This document shows, one piece after another, positions 1 through 64,000 of a stretch of DNA of 64,000 nucleotides. The DNA is from Basidiobolus meristosporus CBS 931.73 (taxonomy: Eukaryota > Fungi > Basidiobolomycota). The stretch is from NCBI GenBank assembly GCA_002104905.1, contig MCFE01000203.1, positions 66,708-130,707 on the forward strand, written 5' to 3'. The translations under genes were made by a program, and so were the position numbers. The first letter of the stretch is position 1. Every line of letters begins with the position of its first letter. The notes below the pieces were generated by a model, which searched no databases, was not told the DNA's origin, and saw nothing but the letters and a program-made list of their open reading frames with translations.

Positions 1-73
1 CAAAACCAGCACAGTACAACTTGCAGCACTGGCAATTGCTAATTCTAGCTGTGGGCACTTTAGGCTACCCAAC

Positions 74-505
74 TCAGCAGCAGTCATCATAGCAATCATC
101 CCAGCATGGGTCACAGCAATCATCATAGCAAGGATCATAGCAGGGATCACAGCAAGGGTCACAGCAAGGATCACAGCATGGGTCACAGCAAGGATCACAG
201 CATGGGTCACAGCAGGGATCACAGCAGGGATCACAGCAGTCATCATAGCAAGGATCATAGCAAGGATCACAGCAGGGATCCCAGCAATCATCATAACAAG
301 GATCATAGCAGGGATCCCAGCAATCATCATAACAAGGATCATAACAGGGGTCACAGCAATCATCATAGTCATAGGATGAGTAGCCTCTCTTCTGAACTTT
401 ACTGGTACCTGCAGCAGCCTGACCATGGGGAAGGGAGAGTGTGGTTCCAAGGAAAAGGACACCAAGAACAGTGGCCAGTGAGAGATTGCTGAAAGAGAAC
501 TTCAT
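74..505 (-). CDS. Small secreted Cys/Asp-rich tetrapeptide-repeat protein (143 aa), unknown family
   Basis: ATG at 505 (MKFSFSNLSLATVLGVLFLGTTLS, hydrophobic signal-peptide-like), KR dibasic site, then 24 repeats of D-[P/D]-C-[C/Y/W] running to the stop at 74-76. Confidence 0.75.
   Translation of the reverse strand: MKFSFSNLSLATVLGVLFLGTTLSLPHGQAAAGTSKVQKRGYSSYDYDDCCDPCYDPCYDDCWDPCYDPCYDDCWDPCCDPCYDPCYDDCCDPCCDPCCDPCCDPCCDPCCDPCCDPCCDPCYDPCYDDCCDPCWDDCYDDCC
77..364. repeat. 12-bp coding tandem repeat, 24 units
   Basis: Units such as ggatcacagcag / ggatcatagcaa / tcatcatagcaa on the + strand; they encode the tetrapeptide array on the - strand. Confidence 0.95.
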
Positions 506-699
506 TTTAGCTAAAAGAAAGAGATGAGTTTTTATGGGAAGACCACTAATAAGTTGAGGCAAGATTGGATGATGCTATACCAGTGCTGACCATTTGGACT
601 TAAATACATTTTCTCCTTGCCAGTCATCCCCACTAATAGTGCCTCCAATATATTTCCATGACACTGAGATCACTATAGTCCCATCAGTAAATCAGGCCC

Positions 700-1044
700 T
701 GTTGTAAAAATTCGTATTTTCCACCTAAATATTCACCTAACTTAGTCACTTAGATCATCATCTTCAAATCCTAGAGAATACTGACCAAATTCCTTGTCGG
801 GATTTACTTAGAATATTTTCACAAATACCAGGTACCCAGAACATGAAAATTCTCAAGTTGTCCAAACAGCCCAAACTTTGCACACATGTTCTTGGGACCT
901 TCCTTAACCTATTCTACGTGTTGTAATGCCAAGACCATGTAAAAGTATAAATACTACTTTTACATTCAATAAATCATGAAGTGAAAACCACATAATCTAC
1001 TTGTTCTCCCAATCACTTCCAATATCTCCAAGACTCTTACAACA
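700..1044 (+). mobile_element. Solo LTR of a Ty1/Copia family
   Basis: TGTTGTAA...TTACAACA termini; closely matches the reverse complement of the LTR at 57041-57389; flanked by GGCCC/GGCCA (4 of 5 match, likely TSD). Confidence 0.9.
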
Positions 1045-1064
1045 GGCCAACCCTAACCCTAAAT

Positions 1065-2150
1065 TGGTATGATATTGAAGAGTATCTGTTACCCTAAGTA
1101 CTTCTCATGGGCTCCATCAGCATTCATATGCATATGTGACAATACAAATGCAAGGACTGGATGAAATGGATATGTGGTTATTCAAGTGGCCTTCTGAAGC
1201 CATTTCTACTAAGAGTACATTGGAAGCATTGGGAGTTATATGTGGATATTAAAGCAGTATTTATCTGGAAGTGGATCACCAATGCCAACTTGGTACATTT
1301 ATAGCTTTTGTGCAAAGGGTTTGTGACAGGACTTGAGCAGCTATACTAAAAACATCAAGCTGAACATGTGGTCCTCTGCTGCTACTGTATCCATTTGCTA
1401 CTCCATCTTGCTTAGTGTGTTGGGAATATTGGGCCTTGCTTCTCCTTTTGGGAGTTTCCTATGGAGCAGATGTGTGGGGAGATAGGAAGACAAGTCAAGT
1501 TGTAGGTACTACCATATCCAATCTTATCAAAAATATTACCTTCATGTCTGTCATAGATGTGATGAGTTGGTGCATGGGAGACAGCCAGGAAGAGTTGGAA
1601 AATACTGAGGACAGATGTGCTCATGGAAACACCTATGCCTATGGCGTTAAGAAGCTATGCAGCCCCAATGTGTGGGTAATTGGTTAACTAATGCAAAGTT
1701 GGGTTGGGTGCAACAAGCAACCAATTTGGATTTGGAAAGCTCTATCACGGTATGCTGGATTTTTCTTGGTCACAAGCCAATTTCTACACCATTCAATACA
1801 GAATTCACACAAACAAGAGCCAAAGCGCACCCATAAGGGGGACTAGAATCCAGCAGGGCAAAGGAATATATTGGCTAAGTACCAAAAAGTTCTTTGCAGA
1901 TATTCAGGAGGTATACGTGGCAAAAGTGGTGGCAATAAAACATATGTTGGCAAGACATATATGTTACCAGCAATACAAGGTATATGGCAACTCTGCAAGT
2001 ATCACACTAAAAAGCCATAAAGATGAGGTGATAGAAGTGTGTCAATTGCAGCAGGTATGCACATTTGTAGAGGCTAGTAAGCAGGAGGCCATAGTGTGTT
2101 TTGATTTGAACTATATGTGGAATACCCAAGGTAGTAGTGGGTAAGCAAAT
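1065..2150 (+). pseudogene. Degenerate CACTA (CMC-EnSpm) transposase fragment
   Basis: Manual translation through stops gives YKCKDWMKWICGYSSGLLKPFLLRVHWKHWELYV...IHLLLHLA*CVGNIGPCFSFWEFPMEQMCGEIG, matching the HxLLHL...GP...W.FPME..CG motif of CACTA transposases; several stops; CpG-poor. Confidence 0.7.
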
Positions 2151-4289
2151 AAAGAGGGTGAATCTATTGTGGAATATATGAATTGCACAAGGGGAGGTAG
2201 AAAAAGGAAATACCATTTAGTAAATTGATATGATTGCATTATACAGAACTAGCTGTAGGCTACCATACTGTTGAGATAATGTCATTTGAGGCTTGCAATG
2301 AGGCCATCAAATCACCATCAGGTTTTTTGCAATATAGGGCAATTGGATGCACTGGCCTGTTAGATCCACTCAAATAGTTGTAGAGCACTCTAAGACTGCA
2401 ACAATGTCATGCCACCCTTGGCAAAATACTGTACAAACACTGTTATATTTTTAACTTTATTTGGCTGTAAAATTAGCCAAATGCTGTTATGATACCATCA
2501 TCAGATTGTGTAGATAGTGATTAATTCCAAGCTGCTGATATTATTACAGTTTCCTGATGGGATCTTGACGGCTGATCCAGATTGGATCCACCCATGGGAC
2601 CAAATTAGTTTTCATAGGACAATAACAAAGTATGACTAGTACTCTTACATTCAGTGAATCATTAAGTGAAAGCCACATGATGTACTTACTGTCCTAATTA
2701 CATGCATTGTGTCCAAAACTCTTATAATAGTAAATAGTAGCCCTTTATTAGCAATAACTTTGGATGCATGACATAATAGTTAATAGCTATTTTAAGGCTT
2801 TCTTGAATGCAGCTAGCAGCAACATGTAGAATTGGTGTATATTTGTGACCATGCTCTTCTAAATAGAAAGTTGTTGTGTTGCACATAGTACAGTAGTATC
2901 TTATAAGCAACCATACTGATAACAGGCTAAATATACAAATATGTTTGGAGCAAACCAATAGATTTTAAGCATGTATTGTTGCAATAATTTGATTTTAATT
3001 TTCAACTTCAATTTACATAAAGGGCAATAACTAAATATTACTAAAGACTCAGCTAGGAAAGTTGAAATCATGCTATTGGATTTGCTATGTTCTTTAGTCA
3101 GCTTGGACACCTCTCTGGAGTTAGTTACACATAAATCCATACATAATTTGGTAGTATTAAACCATGTTTGCTCAATGCTAATGGTATGGCTAACTCTGAT
3201 TAGCAACCCAATATAATGTAATTCAAGTATTTAAAACTAGTGCTTGGCTTCATTCTATTTTCAATACTTTTATTTCTGAACTGGCCATATTTTCAACGCA
3301 GGAATGATTTTGCAGAACCAAATTATTTTGATGCATATAATCGCGAACTCTAGGTTGGCACTGAACTACTCTTAATTATAGGAAACATTTAGCGATCAGA
3401 TGCAAAAAGTCGCGCTAAAACAAACAGCAGAGTTACCTTTTATCCACTAAATCCAGTGCTTATGGGATCCAAAATATCTAAGAGTGCGCACTAATCTAAG
3501 GATTGCATTAATTGGTTTTCTTGAATTTCTATCGGATTATCAGAAAGTTATAGGGGGATAATCACGGAAGATTATTTATGGAAGTCTACTTGTAGCTATT
3601 GTGATTGGACGGAAATAACAAGAGGCGAATGATGATAATGGTGGTGGTACCTTGGCTGAGAAATTCGCATTTTTCTTGTATGTCACTCTTCTTACCAGTA
3701 AACGCAGCAATTTTCCTGTTGTCACTGCTCCAGTAGCTCGATATGCATGGAGCACGAATGAGGGGAATGGGCCCTATTCAATAAGGCGTTACTGTGAACG
3801 TTGGCTATACGAAACCAGAATAATCCCTCAGGATCCAAAGGTAGAGACTATAGGCCAACTTATTTTGAATACTACCCTTCCTTTATTCGAACATTCAAGT
3901 AACTTAGTCAAACTTTGGGTGCACACATTCTGGTTCATTGGGCAATACTGTATGGGGTTGAGTTGGCTAGGATACTTTTGTCTGTGATCGATTATGATCT
4001 TCACCAAAGGTTGATTTCGACTAGCTGGCTGGTAATTACCCAGGGCCACGCCTATATACGAGTTGTTGGCTAATTTCTCGACATGATCACGACTTTCACA
4101 AATAGGTTACATTGAGACTGCCTTTTGATGATACTAACCTCCAAATCAAGCTAGATCCTGAATACGGAGGGACTTGATGAGATACCATCCACAACGAAAA
4201 ATTAGATGGCATGATATGCAGGCTCTGCTATATCAAAGGTTCAGTATAAAAGTCGTCAACTGGCGCTCACCTCGATATCCGCGCTCGAC

Positions 4290-5923
4290 ATGGTGAAAGC
4301 ACACAGTTTACTGGCCTTTTTCGCTACTGCAGCCATCCTTGGCCTCTCCGATGCCAAAGGAAGCAAGCCTAACTTCCTCGTTTTCCTGATGGATGACCAG
4401 GATTTGAAGATGGACTCTCTAACGCTACATGCCACGCGTACACAAATACATTACCACTCAGGGAACTTCATTCAATCATCACTACATCTCCACCGCCATC
4501 TGTTGTCCTTCGAGAGTCTCATTCTGGACCGGGCAATTCCCGCATAACCACAACGTAACCGACGAGTCACCACCGCACGGAGGCTATCCGAAGTTTTTGT
4601 CGAGACAGTTGGACAGTAACTACCTTCCGTTGTGGTTGGACCAGGCTGGCTACTCCAACTACTATCTTGGAAAATTCATCAACGGGGTTGACGCCAGAAA
4701 CCCTGGGCCTCCGAAAGGCTGGACCCACTTCGAGCCGCTTGTGGCACCATGGATTTATCAATATTTAAACCCGACATTCTCCCTCAACGGTGCTCCTTTT
4801 GAGGCGCACGATGGCGAGTATCAGACCGATGTTATCCTCAACAAAACCTTGAACATCCTAGATACCCTAGCTTCGTCTGACAAACCATTCCTGTTCACAG
4901 TCTCTCCTGTGGCCCCGCATGATACTGTGACGGTGAACACCAACTCAGGTGCCGCCGAGTTCTATCCTCCGGTGCCCGCCAAGCGCCATGAGGCGTTGTT
5001 CAAAGATCTGAAGGTCCCCCGGAAACCCAACTTCAATCCCAAGCATCAGGACAAACCCTCTTGGTTGAAAACCCTGCCTTACCTGAACCAAACCCGGCTC
5101 GATGACCTTGACGAACACTATCGACTACGCATTAGATCCCTTCAGGCCGTCGATGAGTTGGTGGAGAAGGTGATCAAGAAACTTGAGAAGCAAGGGCAAC
5201 TTGATAACACCTACATCATCTACACCACTGACAATGGATACCATCTTGGACATCATCGCTTAGGCGCTGGTAAAGGAACTCCGTATGAGGAGGATGTGAA
5301 CATTCCCTTCATTATTCGCGGACCAGGGGTTGCCAAAGGAGAGATTAGTAAGGCATTCACCACACATACCCACGTTGCGGCGACTATTTTGGACCTTGCC
5401 GGACTACCTGTTCCTGCACATCTGGATGCCTCGCCCATGCCAGTGCTGAGGAGACCACACACGAAGTACGATGTCACCGAAGCGTTCAACGTGGAGTTCT
5501 GGTCCAATACCTTTTTCGAGGACACTTGGGAACGCTTCTCCAACAACTCTTACAAAGCGGTTAGAGTCATCGGAGACGGCTACAACTACTATTACTCCAC
5601 CTGGTGTACTGGCGAACATGAATTAGTATGATCTGCAAGAGGACCCCTACCAACTTCACAACATCTATCCTCGCGTAGTGCACAAGGATGCTAGACTACT
5701 TGACCGTCTCAACGCTCTTTTGAATGTACTTAGAGACTGCCAAGGAGACACCTGTCGCCATCCTTGGGGAGTACTCCATCCTGATGGCTCAGTTAGAAAT
5801 CTCAAGCAGGCACTCAGAAGTCGGCATGATTCGTACTACGCCGGATTGCCGGTATGGAAATTCATCACCTGCAAGGTGTTCAATGATCGTACCAACGAAG
5901 TATTGGTCAAGAAAGGCCATTAG
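4290..5923 (+). CDS. Secreted sulfatase (arylsulfatase / GlcNAc-6-sulfatase-like), intronless, with two apparent +1 frameshifts (~4425 and ~5626)
   Basis: Signal peptide, KPNFLVFLMDDQD, formylglycine motif CCPSR, YLGKFIN, TTDNGYHLGHH, KGTPYEEDVNIPF; removing one base at each site joins ORFs 4290, 4429 and 5678 into one protein (…GEHELYDLQEDPYQLHN…). Confidence 0.85.
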
Positions 5924-7422
5924 AAGTCGAACTCGCCGGAAACTAAATGCATGTCCCAATAAATTATCAAACCATTAGCTGCAATGGACCACTTGAAGAT
6001 TGATATTGAAACCGAATGATCACGGCCTCCAGCGCAAGCTACAAAGCATGTTCACTACAACTGGGCATTCCTCTACAAACGAAGTCTTATCGGACAGCCA
6101 TCCACCTAGGAACTGCCCTTTTTTGACAAGAAAACCACCGCTTACATAATGACCTGATTTAGGATATCGCGAACACTAATTGTTGATGGGTTCCATGGAG
6201 CATTATCATAATTCTCCGCACTGGAGATATCTTGGTGTATTTGATGGATTTAATTGATAAATAAATAAACGAATATTGTCTAACCATATTACTAAGCTAT
6301 CAACGCCAGTCTGTATAGCAATGTCCGACCTCCCCCGGAGATCACTAATAGAAATGCATTAAAAATCGGGCTAAAAGAATCCCCTGAATTATCAAGGGCA
6401 TTTGGACAACATCCAGACTTTTAAACGTTTCCACAGTTATGAAGAATTGCCTAATATGTTACCAAGACCAATCGACATCTGACAACTGAATTCGTTGGGA
6501 GTATGCAGTCCTGATTAGTTGCACACACGCATACCGTAGTCTTGGTTCGGGAAGAGTACATCCACTGGGAAATGTGCTAATGCCCCCAACACTAAGCCAT
6601 GAATGCGCCATGAGCATTCCTCGACACCGTGTCTGGCCTCTCCTTCCGACATTTTTATGACAATCACCATGTGGCAGAGACTCGTATATGATTCCCAATA
6701 ATAGAAGAGGGAAATGGAGTTTCCTTTTTTGCCAAATCCAGCCAAAGGCGTGCACTGGGCTGGTCGACCAAGACAAGGATTTATGCAATGTCGTGTTGGG
6801 AAGGTTGTTTGGTTAACTAGGCCCAACTTGACCAGACCTGCACACAATTCATCCGGTCAAATGAATTATGTAACATCACATGACATATGACTACATGAAG
6901 CATTAGTGTGATAATGCACCCTACATGCTTGGCTTGTGACTAACCTCAGAATATATAATAATGACAAGAGTGCTACGAAATCTCGAGCACCGAAGACCCA
7001 ACATCTCATTGGTGGGGGAAGAATGATTCAATGGAATCAGTCACTCGAGAAGTATGGCTAAACCTTTCCACTGATTTCTTACGCAATCGAATCACCAGGT
7101 GCGTCATCGATCCACACCCACATATAGATTACCTGGCCATTCAAATATCTTACCAAATCTTTCGAAGTCACTCGTCCACGATCGAACCAATTTTCTTTGG
7201 ATTTGGGTTCGACCTTGTGACTGGTTGTGTCGATTCACCGACTCATTTACCCATCCCTTCCCTCGCCCAGTTGTATATGCTCAACGAAATTTCATGCTCC
7301 CCGTCACGTGGCTGGCGGTGGACTTTTTTTTCGAATGGATCCTGCTCTTTTACGGATTTCCTCGACGCCGTCACTTGCTATCGTACCATATATTTCCACA
7401 ACCCGCACGCACACAAACCCAA

Positions 7423-10400
7423 ATGAACCTGCAAAGTGACACCCGCTCGGCCAATATCGCCGCCGCCCACGAAATGGACTGCCCGCCATTTGCGGTGGCG
7501 CGCCGTCGAAGAGCGCAATCCGTATCTCATTTAACCTACGCGTTGACGTCGGCCTTGAAATTGCCTCCCATCAACGAAGCAGATGGTGGTTACCTCTACC
7601 ACCCACCCAACCAGAAAAGCCACTCCGTGGCGAAAGGACCTAGTTGGGAGCCCACGCTGGAACACGCCATCAAAGCTATCGTGTCTATCAGGGCAAACCA
7701 TGTTCGGAGCTTCGATACTGAGACTTCAGGTAAACGAGGGGTACCAGTGTAAGTGAACCCACATGCATTAGCTAACTGGCCGTCCGTAACTAGGCTCATA
7801 CACTGCCACTGGATTCGTGGTGGACGCCGAGCGCGGCATCATCCTTTCAAATAGACACGTCGTGAGCCCCGCCCCCATCATAGCCCAGGCGGTGTTCACA
7901 AACTACGAGGAGGTGAATCTTCAACCGATCTACCGAGACCCAGTGCATGATTTTGGGTTTTTCAAGTTCGATCCTTCGGCGATCAAATTCATGAACCTGG
8001 TGGAGATTCCACTCACCCCAGAACGAGCCAAAGTCGGCCTGGATATCAGGGTGGTTGGAAACGATGCAGGAGAGAAGCTGTCCATTCTGGCCGGAACGCT
8101 AGCCCGCCTCGATCGTAGAGCGCCTGATTACGGCATTGGAGAGTATAATGACTTCAACACCTTTTACCTGCAAGCTGCATCCGGGACAAGCGGCGGCTCG
8201 TCTGGTAGTCCGGTGCTGGATATTGAGGGGCATGCTATCGCGTTGAATGCCGGTGGCGCCTCCAAGGCATCCTCCAGCTATTATCTGCCTTTGAACCGAA
8301 TTGTGGCGGCGCTGAAGTATATACAGCAGGGGAAACCTGTGCCACGAGGCACATTCCAAACCGAGTTCGAGCATCTCCCATACGACGACATTCGCAGGCT
8401 CGGGCTCAATGCCGAACTGGAGAAGGAGATTCGACAAATCTTCCCAGACGAGACCGGGTTGTTGGTAGTTCGCCAAGTTCTTCCCAAAGGCCCGGGGGAT
8501 AAGATCCTGATTCCGGGAGACATTGTGCTTCGGTTGAACCACAAGTATATCACCAATTTCGTGGATCTGTTCGCAGTGGTGGATGAATCGGTGGGCGCAG
8601 ATGTCGAGCTTACAATTAGCAGGGGGTCTAAGATTCTGGAGGTTACACTCCACGTGCAAGATCTGCATTCGATCACTCCCAACAAATTCGTGGAGATCGG
8701 CGGAGGTATTGTGAATGAGCTCTCATACCAATTGGCCAAGAGCTTCAGTCAGCCAGTCGGCGGAGTGTATGTGGCCACCAGTGGACATATGCTGGCCAGC
8801 GCAAGCGCATGGCGAAAGAGCATTATTCTCAGTGTGAATCACATTCCTACGCCGAATCTGGAGGCCTTTGTTGACGCGGTGCAAACCCTTCCAGACGGGG
8901 CGCGTGTTCCCATCAGATACTACTCTCTCTCCAAGGTGTACAAGGAGCGGTTAATGATCATGAATGTCGACCGCCATTGGCACAATTTCCGAGTAGCTAA
9001 GCGGGATGAACTAACCGGACTATGGCATTACGACAACATGCCGCCACCACCAGCCATCCACTCCTATTCTCCAGCCACCGCATCTTTTCCGAATCTGGAA
9101 GGCAACATGAAGCTAGCAGGGGAATTGCTACCCTCCTTTGTGGCGATCGACTTCCATATTCCTTACTTGGTGGATGGTATGAAAGATACCCAATTTTACG
9201 GCATAGGCCTCGTCGTGGATACAAACCGGGGGCTGATCGTTTGCGACCGTGATACCGTACCGATCTCTATTGGGGATATCTTTCTCACCTTTGCCAACTC
9301 CATCATCATCCCTGGCCGACTCTTGTACCTTCACCCATTCTTCAACTTTGCCGTGCTCGAGTATGACCCGGAATTGCTTGGAACTACACCCGTCAAGGCG
9401 GCGGATATCCTTTACGACCACCCTCTATCGCAAGGAGATGAAGTCCATATGGTAGCGATCAGTGCTGATCACAATCCTTTGGTTAGACGCACCTACGTGA
9501 CCAGTATCGGCAATGTTGCCACTCGAGAATGCTCGCCTCCAAGGTGGAGGGCCATGAATGTCGAAGGGATCAAGCTGGATGACCCTGTTTCATGCCAAGG
9601 TGGAGTATTGTGCAATGCAGAAGGCCAGGTCCTTGCGCTCTGGATAAATTATTCGAGTCAAGATGACAAGCAAAAGGATATCTCGTTTATGACCGGATTC
9701 TCCGTGGACCATCTAAGGCCCGTTGTTGAGCCACTCAGCAATGGGGAATCACCCAAGTTAAGGACGGTGGATGTTGAGTTTTGGACCTTGAGAATCGCGG
9801 CAGCCAGAACCCTTGGCCTGACCGATGAATGGGTCCAACGGCTTGAATCCTCTGGAGCAAACCAGCATACTTTACTATATGTTCTAAGCTTACTATCATC
9901 CAACTCTCCGGTCTCGAAAGTACTGAACGTTGGTGACGTAGTTCTTGAAATGAACGGCAAGATCGTTAACAAGATGGGAGACCTAGCACAGTTGAACAAG
10001 GAGGAGGAGGTAGAGATGGTGGGTATTTCGAAGCAATTGTTATGAACTTGTAGCCTTGATGTTAACCTTCCCTTATAGAAAATCCTACGAGACGGACACG
10101 AGCTCACAGTAAGGGTTCCGACCGTTCCCCTTGATGGCCAGGGAACAACCAGGATTATCGGCTGGGCAGGTGCACTAGTTCAAGAGCCCTACCGAGCAGT
10201 TCTAGAGCAGGTGAAGAGCATCCCTCAAGGCGTATACGTTTCATGCACACTCTATGGCTCCCCATCAAATACATACAACCTGAAACCGGGGGTCTGGATC
10301 TCTGAGATCAACGATATCCCGGTTCGTGACCTCCACTCATTCTGCGATGCGGTGAAATTGCTACAAAATCGACCCCGAAAGAGCGCAGATGATGAGTATA

Positions 10401-10540
10401 TCCGATTGAAGACAATCAGCCGAGCTGGCGAGACTGTCCGAGTCCTGAGCCTGAAAACCGATGAGCATTACTGGCCAACCTGGCAATTAGTTCAGGATCA
10501 GAGTACAACCGCCGGGTGGAGATGTATATTCGAAATATGA
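7423..10540 (+). CDS. NMA111: Pro-apoptotic HtrA-like serine protease with PDZ domains (Nma111/Ynm3 family), 3 exons
   Basis: Catalytic motifs NRHVV, HDFGF, GSSGSP; duplicated protease-PDZ architecture; predicted introns 7730-7793 and about 10020-10078 with GT..AG ends join the frames. Confidence 0.9.
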
Positions 10541-10654
10541 TTTGGCCTTATCATTGGGATTATATAGGTGACCATCTTTATCTCGAACTTCATTTATTGC
10601 CTTATGTATCATATCCGTTCACGAATACTTGGTGAAACAATGCTAGATAGACCA

Positions 10655-11120
10655 AGGAATTGAAATAAACCATCACGATTCTCAATTGCATACGTAGCAC
10701 GCGTATCCATTGTTGTGCCACGCAAAGTGTTCATCCTAAATGAGATGATGTTACTGATGTGCCTGCAGAGTATCATCAGTCGACGAAAACTCTAATGACC
10801 GGATTCCCAGTGATAGACTGGGGATGGGAATGGCAGCCCGGTAGCTGGTTACACCAGCTCCGATTTGGTCATTTCAAGAAGCAATCACAAGAGTGATGAT
10901 GAATATTTGAGTGTGCGAACGGAGTACGAAACCGCATCTGTGGGCAAGAACTGATTCATCATATCAAGAAAATCCCCTTCGCCCAGAGAAATATCACTCA
11001 TGTGAAAATATTCGAGTATTGCGCATGTACAGAGTCTGTAGAACCTCGCTAGTATAAATACATACATCTGAGGATCAGCAGCAGCATTCCCCGCCTATCT
11101 CCTATCACATTCATCGTATC
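10655..11120 (+). repeat. Duplicated upstream region of aminopeptidase copy 1 (paralogous to ~13385-13840), with TATAAATA at 11053
   Basis: Long identical block ccattgttgtgccacgcaa...aagaaaatcc in both; 2720-bp offset equals the CDS offset. Confidence 0.9.
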
Positions 11121-12593
11121 ATGAAGTCCTCGACCGCCTTCCTTGCTCTGGCCTCCTCTATCCTGGCTGTGAACGCTTGCGATTCCGAGTGGCTCCAACG
11201 TAAGATCACCCTCCAGGGGCTTCTAAGACACACCAACAACTTCCAGAAGTTCGCCAATGCTCACAACCACACCCGCGTGTTCGGCAGTGAAGGCCATCAG
11301 AAGACCGTCGACTACATCCATGGGATTGTCAAGAACGCGGGATACGATGTAACCATCCAGGAGTTCACTGCTCCTTATTCCGAAACATTGGCACAGAAGC
11401 TTTCCGTGAACGGCAAGGAGTACGATATCCAGGCAATGACCCTGACTGCCTCCACACCTGAAGGCGGATTGACCGCTCCACTTGTTCTTGTCCCCGATGT
11501 CGCCGGTGAGAAGGGCTCGGCTGGATGTGAAGATGGAGACTTCGCTGGTCTTGATCTCAAAGGGAAGATTGCCTTGGTCGAAAGAGGCTCCTGCGCATTC
11601 AACAACAAATCCTTGAATGCCGGTAAGCTTGGCGCCGTTGCTACCATTGTGTACAACAACGCAGCTGGTGACCTGAAGGGAACCCTCGGTGCTGAGGATA
11701 CTTCCAAGATCCCCACCGGTGGCATCAGTCAGGAATCCGGAAAGGCGTTGATCGAGCTGCTGAAGAAGGGTGAAGTCAAGGCAGCCTTGAATTTGGTGGA
11801 ACTCAATGAGGTTCGTTCCACCTACAACGTGATTGCTGAGACTAAGGGTGGAGATGCATCCAAGGTCGTCATGCTTGGCGCTCACTCCGACTCTGTCCAA
11901 GCTGGCCCTGGAATCAACGACAACGGGTCAGGAAGCGCAGCCCTTCTCGAACTAGCCTACCAGTTCCGCAACGTCAAGCCTAAGAACAAGGTTCGTTTCG
12001 CATGGTGGTCAGCCGAGGAGTTCGGACTCCTTGGATCGGAGTACTACGTCAGCAAATTGCAAAAGACCGACATTGCCAACATCGCGGTGATGCTCAACTT
12101 CGACATGATTGCCTCGCCAAACTACGTGATCCGTATTTACAACGGCGATGAGAGCGGCCAACCTGTGCCAGCTGGCTCTGAAGTTGTCACCAAATTGTTC
12201 GAGGATCACTTCAAGGCTAAGAAAATCACCTATCTCAGTGAGCCAGCTCCCTTTGACCGTACCGATATTGGACCTTTCTCCGCTGTAGGCATTCCATCTG
12301 GAGGCTTGGAAACTGGCGCCGAGAAGCTGAAGACTGAGGAAGAAGCCAAACTGTTTGGTGGTAAGGCTGGCGAGCCATATGACAAGTGCTATCACCTTGC
12401 TTGTGATACCACTGCCAACCTTGCCCACAAAGCATTCTTGATCAATGGCCGCGGTATCGCTCACGCAGTGGCAACCTACTCCCAAGATGTCTCCACCGTA
12501 GCAGCCGCTCGTGGTGGCCCAGCCAAGAAGACCAAAAGAGGAGTGGCCCCAATCAGCCATGGATCAGGAGGCTGCACCTTACCAAAAGCATAA
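11121..12593 (+). CDS. Secreted M28 PA-domain aminopeptidase (aminopeptidase Y / Lap2-like), copy 1
   Basis: Signal peptide, PA domain (KGKIALVERGSC), Zn-ligand motifs GAHSD, NDNGSG, AEEFG, NFDM, YH; intronless 490 aa. Confidence 0.92.
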   Translation: MKSSTAFLALASSILAVNACDSEWLQRKITLQGLLRHTNNFQKFANAHNHTRVFGSEGHQKTVDYIHGIVKNAGYDVTIQEFTAPYSETLAQKLSVNGKEYDIQAMTLTASTPEGGLTAPLVLVPDVAGEKGSAGCEDGDFAGLDLKGKIALVERGSCAFNNKSLNAGKLGAVATIVYNNAAGDLKGTLGAEDTSKIPTGGISQESGKALIELLKKGEVKAALNLVELNEVRSTYNVIAETKGGDASKVVMLGAHSDSVQAGPGINDNGSGSAALLELAYQFRNVKPKNKVRFAWWSAEEFGLLGSEYYVSKLQKTDIANIAVMLNFDMIASPNYVIRIYNGDESGQPVPAGSEVVTKLFEDHFKAKKITYLSEPAPFDRTDIGPFSAVGIPSGGLETGAEKLKTEEEAKLFGGKAGEPYDKCYHLACDTTANLAHKAFLINGRGIAHAVATYSQDVSTVAAARGGPAKKTKRGVAPISHGSGGCTLPKA

Positions 12594-13840
12594 CTAGCAT
12601 CGCTAAAGTAAATACCTTCAACTGAGACAGCTCATCCTACCATCCACTATTGTGGAAAATTTTGTAATAAAATCCAGCATAAATACCCTGATTCTCAGTA
12701 ACAGCAGGGAGGTCGTACCGAACTGTGGGGTGTATCATCAATATATGTGGCATCGAATTACCCTAATTTCACTCCCGTCCAGTTGCTTGGCCTATGGTCA
12801 CCTATTGCTGGAGATCAAGGACCATATTGTTACTCTGAATACCAGCCAGGTTAACAGAATTGGCTTGTACTCGGCATGCAGACCTGTGACCCATTTTGCT
12901 TACCTAATTGGTATTGAGCATAGCCCCGTACGAAGCTCGGATCTGAAGACGAACCAAATCGAGAGAGTTTGGAACCTTCCCGTATGAGACTGGTCGATTG
13001 ATGGTGGTAGTTATGGATGCCAATGTTTGGCTCAAAAAAGCTACGGAATCAGAGACGAGAGAGGTTACATCTGAGACTCAGGTTCTACATTCGATTGATA
13101 GCGAAGGCACGCCAGCAGGTAAACGATCCAAGATGCCCTGTTCCACAATCAAGCCAAGAAAGAATATTATGTCAGAGAGTCAAAGGCATGTTTTCATTAA
13201 TGATCTCCCCAAATTGGCGAAACCGTGCGAGTGTTGGGCACGCTAGCTCGGTAATTGACAGTACGTACATCAGATAGGACGGTCAGTCGGTAACATAATT
13301 CAACCGCCTTATTCAGTTTACATATTTTCTGATGTGCCATATCCATTCCCATTTGCTTAGCGAAAAAACGCTGAACAGACCAGGGAATTGAAGTAAACCA
13401 TCACGATTCTGTATTGCCTACCAAACCCACTTGTCCATTGTTGTGCCACGCAAGGTGTTCATCCTAAATGAGATGATGTTACTGATGTGCCTGCAGAGTA
13501 TCATCAGTCGACGAAAACTCTAATGACCGGATTCCCAGTGATAGACTGGGGATGGGAATGGCAGCCCGGTAGCTGGTTACACCAGCTCCGATTTGGTCAT
13601 TTCAAGAAGCAATCACAAGAGTGATGATGAATATTTGAGTGTGCGAACGGAGTACGAAACCGCATCTGTGGGCAAGAACTGATTCATCATATCAAGAAAA
13701 TCCTCTTCGTCCAGAGAAACCACATTCATGCGAACATTCCCAGCATCCAGCTTGTATCGAGCTTATAGAACCTCGCTAGTATAAATACATACATCTGAGG
13801 ATCAGCAGCAGCATTCCCCTCCTATCACATTCATCATATC

Positions 13841-15313
13841 ATGAAGTCCTCGACCGCCTTCTTTGCTCTGGCCTCCTCTATCCTGGCTGTGAACGCTTGC
13901 GATTCCGAGTGGCTCCAACGTAAGATCACCCTCCAGGGGCTTCTGAGACACACCAACAACTTCCAGAAGTTCGCCAATGCCCACAACCACACCCGCGTGT
14001 TCGGCAGTGAAGGCCATCAGAAGACCGTCGACTACATCCATGGGATTGTCAAGAACGCGGGATACGATGTAACCATCCAGGAGTTCACTGCTCCTTATTC
14101 CGAAACATTGGCACAGAAGCTTTCCGTGAACGGAAAGGAGTACGATATCCAGGCAATGACCCTGACTGCCTCCACACCTGAAGGCGGATTGACCGCTCCA
14201 CTTGTTCTTGTCCCCGATGTCGCCGGTGAGAAGGGCTCGGCTGGATGTGAAGATGGAGACTTCGCTGGACTTGATCTCAAAGGGAAGATTGCCTTGGTCG
14301 AAAGAGGCTCCTGCGCATTCAACAACAAATCCTTGAATGCCGGTAAGCTTGGCGCTGTTGCTACCATTGTGTACAACAACGCAGCTGGTGACCTGAAGGG
14401 AACCCTCGGTGCTGAGGATACTTCCAAGATCCCCACCGGTGGCATCAGTCAGGAATCCGGAAAGGCGTTGATCGAGCTGCTGAAGAAGGGTGAAGTCAAG
14501 GTAGCTTTGAATTTGGTGGAGTTCAGAGAGAATCGTTCCACCTACAACGTGATTGCCGAGACTAAGGGTGGAGATGCATCCAAGGTCGTCATGCTTGGCG
14601 CTCACTCCGACTCTGTCCAAGCTGGCCCTGGAATCAACGACAACGGGTCAGGAAGCGCAGCCCTTCTCGAACTAGCCTACCAGTTCCGCAACGTCAAGCC
14701 TAAGAACAAGGTTCGTTTCGCATGGTGGTCAGCCGAGGAGTTCGGACTCCTTGGATCGGAGTACTACGTCAGCAAATTGCAAAAGACCGGCATTGCCAAC
14801 ATCGCGGTGATGCTCAACTTCGATATGGTTGCTTCTCCAAACTACGTAATCCGTGTATATAACGGTGATGAAAGTGGACAGCCTGTGCCAGCTGGTTCCG
14901 AAGTCGTCACCAAATTGTTCGAGGATCACTTCAAGGCCAAGAAGATTTCATATGTGAGCGGTGTATTTCCCTTCAGTCGCTCAGATGTTGGACCTTTCGC
15001 AGCAGCTGGCATCCCATCGGGAGGTTTGGATACTGGCGCCGAGAAGCTGAAGACTGAGGAAGAAGCCAAACTGTTTGGTGGTAAGGCTGGCGAGCCATAT
15101 GACAAGTGCTATCACCTTGCTTGTGATACCACTGCCAACCTTGCCCACAAAGCATTCTTGATCAATGGCCGCGGTATCGCTCACGCAGTGGCAACCTACT
15201 CCCAAGATGTCTCCACCGTAGCAGCCGCTCGTGGTGGCCCAGCCAAGAAGACCAAGAGAGATGTAGCACCAGTTCATAATGGATCGGGTGGATGCTCCCT
15301 CCCCAAAGTGTAA
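13841..15313 (+). CDS. Secreted M28 PA-domain aminopeptidase, copy 2
   Basis: Tandem paralog of 11121-12593 with the same motifs; 490 aa; TATAAATA at 13780. Confidence 0.92.
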   Translation: MKSSTAFFALASSILAVNACDSEWLQRKITLQGLLRHTNNFQKFANAHNHTRVFGSEGHQKTVDYIHGIVKNAGYDVTIQEFTAPYSETLAQKLSVNGKEYDIQAMTLTASTPEGGLTAPLVLVPDVAGEKGSAGCEDGDFAGLDLKGKIALVERGSCAFNNKSLNAGKLGAVATIVYNNAAGDLKGTLGAEDTSKIPTGGISQESGKALIELLKKGEVKVALNLVEFRENRSTYNVIAETKGGDASKVVMLGAHSDSVQAGPGINDNGSGSAALLELAYQFRNVKPKNKVRFAWWSAEEFGLLGSEYYVSKLQKTGIANIAVMLNFDMVASPNYVIRVYNGDESGQPVPAGSEVVTKLFEDHFKAKKISYVSGVFPFSRSDVGPFAAAGIPSGGLDTGAEKLKTEEEAKLFGGKAGEPYDKCYHLACDTTANLAHKAFLINGRGIAHAVATYSQDVSTVAAARGGPAKKTKRDVAPVHNGSGGCSLPKV

Positions 15314-16149
15314 TGATGAAACTAAATATTGAATATTTTGATTAAATCTCTAATTATTGGCATAACGAAACGCCGGATATCACTGTTCAAGACTGTAGAA
15401 AGATTGAACAAATTGAACGGTTAACTTATTAGTGTTTCCTCGGTGGTATGGCTGCTTTGAATCCACAGATTAGCAGAAAGCAGGTTCGCAGCAGATTCTA
15501 ATGCTAGAATACTGAAGTAATGTTTCGTCTATAATATTCAAATGTTGGCTAATATCGCATATCACTCTACTTGTGATCACAGATCTTGCTGATCTGAGAC
15601 ATGTCGGATTTTGAATATCTGATTCCCACTTGGCATCGATCATATATTTGCATTGATCTCCGCTACTCTGGCTATATATATTGTTCCTTGCATGGAACCT
15701 AGCTTGTTTGTTGCGTGAGCACCACTACAGTCAATTCCGGATCTAAGAATCCAGCAGTAGCCATTGGCCATCCCTTGACTCAAGTGTTAACGAAGCTTAA
15801 GCCGCAAAAGGAAGGTACTGACTATCTGCAGATAGAATCTTGGCCTCGATCGAGTTGTTGGCTGTAGAGGCGAGAGATGATGCTATGACCTTTGCGGGAT
15901 CTATGGAGCATGTCAGATGAGCTTACGTATCATGGTTAGACTGGCATCGGCAGTTTCAGCAATGGCGATCGAGATCCTAGACTGAAAACAGCATTGTATA
16001 GCAACATTGTTTTGTACAATCCAATAAGAGCTCCCTTCCCAATCTGGTTACAAACCTTCTCATGTCTACGGGCGGGATCAGTCATCGCTCACTGCTCACT
16101 CCGCTATTAAAAACCCAGGCGATATACTTGTAATTTCCGAAATTGAAAG

Positions 16150-16380
16150 AATAGGGAATTGGTGCATTCAATCCCAAATCGACCAACGCCGAAAACTTTG
16201 GTGCCAAAGCTACCTCCAGTTGAAGACCTGAAGGGAACTTCGGCGATGAGGATACTTCCAAGATTCCCGCCGCCGGGGGGTTCGGGAAAGTCACTGATTG
16301 AGCTGCTCAAGAAGGACCAAGTAATGGAGCACCGTATAACACTTCGTAGCTGCGGTCGATTTTGAGAAAGGAATCGAACG
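16150..16380 (+). pseudogene. Highly decayed aminopeptidase relic (PA-domain fragment)
   Basis: gacctgaagggaacttcggcgatgaggatacttccaagattcccgcc...gagctgctcaagaagg aligns to 11670-11770. Confidence 0.7.
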
Positions 16381-17097
16381 ATTAATTTGTTGGTGATTCT
16401 TCTGTGACATGGAATTTGTTTCAATTCTATATAATCGGTGGATTAAAAGCGGCCATAAGGCAAATTTGTAGCATATTCGGAAGTGCTAAGCACATTAATA
16501 TCCAAGCACCAGTGACATCGCTCAAGTAATGTTTAGCTCGTGCCAAATGATGGTATTCAAAAGTTGATTAATACCACATATTCCTCTTCTTGTTCAAAGG
16601 GTGATCGTCCCTCGCATAGAATCCAGTGTGTCTTCGGTATGATCTCTACTGCGGTCAATATGATCAAATGATAACTCAGTGATAGGCATTGATAAATCAA
16701 GCCGCTTGGTGTAGTGGCGAGAGTTGGTGATGTGATAGGCACTTTACTTACGGGGGTCGATGGAGTGTATCAAGTGGGCTGTAAGTCACTTGTTTGGACT
16801 GGTATTAGTAGTTTCAACAATGGCAATCGAGATCCATGGCTGAAAGCAACATCACACAGACAATCTGCTCGATACAATCTATTTAATGAATATTCCCTTG
16901 CCAATCCGAATATAACCTTTCTTATGCCAAAGGGATCAATCGGCACTCACCCCACCACGGTCCAACTTTGAGATACACTAGTTGTTGTAATCTCTGTTGA
17001 GCTATATGCTCAACGCCTTTAAAGGATCATGTTGGTATAAATACCGACTTCTGAAGATCATCAGAGTATTCCTAACTTATCTCTGATCATATCCACA

Positions 17098-18075
17098 TCA
17101 GGAATTCCTCGACCGCCTTCCTTGCTCTGGCCTCCTCTATCCTGGCTGTGAACGCTTGCGATTCCGAGTGGCTCCAACGTAAGATCACCCTCCAGGGGCT
17201 TCTAAGACACACCAACAACTTCCGGAAGTTCGCCAATGCCCACAACCACACCCGCGTGTTCGGCAGTGAAGGTCATCAGAAGACCGTCGACTACATCCAT
17301 GGGATTGTCAAGAGCGTTGGGTATGACGTGACAATACAAGAATTCAAAAGACTCTATATTCGGTTTCTGGGAAGGAATATGCTATTGAAACTATGTGGCT
17401 AACCGCACCTACTCCGGATGGAGGATTAACTGCTCCACTTGTCTTGATCCCTGATATCGCTGATGATAAGGGCTCTGCTGGATGTGAGGATGGAGATTTT
17501 GCAGGCCTTGATCTCCAAGGGAAAATTGCATTGGTAGAACCGGGAGCTAGTGCATTCAATCTCAAATCCACCACCATCCGAAAAGTTTGGTGCTAAAGCA
17601 GTCATAGTATACAACAACATTCCAGAAACTTGAAAGGGAGACATGAAACCCGAGGTCACCTTCAACATCCCTGCCGGTGGCATCAGCCAGGAATCCTGAA
17701 ATGTATTGGTTGAGCTACTCAAGAAGGGTGAAGTCAAGGCAACCTCGAATTTGGCGGAGTTTCAGAGAGAATCGTTCCACTCACAACGTCATTGCTGAGA
17801 CTAAGGGTGGAGATACATCCAAGGTCGTCATGCTTGGCGCTCACTCCGAACTCTGTCCAAGCTGGCCCCGAAATCAATGATAACGGGCCAGGAAGCGCAG
17901 CCCTTCTCGAACTGGCCTACCAGTTCTGTAACGTCAAGCCTAAGAACAAGGTTCGTTTCGCATGGTGGTCAGCCGAGGATTTTGGACTCCTAAGATCGGA
18001 TCATTACGTCAGCAAATTGCAACATCGCGGTGATGCTCAACTTCGCCAAGCTACGTGATCCGTATTCACAACGGT
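17098..18075 (+). pseudogene. Aminopeptidase pseudogene, copy 3
   Basis: Start codon lost (caggaattcctcgacc versus atgaagtcctcgacc), many indels, truncated after the NFD region; TATA-like box kept at ~17035. Confidence 0.88.
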
Positions 18076-18616
18076 GATGATGGCGGCCGACCGATACCAG
18101 CCGGCTAGGATACTGAAGTGATGATTAGTTAGCGCAATACGATAGTATTCAACAGTTGGCTGATATCACATATTCCTCTTCTTGCCCAAACAGTAGTCAT
18201 TGATCTGAAACATGTCGGATTCTGAATATCGGATTCCCCTCAGCTTCAATCATGTATTTACATTGATCCCGCTACTCTTGCCACAGTGTAAGATCTACCA
18301 GAACACTGTCGCTTATTCCTGGCATAGAATCTAGTATATATTCGGTGTGATCTCCTCTACAGTCGAAAGCAGATTGAAAGATAATCCAGTGTTAGGAATT
18401 GGCCATTCTTCTGATGCCCCACGGTAGCAGCGGCACCAATCAACATCTGATAGTGAACAGGAATACGAAAGAAAGTTGTGACCAATACCTAAAACATCAA
18501 AGTTCTCAGCACTATCCTTATCATTTATTTGGGTATTATCACGTCTTATGAAGTATCCTGGGCCACACATGGCGGTCATAATAATGTATAGAATCATCAT
18601 AACAAAGCCGTGTCAT

Positions 18617-19562
18617 CTATTTGACCACGGGTGGTGGGTCGCGGTTCCATTTGTCATTAACGTGATTGGAGAACAATACCGAAATAAAGATGAGGCATAG
18701 GTGCGGCAACAGAAGTGCGAAGGACACAATATAAGCTATCTTCAGGGTCAGATAATTGAAGCGATAATATTTACCAAGACACCCTGGCAACAAGCTTCTC
18801 ATGTAACACTTGTTAGACACGGCAGGGTGATCGAGTGGCCCTTGGAACCCACAGCAATGCAGCTAGATGGACGTCAGTTAGAACATCGAATAGGATGGGT
18901 GAAATGCATTAAAGCCGCCTACATTGTTTTGGATGGTCAACTTTTCGTTGTAGCTGAAGGAACGCCACTGACTTCCCAACTTGGCTCGTAGGTTCCAAAG
19001 CTGGCGTTTGTACGCCAGGTATCCAACCGAAGCTGTCAACGCGAAGAGCGGCCACAGTGCCAGGGCACACATGGTCAGAACCTTCCGGTTGTTCATGATG
19101 ATCCCGTAGTAGGCCGCGAGACAATTACAGATCGTTAGAAGGCTGGTTATAGTGGTGATCACAAGTAGGTTCTTGTTTCCGGTTATGATGACTTCCGCTC
19201 GATGATACGCCTTGAACCATGTTAGCAAGGAACCTACAAGGGCGCCGATGGCGATGGAAAAGATCTTGGTCATCCAGAAATCACGTCAATCCCCGAAATT
19301 TGCAACATCCAACGCAGCAGCACCTTACCATTGAATAGCCCACAATTAGCATCCATTTACCCCTAGACCAAGTTGATAGACCCTGGTTGGGCGTGGAAAG
19401 GTATCTATCATTGGCACGGTTCACGGACTGCCCTCTTGATGCGTCAAGTCCATGAACATTCCCATTCAAACTCCTCCTGCTTATATCCAAGGCACTGGAG
19501 GAAGCGGTGATCAGGTTCTCCGACATTGATTCGGTCGTGTAGACACTGCTTCGATGCGCCAT
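18617..19562 (-). CDS. Fungal tetraspanin-family membrane protein, 3 exons
   Basis: Predicted splicing gives four hydrophobic segments with the extracellular LHCCGF motif followed by KCY..LLPGC. Confidence 0.75.
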
Positions 19563-20530
19563 TAGTCAACTATTTCCTGGATCAGCGGAAAAGAAAGAGT
19601 CTAAATGACGAAATGGTAAGTCGAGGGATAGATGGGAATTGGGTGTGGACGCAGTTGTTGGAGGCTGTCGCTTTTATTCACGACCCGCCGATGCTGGAAA
19701 TGTGAACATGCACCCACCTGCCGATCGGAACGAGTCTGAACAGACAATAGAGATTCGGTGGGGGAAGGATCCAATTGATAGGCGGCAAAGAATGATCACC
19801 CAACTTTGCTCACGCTGCGTCTGACAGGGTGGTGAGCCGACGTCGAAAGACTGGCACCAAGGATCAGTATTTATAAGTTTGATATATATATCCTCCGCCT
19901 ATAACCTAGGTTTGACGATGTTTGACTTCGTCTTAGCGAGTTACATGTCGGCAAATAATTTCCAATACAAGAGGTACATTGTTGGCCTCACGGTCGAGAG
20001 AGCATGTCCAGCATCAATACAATCGATGGAGATCCTTGCTAACTATCCACCAAAATCCCTGTCACAGAGATGGCCCTAGGAAATTAACATTGATGACAGA
20101 ACATGCGCATAATTCGGCCAATAGGCTTACTTCCGAAGAGATCCTTCCTAAAACATACTAGCGCGATCTCGTTTAAGTAGCTGGCTCTCACATGATGGTA
20201 TGTCGAGTTGAAAACCAAGGTGGTTGTCAAAGATGTCTACCCGGTACTGTTAATTGGCTCAAAGTCACATGATCTAACACCCCCATCCCGCTCCTCCCAT
20301 ATCACATGATCCCAGGAGGTTTAGCACTATGTGGTGAGACCAGATCAAGAGGGATCAGAGGGATAAAAAAAAAAGGAAAAAAAGGTGAGATTCCAGAAAG
20401 AGGCAATTGCGTATTGCGTTTTGATGAGAGCGTAAGCCAAGTTTTTTATGGGCGATCGGGGTGTATAAACTGATTCTATTTGACAAAACGACCTCTTTGT
20501 CGCACCTGCTTTCCCCTTTATTCTATTGCC

Positions 20531-22495
20531 ATGGCCGCTAAGAAGTTTGATAGATCTTCTTTGGAACAGCTCCTTAGTAAGAGATTCTTTTACACCCCCG
20601 CCTTCAGCATCTACGGCGGTGTCGCTGGTCTTTACGACTATGGACCAACCGGTTGTGCCCTTCAGGCCAACATCTTGAACACCTGGCGTAACCACTTCGT
20701 CCTTGAGGAGGATATGCTTGAACTCGACTGTACTATCATGACCCCTGCCGAGGTCCTTAAGACCTCCGGCCACGTTGAAAAATTCGCCGATTGGATGTGC
20801 AAAGATCCCAAGACCGGTGAAATCTTCAGAGCTGATCACTTGGTCGAAGGTGTCCTTGAGGGTAGATTGGAGGGTGACAAGCTCGCTAGAAGCGAACCTA
20901 TTGCCGCCGAAGCTGCTTGCCCTGAAGGTGCCAAGAAGAAAAAGGAAAAGAAGAAGAAGGGTGCCGTTGTTGCTGTCAAGTTGGAGGATAGCGTCAAGGC
21001 TGAATACGAACACATCTTGGCCCAGATTGATAACTACAGTGGCCCCGAGCTAGGTGAGCTCATGAAGAAGTACGACATCAAGTCCCCAGAAACTGGCAAC
21101 GATTTGACCGAGCCCGTTGAATTCAACCTTATGTTCGAAAGCAGCATTGGCCCCACCGGTCAACTCAAGGGTTACTTGCGTCCCGAAACTGCCCAAGGCC
21201 AATTCTTGAACTTCAAGCGTCTCCTTGAGTTCAACAACGACCGCATGCCATTCGCCTCTGCTCAAATTGGTAAATCCTTCAGAAACGAGATCTCCCCTAG
21301 ATCTGGTCTCCTTCGTGTGCGTGAGTTCACCATGGCTGAGATTGAGCACTATGTTGATCCCCTTAGCAAGAAGCACGCTCGTTTCGCCGAGGTGAAGGAT
21401 CAAGTTGTTCGCCTTCTTCCTGCCTCCGTCCAGCTTGAAGGCCGCACCGAGCTTTCAGAAATCACCATTGGCGAGGCTGTCGAAAAGAAGATCGTCGACA
21501 ACGAAACCTTGGGTTACTTCCTCGTTAGAATCTACCTCTTCCTCACCAAGATCGGTATCAACCCCGAAAGACTTCGTTTCAGACAACACATGTCCAACGA
21601 GATGGCTCACTACGCATGCGACTGTTGGGATGCCGAAATTGAGACCAGCTACGGCTGGATCGAATGTGTTGGCTGTGCCGATCGTTCTGCCTACGATTTG
21701 ACTGTTCACTCGGTCAAGACCAAGGAGAAGCTTGTTGTTCGTGAGGCCCTCCCCGAACCCCGCGTGATCGAAAAGCTCCAAGTCGAGATCAACAAGAAGG
21801 TCTTCGGCTCCAAGCTCAAGAGAGGAGCCAAGCCCGTTGAGGAGTACTTGACCGCCTTGGATGAAGCCGCTGCTCAAAAGCTCAAGGATGATATGGCCGC
21901 CAACGGTGGTAAGATCAACGTGACCGGTACTGACGGCAACGAGTACGAAGTTACCTCGGAGATGGTTTCCGTCGAGAAGGTTACCATCAAGGAACACGTT
22001 CGCGAGTACACCCCCAACGTCATCGAGCCCTCATTCGGTATTGGACGTATCATGTACTCCTTGATGGAGCACGCCTACTGGACTCGTGAGGGTGATGAGC
22101 AGAGATCTGTTCTCTCTTTCCCCATTGGTGTTGCTCCATTCAAGTGCTTGGTTCTCCCCATCAGTAACCAAGCAGAGTTCCAAAAGCCTCTTCAAAACTT
22201 GACTAGCAACTTGCGTCGTTTGGGCATCTCCTCCAAGATCGATGACTCCTCTGCTTCCATTGGCCGTCGTTATGCCCGTAACGATGAGTTGGGTACTCCA
22301 TATGCCATCACCGTTGATTTCCAAACCGTTGCCGATGGTACCGTTACCTTGAGAGAGCGTGACACCACCAAGCAAATCCGTGAGAAGGTCGAGGTCATTT
22401 TGGAACTTGTCAACCAACTTGTTGCGGAGAAGATCACCTGGGAGCAAGTCTTGGAGAAGCATCAAGTTTTCGTTCAACAAGAAGTTGCCAACTAA
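20531..22495 (+). CDS. GRS1: Glycyl-tRNA synthetase (eukaryotic alpha2 type), intronless
   Basis: GLYDYGPTGC, LRPETAQGQF, FRNEISPR, WIECVG, EPSFGIGR and anticodon domain IGRRYARNDELG. Confidence 0.97.
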   Translation: MAAKKFDRSSLEQLLSKRFFYTPAFSIYGGVAGLYDYGPTGCALQANILNTWRNHFVLEEDMLELDCTIMTPAEVLKTSGHVEKFADWMCKDPKTGEIFRADHLVEGVLEGRLEGDKLARSEPIAAEAACPEGAKKKKEKKKKGAVVAVKLEDSVKAEYEHILAQIDNYSGPELGELMKKYDIKSPETGNDLTEPVEFNLMFESSIGPTGQLKGYLRPETAQGQFLNFKRLLEFNNDRMPFASAQIGKSFRNEISPRSGLLRVREFTMAEIEHYVDPLSKKHARFAEVKDQVVRLLPASVQLEGRTELSEITIGEAVEKKIVDNETLGYFLVRIYLFLTKIGINPERLRFRQHMSNEMAHYACDCWDAEIETSYGWIECVGCADRSAYDLTVHSVKTKEKLVVREALPEPRVIEKLQVEINKKVFGSKLKRGAKPVEEYLTALDEAAAQKLKDDMAANGGKINVTGTDGNEYEVTSEMVSVEKVTIKEHVREYTPNVIEPSFGIGRIMYSLMEHAYWTREGDEQRSVLSFPIGVAPFKCLVLPISNQAEFQKPLQNLTSNLRRLGISSKIDDSSASIGRRYARNDELGTPYAITVDFQTVADGTVTLRERDTTKQIREKVEVILELVNQLVAEKITWEQVLEKHQVFVQQEVAN

Positions 22496-22928
22496 TCCCT
22501 TCCAATTTCAAACAACCCTTTCCGTGTCTAATTTATTGACTTTGGTTGATGATTGCGTGCACATGTTCTTGTTTTTACCTTCCCGCTCATTAACATTAAT
22601 GTAATTATTGGCTTGCTTCCCGAATCTCTCCCTTTTTGCCTTTACCTTCCACTTCATTTCATTTGTTGTAATGAGAAATAAATGAGAACTTGAACGTGTA
22701 GCTGCACATGGACTCGACAACCTGCTAGCATATGGTGTAGCCCACGCAACAACCAACTCGAAGACTATGTTTTCTTCCCACGCTCTGCATTGTTCGTGAG
22801 TCACCATCAACAGGTAGATGATTTGTAAGCTTATGTGACGTTTCATGAATCATTGAAGCATGAGTCCGACTATTTAAAGCCCTGTGGAGGTGGGTGGGTG
22901 TGCTGGACACAGTCATATCGCTTAGAAG

Positions 22929-24020
22929 ATGATAATCAAAAACCTTAAGAGTCTACCCATTTACACTGTGGATGCATTTGTTACTGAGGAAGGCCCGTTT
23001 TCTGGAAACCCTGCGGGCGTTTGCTTAATCCCTTACGGGACCAACCTTGAGGAGGAGAGGTTGCAGGTAGGTTCGATTTAGCTCACCTGATGAAAGCCCC
23101 TCCTGTTCACTCCTCTTTTAAGAAAATCGCTTTGGAGATGAACCTTTCGGAAACGGCATTCGTGCAGCCGCTTAAGGAGTCGGAAGGGTTTGATACCGGG
23201 AAGGAATTCAACCTGCGCTGGTTCACACCCACAGTAGAGATCGCACTTTGTGGACATGTAGGAATCACTCTCAACAAGAGTTTTGGCTTGGGGCTCTCTA
23301 ACCGAAGTGTTGTTGTTTTCACTTGGTAGGGAACTATCGCAACCGGGCATATCATTTTGAATGTTCTGAACAATCCTAGCAAAGAAATACAATTCCGTAC
23401 TATGAGCGGCTTACTCACTGCCAAGCGAACCGAGAATGAAGGTGAAATTGCCATCTCCCTTCCAGCAGGGGAATCTGTCGAAGTGTCCGATAGAGAGGAA
23501 TTGGTCCAGATGGCAGAGGCTTCGGGGATTCATGTGAACAACGAGAAGGTCCCCATCGAAAGTGTTCATTATTCAAGCAAGTCGAAGAAACTATTCGTTC
23601 ATGTAAAAGGAGGTCGCGCAGTTCTCGAGTCCATCAAGTTGAACATCAATGATGTAGTAGCCTACACTAACAAAATCGGCCTATCACATCAATCGTTTGT
23701 GATAACATCTGAAGATGAAGAATGTGACTTTGTATTGAGAGTTTTCTGTCCGTGGGTTGGAATCAATGAGGATCCGGTAAGGTGATCCTGAGCCCAAGAA
23801 TACCTCTGCAGATCACTAAGAATTGGTTTCCTAGGTTACTGGCTCTGCCCAATGCATATTAACCCCCTATTGGAGTAAGGTGCTAGGAAAAACCGAACTG
23901 ATGGCTCGCCAGTGCTCCGCTCGTGGAGGAATTTTGAGGACTCAGCTGGATAGTGAGAACAAACAAGTAGTCATCAGTGGAAATTCAGTGGTATTTTTGG
24001 AGGGAAAGTTCTATTACTGA
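22929..24020 (+). CDS. PhzF/PhzC-family isomerase, 4 exons
   Basis: VDAF..PFSGNPAGV, MNLSETAF, LCGHG, EDPVTGSA across predicted GT-AG introns. Confidence 0.88.
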
Positions 24021-24780
24021 TCTCGAGCAATAAACAATGCATTGTCCGCCCATCTTGAGCAACACCCATAATTTTCCATTATTTTGAGGAACATCGATAA
24101 TTCCAGAACATTTCGAGCAACATCTATATTTTCAGATCATCGCCATCAGACAAAATCCATTCTCCGACGTGGAAATCATGCTCCTCCCATAGATTTGTTT
24201 CGACCATAAGTATTGACGATGCGCATCCAAGTCTAATCGCCGTTTCATATAATGGTAAGCATTCATTCAGATTTCTTGTGGCTAGGAAAGGTTGATGTTG
24301 ATGAAAATTGACTTCTGACACCTCTTGTTTGAATGCCTGCTTCCCTTCACGGGAGGAATGTGGCATAATGCACTTACTTTTTTTTCTGAGTCAATCGATT
24401 GCCATGATTCTTCATTGCACTTTGCATGTTTCCTTTGCTAACCTAACTCTCTTTAGAATCTTGCCGGAGGATCATTTTATGAATAAACTATAATTAAACA
24501 TATTTTCTCGAAATCAACAATTATTTAAACCATGTTCAATTCGCAATTAAAAATGTGTCACAGTATTAACGTCGATTAAGTGAGCGATTTGGTGTTGCTT
24601 GGTCGTTCCCGTGGTGGCCAATGATGAGCCAAAAAATCAGTGCCGAAAATAACGATCACCAGATTTTGGGGATGGCACCCTACTTTTTGAAATTGTTAAA
24701 ATATGGAGCATTCTAGTATGGAACACTCTTTTACGCAAGTTTCGTGAATCTAACCGATCGCGGCAGATTTTTAGCACATC

Positions 24781-25398
24781 ATGAAGTAAGTGAATCCATA
24801 CTTCCATCAAGGCCATCCATTCCACGCACTTGATGTACACACTGACCGACAGTTAACCGTGCTTTTCCACTTGTCTCCCCAGAATTGAACTCTGCTCCTT
24901 CTCTGGCTACAAGATCTATCCTGGTCATGGTAGACTCTTTGTTCGTTCCGACAGCAAAGTACTTGGAGATTATGCTATTGTTGTCTGTTGCCGTGAATGA
25001 GGTTTACTTATTTCGCTGCTCATTAGGTCTTCCGTTTCGTGGATTCCAAGACCGAGTCTCTCTTCCAACAACGTATGAACCCTCGTAAGATCAGCTGGAC
25101 CGTTGTCTTCCGTCGTATGCACAAGAAGGGTATTACCGAGGAAGTTGCCAAGAAGAGAACCCGTCGTACCGTTAAGCACCAACGTGCCGTTGTTGGCGCT
25201 TCCTGGGAAGCTATTCGTGCCAAGCGTAACCAAAAGCCCGAGGTTCGTGCTGCTGCCCGTCAGGCTGCCATTCGCGATGCCAAGGATAAGAAGAAGGCCG
25301 AGCAAACCAAGAAGAAGGAGATTCGCGCTTCTCAACCCAAGATCTCTAAGCAACAAGCTAAGGGAGCCCGCCCTGTTGTTGCCGCCAAGAGCCGTTAA
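24781..25398 (+). CDS. RPL24: 60S ribosomal protein L24 (eL24), 3 exons
   Basis: ATGAA|gtaagt exon 1; spliced product [18 protein letters not shown]...[18 protein letters not shown]. Confidence 0.96.
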
Positions 25399-25806
25399 GT
25401 TCACATTATAATCAATGTATTGAAGTATATCTGAATATTTTAATAAATCCCGGTCTTTTGGTTAGATTGTGTATATGTGTCATCGATATAATGTAGATTC
25501 TTGAGGCAACACATTGTAGTGCATGGTTACTGCTTCTAGCATACTGAATGCCATCTCGGATAATTTTCACACCCCACAATCACATTTCCTGTCTTATTCA
25601 CCAATACTAGAGGGTGTGGGAAGAGGAGCAATGCTAGATAGATTCTCAACCTTCGGAAGTACTTACATTATCCGGTGACATGATAAAGTAATCTAAACTA
25701 AATCCGAAGGCCAAGTAGTTATAACTTGGATATAATCAATAGCCCCTCATTGCTAAGCAACAGCCCTCAAACATTGGTGACGAATGGGATAGTTGTGGAT
25801 GAATAC

Positions 25807-25826
25807 CCATATATGGGTTATTTACC
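25807..25826 (+). promoter_or_regulatory. CArG-like palindrome CCATATATGG followed by TTATTTACC, recurring upstream of flavodoxin copies (25807, 27436, 28982, 30492, 32119)
   Basis: Matches the MADS-box consensus CC(A/T)6GG; conserved across two otherwise dissimilar upstream types. Confidence 0.5.
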
Positions 25827-25963
25827 CAGAGTGGATACATCGGTTAATTTGGATTCAGGTCCTGTAATTTCATGAGTTGTAAAATAAATAGCACCCAGTT
25901 GCTACTCCCGAATCATCAACCACTCATTTGCAAGTGTGCAAGCAAGCATCAACATTCCTTTCA

Positions 25964-26683
25964 ATGTCCGCTCAGTCAACTACCAAGATATCCATCATCC
26001 TCTACACCGTCTATGGCCACATCTATGAGCTGGCCAAGGCTATCAAGAAAGGTCTGGAAACGAATAACGGAGTGGTAGCCACCATCTACCAAGTGCCAGA
26101 GACACTCTCTGATGACATCCTCGCCAAGATCCATGCCCCGCCTAAGCCCGATATCCCAGTGATCACTCCTGACATGCTCACCGAGGCTGATGGCTTCTTC
26201 TTTGGCATCCCCACCAGATTTGGGGCCATGCCAGCTCAGTTCCAGCAGTTCTGGGATGCCACGGGCGCACTCTGGGCCCAAGGAGCACTCCGCAACAAGT
26301 TCGCAGCCACCTTCTTCTCCACTGGCTCACAACATGGAGGACAGGAGACAACAGCAATGACATTCATGACCACTGTTGTCCACCATGGAATGATCTACAT
26401 CCCCAATGGATTCGCATCACCACACTTGACTGACAACTCTGAGATAGTTGGCGGAGGACCATGGGGAGCAGGAACCATCACGAATGGAGATGGATCACGA
26501 ATGCCATCTCAGAAAGAGCTGGAAGTGGCCGAGCTACAGGGACAAAACTACGGAGAGATTGTGGTGCGTCATACTCAACCTCAGTTGGTGGAGAGAGTCG
26601 TCGAGAAGATCGTGGAGAAGCAGGTGCCATCTAAGGCAAATGCGGTGACCAAAAAGTCATTCTTCAAAAAACTCTTTGCCTAA
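25964..26683 (+). CDS. Flavodoxin-like NAD(P)H:quinone oxidoreductase (WrbA/Pst2/Obr1 family), copy 1
   Basis: YTVYGH FMN loop, GIPTRFG, STGSQHGGQET, GGPWGAGT; 239 aa. Confidence 0.93.
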   Translation: MSAQSTTKISIILYTVYGHIYELAKAIKKGLETNNGVVATIYQVPETLSDDILAKIHAPPKPDIPVITPDMLTEADGFFFGIPTRFGAMPAQFQQFWDATGALWAQGALRNKFAATFFSTGSQHGGQETTAMTFMTTVVHHGMIYIPNGFASPHLTDNSEIVGGGPWGAGTITNGDGSRMPSQKELEVAELQGQNYGEIVVRHTQPQLVERVVEKIVEKQVPSKANAVTKKSFFKKLFA

Positions 26684-27382
26684 TACGTGAACCCTACTAC
26701 GCATTTATGTAACCTTTCACCCGATTGCCATCCAGCTTGATTTCCGTCATATTACCTCAGTGATGAATTGGACGTGTACACTGATAACCTTACCTATGTT
26801 TACTATTGAGCTTCCGATTCTCCTATACTAATTCGGGAGGTTGCTGCTGAGCTGCGCGTACCAAGAAATGTAGTATATAATAAACCTAGTAACCATCGCA
26901 CTGCTATTGAATTGCCGTGTTAACTATGTTCCATGGATTTGGGGCCAAATGGCGTAAACTCAAACCAACAACAATTACCAACTGTGAATATGTAGCATAA
27001 CTGACAGAAACATTGATCCCCACCTTTAACCTACCTCTTTCGGCAACTTACCTATCCCTGACGGAATGACTTTACTTTTCATAACAGTATGGTGGCCATG
27101 GTAGTGAACTGGGGCTCAAAACTGCATTTTGCACCCATCCTCCTGCGTGGATTGCAAGCAGTCGCCTTCCATATCGTTGCCACCACATTGGATACATACT
27201 CTTGACCCACCGTGTATACATAGTTGTTCAGATTCTGAGGAATTCTTAGGGCCTCAACAGACTAGTTTGGATTTGGAACACTTGATCTAGAATAACTGTG
27301 GCGTCTGAACAAACCATCACCAAAATCATTGAAACAAGTGTGCCATACAGAGAAGATATGATTAATATGGCCGGAGGGGTGC

Positions 27383-27389
27383 TTACTAA
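27383..27389 (+). promoter_or_regulatory. Yap1/Pap1-type response element TTA(C/G)TAA upstream of flavodoxin copies (27383, 30439, 32066, 35256)
   Basis: Exact matches to the AP-1-like YRE consensus. Confidence 0.45.
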
Positions 27390-27583
27390 CCCCTGATGGT
27401 AAGTAATCTATTTGAAAGTACAAACGGAGATATTACCATATATGGCTCATTTACCCAAGATCGATGGATTCCACCATTAGAAATTGATGCGTGAGATGGC
27501 AAAATAAATAGCACCCAGTTGCTACTCCCGAATCATCAACCACTCATTTGCAAGTGTGCAAGCAAGCATCAACATTCCTTTCA

Positions 27584-28304
27584 ATGTCCGCTCAGTCAAC
27601 TACCAAGATATCCATCATCCTCTACACCGTCTATGGCCACATCTATGAGCTGGCCAAGGCTATCAAGAAAGGTCTGGAAACGAATAACGGGGTGGTAGCC
27701 ACCATCTACCAAGTGCCAGAGACACTCTCTGATGACATCCTCGCCAAGATCCATGCCCCGCCTAAGCCCGATATCCCAGTGATCACTCCTGACATGCTCA
27801 CTGAGGCTGATGGCTTCTTCTTTGGCATCCCCACCAGATTTGGGGCCATGCCAGCTCAGTTCCAGCAGTTCTGGGATGTCCACAGGCGCACTCTGGGCCC
27901 AAGGAGCACTCCGCAACAAGTTCGCAGCCACCTTCTTCTCCACTGGCTCACAACATGGAGGACAGGAGACAACAGCAATGACATTCATGACCACTGTTGT
28001 CCACCATGGAATGATCTACATCCCCAATGGATTCGCATCACCACACTTGACTGACAACTCTGAGATAGTTGGCGGAGGACCATGGGGAGCAGGAACCATC
28101 ACGAATGGAGATGGATCACGAATGCCATCTCAGAAAGAGCTGGAAGTGGCCGAGCTACAAGGACAAAACTATGGGGAGATTGTGGTGCGTCACACTCAAC
28201 CTCAGATAGTGGAGAGAATTGTGGAAAAGATCATTGAGAAGGAAGTACCAGATAGAGCCAAGGTGAGCAGAAAAAACTCGTTCTTCAAGAAAATCTTTGC
28301 CTGA
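27584..28304 (+). CDS. Flavodoxin-like quinone reductase copy 2, with apparent +1 frameshift at 27879
   Basis: Near-identical to copy 1; gatgTccac versus gatgccac in the other copies. Confidence 0.8.
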
Positions 28305-28494
28305 AACTGTACTTATGGTCATGAAGAGCTAACTTAAACCTTGTATTGTACTGACAGTAATATTTTCTAACCCCACTATTTTTTGTTCCAACTGTATAAT
28401 TTTATGCCATGCAATAAACATAGAAAATTAAACGGAACTCTGTGCTAAAGTTCTCTTATGGCTCACAAATTCCTCAAGTATTATGAGCTACCAA

Positions 28495-28512
28495 TATATA
28501 TATATATATATA
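28495..28512. repeat. (TA)9 microsatellite
   Basis: Direct sequence. Confidence 0.9.
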
Positions 28513-29155
28513 TCAGCTGCCTGGCTGCCTGAATGAAGTGTTACGAAGGGAAAGCTTCAAAGCTAGGTCCTCTTGCGTCGTATTTAAACATATGAATTCA
28601 TAAATCTATAGTAAGCGTGCTCCACTACAAGAAACGTCGGGGAACCTGTCCTTAAGCGGCTAATGATGGAGTTTTGTGCGACTATCTACACCTGTATTTC
28701 TCAAATTTAATGTAGCGGTTAGCGGAGGCATCCACCTTGATGATCGCTGTTGTCAAACATGTGGGTGGTTTATTATAGCCGTGAAAACATCTAGGGAAGC
28801 ACCGTAATTGTCATTAATTTATTGCTAAGCAACAATCCACAATCTGTAGTGATAAATTGGAATAGTAGTGGAAAAATTCAGAGGCCAAGTATTTGTAACT
28901 TCAACAAAATCAATAGCCCCTCATTACGGAGCAACGGCACACAAATATTAGTGACGAACTGAGATGGTTGTGGATGAATAGCCATATATGGGTTATTTAC
29001 CCATCACGGATACATCGGTTAATTTGGATTCAGGTCCTGAGGAAGGTTGACCATTTCGTAATAAATACCACTTGCAGGCTCTACGCTGTGTCATACAATC
29101 ACTCAAATTGATAGTTCAGCACCTACATTCGACTATTCCATATCTTTACTACGCA

Positions 29156-29875
29156 ATGACAGTACAATCCAAGACTAAGGTTTTCATCATCCTCTACACC
29201 GTCTATGGCCACATCTATGAGCTGGCCAAGGCTATCAAGAAAGGTCTGGAAACGAATAACGGAGTGGTAGCCACCATCTACCAAGTGCCAGAGACACTCT
29301 CTGATGACATCCTCGCCAAGATCCATGCCCCGCCTAAGCCCGATATCCCAGTGATCACTCCTGACATGCTCACCGAGGCTGATGGCTTTTTCTTTGGCAT
29401 CCCCACCAGATTCGGGGCCATGCCAGCTCAGTTCCAGCAGTTCTGGGATGCCACAGGCGCACTCTGGGCCCAAGGAGCACTCCGCAACAAGTTCGCAGCC
29501 ACCTTCTTCTCCACTGGCTCACAACATGGAGGACAGGAGACAACAGCAATGACATTCATGACCACCATCGTCCACCATGGAATGATCTACATCCCCAATG
29601 GATTCGCATCACCACACTTGACTGACAACTCTGAGATAGTTGGCGGAGGACCATGGGGAGCAGGAACCATCACGAATGGAGATGGATCACGAATGCCATC
29701 TCAGAAAGAGCTGGAAGTGGCCGAGCTACAAGGACAAAACTACGGAGAGATTGTGGTGCGTCATACTCAACCTCAGTTGGTGGAGAGAGTCATCGAGAAG
29801 ATCGTGGAGAAGCAGGTACCATCTAAGACCAATACAGCGGTCAAGAAGTCATTCTTCAAAAAACTTTTTGCCTGA
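29156..29875 (+). CDS. Flavodoxin-like quinone reductase copy 3
   Basis: ATG at 29156 (MTVQSKTKVFIILY), intact ORF, same motifs. Confidence 0.93.
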   Translation: MTVQSKTKVFIILYTVYGHIYELAKAIKKGLETNNGVVATIYQVPETLSDDILAKIHAPPKPDIPVITPDMLTEADGFFFGIPTRFGAMPAQFQQFWDATGALWAQGALRNKFAATFFSTGSQHGGQETTAMTFMTTIVHHGMIYIPNGFASPHLTDNSEIVGGGPWGAGTITNGDGSRMPSQKELEVAELQGQNYGEIVVRHTQPQLVERVIEKIVEKQVPSKTNTAVKKSFFKKLFA

Positions 29876-30647
29876 CATATGAATCAGACAATACAATTGT
29901 GTAACCTTTCAATCAACGGCTCCTGGCCAAAATCAAGTCTTAATTACATCAGTATTCAACCGGTCTTGAATACTGATAACCTTACCAGTCTTTATTATCT
30001 AATATTGAATCTTCGGACTCAGAATCAGGATGTTGAGACTAAATTAAAAGCAACAAGCAGTATAGAATATAATAAATATAATGGCGATTATAATAACCAC
30101 GTTAAAAGAGTTATATTAAGGTTGTTGGGCCAGACGAGGTAGGCTCGGAATAGCAACGACTATAACTTAACCGTAACTCCAAACTTTATTGTAAGTTAGC
30201 TCTTTGCATGCATGTCATTCGGTGTGAGTTGCTCATAGTCGCTTGTAGATTTTAGACTGGCTGTTGACTAGCTCTATCTGGAAAGCTACTAGAGATTCGG
30301 AGTATTCCCTCAAAGAACTCATCAATCTAGGTTGGGCGCTTGATTAATGATAGACAGAGATACTGTCTTCAAATAACTAAAACTGATATGTACACATAGA
30401 TTTGAATTTAGATGCGGTTAATATGTTTGCAAGGATGCTTACTAACCTCTGATGGTAAGTAATCTATTTGAAAGTACAAACGGAGATATTACCATATATG
30501 GCTTATTTACCCAAGATCGATGGATTCCACCATTAGAAATTGATGCGTGAGATGGCAAAATAAATAGCACCCAGTTGCTACTCTCGAATCATCAACCACT
30601 CATTTGCAAGTGTGCAAACAAGTAAGCAAGCATCAACACTCCTTTCA

Positions 30648-31367
30648 ATGTCCGCTCAGCCAACTACCAAGATATCCATCATCCTCTACACCGTCTATGG
30701 CCACATCTATGAGCTGGCCAAGGCTATCAAGAAAGGTCTGGAAACGAATAACGGAGTGGTAGCCACCATCTACCAAGTGCCAGAGACACTCTCTGATGAC
30801 ATCCTCGCCAAGATCCATGCCCCGCCTAAGCCCGATATCCCGGTGATCACTCCTGACATGCTCACTGAGGCTGATGGCTTTTTCTTTGGCATCCCCACCA
30901 GATTTGGGGCCATGTCAGCTCAGTTCCAGCAGTTCTGGGATGCCACAGGCGCACTCTGGGCCCAAGGAGCACTCCGCAACAAGTTCGCAGCCACCTTCTT
31001 CTCCACTGGCTCACAACATGGAGGACAGGAGACAACAGCAATGACATTCATGACCACTGTTGTCCACCATGGAATGATCTACATCCCCAATGGATTCGCA
31101 TCACCACACTTGACTGACAACTCTGAGATAGTTGGCGGAGGACCATGGGGAGTAGGAACCATCACGAATGGAGATGGATCACGAATGCCATCTCAGAAAG
31201 AGCTGGAAGTGGCCGAGCTACAGGGACAAAACTACGGAGAGATTGTGGTGCGTCATACTCAACCTCAGTTGGTGGAGAGAGTCATCGAGAAGATCGTGGA
31301 GAAGCAGGTGCCATCTAAGGCAAATGCGGTGACCAAAAAGTCATTCTTCAAAAAACTCTTTGCCTAA
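30648..31367 (+). CDS. Flavodoxin-like quinone reductase copy 4
   Basis: Intact ORF; C-terminal tail and 3' flank match copy 1. Confidence 0.93.
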   Translation: MSAQPTTKISIILYTVYGHIYELAKAIKKGLETNNGVVATIYQVPETLSDDILAKIHAPPKPDIPVITPDMLTEADGFFFGIPTRFGAMSAQFQQFWDATGALWAQGALRNKFAATFFSTGSQHGGQETTAMTFMTTVVHHGMIYIPNGFASPHLTDNSEIVGGGPWGVGTITNGDGSRMPSQKELEVAELQGQNYGEIVVRHTQPQLVERVIEKIVEKQVPSKANAVTKKSFFKKLFA

Positions 31368-32274
31368 TACGTGAACCCTACGACGCATTTATGTAACCTT
31401 TCACCCGATTGCCATCCAGCTTGATTTCCGTCATATTACCTCAGTGATGAATTGGACGTGTACACTGATAACCTTACCTATGTTTACTATTGAGCTTCCG
31501 ATTCTCCTATACTAATTCGGGAGGTTGCTGCTGAGCTGCGCGTACCAAGAAATGTAGTATATAATAAACCTAGTAACCATCGCACTGCTATTGAATTGCC
31601 GTGTTAACTGTGTTCCATGGATTTGGGGCCAAATGGCGTAAACTCAAACCAACAACAATTACCAACTGTGAATACGCAGCACAACTGACACAAATATTGA
31701 TCCCCACCTTTAATCTACCTCTTTCGGCAACTTACCTATCCCTGACGGAATGACTTTACTTTCATAACAGTATGGTGGCCATGGTAGTGAACTGGGGCTC
31801 AAAACTGCATTTTGCACCCATCCTCCTGCGTGGATTGCAAGCAGTCGCTTTCCATATCGTTGCCACCACATTGGATACATACTCTTGACCCACCGTGTAT
31901 ACATAGTTGTTCAGATTCTGAGGAATTCTTAGGGCCTCAACAGACTAGTTTGGATTTGGAACACTTGATCTAGAATAACTGTGGCGTCTGAACAAACCAT
32001 CACCAAAATCATTGAAACAAGTGTGCCATAGAGAGAAGATATGATTAATATGGCCGGAGGGGTGCTTACTAACCCCTGATGGTAAGTAATCTATTTGAAA
32101 GTACAAACGGAGATATTACCATATATGGCTTATTTACCCAAAATCGATGGATTCCACCATTAGAAATTGGTCCGTGAGATGGCAAAATAAATAGCACCCA
32201 GTTGCTACTCCCGAATCATCAACCACTCATTTGCAAGTGTGCAAACAAGTAAGCAAGCATCAACACTCCTTTCA

Positions 32275-32994
32275 ATGTCCGCTCAGTCAACTACCAAGAT
32301 ATCCATCATCCTCTACACCGTCTATGGCCACATCTACGAGCTGGCCAAGGCTATCAAGAAAGGTCTGGAAACGAATAACGGGGTGGTAGCCACCATCTAC
32401 CAAGTGCCAGAGACACTCTCTGATGACATCCTCGCCAAGATCCATGCCCCGCCTAAGCCCGATATCCCAGTGATCACTCCTGACATGCTCACTGAGGCTG
32501 ATGGCTTTTTCTTTGGCATCCCCACCAGATTTGGGGCCATGCCAGCTCAGTTCCAGCAGTTCTGGGATGCCACAGGCGCACTCTGGGCCAAAGGAGCACT
32601 CCGCAACAAGTTCGCAGCCACCTTCTTCTCCACTGGCTCACAACATGGAGGACAGGAGACAACAGCAATGACATTCATGACCACTGTTGTCCACCATGGA
32701 ATGATCTACATCCCCAATGGATTCGCATCACCACACTTGACTGACAACTCTGAGATAGTTGGCGGAGGACCATGGGGAGCAGGAACCATCACGAATGGAG
32801 ATGGATCACGAATGCCATCTCAGAAAGAGCTGGAAGTGGCCGAGCTACAAGGACAAAACTATGGGGAAATTGTGGTGCGTCTTACGCAGCCCCAAGTAGT
32901 GGAGAGGGTAGTGGAGAAGATCGTGGAAAAGCAAATCAAGGAAAAGGTAAAGTTCGTTGAGAAGAAATCATTCCTGAAGAAAATATTCTCCTAG
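32275..32994 (+). CDS. Flavodoxin-like quinone reductase copy 5
   Basis: Intact ORF, distinct C-terminus KQIKEKVKFVEKKSFLKKIFS. Confidence 0.93.
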   Translation: MSAQSTTKISIILYTVYGHIYELAKAIKKGLETNNGVVATIYQVPETLSDDILAKIHAPPKPDIPVITPDMLTEADGFFFGIPTRFGAMPAQFQQFWDATGALWAKGALRNKFAATFFSTGSQHGGQETTAMTFMTTVVHHGMIYIPNGFASPHLTDNSEIVGGGPWGAGTITNGDGSRMPSQKELEVAELQGQNYGEIVVRLTQPQVVERVVEKIVEKQIKEKVKFVEKKSFLKKIFS

Positions 32995-33738
32995 CCTTGT
33001 CGAATATACATTTGTGTAAAGCCGTTGCATTCATATTGGCGATATTGGGAAACTGAATTTGTATGCCATTATGCTCGAACTTGTAAGAATAGTAATAATT
33101 AATAAAACTTATATGATACTTTGCCCGCGTAAGTCAATTCGAATGCGGGTTCTTTATATCGGAACTTAACGGAGCCTTGAATCGGCCAAGGAACTTTTTA
33201 ATGGAAACTTGGATGATCACAGGTGTTAAAAGTAAGCATAAAGCTTGAATCCTATTTCCATTCTTAGATCACGACTCAACTACATACCTTCGGCTAAAGA
33301 GTAGATCGCTTGGGAGTTTAACAGTATATAGATATATACGGTAGTTCTGCCGGTAACCCCAGATTAGAATGCATTGCAACACGAGCATCCCATGAAGCGT
33401 GAAAGATAAGATTCAATGGCGGAGCTTTGTCAAACATCTTGCATCAAGGTTATCCGGAAAAATAACCTAGCTTAGGATGATTATGCATAAAATCATTACG
33501 AAGTATGCTACTAACTTCTCGGTTGATGCACACATTCGACTGCGTGCGACAAGGGGAAGTGTTATATCGGGCCAATTTAACCAGATCTATAGCTATGCTT
33601 TGGAAATCCGGAGATACAACTTGTCGTTATATGTACTTTATCCATCGCCATTGCTAAATAGGTATGCACCCTCAGAAAAGAAAATATCGATTTTATATGT
33701 ATCATGAGCACACAATCAAAATCAAATGTATGATCACA

Positions 33739-34080
33739 GGCCCAAGGAGCACTCCGTGACAAGTTCGCAGCCACCTTCTTCTCCACTGGCTCACAACACG
33801 GAGGACAGGAGACAACAGCGATGACATTCATGACCACCGTTGTCCACCATGGAATGATCTACATCCCCAATGGATTCGCATCACCACACTTGACTGACAA
33901 CTCTGAGATAGTTGGCGGAGGACCATGGGGAGCAGGAACCATCACGAATGGAGATGGATCGCGAATGCCATCTCAGAAAGAGCTAGACGCGGCCGAGCTA
34001 CAAGGTCAATACTATGGGGAGGTTGCGGTGCGTCACATTCAACCTGAGATTGTGAAGTGAGTGGTCGAGAAATAAAATAG
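33739..34080 (+). pseudogene. Flavodoxin-like fragment (3' half only), unit 6
   Basis: Begins at ggcccaaggagcactcc; no 5' half; premature stop in the tail. Confidence 0.85.
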
Positions 34081-34629
34081 AAGTACCAGCCGAAAATCAG
34101 TCCAGAAGAAACTCTTTGCATAAGGCGCTACTCCTGATCTTCACCGGTCGATAAAAGACCATTTATCAAGGAAGATGGCATTAAAGAAAGCGCCTAATAT
34201 GGCCGAATTGTCGGGCGGAAAGTCATTTCTTAAGGTAACTCGAAACCATGTGCGCTGATAACCTTGTTGACACCTTGGCGGTGACCAATTTGAATAGATC
34301 ACATACACAAGCATCTACTGATGAACTCGACCGGTCCTATTTCAAATTTTCTTCCATTATTTGGGATGGATCCCGCAATCAACGCGCTTGGGCGCCTCAC
34401 ATGCTTTACATGAAAACTACATACATCCAGTATCGAATTTCATGTTGGGATATTTAAGGAACACATGTGATTATGAGCGGTGAAAATACCATAACTATCC
34501 GTACTTGTATCAGTTCATGTAGAACTTCACCCCTGGTCGGATGTAATCAATGAGGAACTCCCCCGTATTTGGTCAGTTTATCTATCTAGATTAGATGAAT
34601 TCAAGTAACCATATTGGTAGATATGTTAG

Positions 34630-34850
34630 CCCTACAACAGCAATGGCATTCATGACCACCATCGTCCACCATGGAATGATCTACATCCCCAATGGATTCG
34701 CATCACCACACTTGACTGACAACTCTGAGATAGTTGACGGAGGACCATGGGGAGCAGGAACCATCGCGATCAGAAAGAGATACAAGGTCAAGACTACGGG
34801 TAAATTGTAGTCCGTCATATTCAACCCCAGATGGTGGAGGAAGCAAATAT
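34630..34850 (+). pseudogene. Flavodoxin-like fragment, unit 7
   Basis: TTAMAFMTTIVHHGMIYIPNGFASPHL... followed by a deletion and frameshift. Confidence 0.8.
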
Positions 34851-35414
34851 GGGAAGAGTGGACCTTCTGAAGTCATCCCTCTAAAATCAACACACACCAT
34901 CATTGTCAACTAAGGATTATCCTTGAACACCAGTAAAGCCTTCATACTTACTAATCCATGTTGGACCTCGGAAAAAATCTAAAAATGGACACATCTGATT
35001 ATTTTTGTGATGAGCAACCCCATCATTCATATGATATCGGAAAGCCACTTCGCACAATTCTTTTCAGTATGGATACTTGCGTTAGGCAGAGAATTCTCTT
35101 TCTAGGTGTGATACTCTTTCTATATCGATCTAGTAGACGGTCTATGAGTCAACACTGAATATCAAGCGTGAATGCCAATTTGTAATGATATCCAAATGCG
35201 GGATATTTATCCAGCGAAATCTCGCCGAAGAGTATTTGCAATCCTTTTCGGTTGATTAGTAACGAATCTAGGATGATCCTTAACACTTGGAAATGAAATA
35301 AATACCGCTTCATAGCACCTACCTCCTACATCGAATTTTGATTGCTGCATCTTTTGCTTTATACCTTTCCCTTTGCAAATACATTAACGTCCTCCTAGTG
35401 TGACTTATTGCGTA

Positions 35415-36134
35415 ATGGCCGTCGAACCAAAGACCAAGATTTACATCATCCTTTACACCGTCTATGGCCATATCTACGAAGTGGCCAAGGCTGTCAAGAA
35501 AGGAATTGAGAAAAATGAACGAGTAGAAGTCACCATCTACCAAGTGCCAGAGACACTCTCTGATGACATCCTCGCCAAGATCCATGCCCCACCTAAGCCC
35601 GATATTCCAGTGATCACTCCTGACATGCTCACCGAGGCTGATGGCTTCTTCTTTGGCATCCCCACCAGATTTGGGGCCATGCCAGCTCAGTTCCAGCAGT
35701 TCTGGGATGCCACGGGCGCACTCTGGGCCAAAGGAGCACTCCGCAACAAGTTCGCAGCCACCTTCTTCTCCACCGCCTCACAACATGGAGGACAGGAGAC
35801 AACAGCAATGACATTCATGACCACCGTTGTCCACCATGGAATGATCTACATCCCCAATGGATTCGCATCACCACACTTGACTGACAACTCTGAGATAGTT
35901 GGTGGAGGACCATGGGGAGCTGGTACTATTGCCAACGGTGATGGATCCAGAATGCCATCTCAGAAAGAGCTGGAAGTGGCCGAGCTACAAGGACAAAACT
36001 ACGGAGAGATTGTGGTGCGTCATACTCAACCTCAGATTGTGGAGAAAACCGTGGAGAAGGTGGTAGTGAAAGAGGTGCCGGCTCAGGCTGAAGTAACAAA
36101 GAAGAAATCGTTCTTGAAGAAAATCTTCAACTAA
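35415..36134 (+). CDS. Flavodoxin-like quinone reductase copy 8 (most divergent intact copy)
   Basis: MAVEPKTKIYIILY...KKSFLKKIFN, intact. Confidence 0.93.
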   Translation: MAVEPKTKIYIILYTVYGHIYEVAKAVKKGIEKNERVEVTIYQVPETLSDDILAKIHAPPKPDIPVITPDMLTEADGFFFGIPTRFGAMPAQFQQFWDATGALWAKGALRNKFAATFFSTASQHGGQETTAMTFMTTVVHHGMIYIPNGFASPHLTDNSEIVGGGPWGAGTIANGDGSRMPSQKELEVAELQGQNYGEIVVRHTQPQIVEKTVEKVVVKEVPAQAEVTKKKSFLKKIFN

Positions 36135-36470
36135 TCCCAAGGATTATGAATATGTTTATATGTATGCCCAGAATTTAATAATTAATTTCATCAACTTGTG
36201 TCTTTCGGATTAAATAAATTTCAGCATTTGTCATATCACCTGAACCTGTGCTTCGATGGATCAACAATGAAAATCAGCACAACACATCAATCCACAAAAG
36301 AAATCAATATGTGTTTAGCCGACTGATTATACCAGAAGTAATATATAATGTACACATCCAACAATCTGTAAGTGGAGGAGATCGCCGAATTGTTTAGAGT
36401 TGGTCAATCGAGTCATAACAAAACGACCCAACCAAATAAGCTAGGATGCCAGCTCGTCTTCTTTGTATAC

Positions 36471-36976
36471 ATGATTTTTCCACCACTGCAACCCTCACTG
36501 TTCCCCAAGGCCACCATTCCCCGGTCACTCAGGAAATCAGAACTCTCGGAGCTTGAGGAACTTGAGTTAGCCCAAGAGGAATATGAAAAGCAGGTAATTG
36601 CCCTCGGTCCGTTTCCCGGTTGGAGGACTACTAACTCTTGGCCTGTGTAGTTGGACGAGGTAAGGTGTGCTGGCCACTGGTATAATCCAATTGGATTCCA
36701 ACAAGTCTCTGAGGAGGAGGAGGAAGAGGAGGAGGAAGAAGAAGAGGAAGGGGAATTTGAGAATGAAGAGGTAAACACCATAGACAGTGACTTGGATCTG
36801 ACCAGAAGACTGACCTTTATTAGGAGTATGACGAGGGGGAGTATCCCCACCCAGACGAATACGACTCGGAACAAAGCTATGCGGAAGCGCAGGTAGCCGA
36901 CTTCGAGGAAATGTCGGATATTGAAGAAATGGAGATGGAAGATGATGAAGAAATGGACATGGAGGATCTTGAGTAG
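36471..36976 (+). CDS. APC15-like small acidic protein (anaphase-promoting complex subunit 15 candidate), 3 exons
   Basis: Predicted spliced product MIFPPLQPSLFPK...ELAQEEYEKQ|LDEVRCAGHWYNPIG...poly-E...MEDLE*; PSLFP and PIG plus an acidic tail resemble ANAPC15; both introns are GT-AG and phase-compatible. Confidence 0.6.
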
Positions 36977-37183
36977 ATCGTGTACGTATTCGAAGCGCGA
37001 TTCCGTAGCGCGATTCCATAGCCACCACCCATATGTAGATTCCATCAATAAACCTTTGTGATATACGCTGATCGATTGGCGCCATCGATGTTTATACATG
37101 CTCATGCCATACATTCTGGCGATCAAGGGGCAGAATATATACAGTAGAGTAAAGAAATCAATGCTTTTAATTTTAAACCTAGA

Positions 37184-38287
37184 CTATTTGTACACATCGG
37201 TATTTCTGAAGCTCGAGTTGTCTCTAAGAGCATCGTTGTGGGTTTTGTATTCCATGATGGTATCGCCAGGGAGGTTGAGCACTCGCTTCAAAGTGTCCCT
37301 AGACATCTAGTAAGCAACAGGGTACTGAGCAGAACGTGAAGGGTCTATACCGTACTTGATTTTCAGGTTGATCCTGCCTTCGTCGGCGGAGCGATTCCAC
37401 ACGGAGAGAATATCTTCGGAATGACGAATGGACAGCACTGCGCCACAGATTTCGGAGCCCACATCGAACTGGTCACCGATGACTGCCAGCACCTAGGGCG
37501 GTGTTAGTAACCTGGCTGCACGGCGCTCGCAAACCACCTTCACTTACCAAGCTCTCCCAATACCGCGATGCGAGGCCTTTTTTCAAACGGACAATCCATT
37601 TACCGCCATTGATGTTTACATCGTCCTTGGAGGATAAGAGAGATGAATTTCCATACCCCGTGATGTGTGGTGGATATAAATTGAAGTACCTCCCAAACCG
37701 GGCGAACCCCCTGTTTAAATAGGTGATAATCACTAATGGTTGGCAGCTCGTGTGGTCTACGCAAATGGGAGTACACAGCCCAGAAATCTTCGATCTTTGC
37801 TTCGGGTTTAGTACACGGTGGAGAAGGGAGTTAAAAGTAGGGGGGGGCCTACCGAAGAAAAAGCCGCTATCTTCTTCATAGCGCTCTCGTAGTTAAGGAT
37901 TTTCTGACCTGGCTGTCTGTGCATGAACCAAAACACCCAAGTGAAATGTAAGGGATGTATTCCGGAGGTATGTTGACCGGCACTGCTGGAAGGTGTAGCG
38001 GAGCCCGAAACTGGGGGCAAAGAGCTGACGGTGCTAGGCGCAGGGGCTGTGGTGGGATTGCCTCCATTCGGGCCCACGACGTTTGCTGTGTTGAGGCTGG
38101 AATTGGAGCGTTGTAGTTGAATGAGTTTGGAACCGGATGTTGAAAGGATCGATGAGTTTGAAGCTGTGCTGCCCGAGCGGGAAGGTCTACAGGTGAAGAA
38201 GGAAAGAGGGTTGGTGTAAGCCACAGATGAGCGAGATCGCTAGCATACGTACTGCTTTCTTAAGGTATTAACAGTAGTTGACTCCAT
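37184..38287 (-). CDS. EIF4E2: Class II eIF4E (4EHP/eIF4E2-like) cap-binding protein, multi-exon
   Basis: HPLHFTWVFW, Tyr at the W56-equivalent position (NYESAM), EDFWAVY, LFKQGVRPVWEDDVNINGGKW, C-terminus EYKTHNDALRDNSSFRNTDVYK. Confidence 0.88.
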
Positions 38288-38942
38288 GCCACTCTGATAA
38301 GATTAGCTTTCTTTGGTGGTGATATTTATAGAAAGTGAAGGCTTTGGGAAATAGGTTTAATAAGAATGAAGGAATAACTCTAATATTGTACAGATCAGTC
38401 GTTAGGCAACAAAACGCGAAAACGTGTTCGAGAGTAGTGTGTGGGTAATAGAACGGATATTGCCCGTAACGTTAGCTAACGTAAGTATAAATAAAGATAG
38501 GAATAATCAATGAAACGACCTCTTGGAGCTAATATCAACCGATCCAGCTCTACTAGCGAAATTGTATTCAATACGTCACTAATTTGTTTTTTTCTGGTTT
38601 TTTTTCCGTGAATAAACGGTGGCTTAAGGTTAACGTGATGGTGTCCATGTTGGTTAAGTCACATGCGCTGGTGTTGGGCTTGCTGGGAGTAATGCCATTA
38701 TTATGAGTTTCTTAATAAACATCAATTACCTGCTCAGCAAATAGCGTCCAATTGTTGCATATGGATCATTACACCAATGAATGCGACCCCCTTTTGATGC
38801 ACTGTTGAAGATTGAATGCACCGAGAGGCCTCCTAGTGATATTGATCAGTGGATTGGTTTAGTGACGCTTTGAGAGGCCTTGATTGTTCCTTACCTCGTA
38901 TCCCTGAACCTTGGCTTTGAATTACTGTAAAATTTACAAAAT

Positions 38943-41544
38943 ATGGACCGCCGTAAGGAAGAATTGGAGAAGAAGCGTTTGAAGCTAGCTGAATTGAGGC
39001 GTGCTAGAGAGGAAAGACAGCAGGCCTTACTTGTGTCTCAAAACAGGGACCGGGAGGTAATACTAGCTGATAGGTTTTCTTTATCTAGATTTCATCTGTT
39101 AAGCTTACCCATCTTCGGAAATAGGGTGTCAAAGACCGCAGAGATATTGATGATCTGGTCGCCTCCCTTGTTGGGGATAGAGCATCTCAGCATTCACCCA
39201 CTGGCTTATCCTCACCGGAGCCCACTGATGTAACTCCAGAAGCTGGTGGTAGTGCATCTCCCACAGCGACCGTTGCGACTTCCCCAACACAAGCGTTTAC
39301 TCCCAAGTAACAGTTTTCTTTTCGTAATGGCCCGTGTATAGAAGCTTAATTTTGTCTCTCCTTTAGTGTCAACCAACCTAGGTTTATCCCTGAATTCACT
39401 TCTGTTGAAACTGTCATTTGGGATTTGCCTCCCAAGGTATATCAGGACATCTATTTTCGAACTATGCACCGGCCCACATCACTGAACATACTTGTAGGAG
39501 CGGGTCATTTACAACAAAGAGGTTCAAACTACCGAGTGTTCATTTGACAAACCTGAGGTTTCCGAAGAGGAGATTAGAGAAAGACTCCAGGCGGAGCGCG
39601 AGAAAGAGGAAAAAGCCAAGATGGCTGCCCTCGAAGAAGAGCGCGCAAAACAGCAGAAGGAAGCAGAAATCGCTTCCATTGTTCGTGGTAGGCAACTAGT
39701 ACACACACATCCATAGAGCTATTCGGACCGTCTTTGCTGAGCTTGAATTGCAAAACAGAACTATCTGACGATGAGAAGAAGGCAATTGTTTCTTCGAACG
39801 AATTCATGGACTTTGTTGACCAATCCTCGAAAATCATCGAAAGAGCGCTCAACGAGAAATACGACTTCATGGTCGATTACACCCTAGGTCATGACGCTGA
39901 TGGGTAAGACGGAGTTATGCCAGATGCGAGAACGAGCCTTGCTAACGGTCACCTACATAGTGATGATTCTTCCGGAAACCGTGTCAAGTTCCTTTGCTCC
40001 TTTTATGACGACAAGTGGTCCAAGAGTCGCTCCATCACTGATGTAGCTTGGTCACCCAAGGTAAGTTGTCTCAGCACCGATCTGCGCCATGTCAATTTAC
40101 TGAATACGAGTGTTACGCAGTATCCTGAGCTGTTGGCCACCTCGTATAACAAGAACATGACTTCTGTGAATGAGCCGGATGGTGTAGTGCTAGTGTGGAA
40201 CCTACACTTGATGGACCGACCTGAATTCGTTTTCCATACTCAGGTAAAGGATTCGCTGAAGAAGACCAAGTGTTCCTTTATTAACCGTCAGTATCCCATG
40301 GATCTAGTCTGATGTAATGAAGACTATGTTCTCGCCATTCCACCCGAATCTGATCATTGGTGGTACATACTCTGGACAGATCGTGCTCTGGGATACCCGA
40401 GCTAAATCGCTTCCAGTGTTGAAGACCCCCTTATCAGCAGTGGGTCATACCCACCCTGTATACTCCATGACCATGGTGGGAACCCAAAACGCCCACAACT
40501 TGATCAGCGCTAGTACCGATGGTACCGTCTGCTCCTGGCAGCTAGACATGCTCGCGCAGCCACAGGTGCGTCATTTCGTAATGATGTATGCCGAGGCCCC
40601 CTCCCCAACATTCATATTTTCCTTTTGATGCTGTCTAGGAAACACTCGAGCTGTTGCATCCTTCGCACAACAAAACAGATGAAATCTCTGTCACCACCGT
40701 AGGATTCCCAGACAACGAAACCACCGCCTTTTGGGTTGGAACCGAAGAGGGAAATGTGTACCAGGCCAATCGATATGATCGTGCTGGAAGGTACGCCACT
40801 TCGGCAACTTGATAGCCAAGCAGGCTTAAGTTAACATTCCCGTTCCCATTCTCTAGTAAGGCTGGTATTAATCAGTTCGACACCTACAAAGGCCACAATG
40901 GCGTGATTACCGGGCTTCATTTCCACCCCTTGGTCGGTCCTATCGACTTCTCTGATTTATTCTTGACTTGTTCTGTGGATTGGACAGTGAAGCTATGGAA
41001 AGCCAAGGTATGTTACCTTCACCCTTGGACGTGCATAACGAGTCGATACTGATCGGGACATCTCCCATCAAGTCTGTCACAAAAGCGCCTACAGCACCAC
41101 GCCAGATCTCACCGCTGTATTCGTTTGAGGAAGCAAGTGATTATGTGTACGATGTCAAATGGTCGCCATCGCACCCATCTGTTTTCGCCGCGGTGGACGC
41201 CAGTGGCCACTTTGATCTTTGGAATCTCAACTCAGACACCGAGGTAAATTGCAGCTATGGTTCCATTCAGCTGCACTCCATTGATTCCGACTAATCCCCT
41301 ATCCCTCAAGGTGCCTACTGTGAGAACAGTGGTTGGATCTGGAAGAGGACTCAACAAGATCGAATGGGACAAAGAGGGCCGCAAAGCTGCCATTGGCTCA
41401 TCAGATGGACATCTCTATGTGTATGATATCGGAGATATGGCGGTACCACGTCCAGATGAGTGGAACATCTTCCAGAAAACTGTGTCGGAGATGACGGCCA
41501 CCTCTCCCCAAACCGACGGCAGCAAGTCAGTGGTTGGGCGTTAA
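38943..41544 (+). CDS. Cytoplasmic dynein intermediate chain (WD40), many exons; apparent +1 insertion at ~39580-39583
   Basis: N-terminal [22 protein letters not shown] coiled coil, WD repeats ([30 protein letters not shown]). Confidence 0.92.
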
Positions 41545-41864
41545 ATGATCCGGTCGATCAGTATACCCATACCTTGCCTCTAGCCCGGGGATTTTCACTT
41601 CTTTACGTGTATTAAATATTGAGGAGACCAAGACTTCTCTCGTAATTAACCTTAAGTAAAACCATGTAGTAACACGAAACCAACCCCAACATACACAGTC
41701 CACTCTATGTTCCGGTACTCAATAAACCCCCTCGCAATACCCAAACACCATGAAGGAAGAGCTGTTTGCGTCCTTTAATAATATTTGAAGAAGTTATACA
41801 CAGGGGAAAGTAAGAAAAATCTAGGACTAGACCGGCGAGAATCCGTCGAAGATATCGGCCGAAA

Positions 41865-42663
41865 CTAGGCTTTGGTTTGTTTGAACGCAGCTAGGCTGAG
41901 CTCCTTCTCGATGTTGTCGAAGATGTTCACGGTAGACTGAAGCGAGTCGATCAGGATCTCCAATCGGGTACCATCGAAATTCTCCTCCTGTAAACGAAGG
42001 TGAGTCCGGGTGTCCATCAAAGAGGGGAGCACGAGTTAGGGAGAGGAGGAAGGGGGAAGCTGGTTACCTGTCGGAGCTGATTGAGCTCTTCACCGAACCC
42101 TTCGGTGAGTTTACCGAGATAGAAGTTCTTGAAGTGGTCTTCAGCCGCGGTCTCCACCTGACCTTGAGCCTCCTCCATGTCCATCGTATCCTGGAAGAAA
42201 ACCCAGTTAATCTTACGAAACCTTTCCCAGGGTAAGGTTTGCAGAAGCACGTACCAAGGAGGACTCGATGATGTTGAGACGGTTGAAGCTTTTGGAGGTC
42301 TCTACGTTCACCCGACTGATGGTTTTCCAGAGACCAAATTCCACGAACTGCTTCGACAAAGGAAGCTCCGAATTGACTTGGATATCCTTTGAAGAGAAGG
42401 TGCGATTAACGTGGGTGGGCTTGAAACCGATGTCGACCTGCAAATACCTTCAACACGATGTCGGAGAGTAGATCTGGCTCTTCCCTAGAAGCCTTGTAGA
42501 GATTGACAGATTGTTTGATCGACGAGAGAACATCGAGCTGGAGCTTGGGGAGCTCCTCCAGCAAGGTATCTCTAGGAGTGTCCTGGTCAAGCGATATGTC
42601 CCCCTCGAAGATGCTCGACAGCAGCGTCTCCAATTCGGTAAGCACCTCTTTCAATTCCTCCAT
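41865..42663 (-). CDS. Protein with a C-terminal Rsa3 (ribosome assembly protein 3) domain; 5' end uncertain
   Basis: FKNFYLGKLTEGFGEELNQLRQ|EENFDGTRLEILIDSLQSTVNIF resembles the Rsa3 domain; upstream exons joined by predicted GT-AG introns. Confidence 0.6.
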
Positions 42664-43089
42664 GTCTAGCGCACACCCAAAAGCAGTGCAGAGTCCTAAT
42701 CGGAATCTTTTTCTTGGCCGGAGACCATGCGAATCCCAAATCAACATTTTCTTTTTTTCCCCTTTTTTTATTGATCTCATCGAGGCGAAGTGGATTGGTT
42801 TCTGGATTCGGGAAATGGTCGGGATTTTCGGCGGTCCCTGGGTTGGGTAGTGTAGTGTACGGTGCTGCACGGTACGGTACGGTAGTGTAGGGTAGAGTCA
42901 AGGGAGATAGGTAGGGTATCAGGTCGCGGTGGTGGGTGCGGATCCTCCAAAGCACCACACCTCCGAGCCCGATGTCTCTGGAGTCCGCGAGAACGGTATA
43001 TTTAAAAAAAGGCCCGGTTGGCGTCAGCTTCGACGTCCTCGCATGAGATTTCTTTCTTCTTCTGCCTTTCTAGTCAAATAAGCCTGTGT

Positions 43090-43909
43090 TCAAATTAGCC
43101 CAGGTCTGCAACAGCGATTCCATCGTTCCATTGCACATACCGCAGCTCCTTTAAGATGTCTTTTATGCTCCTCTATACTTCTCTGCGCCCGCTCTGGGGT
43201 TATACCACTAGCGACCCTATGAAACAGCAGAGTTGGCTCTTTGGTCTTCAGTCTACCTTGGGAGGAGCCGAAATCGGACTTCCGTGAGTCAGAGGTGGAG
43301 GCGGAGCCGTGTGCAGCCTTCAGACCTAAAGGACATCCACCAGGGTGAGCAAAACAAAGGTCTGGAAATACTGAAAAAGACACGTACTTGAAAGTTTGGT
43401 CTGGACTTTGCCCAAGTTGGTCAAGGGTTCGGTGGAGCGAACCTTTTTGGTGACGCTTTCCACCTCGGGCACCCCTTGCGCTTTGCCGTAGAGCGGCAAG
43501 GGATTTCCGGTGAGGATGGCCTCTGAAATCGGCACCTCACTCGAGATCTTGGTTAGGTTCTTCCGCTTTCGAATATATGGTCGGAGCTCTGGAAGTGGTT
43601 CGGTGGTGGTCGGTAGTGCAAGTTCAGCAAGCTGAGGCTCGTAGTCAAAATCTAAACCTCCGTTAGATTCTGGTGCATACAAGTCAGTTGGTTGCGTGTA
43701 CCTGGTTCAGTGGAGGCCTCTAATGGGTCACCGCTATTTTCTGAGGTTGAGGTTTGTGGCGGCAGCTGTTGGTGTTCTTCAATTTGAGGGGAAGTCTTGG
43801 CAGGTGGCTCATGATGTTCCGCCGGCAAGCTCCCTTCTTTTACATACCAAGTCTGGGTGTAAGGATCCCAGTAATATGGATAGTAAGGGTTGTCATAGTC
43901 CATGTCCAA
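43090..43909 (-). CDS. Hypothetical multi-exon protein, 3' end unresolved
   Basis: ATG at 43909 (MDMDYDNPYYPYYWDPY...), consecutive ORFs linked by plausible GT-AG introns; no family recognised. Confidence 0.45.
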
Positions 43910-44104
43910 GAAACAATATTCATCAATTCATACACAAGAGCCTAATAAGCCCAAAAACGAGACCCATCGCCCCGAATTTGAATAATAACATGGAATGCGC
44001 CGAAATTAGCGATCTGGAAGAGGGACTTGATTTGGATTCATAATGAATGGGTTTATTTCATGAGATAATGCGAATATTAATGATGAATGCGTAGAGGGAT
44101 TGAA

Positions 44105-44350
44105 CTACAATCTGTCTCTAGCCCAGGATTTGGCGAATTCCCTGTTAACGGCGAAGAGTTTGAGGTTGGTATCTTGTTCAATGGATCTCCAAGGATAAGG
44201 GTTGCCCTTTCTATCCCAGACAACTTGGGAACCGCGAGCGAGGCGGGAAACGTACCAAGCGGCACCACCAACAGCAACGCCAAGAATACCGACAATGGGG
44301 AGAACCTCCACGCTATACCAATTTTTCATGAATCCAGCTCTGGCAGCCAT
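44105..44350 (-). CDS. NDUFA4/B12D-like (MLRQ) mitochondrial respiratory-chain subunit
   Basis: 81 aa, EVLPIVGILGVAVGGAAWY single TM, VVWDRKGNPYPW. Confidence 0.85.
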   Translation of the reverse strand: MAARAGFMKNWYSVEVLPIVGILGVAVGGAAWYVSRLARGSQVVWDRKGNPYPWRSIEQDTNLKLFAVNREFAKSWARDRL

Positions 44351-45412
44351 TGTTGTTGTTAGTTGTGAAATGGAAAGGTGAGGCTCAGAGATGTGACTGA
44401 CTAGGGTATTTATACTTGGTGGGTGTTTGGTGCTCTAACCGCTAGATGTCGACGGATCTAATCGTAACCGTTTTCACCGAATCAACACCCATTAGCGGCG
44501 GCGAAGCGGGAAGGTGGTCGCACAGAAATCACGTCAATTATGTCCCTTCTCCATATCTGTGGTCCGAAGAAACCGGAAATATCTGTGGCTCTATCAATAG
44601 ATGAAAAAACCCCATTCGCATGGATACTGGATGGCCAACTGCGGTATAGCTCCCAATGGCTACGCTCAGGAGAATACTGCGTCTGATGGTGATACAATCG
44701 GCTCACTACCGTCAATGAGAATTAGAGTTTAATAATTCCCTGCACTATTGTGTGTCATGAATGCACGAATCTTGGGGAAATCGGATTTGTGTCATCCACT
44801 CCTAACCGCTAATATAAGGCGTGTAGCAACGCCTGTGGATGAATAGAACGGAATTGAGTGTTGGGTGTTGAGTACTAAGTGGAGGAAAGCATATGTTTGT
44901 CGGTCAATTAAAAGTATGGTTGTCATTATGGAGGGTGGGCAATGAGTGTTCCATGGATTGTTCCCTACTCCCACACTACTGGCTCATGGATGTGGGGAGT
45001 CTTTGCTGATTGCAGTTGGGAATTCCGCTGAACAATTCGCCGCGGGTTTCTCAGGCCAATGTCCTATCAAGATGGTATCAGTCTAATTATTCTTCAGAGC
45101 CAATCATGTTGCTTGGATAGCACAAGGTCACCAGAGCCTGTACTTTCCCAATTGAACCTACTTCCTGCCCCATGGCCGATAGCAACAGTGCCGGGATATC
45201 CAAATAGGCAATGGTACGTCATGGTTTGCTTGGTACATATTAAATGGTATATTATTGATCATGAGTTGAAAAATGAGTTTACATGTTTAGGCACAACATT
45301 AATGGCGTTACTAGGACGTAATAATCTCTAGGCGGGTTGCGGATGAATCGGAGGAATGGTTAACAAACGAAACCACATGTATATGTCAGAAAGTAAATGG
45401 ATTTGCTTTGAT

Positions 45413-46954
45413 TTACTCCATAGAGAAATCGCAGTCTTCTAGGCGCACAAGCTTGGTCTTCTTGACAATCTTGTACCCAAGGAAGAGAATGAGGAACAAG
45501 AAGACAGCTAGGTAATTAGAGATAATGGAGGACCAATCGATGGGATGCGAGGCAAACCCAACATATCCTTGGCCGATAATCACTACAGTACACAGGAACA
45601 AGGCGAGCAATGGTCCGAAGGGATAGAACATCGCGGAATAGGGAAGCTCCTTCATGTCATGTCCTTGGATAAGGAACGCTTTGCGGAAACGATAGTGACT
45701 CAAAGCAATACCGAACCAAGCAAGGAAACCACACACACCAGAGATATTCAGCAGCCATTCGTAGACGACGCCTCCCTTCAAGAAGTTTGAAGCGAAGGCA
45801 ACACAAGCAACCAAGGTGGTAGCCGCCAGGCAGTAGATAGGAATACCTCTTGAGTTGACCTTGCGGAGGAACTTGGGAGCCTTTCCTTCGTTGGCGAGGA
45901 CCCAAAGGGTACGGGTAGAAGCGTACATTCCAGAGTTACCGGCGGAGAGGACGGTGATGAGAATAATGGCGTTCATGATATCCGGGGCTGGCCCCAAGCC
46001 AGCCTTCTGGAACACGAGGGTGAAGGGGGAAATGGAAACACTGTTGGATGTACCATCGCCGGCATCGAGAAGACGGGGATCGTTCCAGGGAATCAAAAGA
46101 CCAATAATGAAAATGGCACAAATATAAAACAAAAGAATACGCCAGAAAACCTGCTTGATAGCTTTGGGAACATGCTTCTCAGGGTTGGAACTCTCACCGG
46201 CAGCAACACCAACCATCTCAGTTCCCTGGAACGAGAAACCAGCGACCAAGAACACCTTGAATACACCGAGTGCTCCGTTGACGAAGGGCGCTTCAGGGAT
46301 GGTCCAGTTCTCAAAGCCATAGGTATGGTGGCCAAGACCACCAGCGGCGACGACAATACCAATAATAATGAAAATAACTACAGTAATAATCTTGATCAAG
46401 GCAAACCAGTATTCGGCTTCACCATAACCTTTAACAGATATACAATTTAAGCCCACGATGATGATCAGCAGAATGATACTCCAAACAATCTTGGGAACAT
46501 TTGGCAGCCAGTATTCCACGATGATACCACCAGCGACCAGTTCGACAGCGACAGTGATGGCCCAGTTGAACCAGTAGTTCCAGCCGAGAGCAAAGCCGAA
46601 TGCCGAATCGACGAAGCGGCTTCCGTAGGTATTGAACGAACCGGAAACAGGCATGTACGTTGCCATCTCACCCAAACTGGTCATCAGCAAGAACACCATG
46701 ATACCGATGGCAAAGTAAGAAACCAAGGAACCACCAGGTCCGGCGTTTGCGATAGATGATCCGCAAGCAAGGAATAAACCAGTACCAATCGTACCACCAA
46801 TGGAAATCATCGACAAGTGGCGAGATTTAAGAGTACGCTGAAGCTTCTGGGTCTCCTCCCCAGACTTCTCCATATTCGACTTCTCAGTGTCGTGGAGCTT
46901 CTCCTCTCCGTGTAATGTATCGGAGTCCATAGGATTTAATTCAACACTCCTCAT
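45413..46954 (-). CDS. APC-superfamily amino acid permease, LysP-like, intronless
   Basis: RHLSMISIGGTIGTGLF, FALGWNYWFNWA, FSFQGTE, SAGNSGMYASTR; about 12 hydrophobic segments. Confidence 0.93.
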   Translation of the reverse strand: MRSVELNPMDSDTLHGEEKLHDTEKSNMEKSGEETQKLQRTLKSRHLSMISIGGTIGTGLFLACGSSIANAGPGGSLVSYFAIGIMVFLLMTSLGEMATYMPVSGSFNTYGSRFVDSAFGFALGWNYWFNWAITVAVELVAGGIIVEYWLPNVPKIVWSIILLIIIVGLNCISVKGYGEAEYWFALIKIITVVIFIIIGIVVAAGGLGHHTYGFENWTIPEAPFVNGALGVFKVFLVAGFSFQGTEMVGVAAGESSNPEKHVPKAIKQVFWRILLFYICAIFIIGLLIPWNDPRLLDAGDGTSNSVSISPFTLVFQKAGLGPAPDIMNAIILITVLSAGNSGMYASTRTLWVLANEGKAPKFLRKVNSRGIPIYCLAATTLVACVAFASNFLKGGVVYEWLLNISGVCGFLAWFGIALSHYRFRKAFLIQGHDMKELPYSAMFYPFGPLLALFLCTVVIIGQGYVGFASHPIDWSSIISNYLAVFLFLILFLGYKIVKKTKLVRLEDCDFSME

Positions 46955-48610
46955 ATCGTCTTTGGTTCAAGCGAGAAATCCTCGGTGTAAGAAGGAATTG
47001 TGAAAGTTAATAAAATAAGGGAATCTTTTGCGAGCAGGCGATGGTCAGAACAAGTCTGGCGAGTAGGTGTTACTTGACGAAGTGGAGTTTTCGCACGAGT
47101 AGGTAAAGCTTGAACGCGATATTCAAGAGTGTGAGAATTTTCCAACCTTGATTGCGAGCAATATATACCCGGAAGAATTGATTCTCGAAAAATACTGAAG
47201 AAACAGGTTGTCCAACCACAGGATCCCACCCCATAAAAGGGAATATCTACCCAATCAGAATATTTCTACACTTGTCTAGAAATTGCCTTTTGTGGGGAGG
47301 GATTTTATTATATTCAGTTAGGAAAGCATCCACTCACCGATTATTGGACCATCTAAAGGCCATGAGTCATATTTACACTACTTCACTTTAGGTTTGTCAT
47401 CTTGGTAAACTTCTATATCCACAGGTAGGCGTGGGTTGGTTGGTCGGTTGGGCACTGCATCCCATAGATTGGTAGATATTCCATTCCTGAGTGGTCAGCT
47501 GCCTTGGGGGGCGATCCGCGATACCCATCAGATTTCCAGCAGGGTGTGGTAACTGGAGAGCGCTCTACTTGATTCAACCTCAAGTCACTCGAATAAGCAA
47601 TTTACCCTGCTGCATTCAACCCTCCAATTAAGCAATAATCGATGGTGGCTATTTCGAAGTTGCGGCACTACAAAGATCCAAAATTGGCTTGTGTTCCTGA
47701 TCATTTCACGATTATTCTGATTACATACCCCTCCCACATACTGATCAACAGTTACCCGTGTGATGGTCTGTGAAACGTAATGACCACAAGTTTGCAGCTT
47801 TTTCACCACATGCCATGTTGAAGATGCCAAGTTCTCCTATTTTGGTTGCTAACATGCTTTCTGGCCAGGGTGGTCCAGTGACTGATGATCGCGGCATTTG
47901 CTCCAATTAGCCCACGAAATATCTACCAACTCGGGATGTCGTGAGAAACTGAAAGAACTTATTTTACACAAGTAAAGCATATAGCAAAGCTAAATGTTTT
48001 AAACTTTTCAGCATTGCCGTTTTGAGCTTCAGCCGTATATAGCGGGAGCTCAATCCCCTCTCATCCTGCTGTTTCCCGTCTGTATATCCTGACTTTGAGT
48101 GGGAAATCATTCTTTCCTTTGTCACTGCCAATGATTGACTGTAGATCAATGCGTCACGTCTACAGAAGAGCCAGTGTTGAATGTTGCATGTTAGCTCAAA
48201 GGGATATTCAAGCTAGGTATGATCTAGTTTCATAGCTTGATTTGGATTTGGAGTGTTCCGAGCGTCATACAGAGTAAGACAAATATATATGTATTGGAGG
48301 GATGTTTAGTTTATGAAAGGTTGAATTGCTGAATCATCATAGATACGGAAAATAACGCGTACCGCAAGAGTAATCCCCTGATAGAAAGCCGTTGTTACGT
48401 TTACATGTCTAAATGCAATCTGAGACAACTGATTATCCCACACCCTCCACTTCACACCTATTGGTCTTGTATAGACTGAGGATGGAGGTGACATATTAAC
48501 CAAGCAAGCGTTGGGATTGAGACTGCTAGTAAGATTTCAGCCAACATATCCGTGGGATGTATTCTGTTTATTCACTTGCATATACATGAAGATCTTAGAA
48601 TCTTAGCAGG

Positions 48611-50917
48611 CTACGCTTGGGATGGCTGTTGGATTTTCAAGGAGAAGATGGCCGCTGCCAGCGCAGAAATTCCTCCGATTCGGAGAATCCAGCCAATCGC
48701 ACTGGCGCTATGATTGGGCTCCATGCCAGGTGTGTCACCGATGGGTTGCGAGGAATGCGACTCAAACAGGTAGAATATTATGCTGCTAATGAAGGTGATC
48801 ACGAATTGCGGAAAGACAATGTACATGTTGTGAATGCCAAGGATCAGACCGGCAGAATCACCCGTGTTTGTCTCGGGCTGACGATCATCCTCAACGTCCG
48901 CGTCACGAGCATCCCCCGTCTCTCGAAGTTGATGGTATTCCGTATCGGTGTCGGTAGATCCGCTGGGGTTCACCAGACCTCGTTGAGACCTCGCCAAATA
49001 CTCCCCTATCAATGAGAATGGTGCCCACAGTGTGACGGCCCAAGAAAACCCACAGATGGCGATAATCACGGTCGCTTCTTCGACCGCACTAACGGCCAGG
49101 GTGAAGATCATCGACATGGAGAAGATTACATGGGAAAAGGTGTAGCACTTGAGGAGGTCCAGGCCCAGGGGGTTCCAGTTGTTCGATTTAGGTGGATATA
49201 CGCTGCTGTCGTAGGACTCGATGATGAGAGGTAGTACGATAGACGTAGTCAGTGAGACCACGGCAAATAGAAATAGCGCAAAAGACCCAGCTCTGGTGGA
49301 TGCCCCGACAATGTCTTTGGTCTTTTGAAATGGATCAGACACAAAGAGCTCAGATACCCAGGTGGTGGAGTAGAATAGGAAGGGGAACCATCCGATCCAA
49401 GCGTAGAATTGGGTGTTGCATATTTGCTGGATTGGCTCTGGAAGTGTACGAAGGGACTTGATGATCTGAAACAGGGTTTGGAAAGGGGAGTTGCTGTGGC
49501 GCACAAAAGGTTAGCGTCGGCTTCATACCATGTAGCCATACGAATCTCACCTCACAGCCTCTCCGAGATCTGAGCGGTCGATCTTTCTTTCTTTGACACA
49601 AAGGCTGGTGACGCCGATGGTGAAAAACAGGGTCAGTGATGCAACCATACAGAGAACCTTCAGTTGAGTGTTTCCAAGGAACGGGAACAAAGACACCAAG
49701 TCGATAGATCCCCTAGACACATCCGGGGGTTAGTAAGAAATGCGGGCTCGAGCGATGCGTACAAGAACGTACATGAAGTATCCGAACACATTGCCGAACC
49801 CAATCATACGGCCTGCCCAGGCATTTCCGGATTCTTGTTTGGATGGAGGGAGTACATCGACAATCAAAGCCCGGCAGCTGGCTTGAACTGAAAGGATAGC
49901 ATGGGGTTTAGCTTCGCTCCAAACAAAATGCATGCGTACAGCGGCGCCATACCAGAATTAATCGCAAAATCCAGCAGGTAAAACGCTAATACCGCTAGAG
50001 TGACAACCAATCGCCCCTGGGTAGTTGGGATGGTGGTTTTAGACATACGCGCCTTTACGTTGATGGTCACAACATACCTCGCTAACGCCGAAAAAGAAAT
50101 TGATGATTTCTCGCGACCAACCGATGATGATAAAGGAGAAAAACACCGCGATGCTTCCCCCAATCATGAAAGGTCGTCGTCGGCCAATGGAGGAGGTGCA
50201 CCTGTCGCTATAAACTCCAACTATGGGCTGCATAATGAGTCCTAAAAGGCTTCTTAGAATCACTTGACAGAAGGCCACTTGAAAGGAAGCAGTGATATAC
50301 CAGATAATGGTCCGGCCAGCCAAACAAGCGACATCACTGATTTTGAAATTCCAAGAGATAGTAGGTAGGGTGTGCCTGATAAGATAATCCATTGATAAAA
50401 GTGCTCAAGTTCATCAAGATGCTTTTGCCTACCAACCATAAGACATTTCCACTGTCCCTGGAGGGTTGCAAGGGAGACGAGAAAATAGAGAGCGTTAGCA
50501 TGTTGCATCAATTCTAAGCGTGTGTAAGAGCGGCAAGAAGTCCGGTTCATCGCCAGAGAAAGTACGATATCAGGGGCAGACTTACAGGTAAATTGATATC
50601 TATGTGAACGAAGTCAGCCTTGTTTGCAAACTAAACTACTTCGCAAAAGTCACCTACCCCGCAAAACATAAGGTCAGCAAAAATATTCGCCAGCTTTCTT
50701 GAAAGGAATTGGAAGTTATGAATTGGAGAACCAGGCGATCTGGCCGAAGCAGAGATCTCGGCGCTGAGTTATTTGATGACCGTTGGCCTCCTAAGTTCGA
50801 AGAGCGATGTCGTAAACTGAGTAAAATTGGCGTGTCATCATCGGAGTATCGCGGCGGTAGCTCTTCAGAGGATCTGGGGGCCGCCTGAGTAGAGTACATT
50901 GTCTTGAGAAACGTCAT
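48611..50917 (-). CDS. GPH/MFS sucrose/alpha-glucoside transporter (Sut1/SUC-like), multi-exon
   Basis: GTPYLLSLG, VWLAGPLSG, QPIVGVYSDRCTSSIGRRRPF, QFYAWIGWFPFLFY. Confidence 0.87.
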
Positions 50918-51193
50918 GCATGGTATGAATTAGAAGAACTAATTGTGAGCAAGTTGGTTTCTATATCATAACAGGCGTGTACTTGGTGGAGTCTGGCTGA
51001 TTATCAAATGGATTTGGAAGGTTCCATGGTGACTGTTCGAATGAAAATAACAAATAGTCCAATTGGATGTTTAAAAATAGCGTATATTAATTAAATAGTA
51101 GGAAAATTAAGCAAAGCCAGAGCGGAATTAAAATACATCGAAATATCGGTTACAAAACCAGTTCACACTGCTAATTTGTACATATGAGTGGGA

Positions 51194-53002
51194 TTATTCA
51201 ATCACCTCCAACTTGGGTCGCTTTCTTCTAGCGTCATATGAATAATCCGTGTTGGGGCGGACATTCTGGTTGGTGGTGAACATGATTGAGGGCAAAATGT
51301 TTCCGTTGCTCATGGAGTTCACGGTGGGTACTGCAAAGCCTGCCATCATAGAGATGTTGTAGCTGCTCTGTTGCTGGTTGCTCATTACAGGAGTCTGGTT
51401 GTACGATGGGGCAGAGGTATTGCTCTCGTTGTTCTCGTTGGTATAGATGTTGGTCATCACAGGAGGGAGGGTGGAGGCATTCAAAGATGGGTTGCGTGGG
51501 ATCTCACGCATATCTCTCATGGCGTGGAGATGGGTGCAATATTTCTCCAGCATGCTGAACAGGCCAGCTTTGGAGAAGGGCTTGGCCAGGATATCATTCA
51601 TCCCATTGGCCAGATACGTCATGCAATCGTTTTCGGTGGTATTTGAGGTCATGGATATGATCGGTGTAACAGAGTCAAATTGGCGGATACGCGAGGTAGC
51701 TGAAATCCCATCCAAATTGGGCATCACGATATCCTGCCATCAGAAGATCCATTAGCTGGATGTCAATGAAGAAGCATGCGCCGACAGAACTATACCATGA
51801 ACACGATGTCGTATTTCTCCAAATTCATCTTGTTAACCGCGGCCACTCCGTCGGTAGCGATGTCGAAAGAACAGCCAAAGATCTGAAGAAGCTTTCCGCT
51901 CAGTCGTTGACATATAGCGTCGTCTTCAACTAGCAGCACCTTGGGAGGGACTGACCAGCTAGAAAGATAGCCACCTCTTTGACCATCGCCGTCATTATTG
52001 CTGGCTCTGTTCAGGCCCATGGAGTCGCCGCTCTGGAAATGGTGGTCTGAGGTAATGTTGAGAAATTGCGATTTGGCTGGAGATGAGAAACGAGACAACC
52101 AACCTATGGGGGTAGAAGCGAATTGCTGCAGAATCTGGGCTCTTTTGTTTATCTCCTCGGCTTGGCTTAGATTTGCCTTGGATATTTCGTTGTAGGAGTT
52201 AAGAAGTTTCAGGGCCTCGGTCGACCCGGCAGAGTAGGGCGCGGCGTTTTCGTTAGATTCTGATTCAGATGGTAAGTCACTGTACCTCCGGCACCGTTGA
52301 AATCCTCTACTTACTTGACTCCTGGTTGACAAGATATTGGATAAGATTATGCATCAACTGATCTTGAGCCATCATGCTTTTCCGGAACATCAATATCTCT
52401 TCGATCACCATCTGGTAGTTTTTGCTGAGCGACTGGAGGTATGCCGCCATGTCGGACTGTGCTTTGGTGACGTTGTTCACCTGGAAGTGCAGGTCCTCAG
52501 CCACTGCTTTCATTTCATCCGGAAGGGAGCCCACGCCAGCCAGAGTCTTGTTCTTGTTCGGTATCTTACGCTGGTGGAGAGGGTTAGCTAGAAGAAGAGA
52601 GGCGAACCTCAGATAAGACATGTTACCTTGATTAACTCCAGCTGATCACGCTTATTGTACTGGAACTTGGGGTGCTGAAATTCCCAAGCCTATGTTGTAC
52701 TTAGTAAATGGCAACAAACACGGCCACTGCTGAGCGCGTCTTACCTGGTCTCCATAGGGCTTGTTACTATCCTCGGTGTTTTTGATTTTGTGGAAATCGT
52801 ATTTATTTAGTTGTCGAACAAAACTGGCGAAGTTATTATGCTTGAAATGCTTCGGCAGGATGTTTCTTGCGAACTCATTAGGCTCTTTAACTACAAATGT
52901 GTCCCCGTTCATTCCCCAAGACACTATGTGGCTGTGGACTGTATCCTCTAACATTCGATACAGCTTTTTTACAAAATCTGGAACACCCGGTGGAGTAGAC
53001 AT
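51194..53002 (-). CDS. SKN7: HSF-type DNA-binding plus receiver-domain response regulator (Skn7/Prr1/SrrA), multi-exon
   Basis: DFVKKLY..., FKHNNFASFVRQLNKYDFHK (HSF), coiled coil, VLLVEDD...DI..MPNLDG...NDILAKPF (REC). Confidence 0.9.
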
Positions 53003-54357
53003 TACAAGGGAAACAATGCAGTGTTGGATCGATGAAAAGATTGACGTAAATTCCGCACCGCTTCGTTTTATAGGCCTCGGAAATGGCTACAGGGGTGGTG
53101 TACAGTATTCCAATACATTAGACTCATCGTTGAATTTATCTATAAGAGCTTCCACTTCCACACTGGGAAATTGTCGATCACATCAGCCGCTCACATCAGG
53201 AATCCAGAACAGTTGTGACCTTTGAATCTGGAATCATGGGCCACCTGCCTAAGCAGTCAAGATGGAACGCGTTATGTATGGTTGCTGAGTGGCATTCAAG
53301 ATGTTCAAATGAGGAACAAATATGGCTATTCTTCTAAGCCTGCTGCGCTTGCGCGTGTGACAGCGCGTTTTCGATTCATGAATACTTATTAAAAATCAGT
53401 CTCCTATTTGGAAACACTTGGAAGGGTGGGTGCTGTAAACATCTTCGCTCACATTGCTCTCAGCATGCTCTTTTTCTTGGCTGCCCTTCTTTTGAGGTTG
53501 GATTCCAGAACCATGTACGGGAGATGTAACTAAGCCCAGAGCAAAGCTATCTACCAAGCAGCAATACAAGGCCTAGGCCTGTCCAGAACATTCTAGGCGT
53601 TATGAGGATTCATGCTGCCTAGATCACTCAGTATCGTGGTCATCTGATTCGCCGGGGCTGCCACAATAGTATTGGAAGTTATCGTGCTAACTGATATTTT
53701 AAAGTTGTTCCATGATGGAGGAGCCTATTGCTAGGCATAGTTTGTTCCATTGCCACTCGTTCGTTTCATAAACACTCACAGTCAATTATGATGTCACATA
53801 ATCTGTATCTGCTTATCGGATCCGACCTTGCACTGCATGAGCGTGTTCATCAATATAGCAATTAGGATCCTTGATGGCAAGTGGTAGTGAAACCAAGCTG
53901 CCTCACATTGTCTACGATTCGGCTGGCAGTTTCCTTTGATTTGCCAGATCCAGCTGATATATCCATTGCAAACAATACAGCCTCAACGATCCAGCTGATA
54001 TCTATTGGTCTAGATAGGTACTGGGTCCGCTCCGGTCTGGTTCACTGGGCTAGGAATCCCATTTCCCGGTATCCTTTTGAGCCAAGTCTAGTCGCAGATG
54101 AAGGCTATGTCCGTTCCTTGAAGTCAAGTCCCGATCCACCAAGGAGGTCAATGCTTCCATAATATTATGTCCTTTTAATCGAAATTTCTAGGTAACCCAG
54201 AGGCCCATATTTAGGGATGGCATTTGAAACCATGCGTGTTACTGTGAGGGGCTAGCGAGGGAGTGGCACGAGTTGAGTTACCCAAACTCTATTCGTAGTA
54301 CACATGCCGCTCTGCTATGTACAGGCTCGTTAAACTAGTGTACAAAGTGAACGTAGA

Positions 54358-55995
54358 TTATCTAAGACAGGCAGTCACGCATTCCAGAATGACCATGCGA
54401 TTTACGGGTTTTGATAAGTAGGCATTCATCCCTACCTCAAAACATCGCTCAATGTCCGTTTTGATGGTGTTTGCCGATACTGCGATGATAGGTGTTTGAC
54501 GGTCAAACTTCCTTATTTCTGTGGTAGCTTCGTAACCGTCCATCACTGGCATTTGGCAATCCATGAAAATCACCGAGAACTTGATTCGCTTGCAAACTTC
54601 AACAGCCTGCGATCCATCCACCACGGATGTTATGCTGATGAAATGATCAGTAATCTGCCGGCGCAATACTGTCTGATTGATCGCATTATCATCCACAATG
54701 AGTGCGGTAAGTCCTTTGAAAGCAGGGGGCCTCTCGAGAGCCTGTTGCACATCAAACCTCATCTTGATCCAAAATAAGGTCCCTATTCCAACTTCGCTGG
54801 TAACTCCAATGGTTCCTTGCATCTTCTCGACCAGAAATTTCGTTAATGAGAGGCCCAGACCGTGCTTCCAGGTATGGGATTCGCCAACCTGGCCGACTGA
54901 TTCGAACAAATTGTCCACCCTTTCCGGGGCAATTCCGCTGCCTGTATCTGATATCTGGATGAACAATAGCAGCTCACAATTGTCATTTGACCAATTCTCT
55001 ACGGTTACGGATATGGCGCCCTGTTCAGTATATTCTATTGCATTGTCGACTATGTTCCTGATGATCTCCTCAAAGCGTACCGCGTCCCCAACAACCACCT
55101 GCGTCATAGAGGGTGGCACAGTGAAGTTAAGCTCCAGGCTCTTTCGAGAAGCTGAAAGTCGAGTCTTTCTGTGAACGGACTCGAAGATCTTGATTGGTTG
55201 GAACCGAATGAATTCCAACGCAAGCTCCTCCGTCTCGATTTTGGCGATGTCCAGCATGTCGTTTGTTAAGCGCGATATCCGCTCACTACTTTCCTGCATA
55301 ATCTCCAAAAGTTGTCGCTGCTCCTCTGTCAGAGGTGAGGATTGCAGAAGTTCAATACACCCCGTAATCCCATGAATAGGTGTTCGAATCTCATGACTCA
55401 TGTGAGCAAGAAATTGTGACTTCATGATTGCCGCTTGTCTATCCGCCTCCAAATCCGCAACGAATGATTTTGCCTCACCCAGTGGGGAGGATCCTATCCT
55501 TAATTCCATACAACGGACGACATGTTGCGCAAGAGCCTCTAGCCCTCTCTTCTGTTTTGTGTCAAGCCTGTTCGGTTTGGTGTCAATCGCACATAGTGAC
55601 CCTAGAGCATGGCCCCGTGCTGATATGAGAGGCGCGCCTGCATAAAATCCGATTTCTTCGGATGATTCGCTTGTGCTCTCGATAAAGCGCAGGTCTTGTG
55701 TGGTATCATTTACAATTAACGTCATTTTCGTTGCCACGACATATGAACAAAACTCCACACCTTTCGCTCCTGGTTTGATGTTAGTGTTGTATCGTGATTT
55801 GACATAGCAGTGTTCGTCGGTGAGAAAACAAATCATTGCCGCAGGAGTGCCACACACTTGAGCGGCAAGGATTGCGATATCATCAAAAATAGGATCAGAA
55901 TCGGCTTGAAGTACATTGTACCTTGCCAACTCGTACATCCCATTGTCTTCTTCGTATATTCGGTTGTCTTGGGGCTTATAGATAGCTATCCTCAT
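54358..55995 (-). CDS. Hybrid histidine kinase GAF-HisKA-HATPase-REC, intronless (545 aa from the ATG at 55995)
   Basis: GAF (FDDIAILAAQVCGTP...FYAGAPLI), H-box MSHEIRTP, N-box NIVDNA, G1 DTGSGI, GLGL, REC LIVDD/FMDCQMPVMDG/LSKP. Confidence 0.92.
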   Translation of the reverse strand: MRIAIYKPQDNRIYEEDNGMYELARYNVLQADSDPIFDDIAILAAQVCGTPAAMICFLTDEHCYVKSRYNTNIKPGAKGVEFCSYVVATKMTLIVNDTTQDLRFIESTSESSEEIGFYAGAPLISARGHALGSLCAIDTKPNRLDTKQKRGLEALAQHVVRCMELRIGSSPLGEAKSFVADLEADRQAAIMKSQFLAHMSHEIRTPIHGITGCIELLQSSPLTEEQRQLLEIMQESSERISRLTNDMLDIAKIETEELALEFIRFQPIKIFESVHRKTRLSASRKSLELNFTVPPSMTQVVVGDAVRFEEIIRNIVDNAIEYTEQGAISVTVENWSNDNCELLLFIQISDTGSGIAPERVDNLFESVGQVGESHTWKHGLGLSLTKFLVEKMQGTIGVTSEVGIGTLFWIKMRFDVQQALERPPAFKGLTALIVDDNAINQTVLRRQITDHFISITSVVDGSQAVEVCKRIKFSVIFMDCQMPVMDGYEATTEIRKFDRQTPIIAVSANTIKTDIERCFEVGMNAYLSKPVNRMVILECVTACLR

Positions 55996-56788
55996 TCCTA
56001 TACTGACCGGGGTGATATAATTGATGGTAGTTGCAAGCAATGGAAACAGCAGCAGGCACTTATTAAATAGGAGAAAATCGAGATCGATGTTACTGTTGCT
56101 CAAACATATAATTATCTTCCGGAACGTTACCAGTAGGGGAGGTCGATGATAGCGATGTTAAGCACACTGGTCTCAACTTGGTGGATTTAGTTGTGCCGAT
56201 GTGTATTGAATCCTCGATTATAATACTCGTCTTAAGAAATAGCTGCCGATTGCTGTTTTAGATTCTCATTCTATTGGTGCATTGCCGAATCATTTCAACT
56301 CGCGTATGTCGCATTCTTCCATATAGCGATGGCTTGGTGTTATGAATTAGTGTATCCAGTATTGTTTTGCTTGACGAACATCTGATCCATATTAGGTAAT
56401 CAGCAGAGTTGTAGCTTTACCATAGTAAATGTACAGAGCGCTTGCAATCATGGATCAAGGAGTTCTCAGTATCCTGATGGTCCTGAATGATATCGCTGAT
56501 AAGTAGCGCATGGGGATTGGTGATTTGTCGTGTAGGACATCATGCCTTTGGTGGATTGATCGTCCATTTCAGATCACATCGGGTACAGCTGATTTTGTCA
56601 AGTAGATCATCAATATTGGCTAATTGATTCAAGTGAGCACAGCCGTCTAGCACAGCCGTCTAGCACAACCCTCCAATTTCGCCATCACTGCGCATTACTG
56701 AATATGTCAGCATATTGCCTTAGGACTTGAAAGCGTTTTGGAAGTTGGAACTCTTGGGGCTCTCATAATGATTTCAATAGATTGTATA

Positions 56789-57010
56789 TGTTGCAAATTT
56801 CGAAATTAATCCTAAATATTCCATGAACTTGTTCACTTGAATCGAAGCCTACAAATATTGGATTATTTTGCCCAAATTCTTTGTTAAGGTTTCTTTGGAA
56901 TATTTTACCAAAACACCAGGTACTCAGACATGAGGAATCTCAATGTGGTCCAAAGTCCTCAAACTTTGCACACATGCTCTTGGGAGCTTCCAAAATATAT
57001 TCTGCATGCT
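56789..57010 (+). mobile_element. Older, diverged partial LTR of the same Copia family, in opposite orientation to the adjacent LTR
   Basis: tgttgcaaatttcg...cctaaatatt...ccaggtactcagacatg...aaactttgcacacatgctcttggg aligns with 700-915. Confidence 0.75.
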
Positions 57011-57040
57011 TGATTTAGGGTTAGGGGGGAGACAGCTACC

Positions 57041-57389
57041 TGTTGTAAGAGTCTTGGAGATATCGGAAGTGATTGGGAGAACAAGTAGATTATGTGGTTT
57101 TCACTTAATGATTTATTGAATGTAAAAGTAGTATTTATACTTTTACCTGGTGTTGGAATTACAAACATGTAGAATAGGTTAAGGAAGGTCCTAAGAACAT
57201 GTGTGCAAAGTTTGGGGCTGTTTGGACAACTTATCAAATTTTCATGTTCTGGGTACCTGGTATTTTGGTGAAAATATTCTAAGTAAGTCCTGACAAGGAA
57301 TTTGGTCAGTATTCTCTAGGATTTGAAGGTAATGATCTAAGTGACTAAGTTAGGTGAATATTTAGGTGGAAATACAAATTTTTACAACA
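57041..57389 (-). repeat. 3' LTR of the Copia element
   Basis: TGTTGTAA...TTACAACA on the - strand, preceded by the PPT; matches solo LTR 700-1044. Confidence 0.93.
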
Positions 57390-59357
57390 CTCCCACTCAG
57401 CTAAATGTTCATACTGACTAGTCCTAATTTTGACCTAGGATATTCAAACTTGTCTCTAGCTAATGGTTTGGTAAATATGTCTGCAATCATTTCATCTGTA
57501 GGACAGTAAACTAAGCTAACTGAGTTACTCTCTATAGCTTCACATATGAAATGATGTCTAATATCTATGTGCTTGGTTCTAGCATGAAAAGTTGGATTTC
57601 GACCTAATTGTATACATCCTTGATTATTTTGAAATAAAGTAATAGGCGTTTTTTGACTTAGGCCTAAATCTGTAAAAAGCTTTCTTAACCACATTGCTTC
57701 TTTTGTAGCTTCACAGGCTGCCGTATACTCTGCCTCTGTGGTGGAAAGTGCTACAGTTGGTTGCTTTCTTGAATTCCATGAAATTGCTCCTTTACAGTAA
57801 AGAAAGGTGTATCCAGTGATGGATCTTCTGTCTTCTAAATTTTGTTCCCAATCAGCATCAGAGTATCCCACAAGATCCTGTTCTGAATCCTTATAAGTGT
57901 ATCTTAAGCAGATAGCAGCAGTTCTTTTTAGGTATCTATAAATCCACTTAACTGCTGCAATATGATCAGATCCATAATTCTGATTATGTTGGCTGACAAC
58001 TCCCACTGAATATGAGATATCTGGACATGTTCCAAGCATGATATACATCAGACTGCTGACCATAGATTGATAAGGAAAGTCAGGGCTTTCAGATGGCACC
58101 AAGCTCTCTTGATTTGGTTGAGTTTTGACCAAGTTAAGGTTTGTTTCCATTGGGGTAGCTGCCAGTTTACAGTCTTCCATTTGGTACTTCTTTAGTATAT
58201 CTTGAATATACTTGGATTGGCTTAGGGTGATAGTCTGGGTACTTCTGTCTATGGAGAACTTAATCCTAAGTAGTAATTAAGTTCTCCTAGATTGGACATC
58301 TTGAACTCCTTAAATAGGCTGGATTTGGTCTCTTCCAATGTTTCTAGGTTATTGGTGGCTATAATAAGATCATCCACATATAGAGCTAATAGAACTGGAT
58401 TTGCTCTATCTGGCTTATAGTAAATACTATAGTCAGCATTACTCCTTTTGAAACTCAAAGATTCTAAATAAGAATCTATCTTGCAATTCCAGGCTCTTGG
58501 TGATTGTTTGATACTATATAGTGACTTTTTAAGCTTGCAGACCAAATGTTGGTTATCTTGGTAAACAAGCCCATCAGGCTGGTCCATATACACATCCTCA
58601 TCAAGTTCTCCCTTCAAAAATGCAGTTTTTACATCCATTTGATGAATAAAAACTTATATTTGGCTGAAATAGCCAATATTAATCTGATGGAATTAAACTT
58701 GGCTACCAGTGCAAAGATCTCAGTATAGTCAAGTCCTTTTGTTTGAGAGTATCCTTTGGCTACAAGTCTTGCTTTGTATCTTTCAATTGTACCATCAGCC
58801 TTGTATTTTATCTTGAAGACCCATCTGCATCCAATTGATTTTTGGCTGATTGGTAATTTGACTACGTCCCAAGTTTGATTTTCCATCAGGGCCTGATATT
58901 CCTCAGCTATTGCAGATCTCCAAAACTTTGTCTGAGGGCTATTTAGGGCCTCTTTTACAGTCTGGGGTTCATCAATATGGACTGAATAGGCATAGGCTAA
59001 GCTTGTACCCTCATTGATATAGTAATTTGGGCTAGTTCTTGTCCAATTGGATCTCCAGGCATTTGATACTGGAATGATCACTTCTGGGATATTCCTGGGC
59101 ACTGATTCTGGCTGAACCACAGTTGTAGAGTCCTCTGGAGTGAAAAAATTTTCATTGTTTTGCTCTGATTCAATCCTGACAATTGGTGGACTTGAGATCA
59201 AATTTTTGTCATCATCTGATGTCATTTCTTGTGAACATTTTGAATTTTCATCATACAACACATCCCTGGACTTGATCAGCTTCTTTGCTTTGGTATTGTA
59301 GAGTCTGTATGCCTTACTCTCATTGCAGTAGCCCAAAAATATGCATTTTACACATTA

Positions 59358-60088
59358 GACTTGTTCCGTTGGATAGTGCCATCTTGAGCCATGAGTGCCA
59401 AATGATGCCATAGTGTGCCAGAGAGGCCAATTGAGCCTCTACCTGGCCACAGGGTGTGAAACATAGCTCCGCATCTTCATGCAAGGCAGCCCCTGTGTTT
59501 CACCCATTGTGTTGGAGAAAATCCATTTTTTGACCTTTTTTTTTGGATCAATGTTGTGCAGGATATGTTAGAGCACAAGCAGATTGAAGATATGCATCTG
59601 GTACTCAATACCCATGGCACTCTGAATCTAGCTCCAGTAGCTTGTATCATGTCACAAAAATGAATGGCACTATCTTGGTCCACTGGTACTATCTGGCACT
59701 ATATTTAAATATTAGCCCTAAAGTAAGATCTATACAAAGCACTTATAGTGCCAGATAGTACCAGTGGACCAAGATAGTGCCATTCATTTTTGTGACATGA
59801 TACAAGCTACTGGAGCTAGATTCAGAGTGCCATGGGTATTGAGTACCAGATGCATATCCTCAGCTCTCCTGTGCTCTTACACATCCTGAGCTACATTGAT
59901 CCACAAAAAAAGGTCAAAAAATGGATTTTCTCCTGCGCAATGGGTGAAACACAGGGGCTGCTTTACATGAAGATGCAGAGCTATGTTTCACACTCTGTGG
60001 CCAAGTGTAGGCTCACTTGACCTCTCTGGCACACTATGGCATCATTTGGCACTCATGCTCAATGTGGCACTATCCAACGGAACAAGTC
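59358..60088. mobile_element. Non-coding foldback element: two ~345-bp inverted arms, 40-bp spacer, TA target-site duplication
   Basis: TA|GACTTGTTCCGTTGGATAGTGCCA...TGGCACTATCCAACGGAACAAGTC|TA; removing it restores the Copia reading frame. Confidence 0.9.
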
Positions 60089-60210
60089 TATTTTGGCTCA
60101 AATTTTGACTGATTTCCGGTCAGTTTTTTGGCAAATGCTGTACACCTAAATATTCTTAGATGTTCCGCACTTGGTCTGTATCCATACCATGCTTCAAATG
60201 GAGTAGAATC

Positions 60211-60393
60211 TTAGGGGGGGGGACAGTCACCAACAGGTGAAATCTTTCTTTCAGTTGAAACAAAGAAGCCAGCTCTACTGTTGTAGCTTTGATACAAGAG
60301 TGTTAGGGGGGAGACAGTCACCAACAGGTGAAATCTTTATTTCAGTTGAAACAAAGAAGCCAGCGCTACTGTTGTAGCTTTGATACAAGAGTG
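60211..60393. repeat. ~92-bp tandem duplication of the LINE 3' terminus
   Basis: Units 60211-60302 and 60303-60393 are near identical and include the ORF2 stop. Confidence 0.92.
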
Positions 60394-63300
60394 TGTAGCT
60401 GAGGGGAACTTGTAGGTAAGTTAATAAGAAGTGATGATAGCTCTTCAGTGCTCAAGACACTGTTCAGTGGGAAGGGGGGTAGCAAGAGAGGTAAGAATGA
60501 CTTGTGAACAACATTAATGAGGGGAATGTGATAAGGATTGATATTCATCATAAAGGGAGTGTGCTGCTGCAGATATTGCTGCCAAAGGTCTGTCAAGTAC
60601 TTCAGGTAGGCCAGCTTGGGCTTTTCTGACTGCAGAATATAGTGAGCAAACTTCTTGACTTCAGGATCTCCAAGTATAGTTCTCCAGCAGGAGCCAGGTG
60701 TTGTGTGGTGTGTTCTCTTCCAGGCCTTAATCAGTGGGTTGTTGCAGTTGTGAAGTCTGAGGTATAATCTGGTTCTAAGGTAGAGAAGTCTGATCTTATA
60801 GGGCATAAACCCAAAAGCACCAAGAATAGCATGTCTGTAGGGGCATTCAGGCAAATGAGGCACCAAGGAGGTAATGCACCATACTGCAAACTTGTCAAGC
60901 TTAGTGCAGTCTCTAGAAGTAAGAGAGAGAAGTGGTAAGCCATATTCCAGGACAGGGAAGACAAACTGCTTGAGTAGAAGGAGGCAGCTGGGAGCTGAAG
61001 TTGTAGGAGGAGTAACAGCCAGTAGCTTGTGGAGTGCCTGTCTTGCCAGGATAATTCTCTTCTTCAGGTGTGCTCCAGAGTCTAGTCCAGTAGGAAGGAA
61101 AGGAAAGCCAAGATATGTAGCAGAAACCTGAGCAGGTAGAGTGGAGTTCTCCAAGTTGATGGGAGAGCCCAAAGGTACTGTCTTTGCAATGGAAAGCTGG
61201 AGATTATTCTTCTGCAGATACTGGTGGATGGTCTGGGAGTCTTGTTGCACATTGGAGGAGGATATTCTGATGTCATCAGCAAAGAGAGTAACCAGGCAGT
61301 CAGCTGAGAGTCTTGGGAAATCATTCAGGAAGATGGCAAACAGTATAGGACCAAGCACAGAGCCTTGAACCACTCCATTAGGAACTGAGAACACAGATGA
61401 TTGCTCACTTGGGTGCAGAATTCTTGCTTGTGGATCCAGAAACAGAGACGTGACAAGGAGGGTGAGAGAGGTACTGGAGAAGCATTGCAACTTGGACCAA
61501 AGCAGATTTCTGTCAACTGAATCAAAGGCTTTAGTAATATCAAACAGAACAGAGAGATACTTGCACTGGAGAGAGTGATCTTGGCTAAGTATGACTGCAT
61601 ATTCCAAGGAGAGGCCAGGAACAAAGCCAAACTGTGTAGGATGAAACTTGAGGGAGTCAGAGTAGAGCTCCTGAGCAAGCAGAAGCTCAAACACCTATCT
61701 GCAGGTGGGCAGCAGAGATATTGGCCTGTAGGAGCTAGGATCCAGGTGCTTTCCTTTACCCTTGTAAAGTGGCAGAACATTTACAAAGGACCATTCCTCA
61801 GGAGTAGAAAGCTGGGCTGAGCATTGCTGAAACAGTGGAAGCAGAAGTGCAGACATGGCCTTGGTACTAGTCTTCAGAAGCTCATAGGAGATTGTGTCCA
61901 CACCTGGAGCAGTAGAGTTGGGAAGCCTCTTGAGCACATTATGGATTCTCCTTTGATCAAGTGCAAGTGGGATGGGCAGAGTCTTGAAGTCAGGATGAAA
62001 GCCAGGAGTTGAGTGCTGCTTTGTAGAGAAGAAGATGTTAGCCAGCTGTTCTGTTGAAGGTAACTTCCTGGCAGAGGGCCTCATTGCCCTGTAGAGTCTT
62101 GAAACTGTTCTTGTTATAGAGTTGGAAGATTGCAGAGGCAAAGAACTCATAATATGATCCCAGAGCTGAGTATGCAGAGTGTGGTGAATTGCCTTGGAGT
62201 GGTGTATGGCTGTCAGGAGGAGTGTCTCTGTTTTTGGGTTAGGGAAACTCAAGTAGCTTTGTTGCAGGGCTGAAACAATGGATTCTCATTTTCTTGAGGT
62301 AATAGCAGTAGTCTTGCATGGCAGTGAGAGGGAGGCAGACACCAGAATCAGATGCTTCACAAAGAGCCAGGCATAGTTGAGATCATCTGGCAGAGAAAGT
62401 AGCAAACTGGCAAGCTTCAAGTAGTTCCCAAAGTCTTTCTTCTGATTCTTGGTAGCTTTGTGGGTGAGCACAGTAAGTTTTGGCAGCTTCTTCTTCACAA
62501 CTGGTTGCATAGAAAGGGACCAGGCTGGGTGGTCAGAGGCTCTCAAGGATCCTAGCTCAGCTCCAGAGAATTGCTTAACTTCATTCACAAAGTAGAGGGC
62601 AGCAGCAGAAGGGCAGATCCAGTCAACACATCTTTTCTCAGATTGAGCACCTAGTGCTAGCAGATGGTTTTCTCTCAGGATGTTCAGCAGGAATGTAGAC
62701 CTTGGCTTCATTCTTGCAGTCAGAGTAGTCTTGTTCTCAGGATGGGGAATGTTGAGATCTCCAAGCAAGATAATAGGTGTTGATATAGATTGCTGGTATT
62801 GCTGAACTTTCTGGCATATAACTTGCACTTCCTGAAGGGCAAGACTTGGAGGCAGATAGCAGAGCACCAGACTGATAGTTGGCAACTGGAGAGCAGCACA
62901 GTAAGGGGAGTAAAGAGGAACACAGAGCTGAGGAGTATTGATGGTAGAAGAGATGAAGCAGATAGAGGAGGTATTCTGTGTTCTAGGAGTAGAAAAGCAA
63001 TATAGATTAGTCAAAAGTATAGAGGGTAGCTGGACATCAATCAAACACAGGAGGGAAAATCTTGAAAGAAGTCTCTCTAGAGTTGGTCTTGGTGGCTGTA
63101 TGCTGTTGCAGTTAAGCAACAGAACCTCAGGTAGTCAGGCAGAGGTTGTAGCTTCTTCAGAGGCAGCATTGACAATGTGAACTGCAGAGTCCCAGAGCTC
63201 TTCATATGGTGCATCACTTAAGTCAGCAAGGAGGGAAATGGCATGATTCTTGAGGAAGTATGCCACATCATAGGAGGGGCTTGTCTCTTGATGGCAGCAA

Positions 63301-64000
63301 AGTAAGACAGAATGGCAACATGGGCTGGAGGCTTGTTGAACAGTAGAGAGTCAGAGGATTCAGATTCTTCAGGCACTATCTTGAAGTCAGTTTTCAGCCA
63401 GTTAAGGTTCTTCTCCACAAAGGCAACAAATGGGTCAGCAATGTTTTGGTCTAGGATAACCTCCAGAATCTTCCCTTTTCTCCAGGCCAGGTTGACAATT
63501 CTTGAGAGCTGAATATTGCATGCCTTGAGTGCTTTCCTGATGTTGGAAATGGGAGTCCAGGGAACTTGCTTCAAGTACACCACAGTCCAGGTAGAAGCTG
63601 GTGGTAGGTTTGCTGGGGGCTTGTAAGTCCTTCTGTGTTGCAATGGAGCTGCAGTAGTCAGATTGGAGTCCACATTCTCAGTAGAGGGTTTTCTTGATGT
63701 GTCTTGCTGAATGGTACTGGAGCTGGATGTGCTGATAATTCTTGCTAGAACCTTGCCTGCATAAGTCTGAGGAATAGCTGAGGTGACTGTAGAGGTGGTG
63801 GCAGCTGGTGCAGGTGGAGAGGCAGAGACTGAAGCAGGAACTGAGGTCACCTGGGAGAAGGCAGTGGAAGCAGGTTTTCTGGAAGGAACAGAGTTCACTA
63901 TCCAGTTGTTCTGTAAAACACTGGAGTAGCTTTTCTGTGGAACAGGATCTTGCTCTTGAACAGGAACAGAAGCAGGAGGCTGGGGCTGAGCAGTAGTGGT
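60211..64000 (-). mobile_element. Non-LTR retrotransposon (LINE): ORF1 plus APE-RT ORF2, inactivated; runs off the window end
   Basis: APE motifs (LLNCNS, LGDLN, SDH); RT motifs PGVD, YRPISLL, QFGF, DITKAFDSV, QGSVLGP, FADD; in-frame stops at 62286 (TGA) and 61695 (TAG); ORF1 with SYS/TYA motifs and a frameshift near 63270. Confidence 0.93.

Follow-up and report, generated by a model that had tools for sequence, protein, structure and literature searches.

A putative secreted protein of 24 D-[P/D]-C-[C/Y/W] tetrapeptides encoded in CpG-depleted DNA of Basidiobolus meristosporus

Main finding

An open reading frame near the left-hand edge of a 64,000-nucleotide stretch of Basidiobolus meristosporus CBS 931.73 DNA (hereafter the window) is probably a real protein-coding gene. 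Its predicted product, here called the D-P-C-C protein, has a signal-peptide-like N-terminus, a short pro-region ending in KR, and a repeat array in which 96 residues divide without remainder into 24 D-[P/D]-C-[C/Y/W] tetrapeptides. Secreted Cys-rich tandem-repeat proteins are a known kind; this one has an extreme composition, and no homologues were found in the searches described below. If expressed, it would be among the most extreme natural gene-encoded Cys/Asp polymers, with a repeat period of 4, and would add a new protein of material or metal-binding type from a fungal lineage that has received little study. Members of the Basidiobolus lineage live in vertebrate guts and occasionally infect people.

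Location and features of the gene

The window, whose origin is fungal and not human, comprises the last 64 kb of contig MCFE01000203.1 (assembly GCA_002104905.1), and positions in the record are obtained by adding 66707 to the window positions used here. The D-P-C-C frame was identified from the ORF list and the translation of the window as a single open frame of 143 codons, running from 505 down to 74 on the minus strand. An earlier note on this DNA had given the span as 74-505 and had counted 24 tetrapeptides with 36 Cys, 31 Asp, and no Lys or Arg; on translation the coordinates and counts were exact, and the strand is minus. The features of the gene and its surroundings are collected in Table 1. 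The same array was delimited by TRF at 86-359, with a period of 12 and 22.8 copies.

Table 1. Features of the D-P-C-C gene and of the DNA around it (window coordinates).
Feature	Position	Strand	Basis
Complete single-exon CDS, 143 codons and TGA stop	74..505 (stop 74-76; start ATG 503-505)	minus	ORF list, translation
Signal-peptide-like N-terminus, residues 1 to about 26; n-region MKFSFSN, h-region LSLATVLGVLFLGTTLSL	428..505	minus	Hydropathy scan
Small-residue c-region PHGQAAAG following the h-region, to about residue 33		minus	Hydropathy scan
Short pro-region ending in K39-R40 (386-391), the sole dibasic site and candidate Kex2 cleavage site	386..427	minus	Translation
GYSSYDY, predicted N-terminus of the mature chain	365..385	minus	Translation
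24 units of 12 nt encoding D-[P/D]-C-[C/Y/W]; consensus unit GATCCTTGCTGT	77..364	minus	TRF, translation, unit comparison
TATA-like TATTTAA, 101 nt 5' of the ATG	600..606	minus	Motif match only
CCAAT, 63 nt 5' of the ATG	564..568	minus	Motif match only
CpG-depleted, lower-GC domain enclosing the gene	1..4000	none	CpG obs/exp scan

The start codon lies in the context AAAATGA, with an A at -3, and this residue, the TATA-like motif, and the CCAAT box form gene-like surroundings that lend weak, motif-level support to the gene. No poly(A) signal was visible in the 73 nt between the stop codon and the window edge.

Coding status of the repeat array

The array is open in four of the six frames, and openness by itself is therefore no proof of a gene. 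Among the 24 units there are 14 distinct 12-mers, and all 14 encode D-[P/D]-C-[C/Y/W]. Positions 1, 2, 7, 8, and 10 of the 12-nt unit are invariant, and variation is confined to four wobble positions, a coupled exchange between CC and GA (Pro/Asp), and an exchange between G and A (Cys/Tyr). The minimum spanning tree of the distinct units contains 15 substitutions, of which nine are silent in the D-P-C-C frame, compared with 0, 0, and 2 of the 15 in the other three open frames; that unit changes are mostly silent in this frame alone argues that it is under constraint at the protein level. Of all 36 single substitutions that the consensus unit could undergo, only 8 remain within the motif, which makes a run of twelve or more independent changes within the motif very unlikely by chance. 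When the 46 observed differences were placed randomly by simulation, the motif was kept in 0 of 200,000 trials, a result whose significance is overstated since the units are copied in blocks and do not mutate independently.

Three other origins of the array were considered and rejected. A chance ORF on a 12-nt minisatellite was rejected on the strength of the bias towards silent variation together with the retention of the motif in every distinct unit. The overlapping plus-strand ORF at 106-492, which encodes a His/Ser/Lys/Asp repeat, was discarded as the true gene in that 13 of the 15 changes are non-synonymous in its frame, a signal peptide is lacking, and the ORF is missing from the public record. 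Neutral CpG decay of an Arg-rich repeat was dismissed as the source of the Cys codons, because CAY (His) codons, which are the equally likely outcome on the reverse strand, are absent from the repeat.

Architecture and composition of the predicted protein

The 143 residues are made up of 40 residues up to KVQKR, then GYSSYDY, and then the 96-residue array; in sequence order, the protein reads MKFSFSN, an 18-residue hydrophobic core, PHGQAAAGTSKVQKR, GYSSYDY, and the 24 tetrapeptides. The 11-residue Kyte-Doolittle mean of the N-terminal segment peaks at 2.4 over residues 8-20, and the hydrophobic core spans about residues 8-24. A signal peptide is predicted on the basis of this hydropathy, with a cleavage site estimated at about residue 26-33. 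No dibasic site other than the KR at residues 39-40 is present, and residues 41-143 are devoid of Lys and Arg. Kex2 cleaves after KR. The hydrophobic N-terminal segment and the single KR thus agree with the arrangement described in the earlier note, namely a signal peptide, a pro-region ending in KR, and GYSSYDY.

The tetrapeptides were tallied as 8 DPCY, 8 DPCC, 4 DDCC, 2 DDCW, 1 DPCW, and 1 DDCY, so that the 96-residue array contains 36 Cys, 31 Asp, 17 Pro, 9 Tyr, and 3 Trp, and zero Lys or Arg. The central (DPCC)7 run reported previously was located at units 12-18. The higher-order DDCx-DPCY-DPCY unit that had also been proposed is exact only in units 1-3 and 4-6, and the pattern is loose thereafter.

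The predicted mature chain (residues 41-143) has 103 amino acids, a mass of roughly 11.8 kDa, and a calculated net charge of -32.6 at pH 7. It is 35% Cys (36/103) and 31% Asp (32 Asp), and it also contains 12 Tyr and 3 Trp. The number of Cys residues (36) is even, and their spacings include 12 CC, 11 CxxC, and 30 CxxxC. There are 17 Asp-Pro bonds, which follow the strict four-residue spacing. No N-x-S/T sequon, Ser/Thr-rich stretch, or hydrophobic C-terminus was present in the mature chain; N-glycans and a GPI anchor are therefore not expected, and O-mannosylation is little expected. AlphaFold2 run without an alignment returned an all-helix artefact with a mean pLDDT of 46.6. Because it has zero Lys and Arg, the mature chain would be invisible to trypsin-based proteomics.

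Searches for related sequences

With Pfam at E<=10, the sole match was MSSP (PF03940), at 11.7 bits (E 0.21) and below the cut-off of 21.2, and this weak match can be put down to a common periodic pattern. At the same threshold there was no match to a metallothionein family, and none to keratin-associated proteins or cornifin. The exact 143-residue protein was absent from a collection of 15 billion sequences. A word-indexed protein search gave 7 weak matches, in which the only words in common were CCxPCC or CYDPCY; these included three members of a clostridial CCxPCC family, one soil read-derived fragment, and one nematode hypothetical protein. An exhaustive HMMER search gave 833 matches. The 14 matched stretches examined, taken from the best 150 of the 833, align only to query residues 36-142, that is, to the pro-piece and the repeat, and consist of Cys-poor period-4 repeats (DPTx, EPSx, DPRx) and a few with Cys. 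The Cys-containing HMMER matches included a surface protein of the SpaA/SdrD_B type whose repeats read CYDPCEEPCY; MSSP and cornifin signals, both weak, were also found among the look-alikes.

The PDB search recovered only the NANP/NVDP repeats of the Plasmodium circumsporozoite protein, with a whole-sequence E of 1e-9 and a per-domain i-E of 0.63. No usable match was obtained from the ESM Atlas, two metagenome scans, the first with the protein and the second with a degenerate DNA pattern that represents the signal-peptide codons, gave zero matches, and a look-up of paralogues via the plus-strand frame produced nothing useful. In the full-text literature, nothing relevant was found on the motif or on secreted Cys-rich proteins of Basidiobolus. 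Judged from these alignments, every resemblance found is low-complexity convergence and not homology, and membership of a family cannot be claimed. The suggestion that the protein does not belong to a named fungal family was accordingly upheld by the Pfam, word, HMMER, ESM Atlas, and PDB searches.

The clostridial CCxPCC proteins (P0001, P0004, P0005) have CCDPCC, CCKPCC, and CYDPC runs that match the repeat with 46-55% identity over 29-40% of the query. Unlike the D-P-C-C protein, they are bacterial, with Lys-rich repeats and a globular C-terminal domain, and they have no signal peptide or KR. Their C-terminal domain resembles BclA_C (exosporium) at E 0.006, a score below the cut-off, and they are probably spore-surface proteins. 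One such locus, in an uncultured Clostridium sp. MAG (NZ_CAMQRY010000157.1, L002:29-793), combines an N-terminal CCKPCC/CCDPCC run with a BclA_C-like C-terminus. The family may represent a Cys-rich spore-surface class whose N-terminal part has no Pfam family.

Proposed product

Both functions suggested in the earlier note, an extracellular metal chelator and a Cys/Tyr-cross-linked polymer of the wall or of an adhesive, are plausible. The reading that is tentatively preferred, by analogy and at less than middling confidence, is that the mature chain would be a cross-linkable, polyanionic component of an extracellular matrix, coat, or adhesive. The prepropeptide would enter the ER, where the signal peptide would be removed, and Kex2 would cut after KR and free the 103-residue chain. 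The chain would have no hydrophobic core and no globular fold and would most likely be a string of Asp-Pro turns. The strict period-4 Asx-Pro units of the Plasmodium circumsporozoite protein, whose NPNA units form beta-turns, offer a reasonable model for such D-P-C-x units; that protein has no Cys, comes from another organism, has another role, and is not homologous to the D-P-C-C protein. Thiols, and possibly tyrosines too, would then join the chains by inter-chain cross-links, and the outcome would be an insoluble or gel-like polyanionic material, such as a spore or hyphal coat or a conidial adhesive, which would also bind divalent cations. As the copy described here lies in CpG-poor, repeat-like DNA, it may be methylated and may be expressed at particular stages only or never.

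Several considerations point towards cross-linking. A chain that is one-third Cys, has no hydrophobic core, and passes through the oxidising secretory pathway would be expected to form dense, largely intermolecular disulfides, and its Tyr residues could cure the material by another route. The only look-alikes are surface or structural proteins, an argument by analogy. Mammalian high-sulfur keratin-associated proteins, SPRR/cornifin, and the Drosophila Mst84D/Mst87F 'MSSP' sperm-tail proteins share with the D-P-C-C protein a very high Cys content, CC beside Pro, short strict repeats, and the lack of a globular fold, and it is general knowledge that these classic CCxP proteins act through dense disulfide or other covalent cross-linking. 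They are, however, intracellular and basic or neutral, with a period of 5 or Cys-Gly-Pro repeats, whereas the D-P-C-C protein is secreted, has a period of 4, is 31% Asp, and carries a charge of about -32.

A rather unlikely alternative is that the protein is a secreted thiol/carboxylate metal binder, that is, a gene-encoded extracellular analogue of phytochelatins or metallothioneins that would capture or detoxify Cu, Zn, Cd, or Fe in the gut lumen, an anoxic and reducing place that Basidiobolus inhabits for part of its life. Its composition is what such a function would suggest, since the Cys residues, in CC, CxxC, and CxxxC spacings, alternate with Asp and no basic residue intervenes; this resembles metallothioneins and phytochelatins in Cys content (about 35%), in the CC/CxxC/CxxxC spacings, and in the way carboxylate and thiol groups alternate, as they do in (gamma-Glu-Cys)n. 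Phytochelatins are synthesised enzymatically and not ribosomally. The low mass of metallothioneins and their Cys content of about 30% in CC/CxC/CxxC motifs are matched by the mature chain (11.8 kDa, 36/103 Cys, 12 CC, 11 CxxC), but metallothioneins have few aromatic residues and are cytosolic without a signal peptide, whereas the D-P-C-C protein has 15 aromatic residues and a signal-like segment, no CxC clusters, and no match to a metallothionein family. The oxidising ER would also normally oxidise the thiols, and neither a metal-regulated promoter nor a neighbouring transporter gene turned up within 20 kb; in a reducing gut, on the other hand, secreted thiols could stay free. Basidiobolus invests unusually heavily in metal chemistry outside the cell, in that its siderophore NRPS genes are expanded and siderophore activity has been measured (PMC7466969), which is consistent with a metal-binding role.

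CpG depletion and possible silencing

The CpG observed/expected ratio was 0.08 at window positions 1-2000 and 0.32 at 2001-4000, compared with about 0.8 over the housekeeping genes of the window and 0.00-0.05 over a retrotransposon nest at 58-64 kb. The 432-nt CDS contains no CpG, against 25.7 expected. Codon choice follows the same pattern. Cys at the third residue of the tetrapeptide, where T is the next base, is encoded by TGC in 21 of the 24 units, while Cys or Tyr at the fourth residue, where the G of Asp follows, is always TGT or TAT. Among synonymous codons ending in C or T, C was used in 0 of 36 cases before G and in 51 of 88 cases elsewhere (Fisher 4e-11), and two control genes of the window have C in about 45% of such codons before G.

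Long-term CG methylation with deamination is the simplest reading of the CpG loss at the D-P-C-C gene, as it is on transposons, and the paired CpG-poor domains suggest that CG methylation is aimed at repeats in B. meristosporus. This species encodes CDCA7F, nearly all species with CDCA7/CDCA7F also have DNMT1, and B. meristosporus is not among the listed exceptions (PMC10538959).

The right-hand CpG-depleted domain (58001-64000) coincides with the retrotransposon nest and is separated from the domain at 1-4000 by CpG-normal DNA. It holds a copia-type RVT_2 at 58632-59336 and a LINE-type RVT_1 at 60369-61694, both on the minus strand. A 91-nt tandem repeat with 2 copies of 96% identity is located at 60215-60394, directly 3' of the ORF for the LINE-like reverse transcriptase, which is on the minus strand.

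Repeat DNA that is methylated is as a rule silent in fungi, and from its repeat-like, CpG-depleted setting the D-P-C-C copy may be unexpressed. A stronger version of this, namely that the copy is a silenced or decaying member of an amplified array whose ORF was once functional, or is still so at other copies, and that it is methylated and without product, is considered unlikely. It draws on the CpG ratio of the first 2 kb, the CpG-free CDS, the avoidance of C before G, and the presence of CDCA7F in B. meristosporus, and also on the public annotation: neither the D-P-C-C ORF nor the overlapping plus-strand ORF, both of which were looked up, is in the public protein set, and no gene is called in the adjacent interval 1121-4428. 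What weighs against decay is that the start codon, signal peptide, KR, and stop codon are all intact despite heavy C-to-T pressure, and that the variation among units follows protein-level constraint; an ORF that stays intact and motif-perfect under a pressure that makes stop codons argues for selection. A gene that is free of CpG yet seemingly constrained raises the question of whether amplified arrays are silenced like transposons or are expressed at particular stages. The failure of gene callers to report the D-P-C-C frame here marks a blind spot of routine annotation.

Relation to Kex2-processed repeat proteins and further readings

A broader proposal, regarded as improbable, combines elements of the above: the protein would be a ribosomally made, secreted poly-thiol/poly-carboxylate polymer without counterpart, either an extracellular, phytochelatin-like metal sponge that stays reduced in the anoxic gut or a Cys/Tyr-curing glue or coat for adhesive conidia, in which the 17 Asp-Pro bonds could allow dismantling in the stomach, and the family would have been amplified and then cytosine-methylated.

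The D-P-C-C protein shares with the Kex2-processed repeat proteins (KEPs) of fungi a predicted signal peptide, a Kex2-type KR, and a tandem-repeat body. In KEPs a dibasic site separates each repeat from the next, and many short peptides are produced, whereas the D-P-C-C protein has one KR and no basic residue in the 103 residues that follow, and it is therefore not a KEP. Lineage-specific gene duplication is described for KEPs, and B. meristosporus CBS 931.73 has 43 of them, the most among the fungi surveyed, many of them duplicated (PMC7329392), as would be expected of a genome in which small genes for secreted repeat proteins are readily amplified. That the chain is instead a small-peptide precursor, broken down to P-C-x-D tetrapeptides by enzymes or through its acid-labile Asp-Pro bonds, or else modified in the manner of a RiPP, is very improbable: the number and strict spacing of these bonds and the large KEP catalogue of the strain would favour it, but there is only one dibasic site, Asp-Pro bonds are cleaved by acid only slowly at body temperature, and no DUF3328/UstYa, tyrosinase, or other RiPP-tailoring gene was found in the next 20 kb.

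Other features of the window

The 20 kb next to the D-P-C-C gene contain genes for a sulfatase, a trypsin-PDZ protease, two M28 aminopeptidases, a tetraspanin, and GlyRS. The arylsulfatase gene is located at 4429-6003 on the plus strand, with a spliced product of 470 amino acids in the record; its orthologue from B. ranarum (KAK9708900.1, P0162), encoded on a 12-kb contig, is 88% identical, and a paralogue within B. meristosporus is 84% identical. The two genes for secreted PA-domain M28 aminopeptidases lie in tandem at 11121-12593 and 13841-15313, with 95% protein identity, and unlike the D-P-C-C gene this pair shows no CpG depletion. About eight tandem genes for WrbA/FMN_red-type, flavodoxin-like quinone reductases occupy 25928-36134, with an intermediate CpG depletion (0.49-0.67), and the copy at 27548-28304 consists of two overlapping ORFs and looks frameshifted. 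A hybrid histidine kinase (GAF-HisKA-HATPase_c-REC) is encoded on the minus strand at 54361-56103, and the ORFs beside it at 51194-52332, also on the minus strand, look like a separate response-regulator gene with introns.

Follow-up and report, generated by a model that had tools for sequence, protein, structure and literature searches.

Eight related units, six long and two remnant, follow one another in tandem on the + strand within ~10 kb of the window analysed here, a 64,000-nt stretch of the genome of the gut fungus Basidiobolus meristosporus CBS 931.73; they were delimited by tblastn and by a blastn search of the window with copy 4. Each long copy spans 239 codons. The eight units had been recognised in the preliminary description, although its count of six full-length genes has to be lowered to five intact copies and one frameshifted copy. 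The intact ones encode WrbA/Pst2-type quinone reductases and correspond to copy 1 (25964..26683, with the C-terminal motif discussed below in its last ten codons, 26651-26680), copy 3 (29156..29875), whose 5' end and upstream region are unlike those of the other copies, copy 4 (30648..31367), identical to P0001, copy 5 (32275..32994), which has a linker without proline and an F-L / I-F-S variant of the tail, and copy 8 (35415..36134), the most diverged, with 88-90% DNA identity to the others. Copy 2 (27584..28304) has one T too many at 27879, which shifts the frame, and is either a pseudogene or an assembly error; its tail motif is still legible in frame downstream of the shift. Public model P0003 bridges this frameshift in copy 2 and, as a consequence, lacks the FMN-binding loop (the S-T-G...G-G-Q segment). 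The two truncated remnants are unit 6 (33740..34120), which starts at codon 105 and reaches the gene end, its linker interrupted by in-frame stops and its decayed tail missing two Phe positions, and unit 7 (34634..34839), made of two short pieces (codons 129-172 and ~180-210) and disrupted by a stop and a change of frame. Part of the array arose as a two-unit segmental duplication, the copies of which (25881..28244 and 30557..32934) are 97.4% identical over 2380 bp, with the homology stopping just short of the tail in copy 2 and in copy 5.

The neighbouring genes encode a sulfatase, an HtrA-like protease, two M28 peptidases, a class II tRNA synthetase, an amino-acid permease and a hybrid histidine kinase. 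Genes for L24e-like and eIF4E-like products also lie nearby, as judged from ORF reading only. None of these neighbours suggests an operon-like functional link to the array. Upstream of several copies, matches to the Yap1-type bZIP site consensus are found: copy 2 has one at 27383..27389 (+ strand), ~200 bp before the gene, copies 4 and 5 have the site at 30439 and 32066, respectively, and copy 8 is preceded by two, at 34948 and 35256. The window contains 14 such sites versus 5.9 expected, five of them within the array, and three of these five are copies of one spacer. The enrichment is weak, and the sites may be taken as a weak hint of oxidative-stress control of the array.

The assignment of the array proteins to the quinone reductases, already proposed in the preliminary description, draws on several concordant lines. 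Two NCBIfam WrbA equivalog profiles with curated cut-offs cover residues 7-202, NF002999 with 220-226 bits (cut-off 141) and TIGR01755 with 218-225 bits (cut-off 132.5), and the Pfam domains found are FMN_red and Flavodoxin_1. Yeast Pst2 (PDB 5MP4) is matched with an E value of 4e-62, array-protein residues 8-201 being aligned end to end. In an alignment of 24 fungal homologues that includes all intact copies, the Y-G-H loop and the P-T-R-F-G, S-T-x-x-x-G-G-Q-E and H-H-G segments are invariant or nearly so, and the alignment to Pst2 agrees on the FMN-binding and active-site segments. By these profile, alignment and structural matches, the array proteins are FMN-dependent type IV NAD(P)H:quinone oxidoreductases of the WrbA/Pst2/Ycp4 family (CAZy AA6), predicted to reduce quinones by two electrons. 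That benzoquinone reductases of CAZy family AA6 are expanded in Zoopagomycota has already been published (PMC8778642).

Since the Pst2 match ends at residue 201, the last ~38 residues (202-239) lie beyond the solved fold. The protein is thus laid out as a catalytic core, a poorly conserved spacer of ~25 residues and a conserved basic/aromatic end of ten residues. The features that had been read at this end are all present: the motif K/N-S-F-F/L-K-K-L/I-F-x closes exactly the six long copies, the V-E-[RK]-x linker is there in the form of three 12-nt repeats, and the extension has zero cysteines in all six, hence neither a terminal CaaX box nor a Cys pair. Every copy retains the hydrophobic spacing i, i+1, i+4, i+5, the net charge of the tail ranges from +3 to +5, and in every Basidiobolus tail a Ser stands just before the hydrophobic residues, with basic residues at -1/-2 and +3/+4. 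Six-frame translation of the whole 64,000 nt revealed no occurrence of the terminal motif elsewhere in the window.

The substitution pattern along the genes differs sharply between these segments. Pooled over copies, the core has a pS of 0.104 and a pN of 0.013 (pN/pS 0.12) and the linker a pS of 0.547 and a pN of 0.249 (pN/pS 0.46), while the tail, estimated from only ten codons and from non-independent copy pairs, has a pS of 0.682 and a pN of 0.097 (pN/pS 0.14). The cores, with a pS of 0.10, have therefore been homogenised, the extensions are old, to judge by a pS of 0.55-0.68, and the last ten codons are under purifying selection as strong as that on the enzyme core, which bears out the earlier remark that the motif is kept even where the linker has diverged. 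It could be argued that the extension is functionless, the array being a neutral by-product of a duplication-rich genome and the tail being kept only through the youth of the copies, as the 95-99% identity among cores and the three dead units out of eight might suggest. This explanation is very improbable and was rejected on the selection data, because the tail residues have been retained with synonymous sites near saturation, the same tail is common to unlinked paralogues and to a second species, and it has decayed in the pseudogene unit 6. The low pN against the high pS, together with the presence of the motif at the end of unlinked paralogues with unalignable linkers, places its conservation beyond chance. 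Gene conversion of the cores and tandem amplification would have kept five nearly identical genes active, presumably for the sake of dosage, and the array, in which five genes combine converted cores with diverged tails, offers a clear case of gene conversion halted at a domain boundary.

The unlinked paralogues in question are proteins of 279-283 aa from B. meristosporus and B. ranarum, in which the array-type tail follows unrelated Pro/Ser/Ala-rich linkers and which are sister to the array clade in the tree (support 93; 99, starred, for the array clade itself). Most fungal homologues, however, are ~204 aa long and tail-less, as are the Basidiobolus short paralogues P0012-P0014, meaning that the tail is not the norm across fungal WrbA homologues, a possibility that had been raised at the outset. 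The short Pst2/WrbA proteins (yeast Pst2, E. coli WrbA) share the same core and stop at ~198-207 residues, with no extension or tail, unlike the array proteins. Entomophthorales were absent from the matches listed. Long homologues usually end in a polybasic stretch and cysteines (CaaX or di-Cys), as illustrated by the Mucorales forms (polybasic stretch and CFCM end) and by Candida Ycp4 (polybasic stretch and CIIM or CTIM end), whereas the long forms of Pucciniomycotina and others carry a hydrophobic stretch and a CCG end. Cysteine-free basic amphipathic ends are seen in Linderina, Dipsacomyces, Smittium, Mycoemilia, Cladochytrium, Wallemia and another eukaryote, represented by P0183 (Logan runs SRR22388026 and SRR22388143), which ends R-K-S-I-F-K-K-I-F and whose nearest named relative has ~57% core identity. 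Most of these independent analogues have Ser before the hydrophobic residues, Wallemia having Thr instead. The tree requires 10 changes of the cysteine-free-end label, at least five of which are forced by starred branches; such tails thus recur in at least five lineages besides Basidiobolus. Within Basidiobolus the tail is genus-wide and not specific to the array. A search with the tail only (copy 5 residues 200-239, maximum E 10, 5.8 billion sequences) returned 19 candidates, none scored, a result uninformative on absence because a 40-residue query has no power against a collection of that size. A literature search for flavodoxin-like quinone reductases with amphipathic-helix tails yielded nothing relevant and no description of the tail.

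Among the closest systems for comparison are the Ycp4-type long proteins of S. cerevisiae, Candida and the Mucorales, which are homologous to the array proteins and show the same WrbA/Pst2 core, followed by a spacer that is not conserved and a short, basic module at the C-terminus. In yeasts, these proteins are plasma-membrane-associated. Their tails end in prenylation or palmitoylation cysteines, Candida Ycp4 having a CaaX extension (PMC4556627). The Basidiobolus tails occupy the same position with a Phe/Leu/Lys motif devoid of cysteine, and the spacer is also shorter (~25 residues versus ~50-330 in the other long forms). Because it lies where relatives in other fungi carry a lipid-anchor signal, the tail is probably a lipid-free anchor, one that would stand in for the CaaX or di-Cys lipidation of Ycp4-type homologues. 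It would not be strictly needed for membrane association, since short Pst2-type proteins reach the yeast plasma membrane tail-less (bioRxiv 10.1101/2023.04.27.538084). The mechanism by which flavodoxin-like proteins are recruited to membranes has been called unknown (bioRxiv 10.1101/2023.04.27.538084).

The preliminary description likened the tail to the membrane-targeting helix of bacterial MinD. The end of E. coli MinD (from NC_000913) and the tails do follow a common K-x-F-L-K-[KR]-L-F pattern, that is, a terminal motif of 8-11 residues with shared spacing, and they are similar in hydrophobic moment (0.39-0.50 for the tails, 0.41 for MinD) and in charge (+4 for the MinD end); interfacial free energies are also close. 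However, between 20 and 39% of same-residue shuffles reach the hydrophobic moment of the tail. Its amphipathicity is moderate and unexceptional for its composition, and composition, not order, may carry the signal. The hydrophobic moment was accordingly dropped as proof of above-chance amphipathicity and supports only the term “MinD-like”. Structure prediction was equally divided. The isolated 40-residue extension of copy 5 is modelled by AlphaFold2 as a helix over its residues 6-39 (pLDDT ~90), single-peptide predictions being known to lean helical, whereas in the full-length AlphaFold2 monomer (24-row alignment, mean pLDDT 72) the last core helix spans residues 183-204 and residues 205-239 are coil with pLDDT <50. 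The likeness to MinD therefore holds for pattern and moment, and the helix itself appears in the isolated peptide only. It should also be viewed as convergence, with no homology involved, since MinD is a P-loop ATPase and the array proteins are flavoproteins, and since MinD binding is switched by ATP-driven dimerisation, a switch with no evident counterpart in the array proteins. As with MinD, where a single tail is too weak a binder and a dimer is required (PMC8155659), one copy of the tail would be expected to bind weakly and in an oligomer-dependent manner.

The coil in the full-length model and the lack of amphipathicity beyond that of shuffles would suit a different kind of tail, namely a regulated basic-aromatic patch of the MARCKS effector domain or K-Ras4B type, extended and electrostatic, which Ser phosphorylation or Ca2+/calmodulin would release from the membrane, making residence switchable. 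The Ser/Thr with flanking basic residues, in Basidiobolus and in most independent analogues, would fit a basophilic kinase context. Ser is nevertheless also a good helix N-cap, at a position where MinD has Gly, and the i, i+1, i+4, i+5 spacing kept in all copies would not be required by a purely electrostatic patch. On balance, we regard this possibility as unlikely.

It is equally conceivable that the tail binds a protein, calmodulin or an eisosome component for example. In its broader form, this explanation makes the tail a signal for docking or sorting, directed to eisosome proteins, to another organelle or to lipid droplets, with no direct contact with the bilayer. Lipid-droplet surfaces are favoured by large hydrophobic residues, which the tail has. 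Protein contacts do exist in the family, as tail-less Pst2 and Rfs1 gather at yeast eisosomes (bioRxiv 10.1101/2023.04.27.538084). Yet unrelated lineages use generic lipid anchors or quite different amphipathic ends, which points to a generic membrane rather than to one partner, and two known sorting signals do not fit: the tail sequence does not match PTS1, and a C-terminal KKxx is discarded by the wrong spacing and by the soluble nature of the protein. A docking signal thus seems quite improbable.

We consider it moderately probable that the tail is a lipid-independent peripheral membrane anchor on a quinone reductase, taking avidity, quinone proximity and dosage together with it as a whole. 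WrbA-type enzymes are tetramers. The lysines of the anchor would contact acidic lipids on the cytosolic face of a membrane, most likely the plasma membrane, and its Phe/Leu/Ile face (i, i+1, i+4, i+5) would enter the bilayer, folded as a short amphipathic helix in the manner of MinD. Although one tail would be weak, the four tails of a tetramer could achieve binding by avidity, holding the enzyme beside membrane quinones (ubiquinone) and incoming lipophilic quinones. A functional analogue may be seen in mammalian FSP1, an NAD(P)H-dependent reductase tethered to the membrane, which maintains plasma-membrane ubiquinone in reduced form and so protects against lipid peroxidation, but its fold is unrelated and its tether is an N-terminal myristoylation. 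A 2023 preprint presents yeast flavodoxin-like proteins, in its title, as ferroptosis-protective. Acting at the plasma membrane, fungal flavodoxin-like quinone reductases guard it against lipid peroxidation, and Candida requires them for virulence (PMC4556627). A role of the Basidiobolus enzymes in defence against arthropod benzoquinones is speculation.

The ten-residue tail is a simple and portable test object, as it can be deleted, swapped or transplanted. A far-reaching proposal, which we judge distinctly unlikely, is that the long fungal flavodoxin-like quinone reductases carry interchangeable C-terminal anchor cassettes (prenyl CaaX, polybasic with di-Cys, cysteine-free amphipathic) that are often swapped, the Basidiobolus version being a reversible tether, controlled by Ser phosphorylation, that would move a highly expressed tetramer on and off the plasma membrane under oxidative or quinone stress. 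For the family at large, the long forms almost always end in some membrane-anchoring module, and on at least five occasions a cysteine-free amphipathic end has taken the place of a lipidation signal, which makes tethering itself look like the selected trait.

A blastn search of one copy against the window identified eight quinone reductase units, all in + orientation and spanning 25.9 to 36.1 kb. With the reading frames, it defined five intact genes of 239 codons (copy 1, 25964-26683; copy 3, 29156-29875; copy 4, 30648-31367; copy 5, 32275-32994; copy 8, 35415-36134), a further 239-codon unit whose frame is broken by an extra T at 27879 (copy 2, 27584-28304), and two remnants. Unit 6 (33740-34120) begins at codon 105 and carries stop codons in the linker, two Phe positions of its tail being gone, and unit 7 (34634-34839) is small and in two pieces. 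The array and tail reported in the preliminary description proved largely right, its six full-length genes and two fragments being now read as five intact genes, one frameshifted unit and two wrecks. The block 25881-28244 recurs at 30557-32934 with 97.4% identity, meaning that part of the array grew via duplication of a two-unit segment. Array proteins match database proteins of B. meristosporus CBS 931.73 exactly or almost exactly, P0001 being identical to copy 4. The public model of copy 2 (P0003, 224 aa) continues across the frameshift but leaves out the next 15 codons, losing the FMN-binding loop; the bridging intron is implausible and looks like an annotation artefact, as does the 21-nt "intron" by which the model of copy 3 (P0002, 232 aa) drops the seven codons V-R-H-T-Q-P-Q. 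Elsewhere in the window, two 490-aa ORFs (11121-12593 and 13841-15313, + strand), each with PA and Peptidase_M28 domains at near-identical Pfam scores, form another tandem duplication, lying 10 kb upstream of the quinone reductases. On the - strand, the ORF at 54361-56103 encodes a hybrid histidine kinase combining GAF, HisKA, HATPase_c and receiver domains, and the ORFs at 60369-63119, with RVT_1 (PF00078) and Exo_endo_phos_2, look like a non-LTR (LINE-type) retroelement.

The array proteins carry the Pfam domains FMN_red and Flavodoxin_1 and match the NCBIfam equivalogs for WrbA-type NAD(P)H:quinone oxidoreductase with 218-226 bits (cut-offs 132-141). FMN-site segments are unchanging or almost so across 24 aligned fungal homologues, and the top relative of solved structure, yeast Pst2 (5MP4, E 4e-62), covers residues 8-201, leaving residues 202-239 as an extension past the known fold. 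The first part of this extension is a spacer, made up of three 12-nt repeats coding V-E-[RK]-x and a variable stretch in which all but one of the six long copies have a proline. The repeats (26577-26612 in copy 1, same place in the others) have a high hydrophobic moment (0.57-0.67) and a net charge of zero, and are missing from the 279-283-aa Basidiobolus paralogues. The extension ends in the terminal motif that had been noted earlier, K/N-S-F-F/L-K-K-L/I-F-x, which is present in all six long copies with one to three extra lysines or arginines before it; six-frame translation of the window revealed no such motif outside the array.

Nei-Gojobori counts over every pair of the six long copies gave pS 0.104 and pN 0.013 for the core (codons 13-205; pN/pS 0.12), 0.547 and 0.249 for the linker (codons 206-229; 0.46), and 0.682 and 0.097 for the tail (codons 230-239; 0.14). 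These counts indicate that the copies are old, the cores having been homogenised, presumably by gene conversion that does not run much past the fold. Constraint on the last ten codons equals that on the enzyme core while the spacer drifts, and a functionless leftover is one of the less likely readings of the tail. Because the tail counts are small (ten codons) and the pairs non-independent, the comparison with paralogues carries more weight. P0007 (B. meristosporus, different contig) and P0009 and P0010 (B. ranarum), of 279-283 residues, have Pro/Ser/Ala/Thr-rich linkers that cannot be aligned with those of the array, and their C-termini end in K-R-K-S-F-L-K-K-L-F-S. In a core-domain tree the array copies form one clade (support 99, a starred branch), sister to these 279-283-residue forms (support 93).

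The C-terminus of E. coli MinD (NC_000913), K-K-G-F-L-K-R-L-F-G-G, has its basic and hydrophobic residues spaced as in the Basidiobolus tail, which it also resembles in net charge and in summed interfacial transfer energy (Wimley and White scale). The 11-residue hydrophobic moments are also alike (0.41 for MinD, 0.39-0.50 for the tails), those of the tails not being above shuffles of the same residues. In the full-length AlphaFold2 model the final core helix stops at residue 204 and the remainder is low-confidence coil; when the 40-residue extension of copy 5 is modelled alone it forms one helix with pLDDT near 90, although predictions for single peptides are inclined towards helices. We take the tail to be helix-competent. 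A mechanism can be proposed in which the tail lysines would bind acidic lipids and the Phe/Leu/Ile face would insert into the bilayer, with the spacer allowing the active sites to reach the membrane surface. WrbA-type enzymes are tetramers, and four tails per tetramer could provide avidity. For MinD, the lone tail binds too weakly and a dimer is required (PMC8155659).

In fungi, flavodoxin-like proteins are quinone reductases at the plasma membrane, where they probably guard against lipid peroxidation by maintaining ubiquinone in its reduced form; in Candida, Ycp4 has an extension ending in CaaX (PMC4556627). Yeast Ycp4 is palmitoylated, the recruitment mechanism of the family being otherwise stated as unknown (bioRxiv 10.1101/2023.04.27.538084). 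The possibility that the Basidiobolus tail is simply the fungal norm, raised in the preliminary description, is not borne out by homologue surveys. Most of the best 120 homologues have ~204 residues and end where Pst2 ends; Basidiobolus has both short (P0012-P0014) and long forms, P0036 ends in a longer tail variant, and no cysteine-ended Basidiobolus protein occurs in this set. Long C-terminal extensions are present in 38 of the 150 diverse homologues listed from a search of 1.84 billion representatives, and a further search seeded with P0183, a long homologue, brought in Dikarya proteins. Extensions end in CIIM or CTIM with an upstream Cys in Ycp4 of Candida, Spathaspora and Wickerhamomyces, in a Lys run leading to G-L-F and C-C-G in Microbotryum, Rhodotorula, Sporobolomyces and Naganishia, and in CFCM or W-F-C-C-G in Mucorales. 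Cysteine-free basic amphipathic ends are found in Basidiobolus, Linderina, Dipsacomyces, Smittium simulii, Mycoemilia scoparia, Cladochytrium replicatum and Wallemia mellicola, and in two further proteins including P0183, whose R-K-S-I-F-K-K-I-F is almost identical to the Basidiobolus tail.

In the core-domain tree the Mucorales long forms (polybasic stretch plus CFCM) group by themselves, and in Kickxellales the long forms, whichever their kind, are scattered among short forms. A tree of 144 rows requires ten changes of the cysteine-free label, at least five of them forced by starred branches, and P0183 sits on a long branch distant from Basidiobolus. This 322-aa protein belongs to an intron-poor eukaryote (L002:1500-2468, Logan SRR22388143, and a 27-kb contig of SRR22388026); its gene adjoins an EF1-gamma-like gene, and its core is only ~49% identical to Basidiobolus, with no named relative closer than ~57%. 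P0310 (Linderina macrospora) and P0020 (L. pennispora) share the end S-I-F-R-R-F-[LI]-N-K-L-K, one of them with an extra terminal Ala-Cys, which may mark a halfway stage between tails that lack cysteine and tails that bear it. A lipid-independent membrane anchor, backed by selection and by the comparative replacement of lipid anchors, is the best explanation of the Basidiobolus tail, one that we regard as moderately probable. The main alternative, itself a variant of the anchor idea, is a basic-aromatic patch switched by phosphorylation or calmodulin, and in its favour a Ser or Thr directly before the hydrophobic residues is invariant in nearly all independent tails; a protein-docking signal is less likely.

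Regarding amplification, five near-identical genes predicted to be active suggest selection for dosage. Copies 2, 4 and 5 each have a Yap1-type bZIP site ~200 bp upstream, and copy 8 is preceded by two, an enrichment that is weak, three sites being copies of one spacer. AA6 benzoquinone reductases are reported, by family counts, to be expanded in Zoopagomycota, and the same paper (PMC8778642) covers the Beauveria-Tribolium benzoquinone story that is echoed by the arthropod hypothesis of the preliminary description. Tandem examples outside Basidiobolus occur among the best 120 homologues (P0112, P0113 and P0119; P0054 and P0066). Dimargaris cristalligena has three consecutive flavodoxin-like locus tags on one contig (H4R33_003537 to 003539), and Apophysomyces a short form beside a CaaX long form (DFQ28_010793, 010794), resembling PST3 and YCP4, which are neighbours in Candida albicans (PMC4556627). 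Homologues of 440-490 aa from dinoflagellates (Durusdinium) and other protists (P0121, P0281-P0284, P0015) include some with two WrbA-type domains per chain (two matched stretches in P0121).

In summary, earlier work already covers the enzyme, its association with membranes in fungi, the lipidated tails of Ycp4 and the expansion of the family, and cysteine-free tails as a class, with their repeated exchange for lipidation signals, appear to have no description in the literature searched. Judged from the sequences compared, the tail is not confined to the array and is the form that a recurrent class of ends takes in Basidiobolus.
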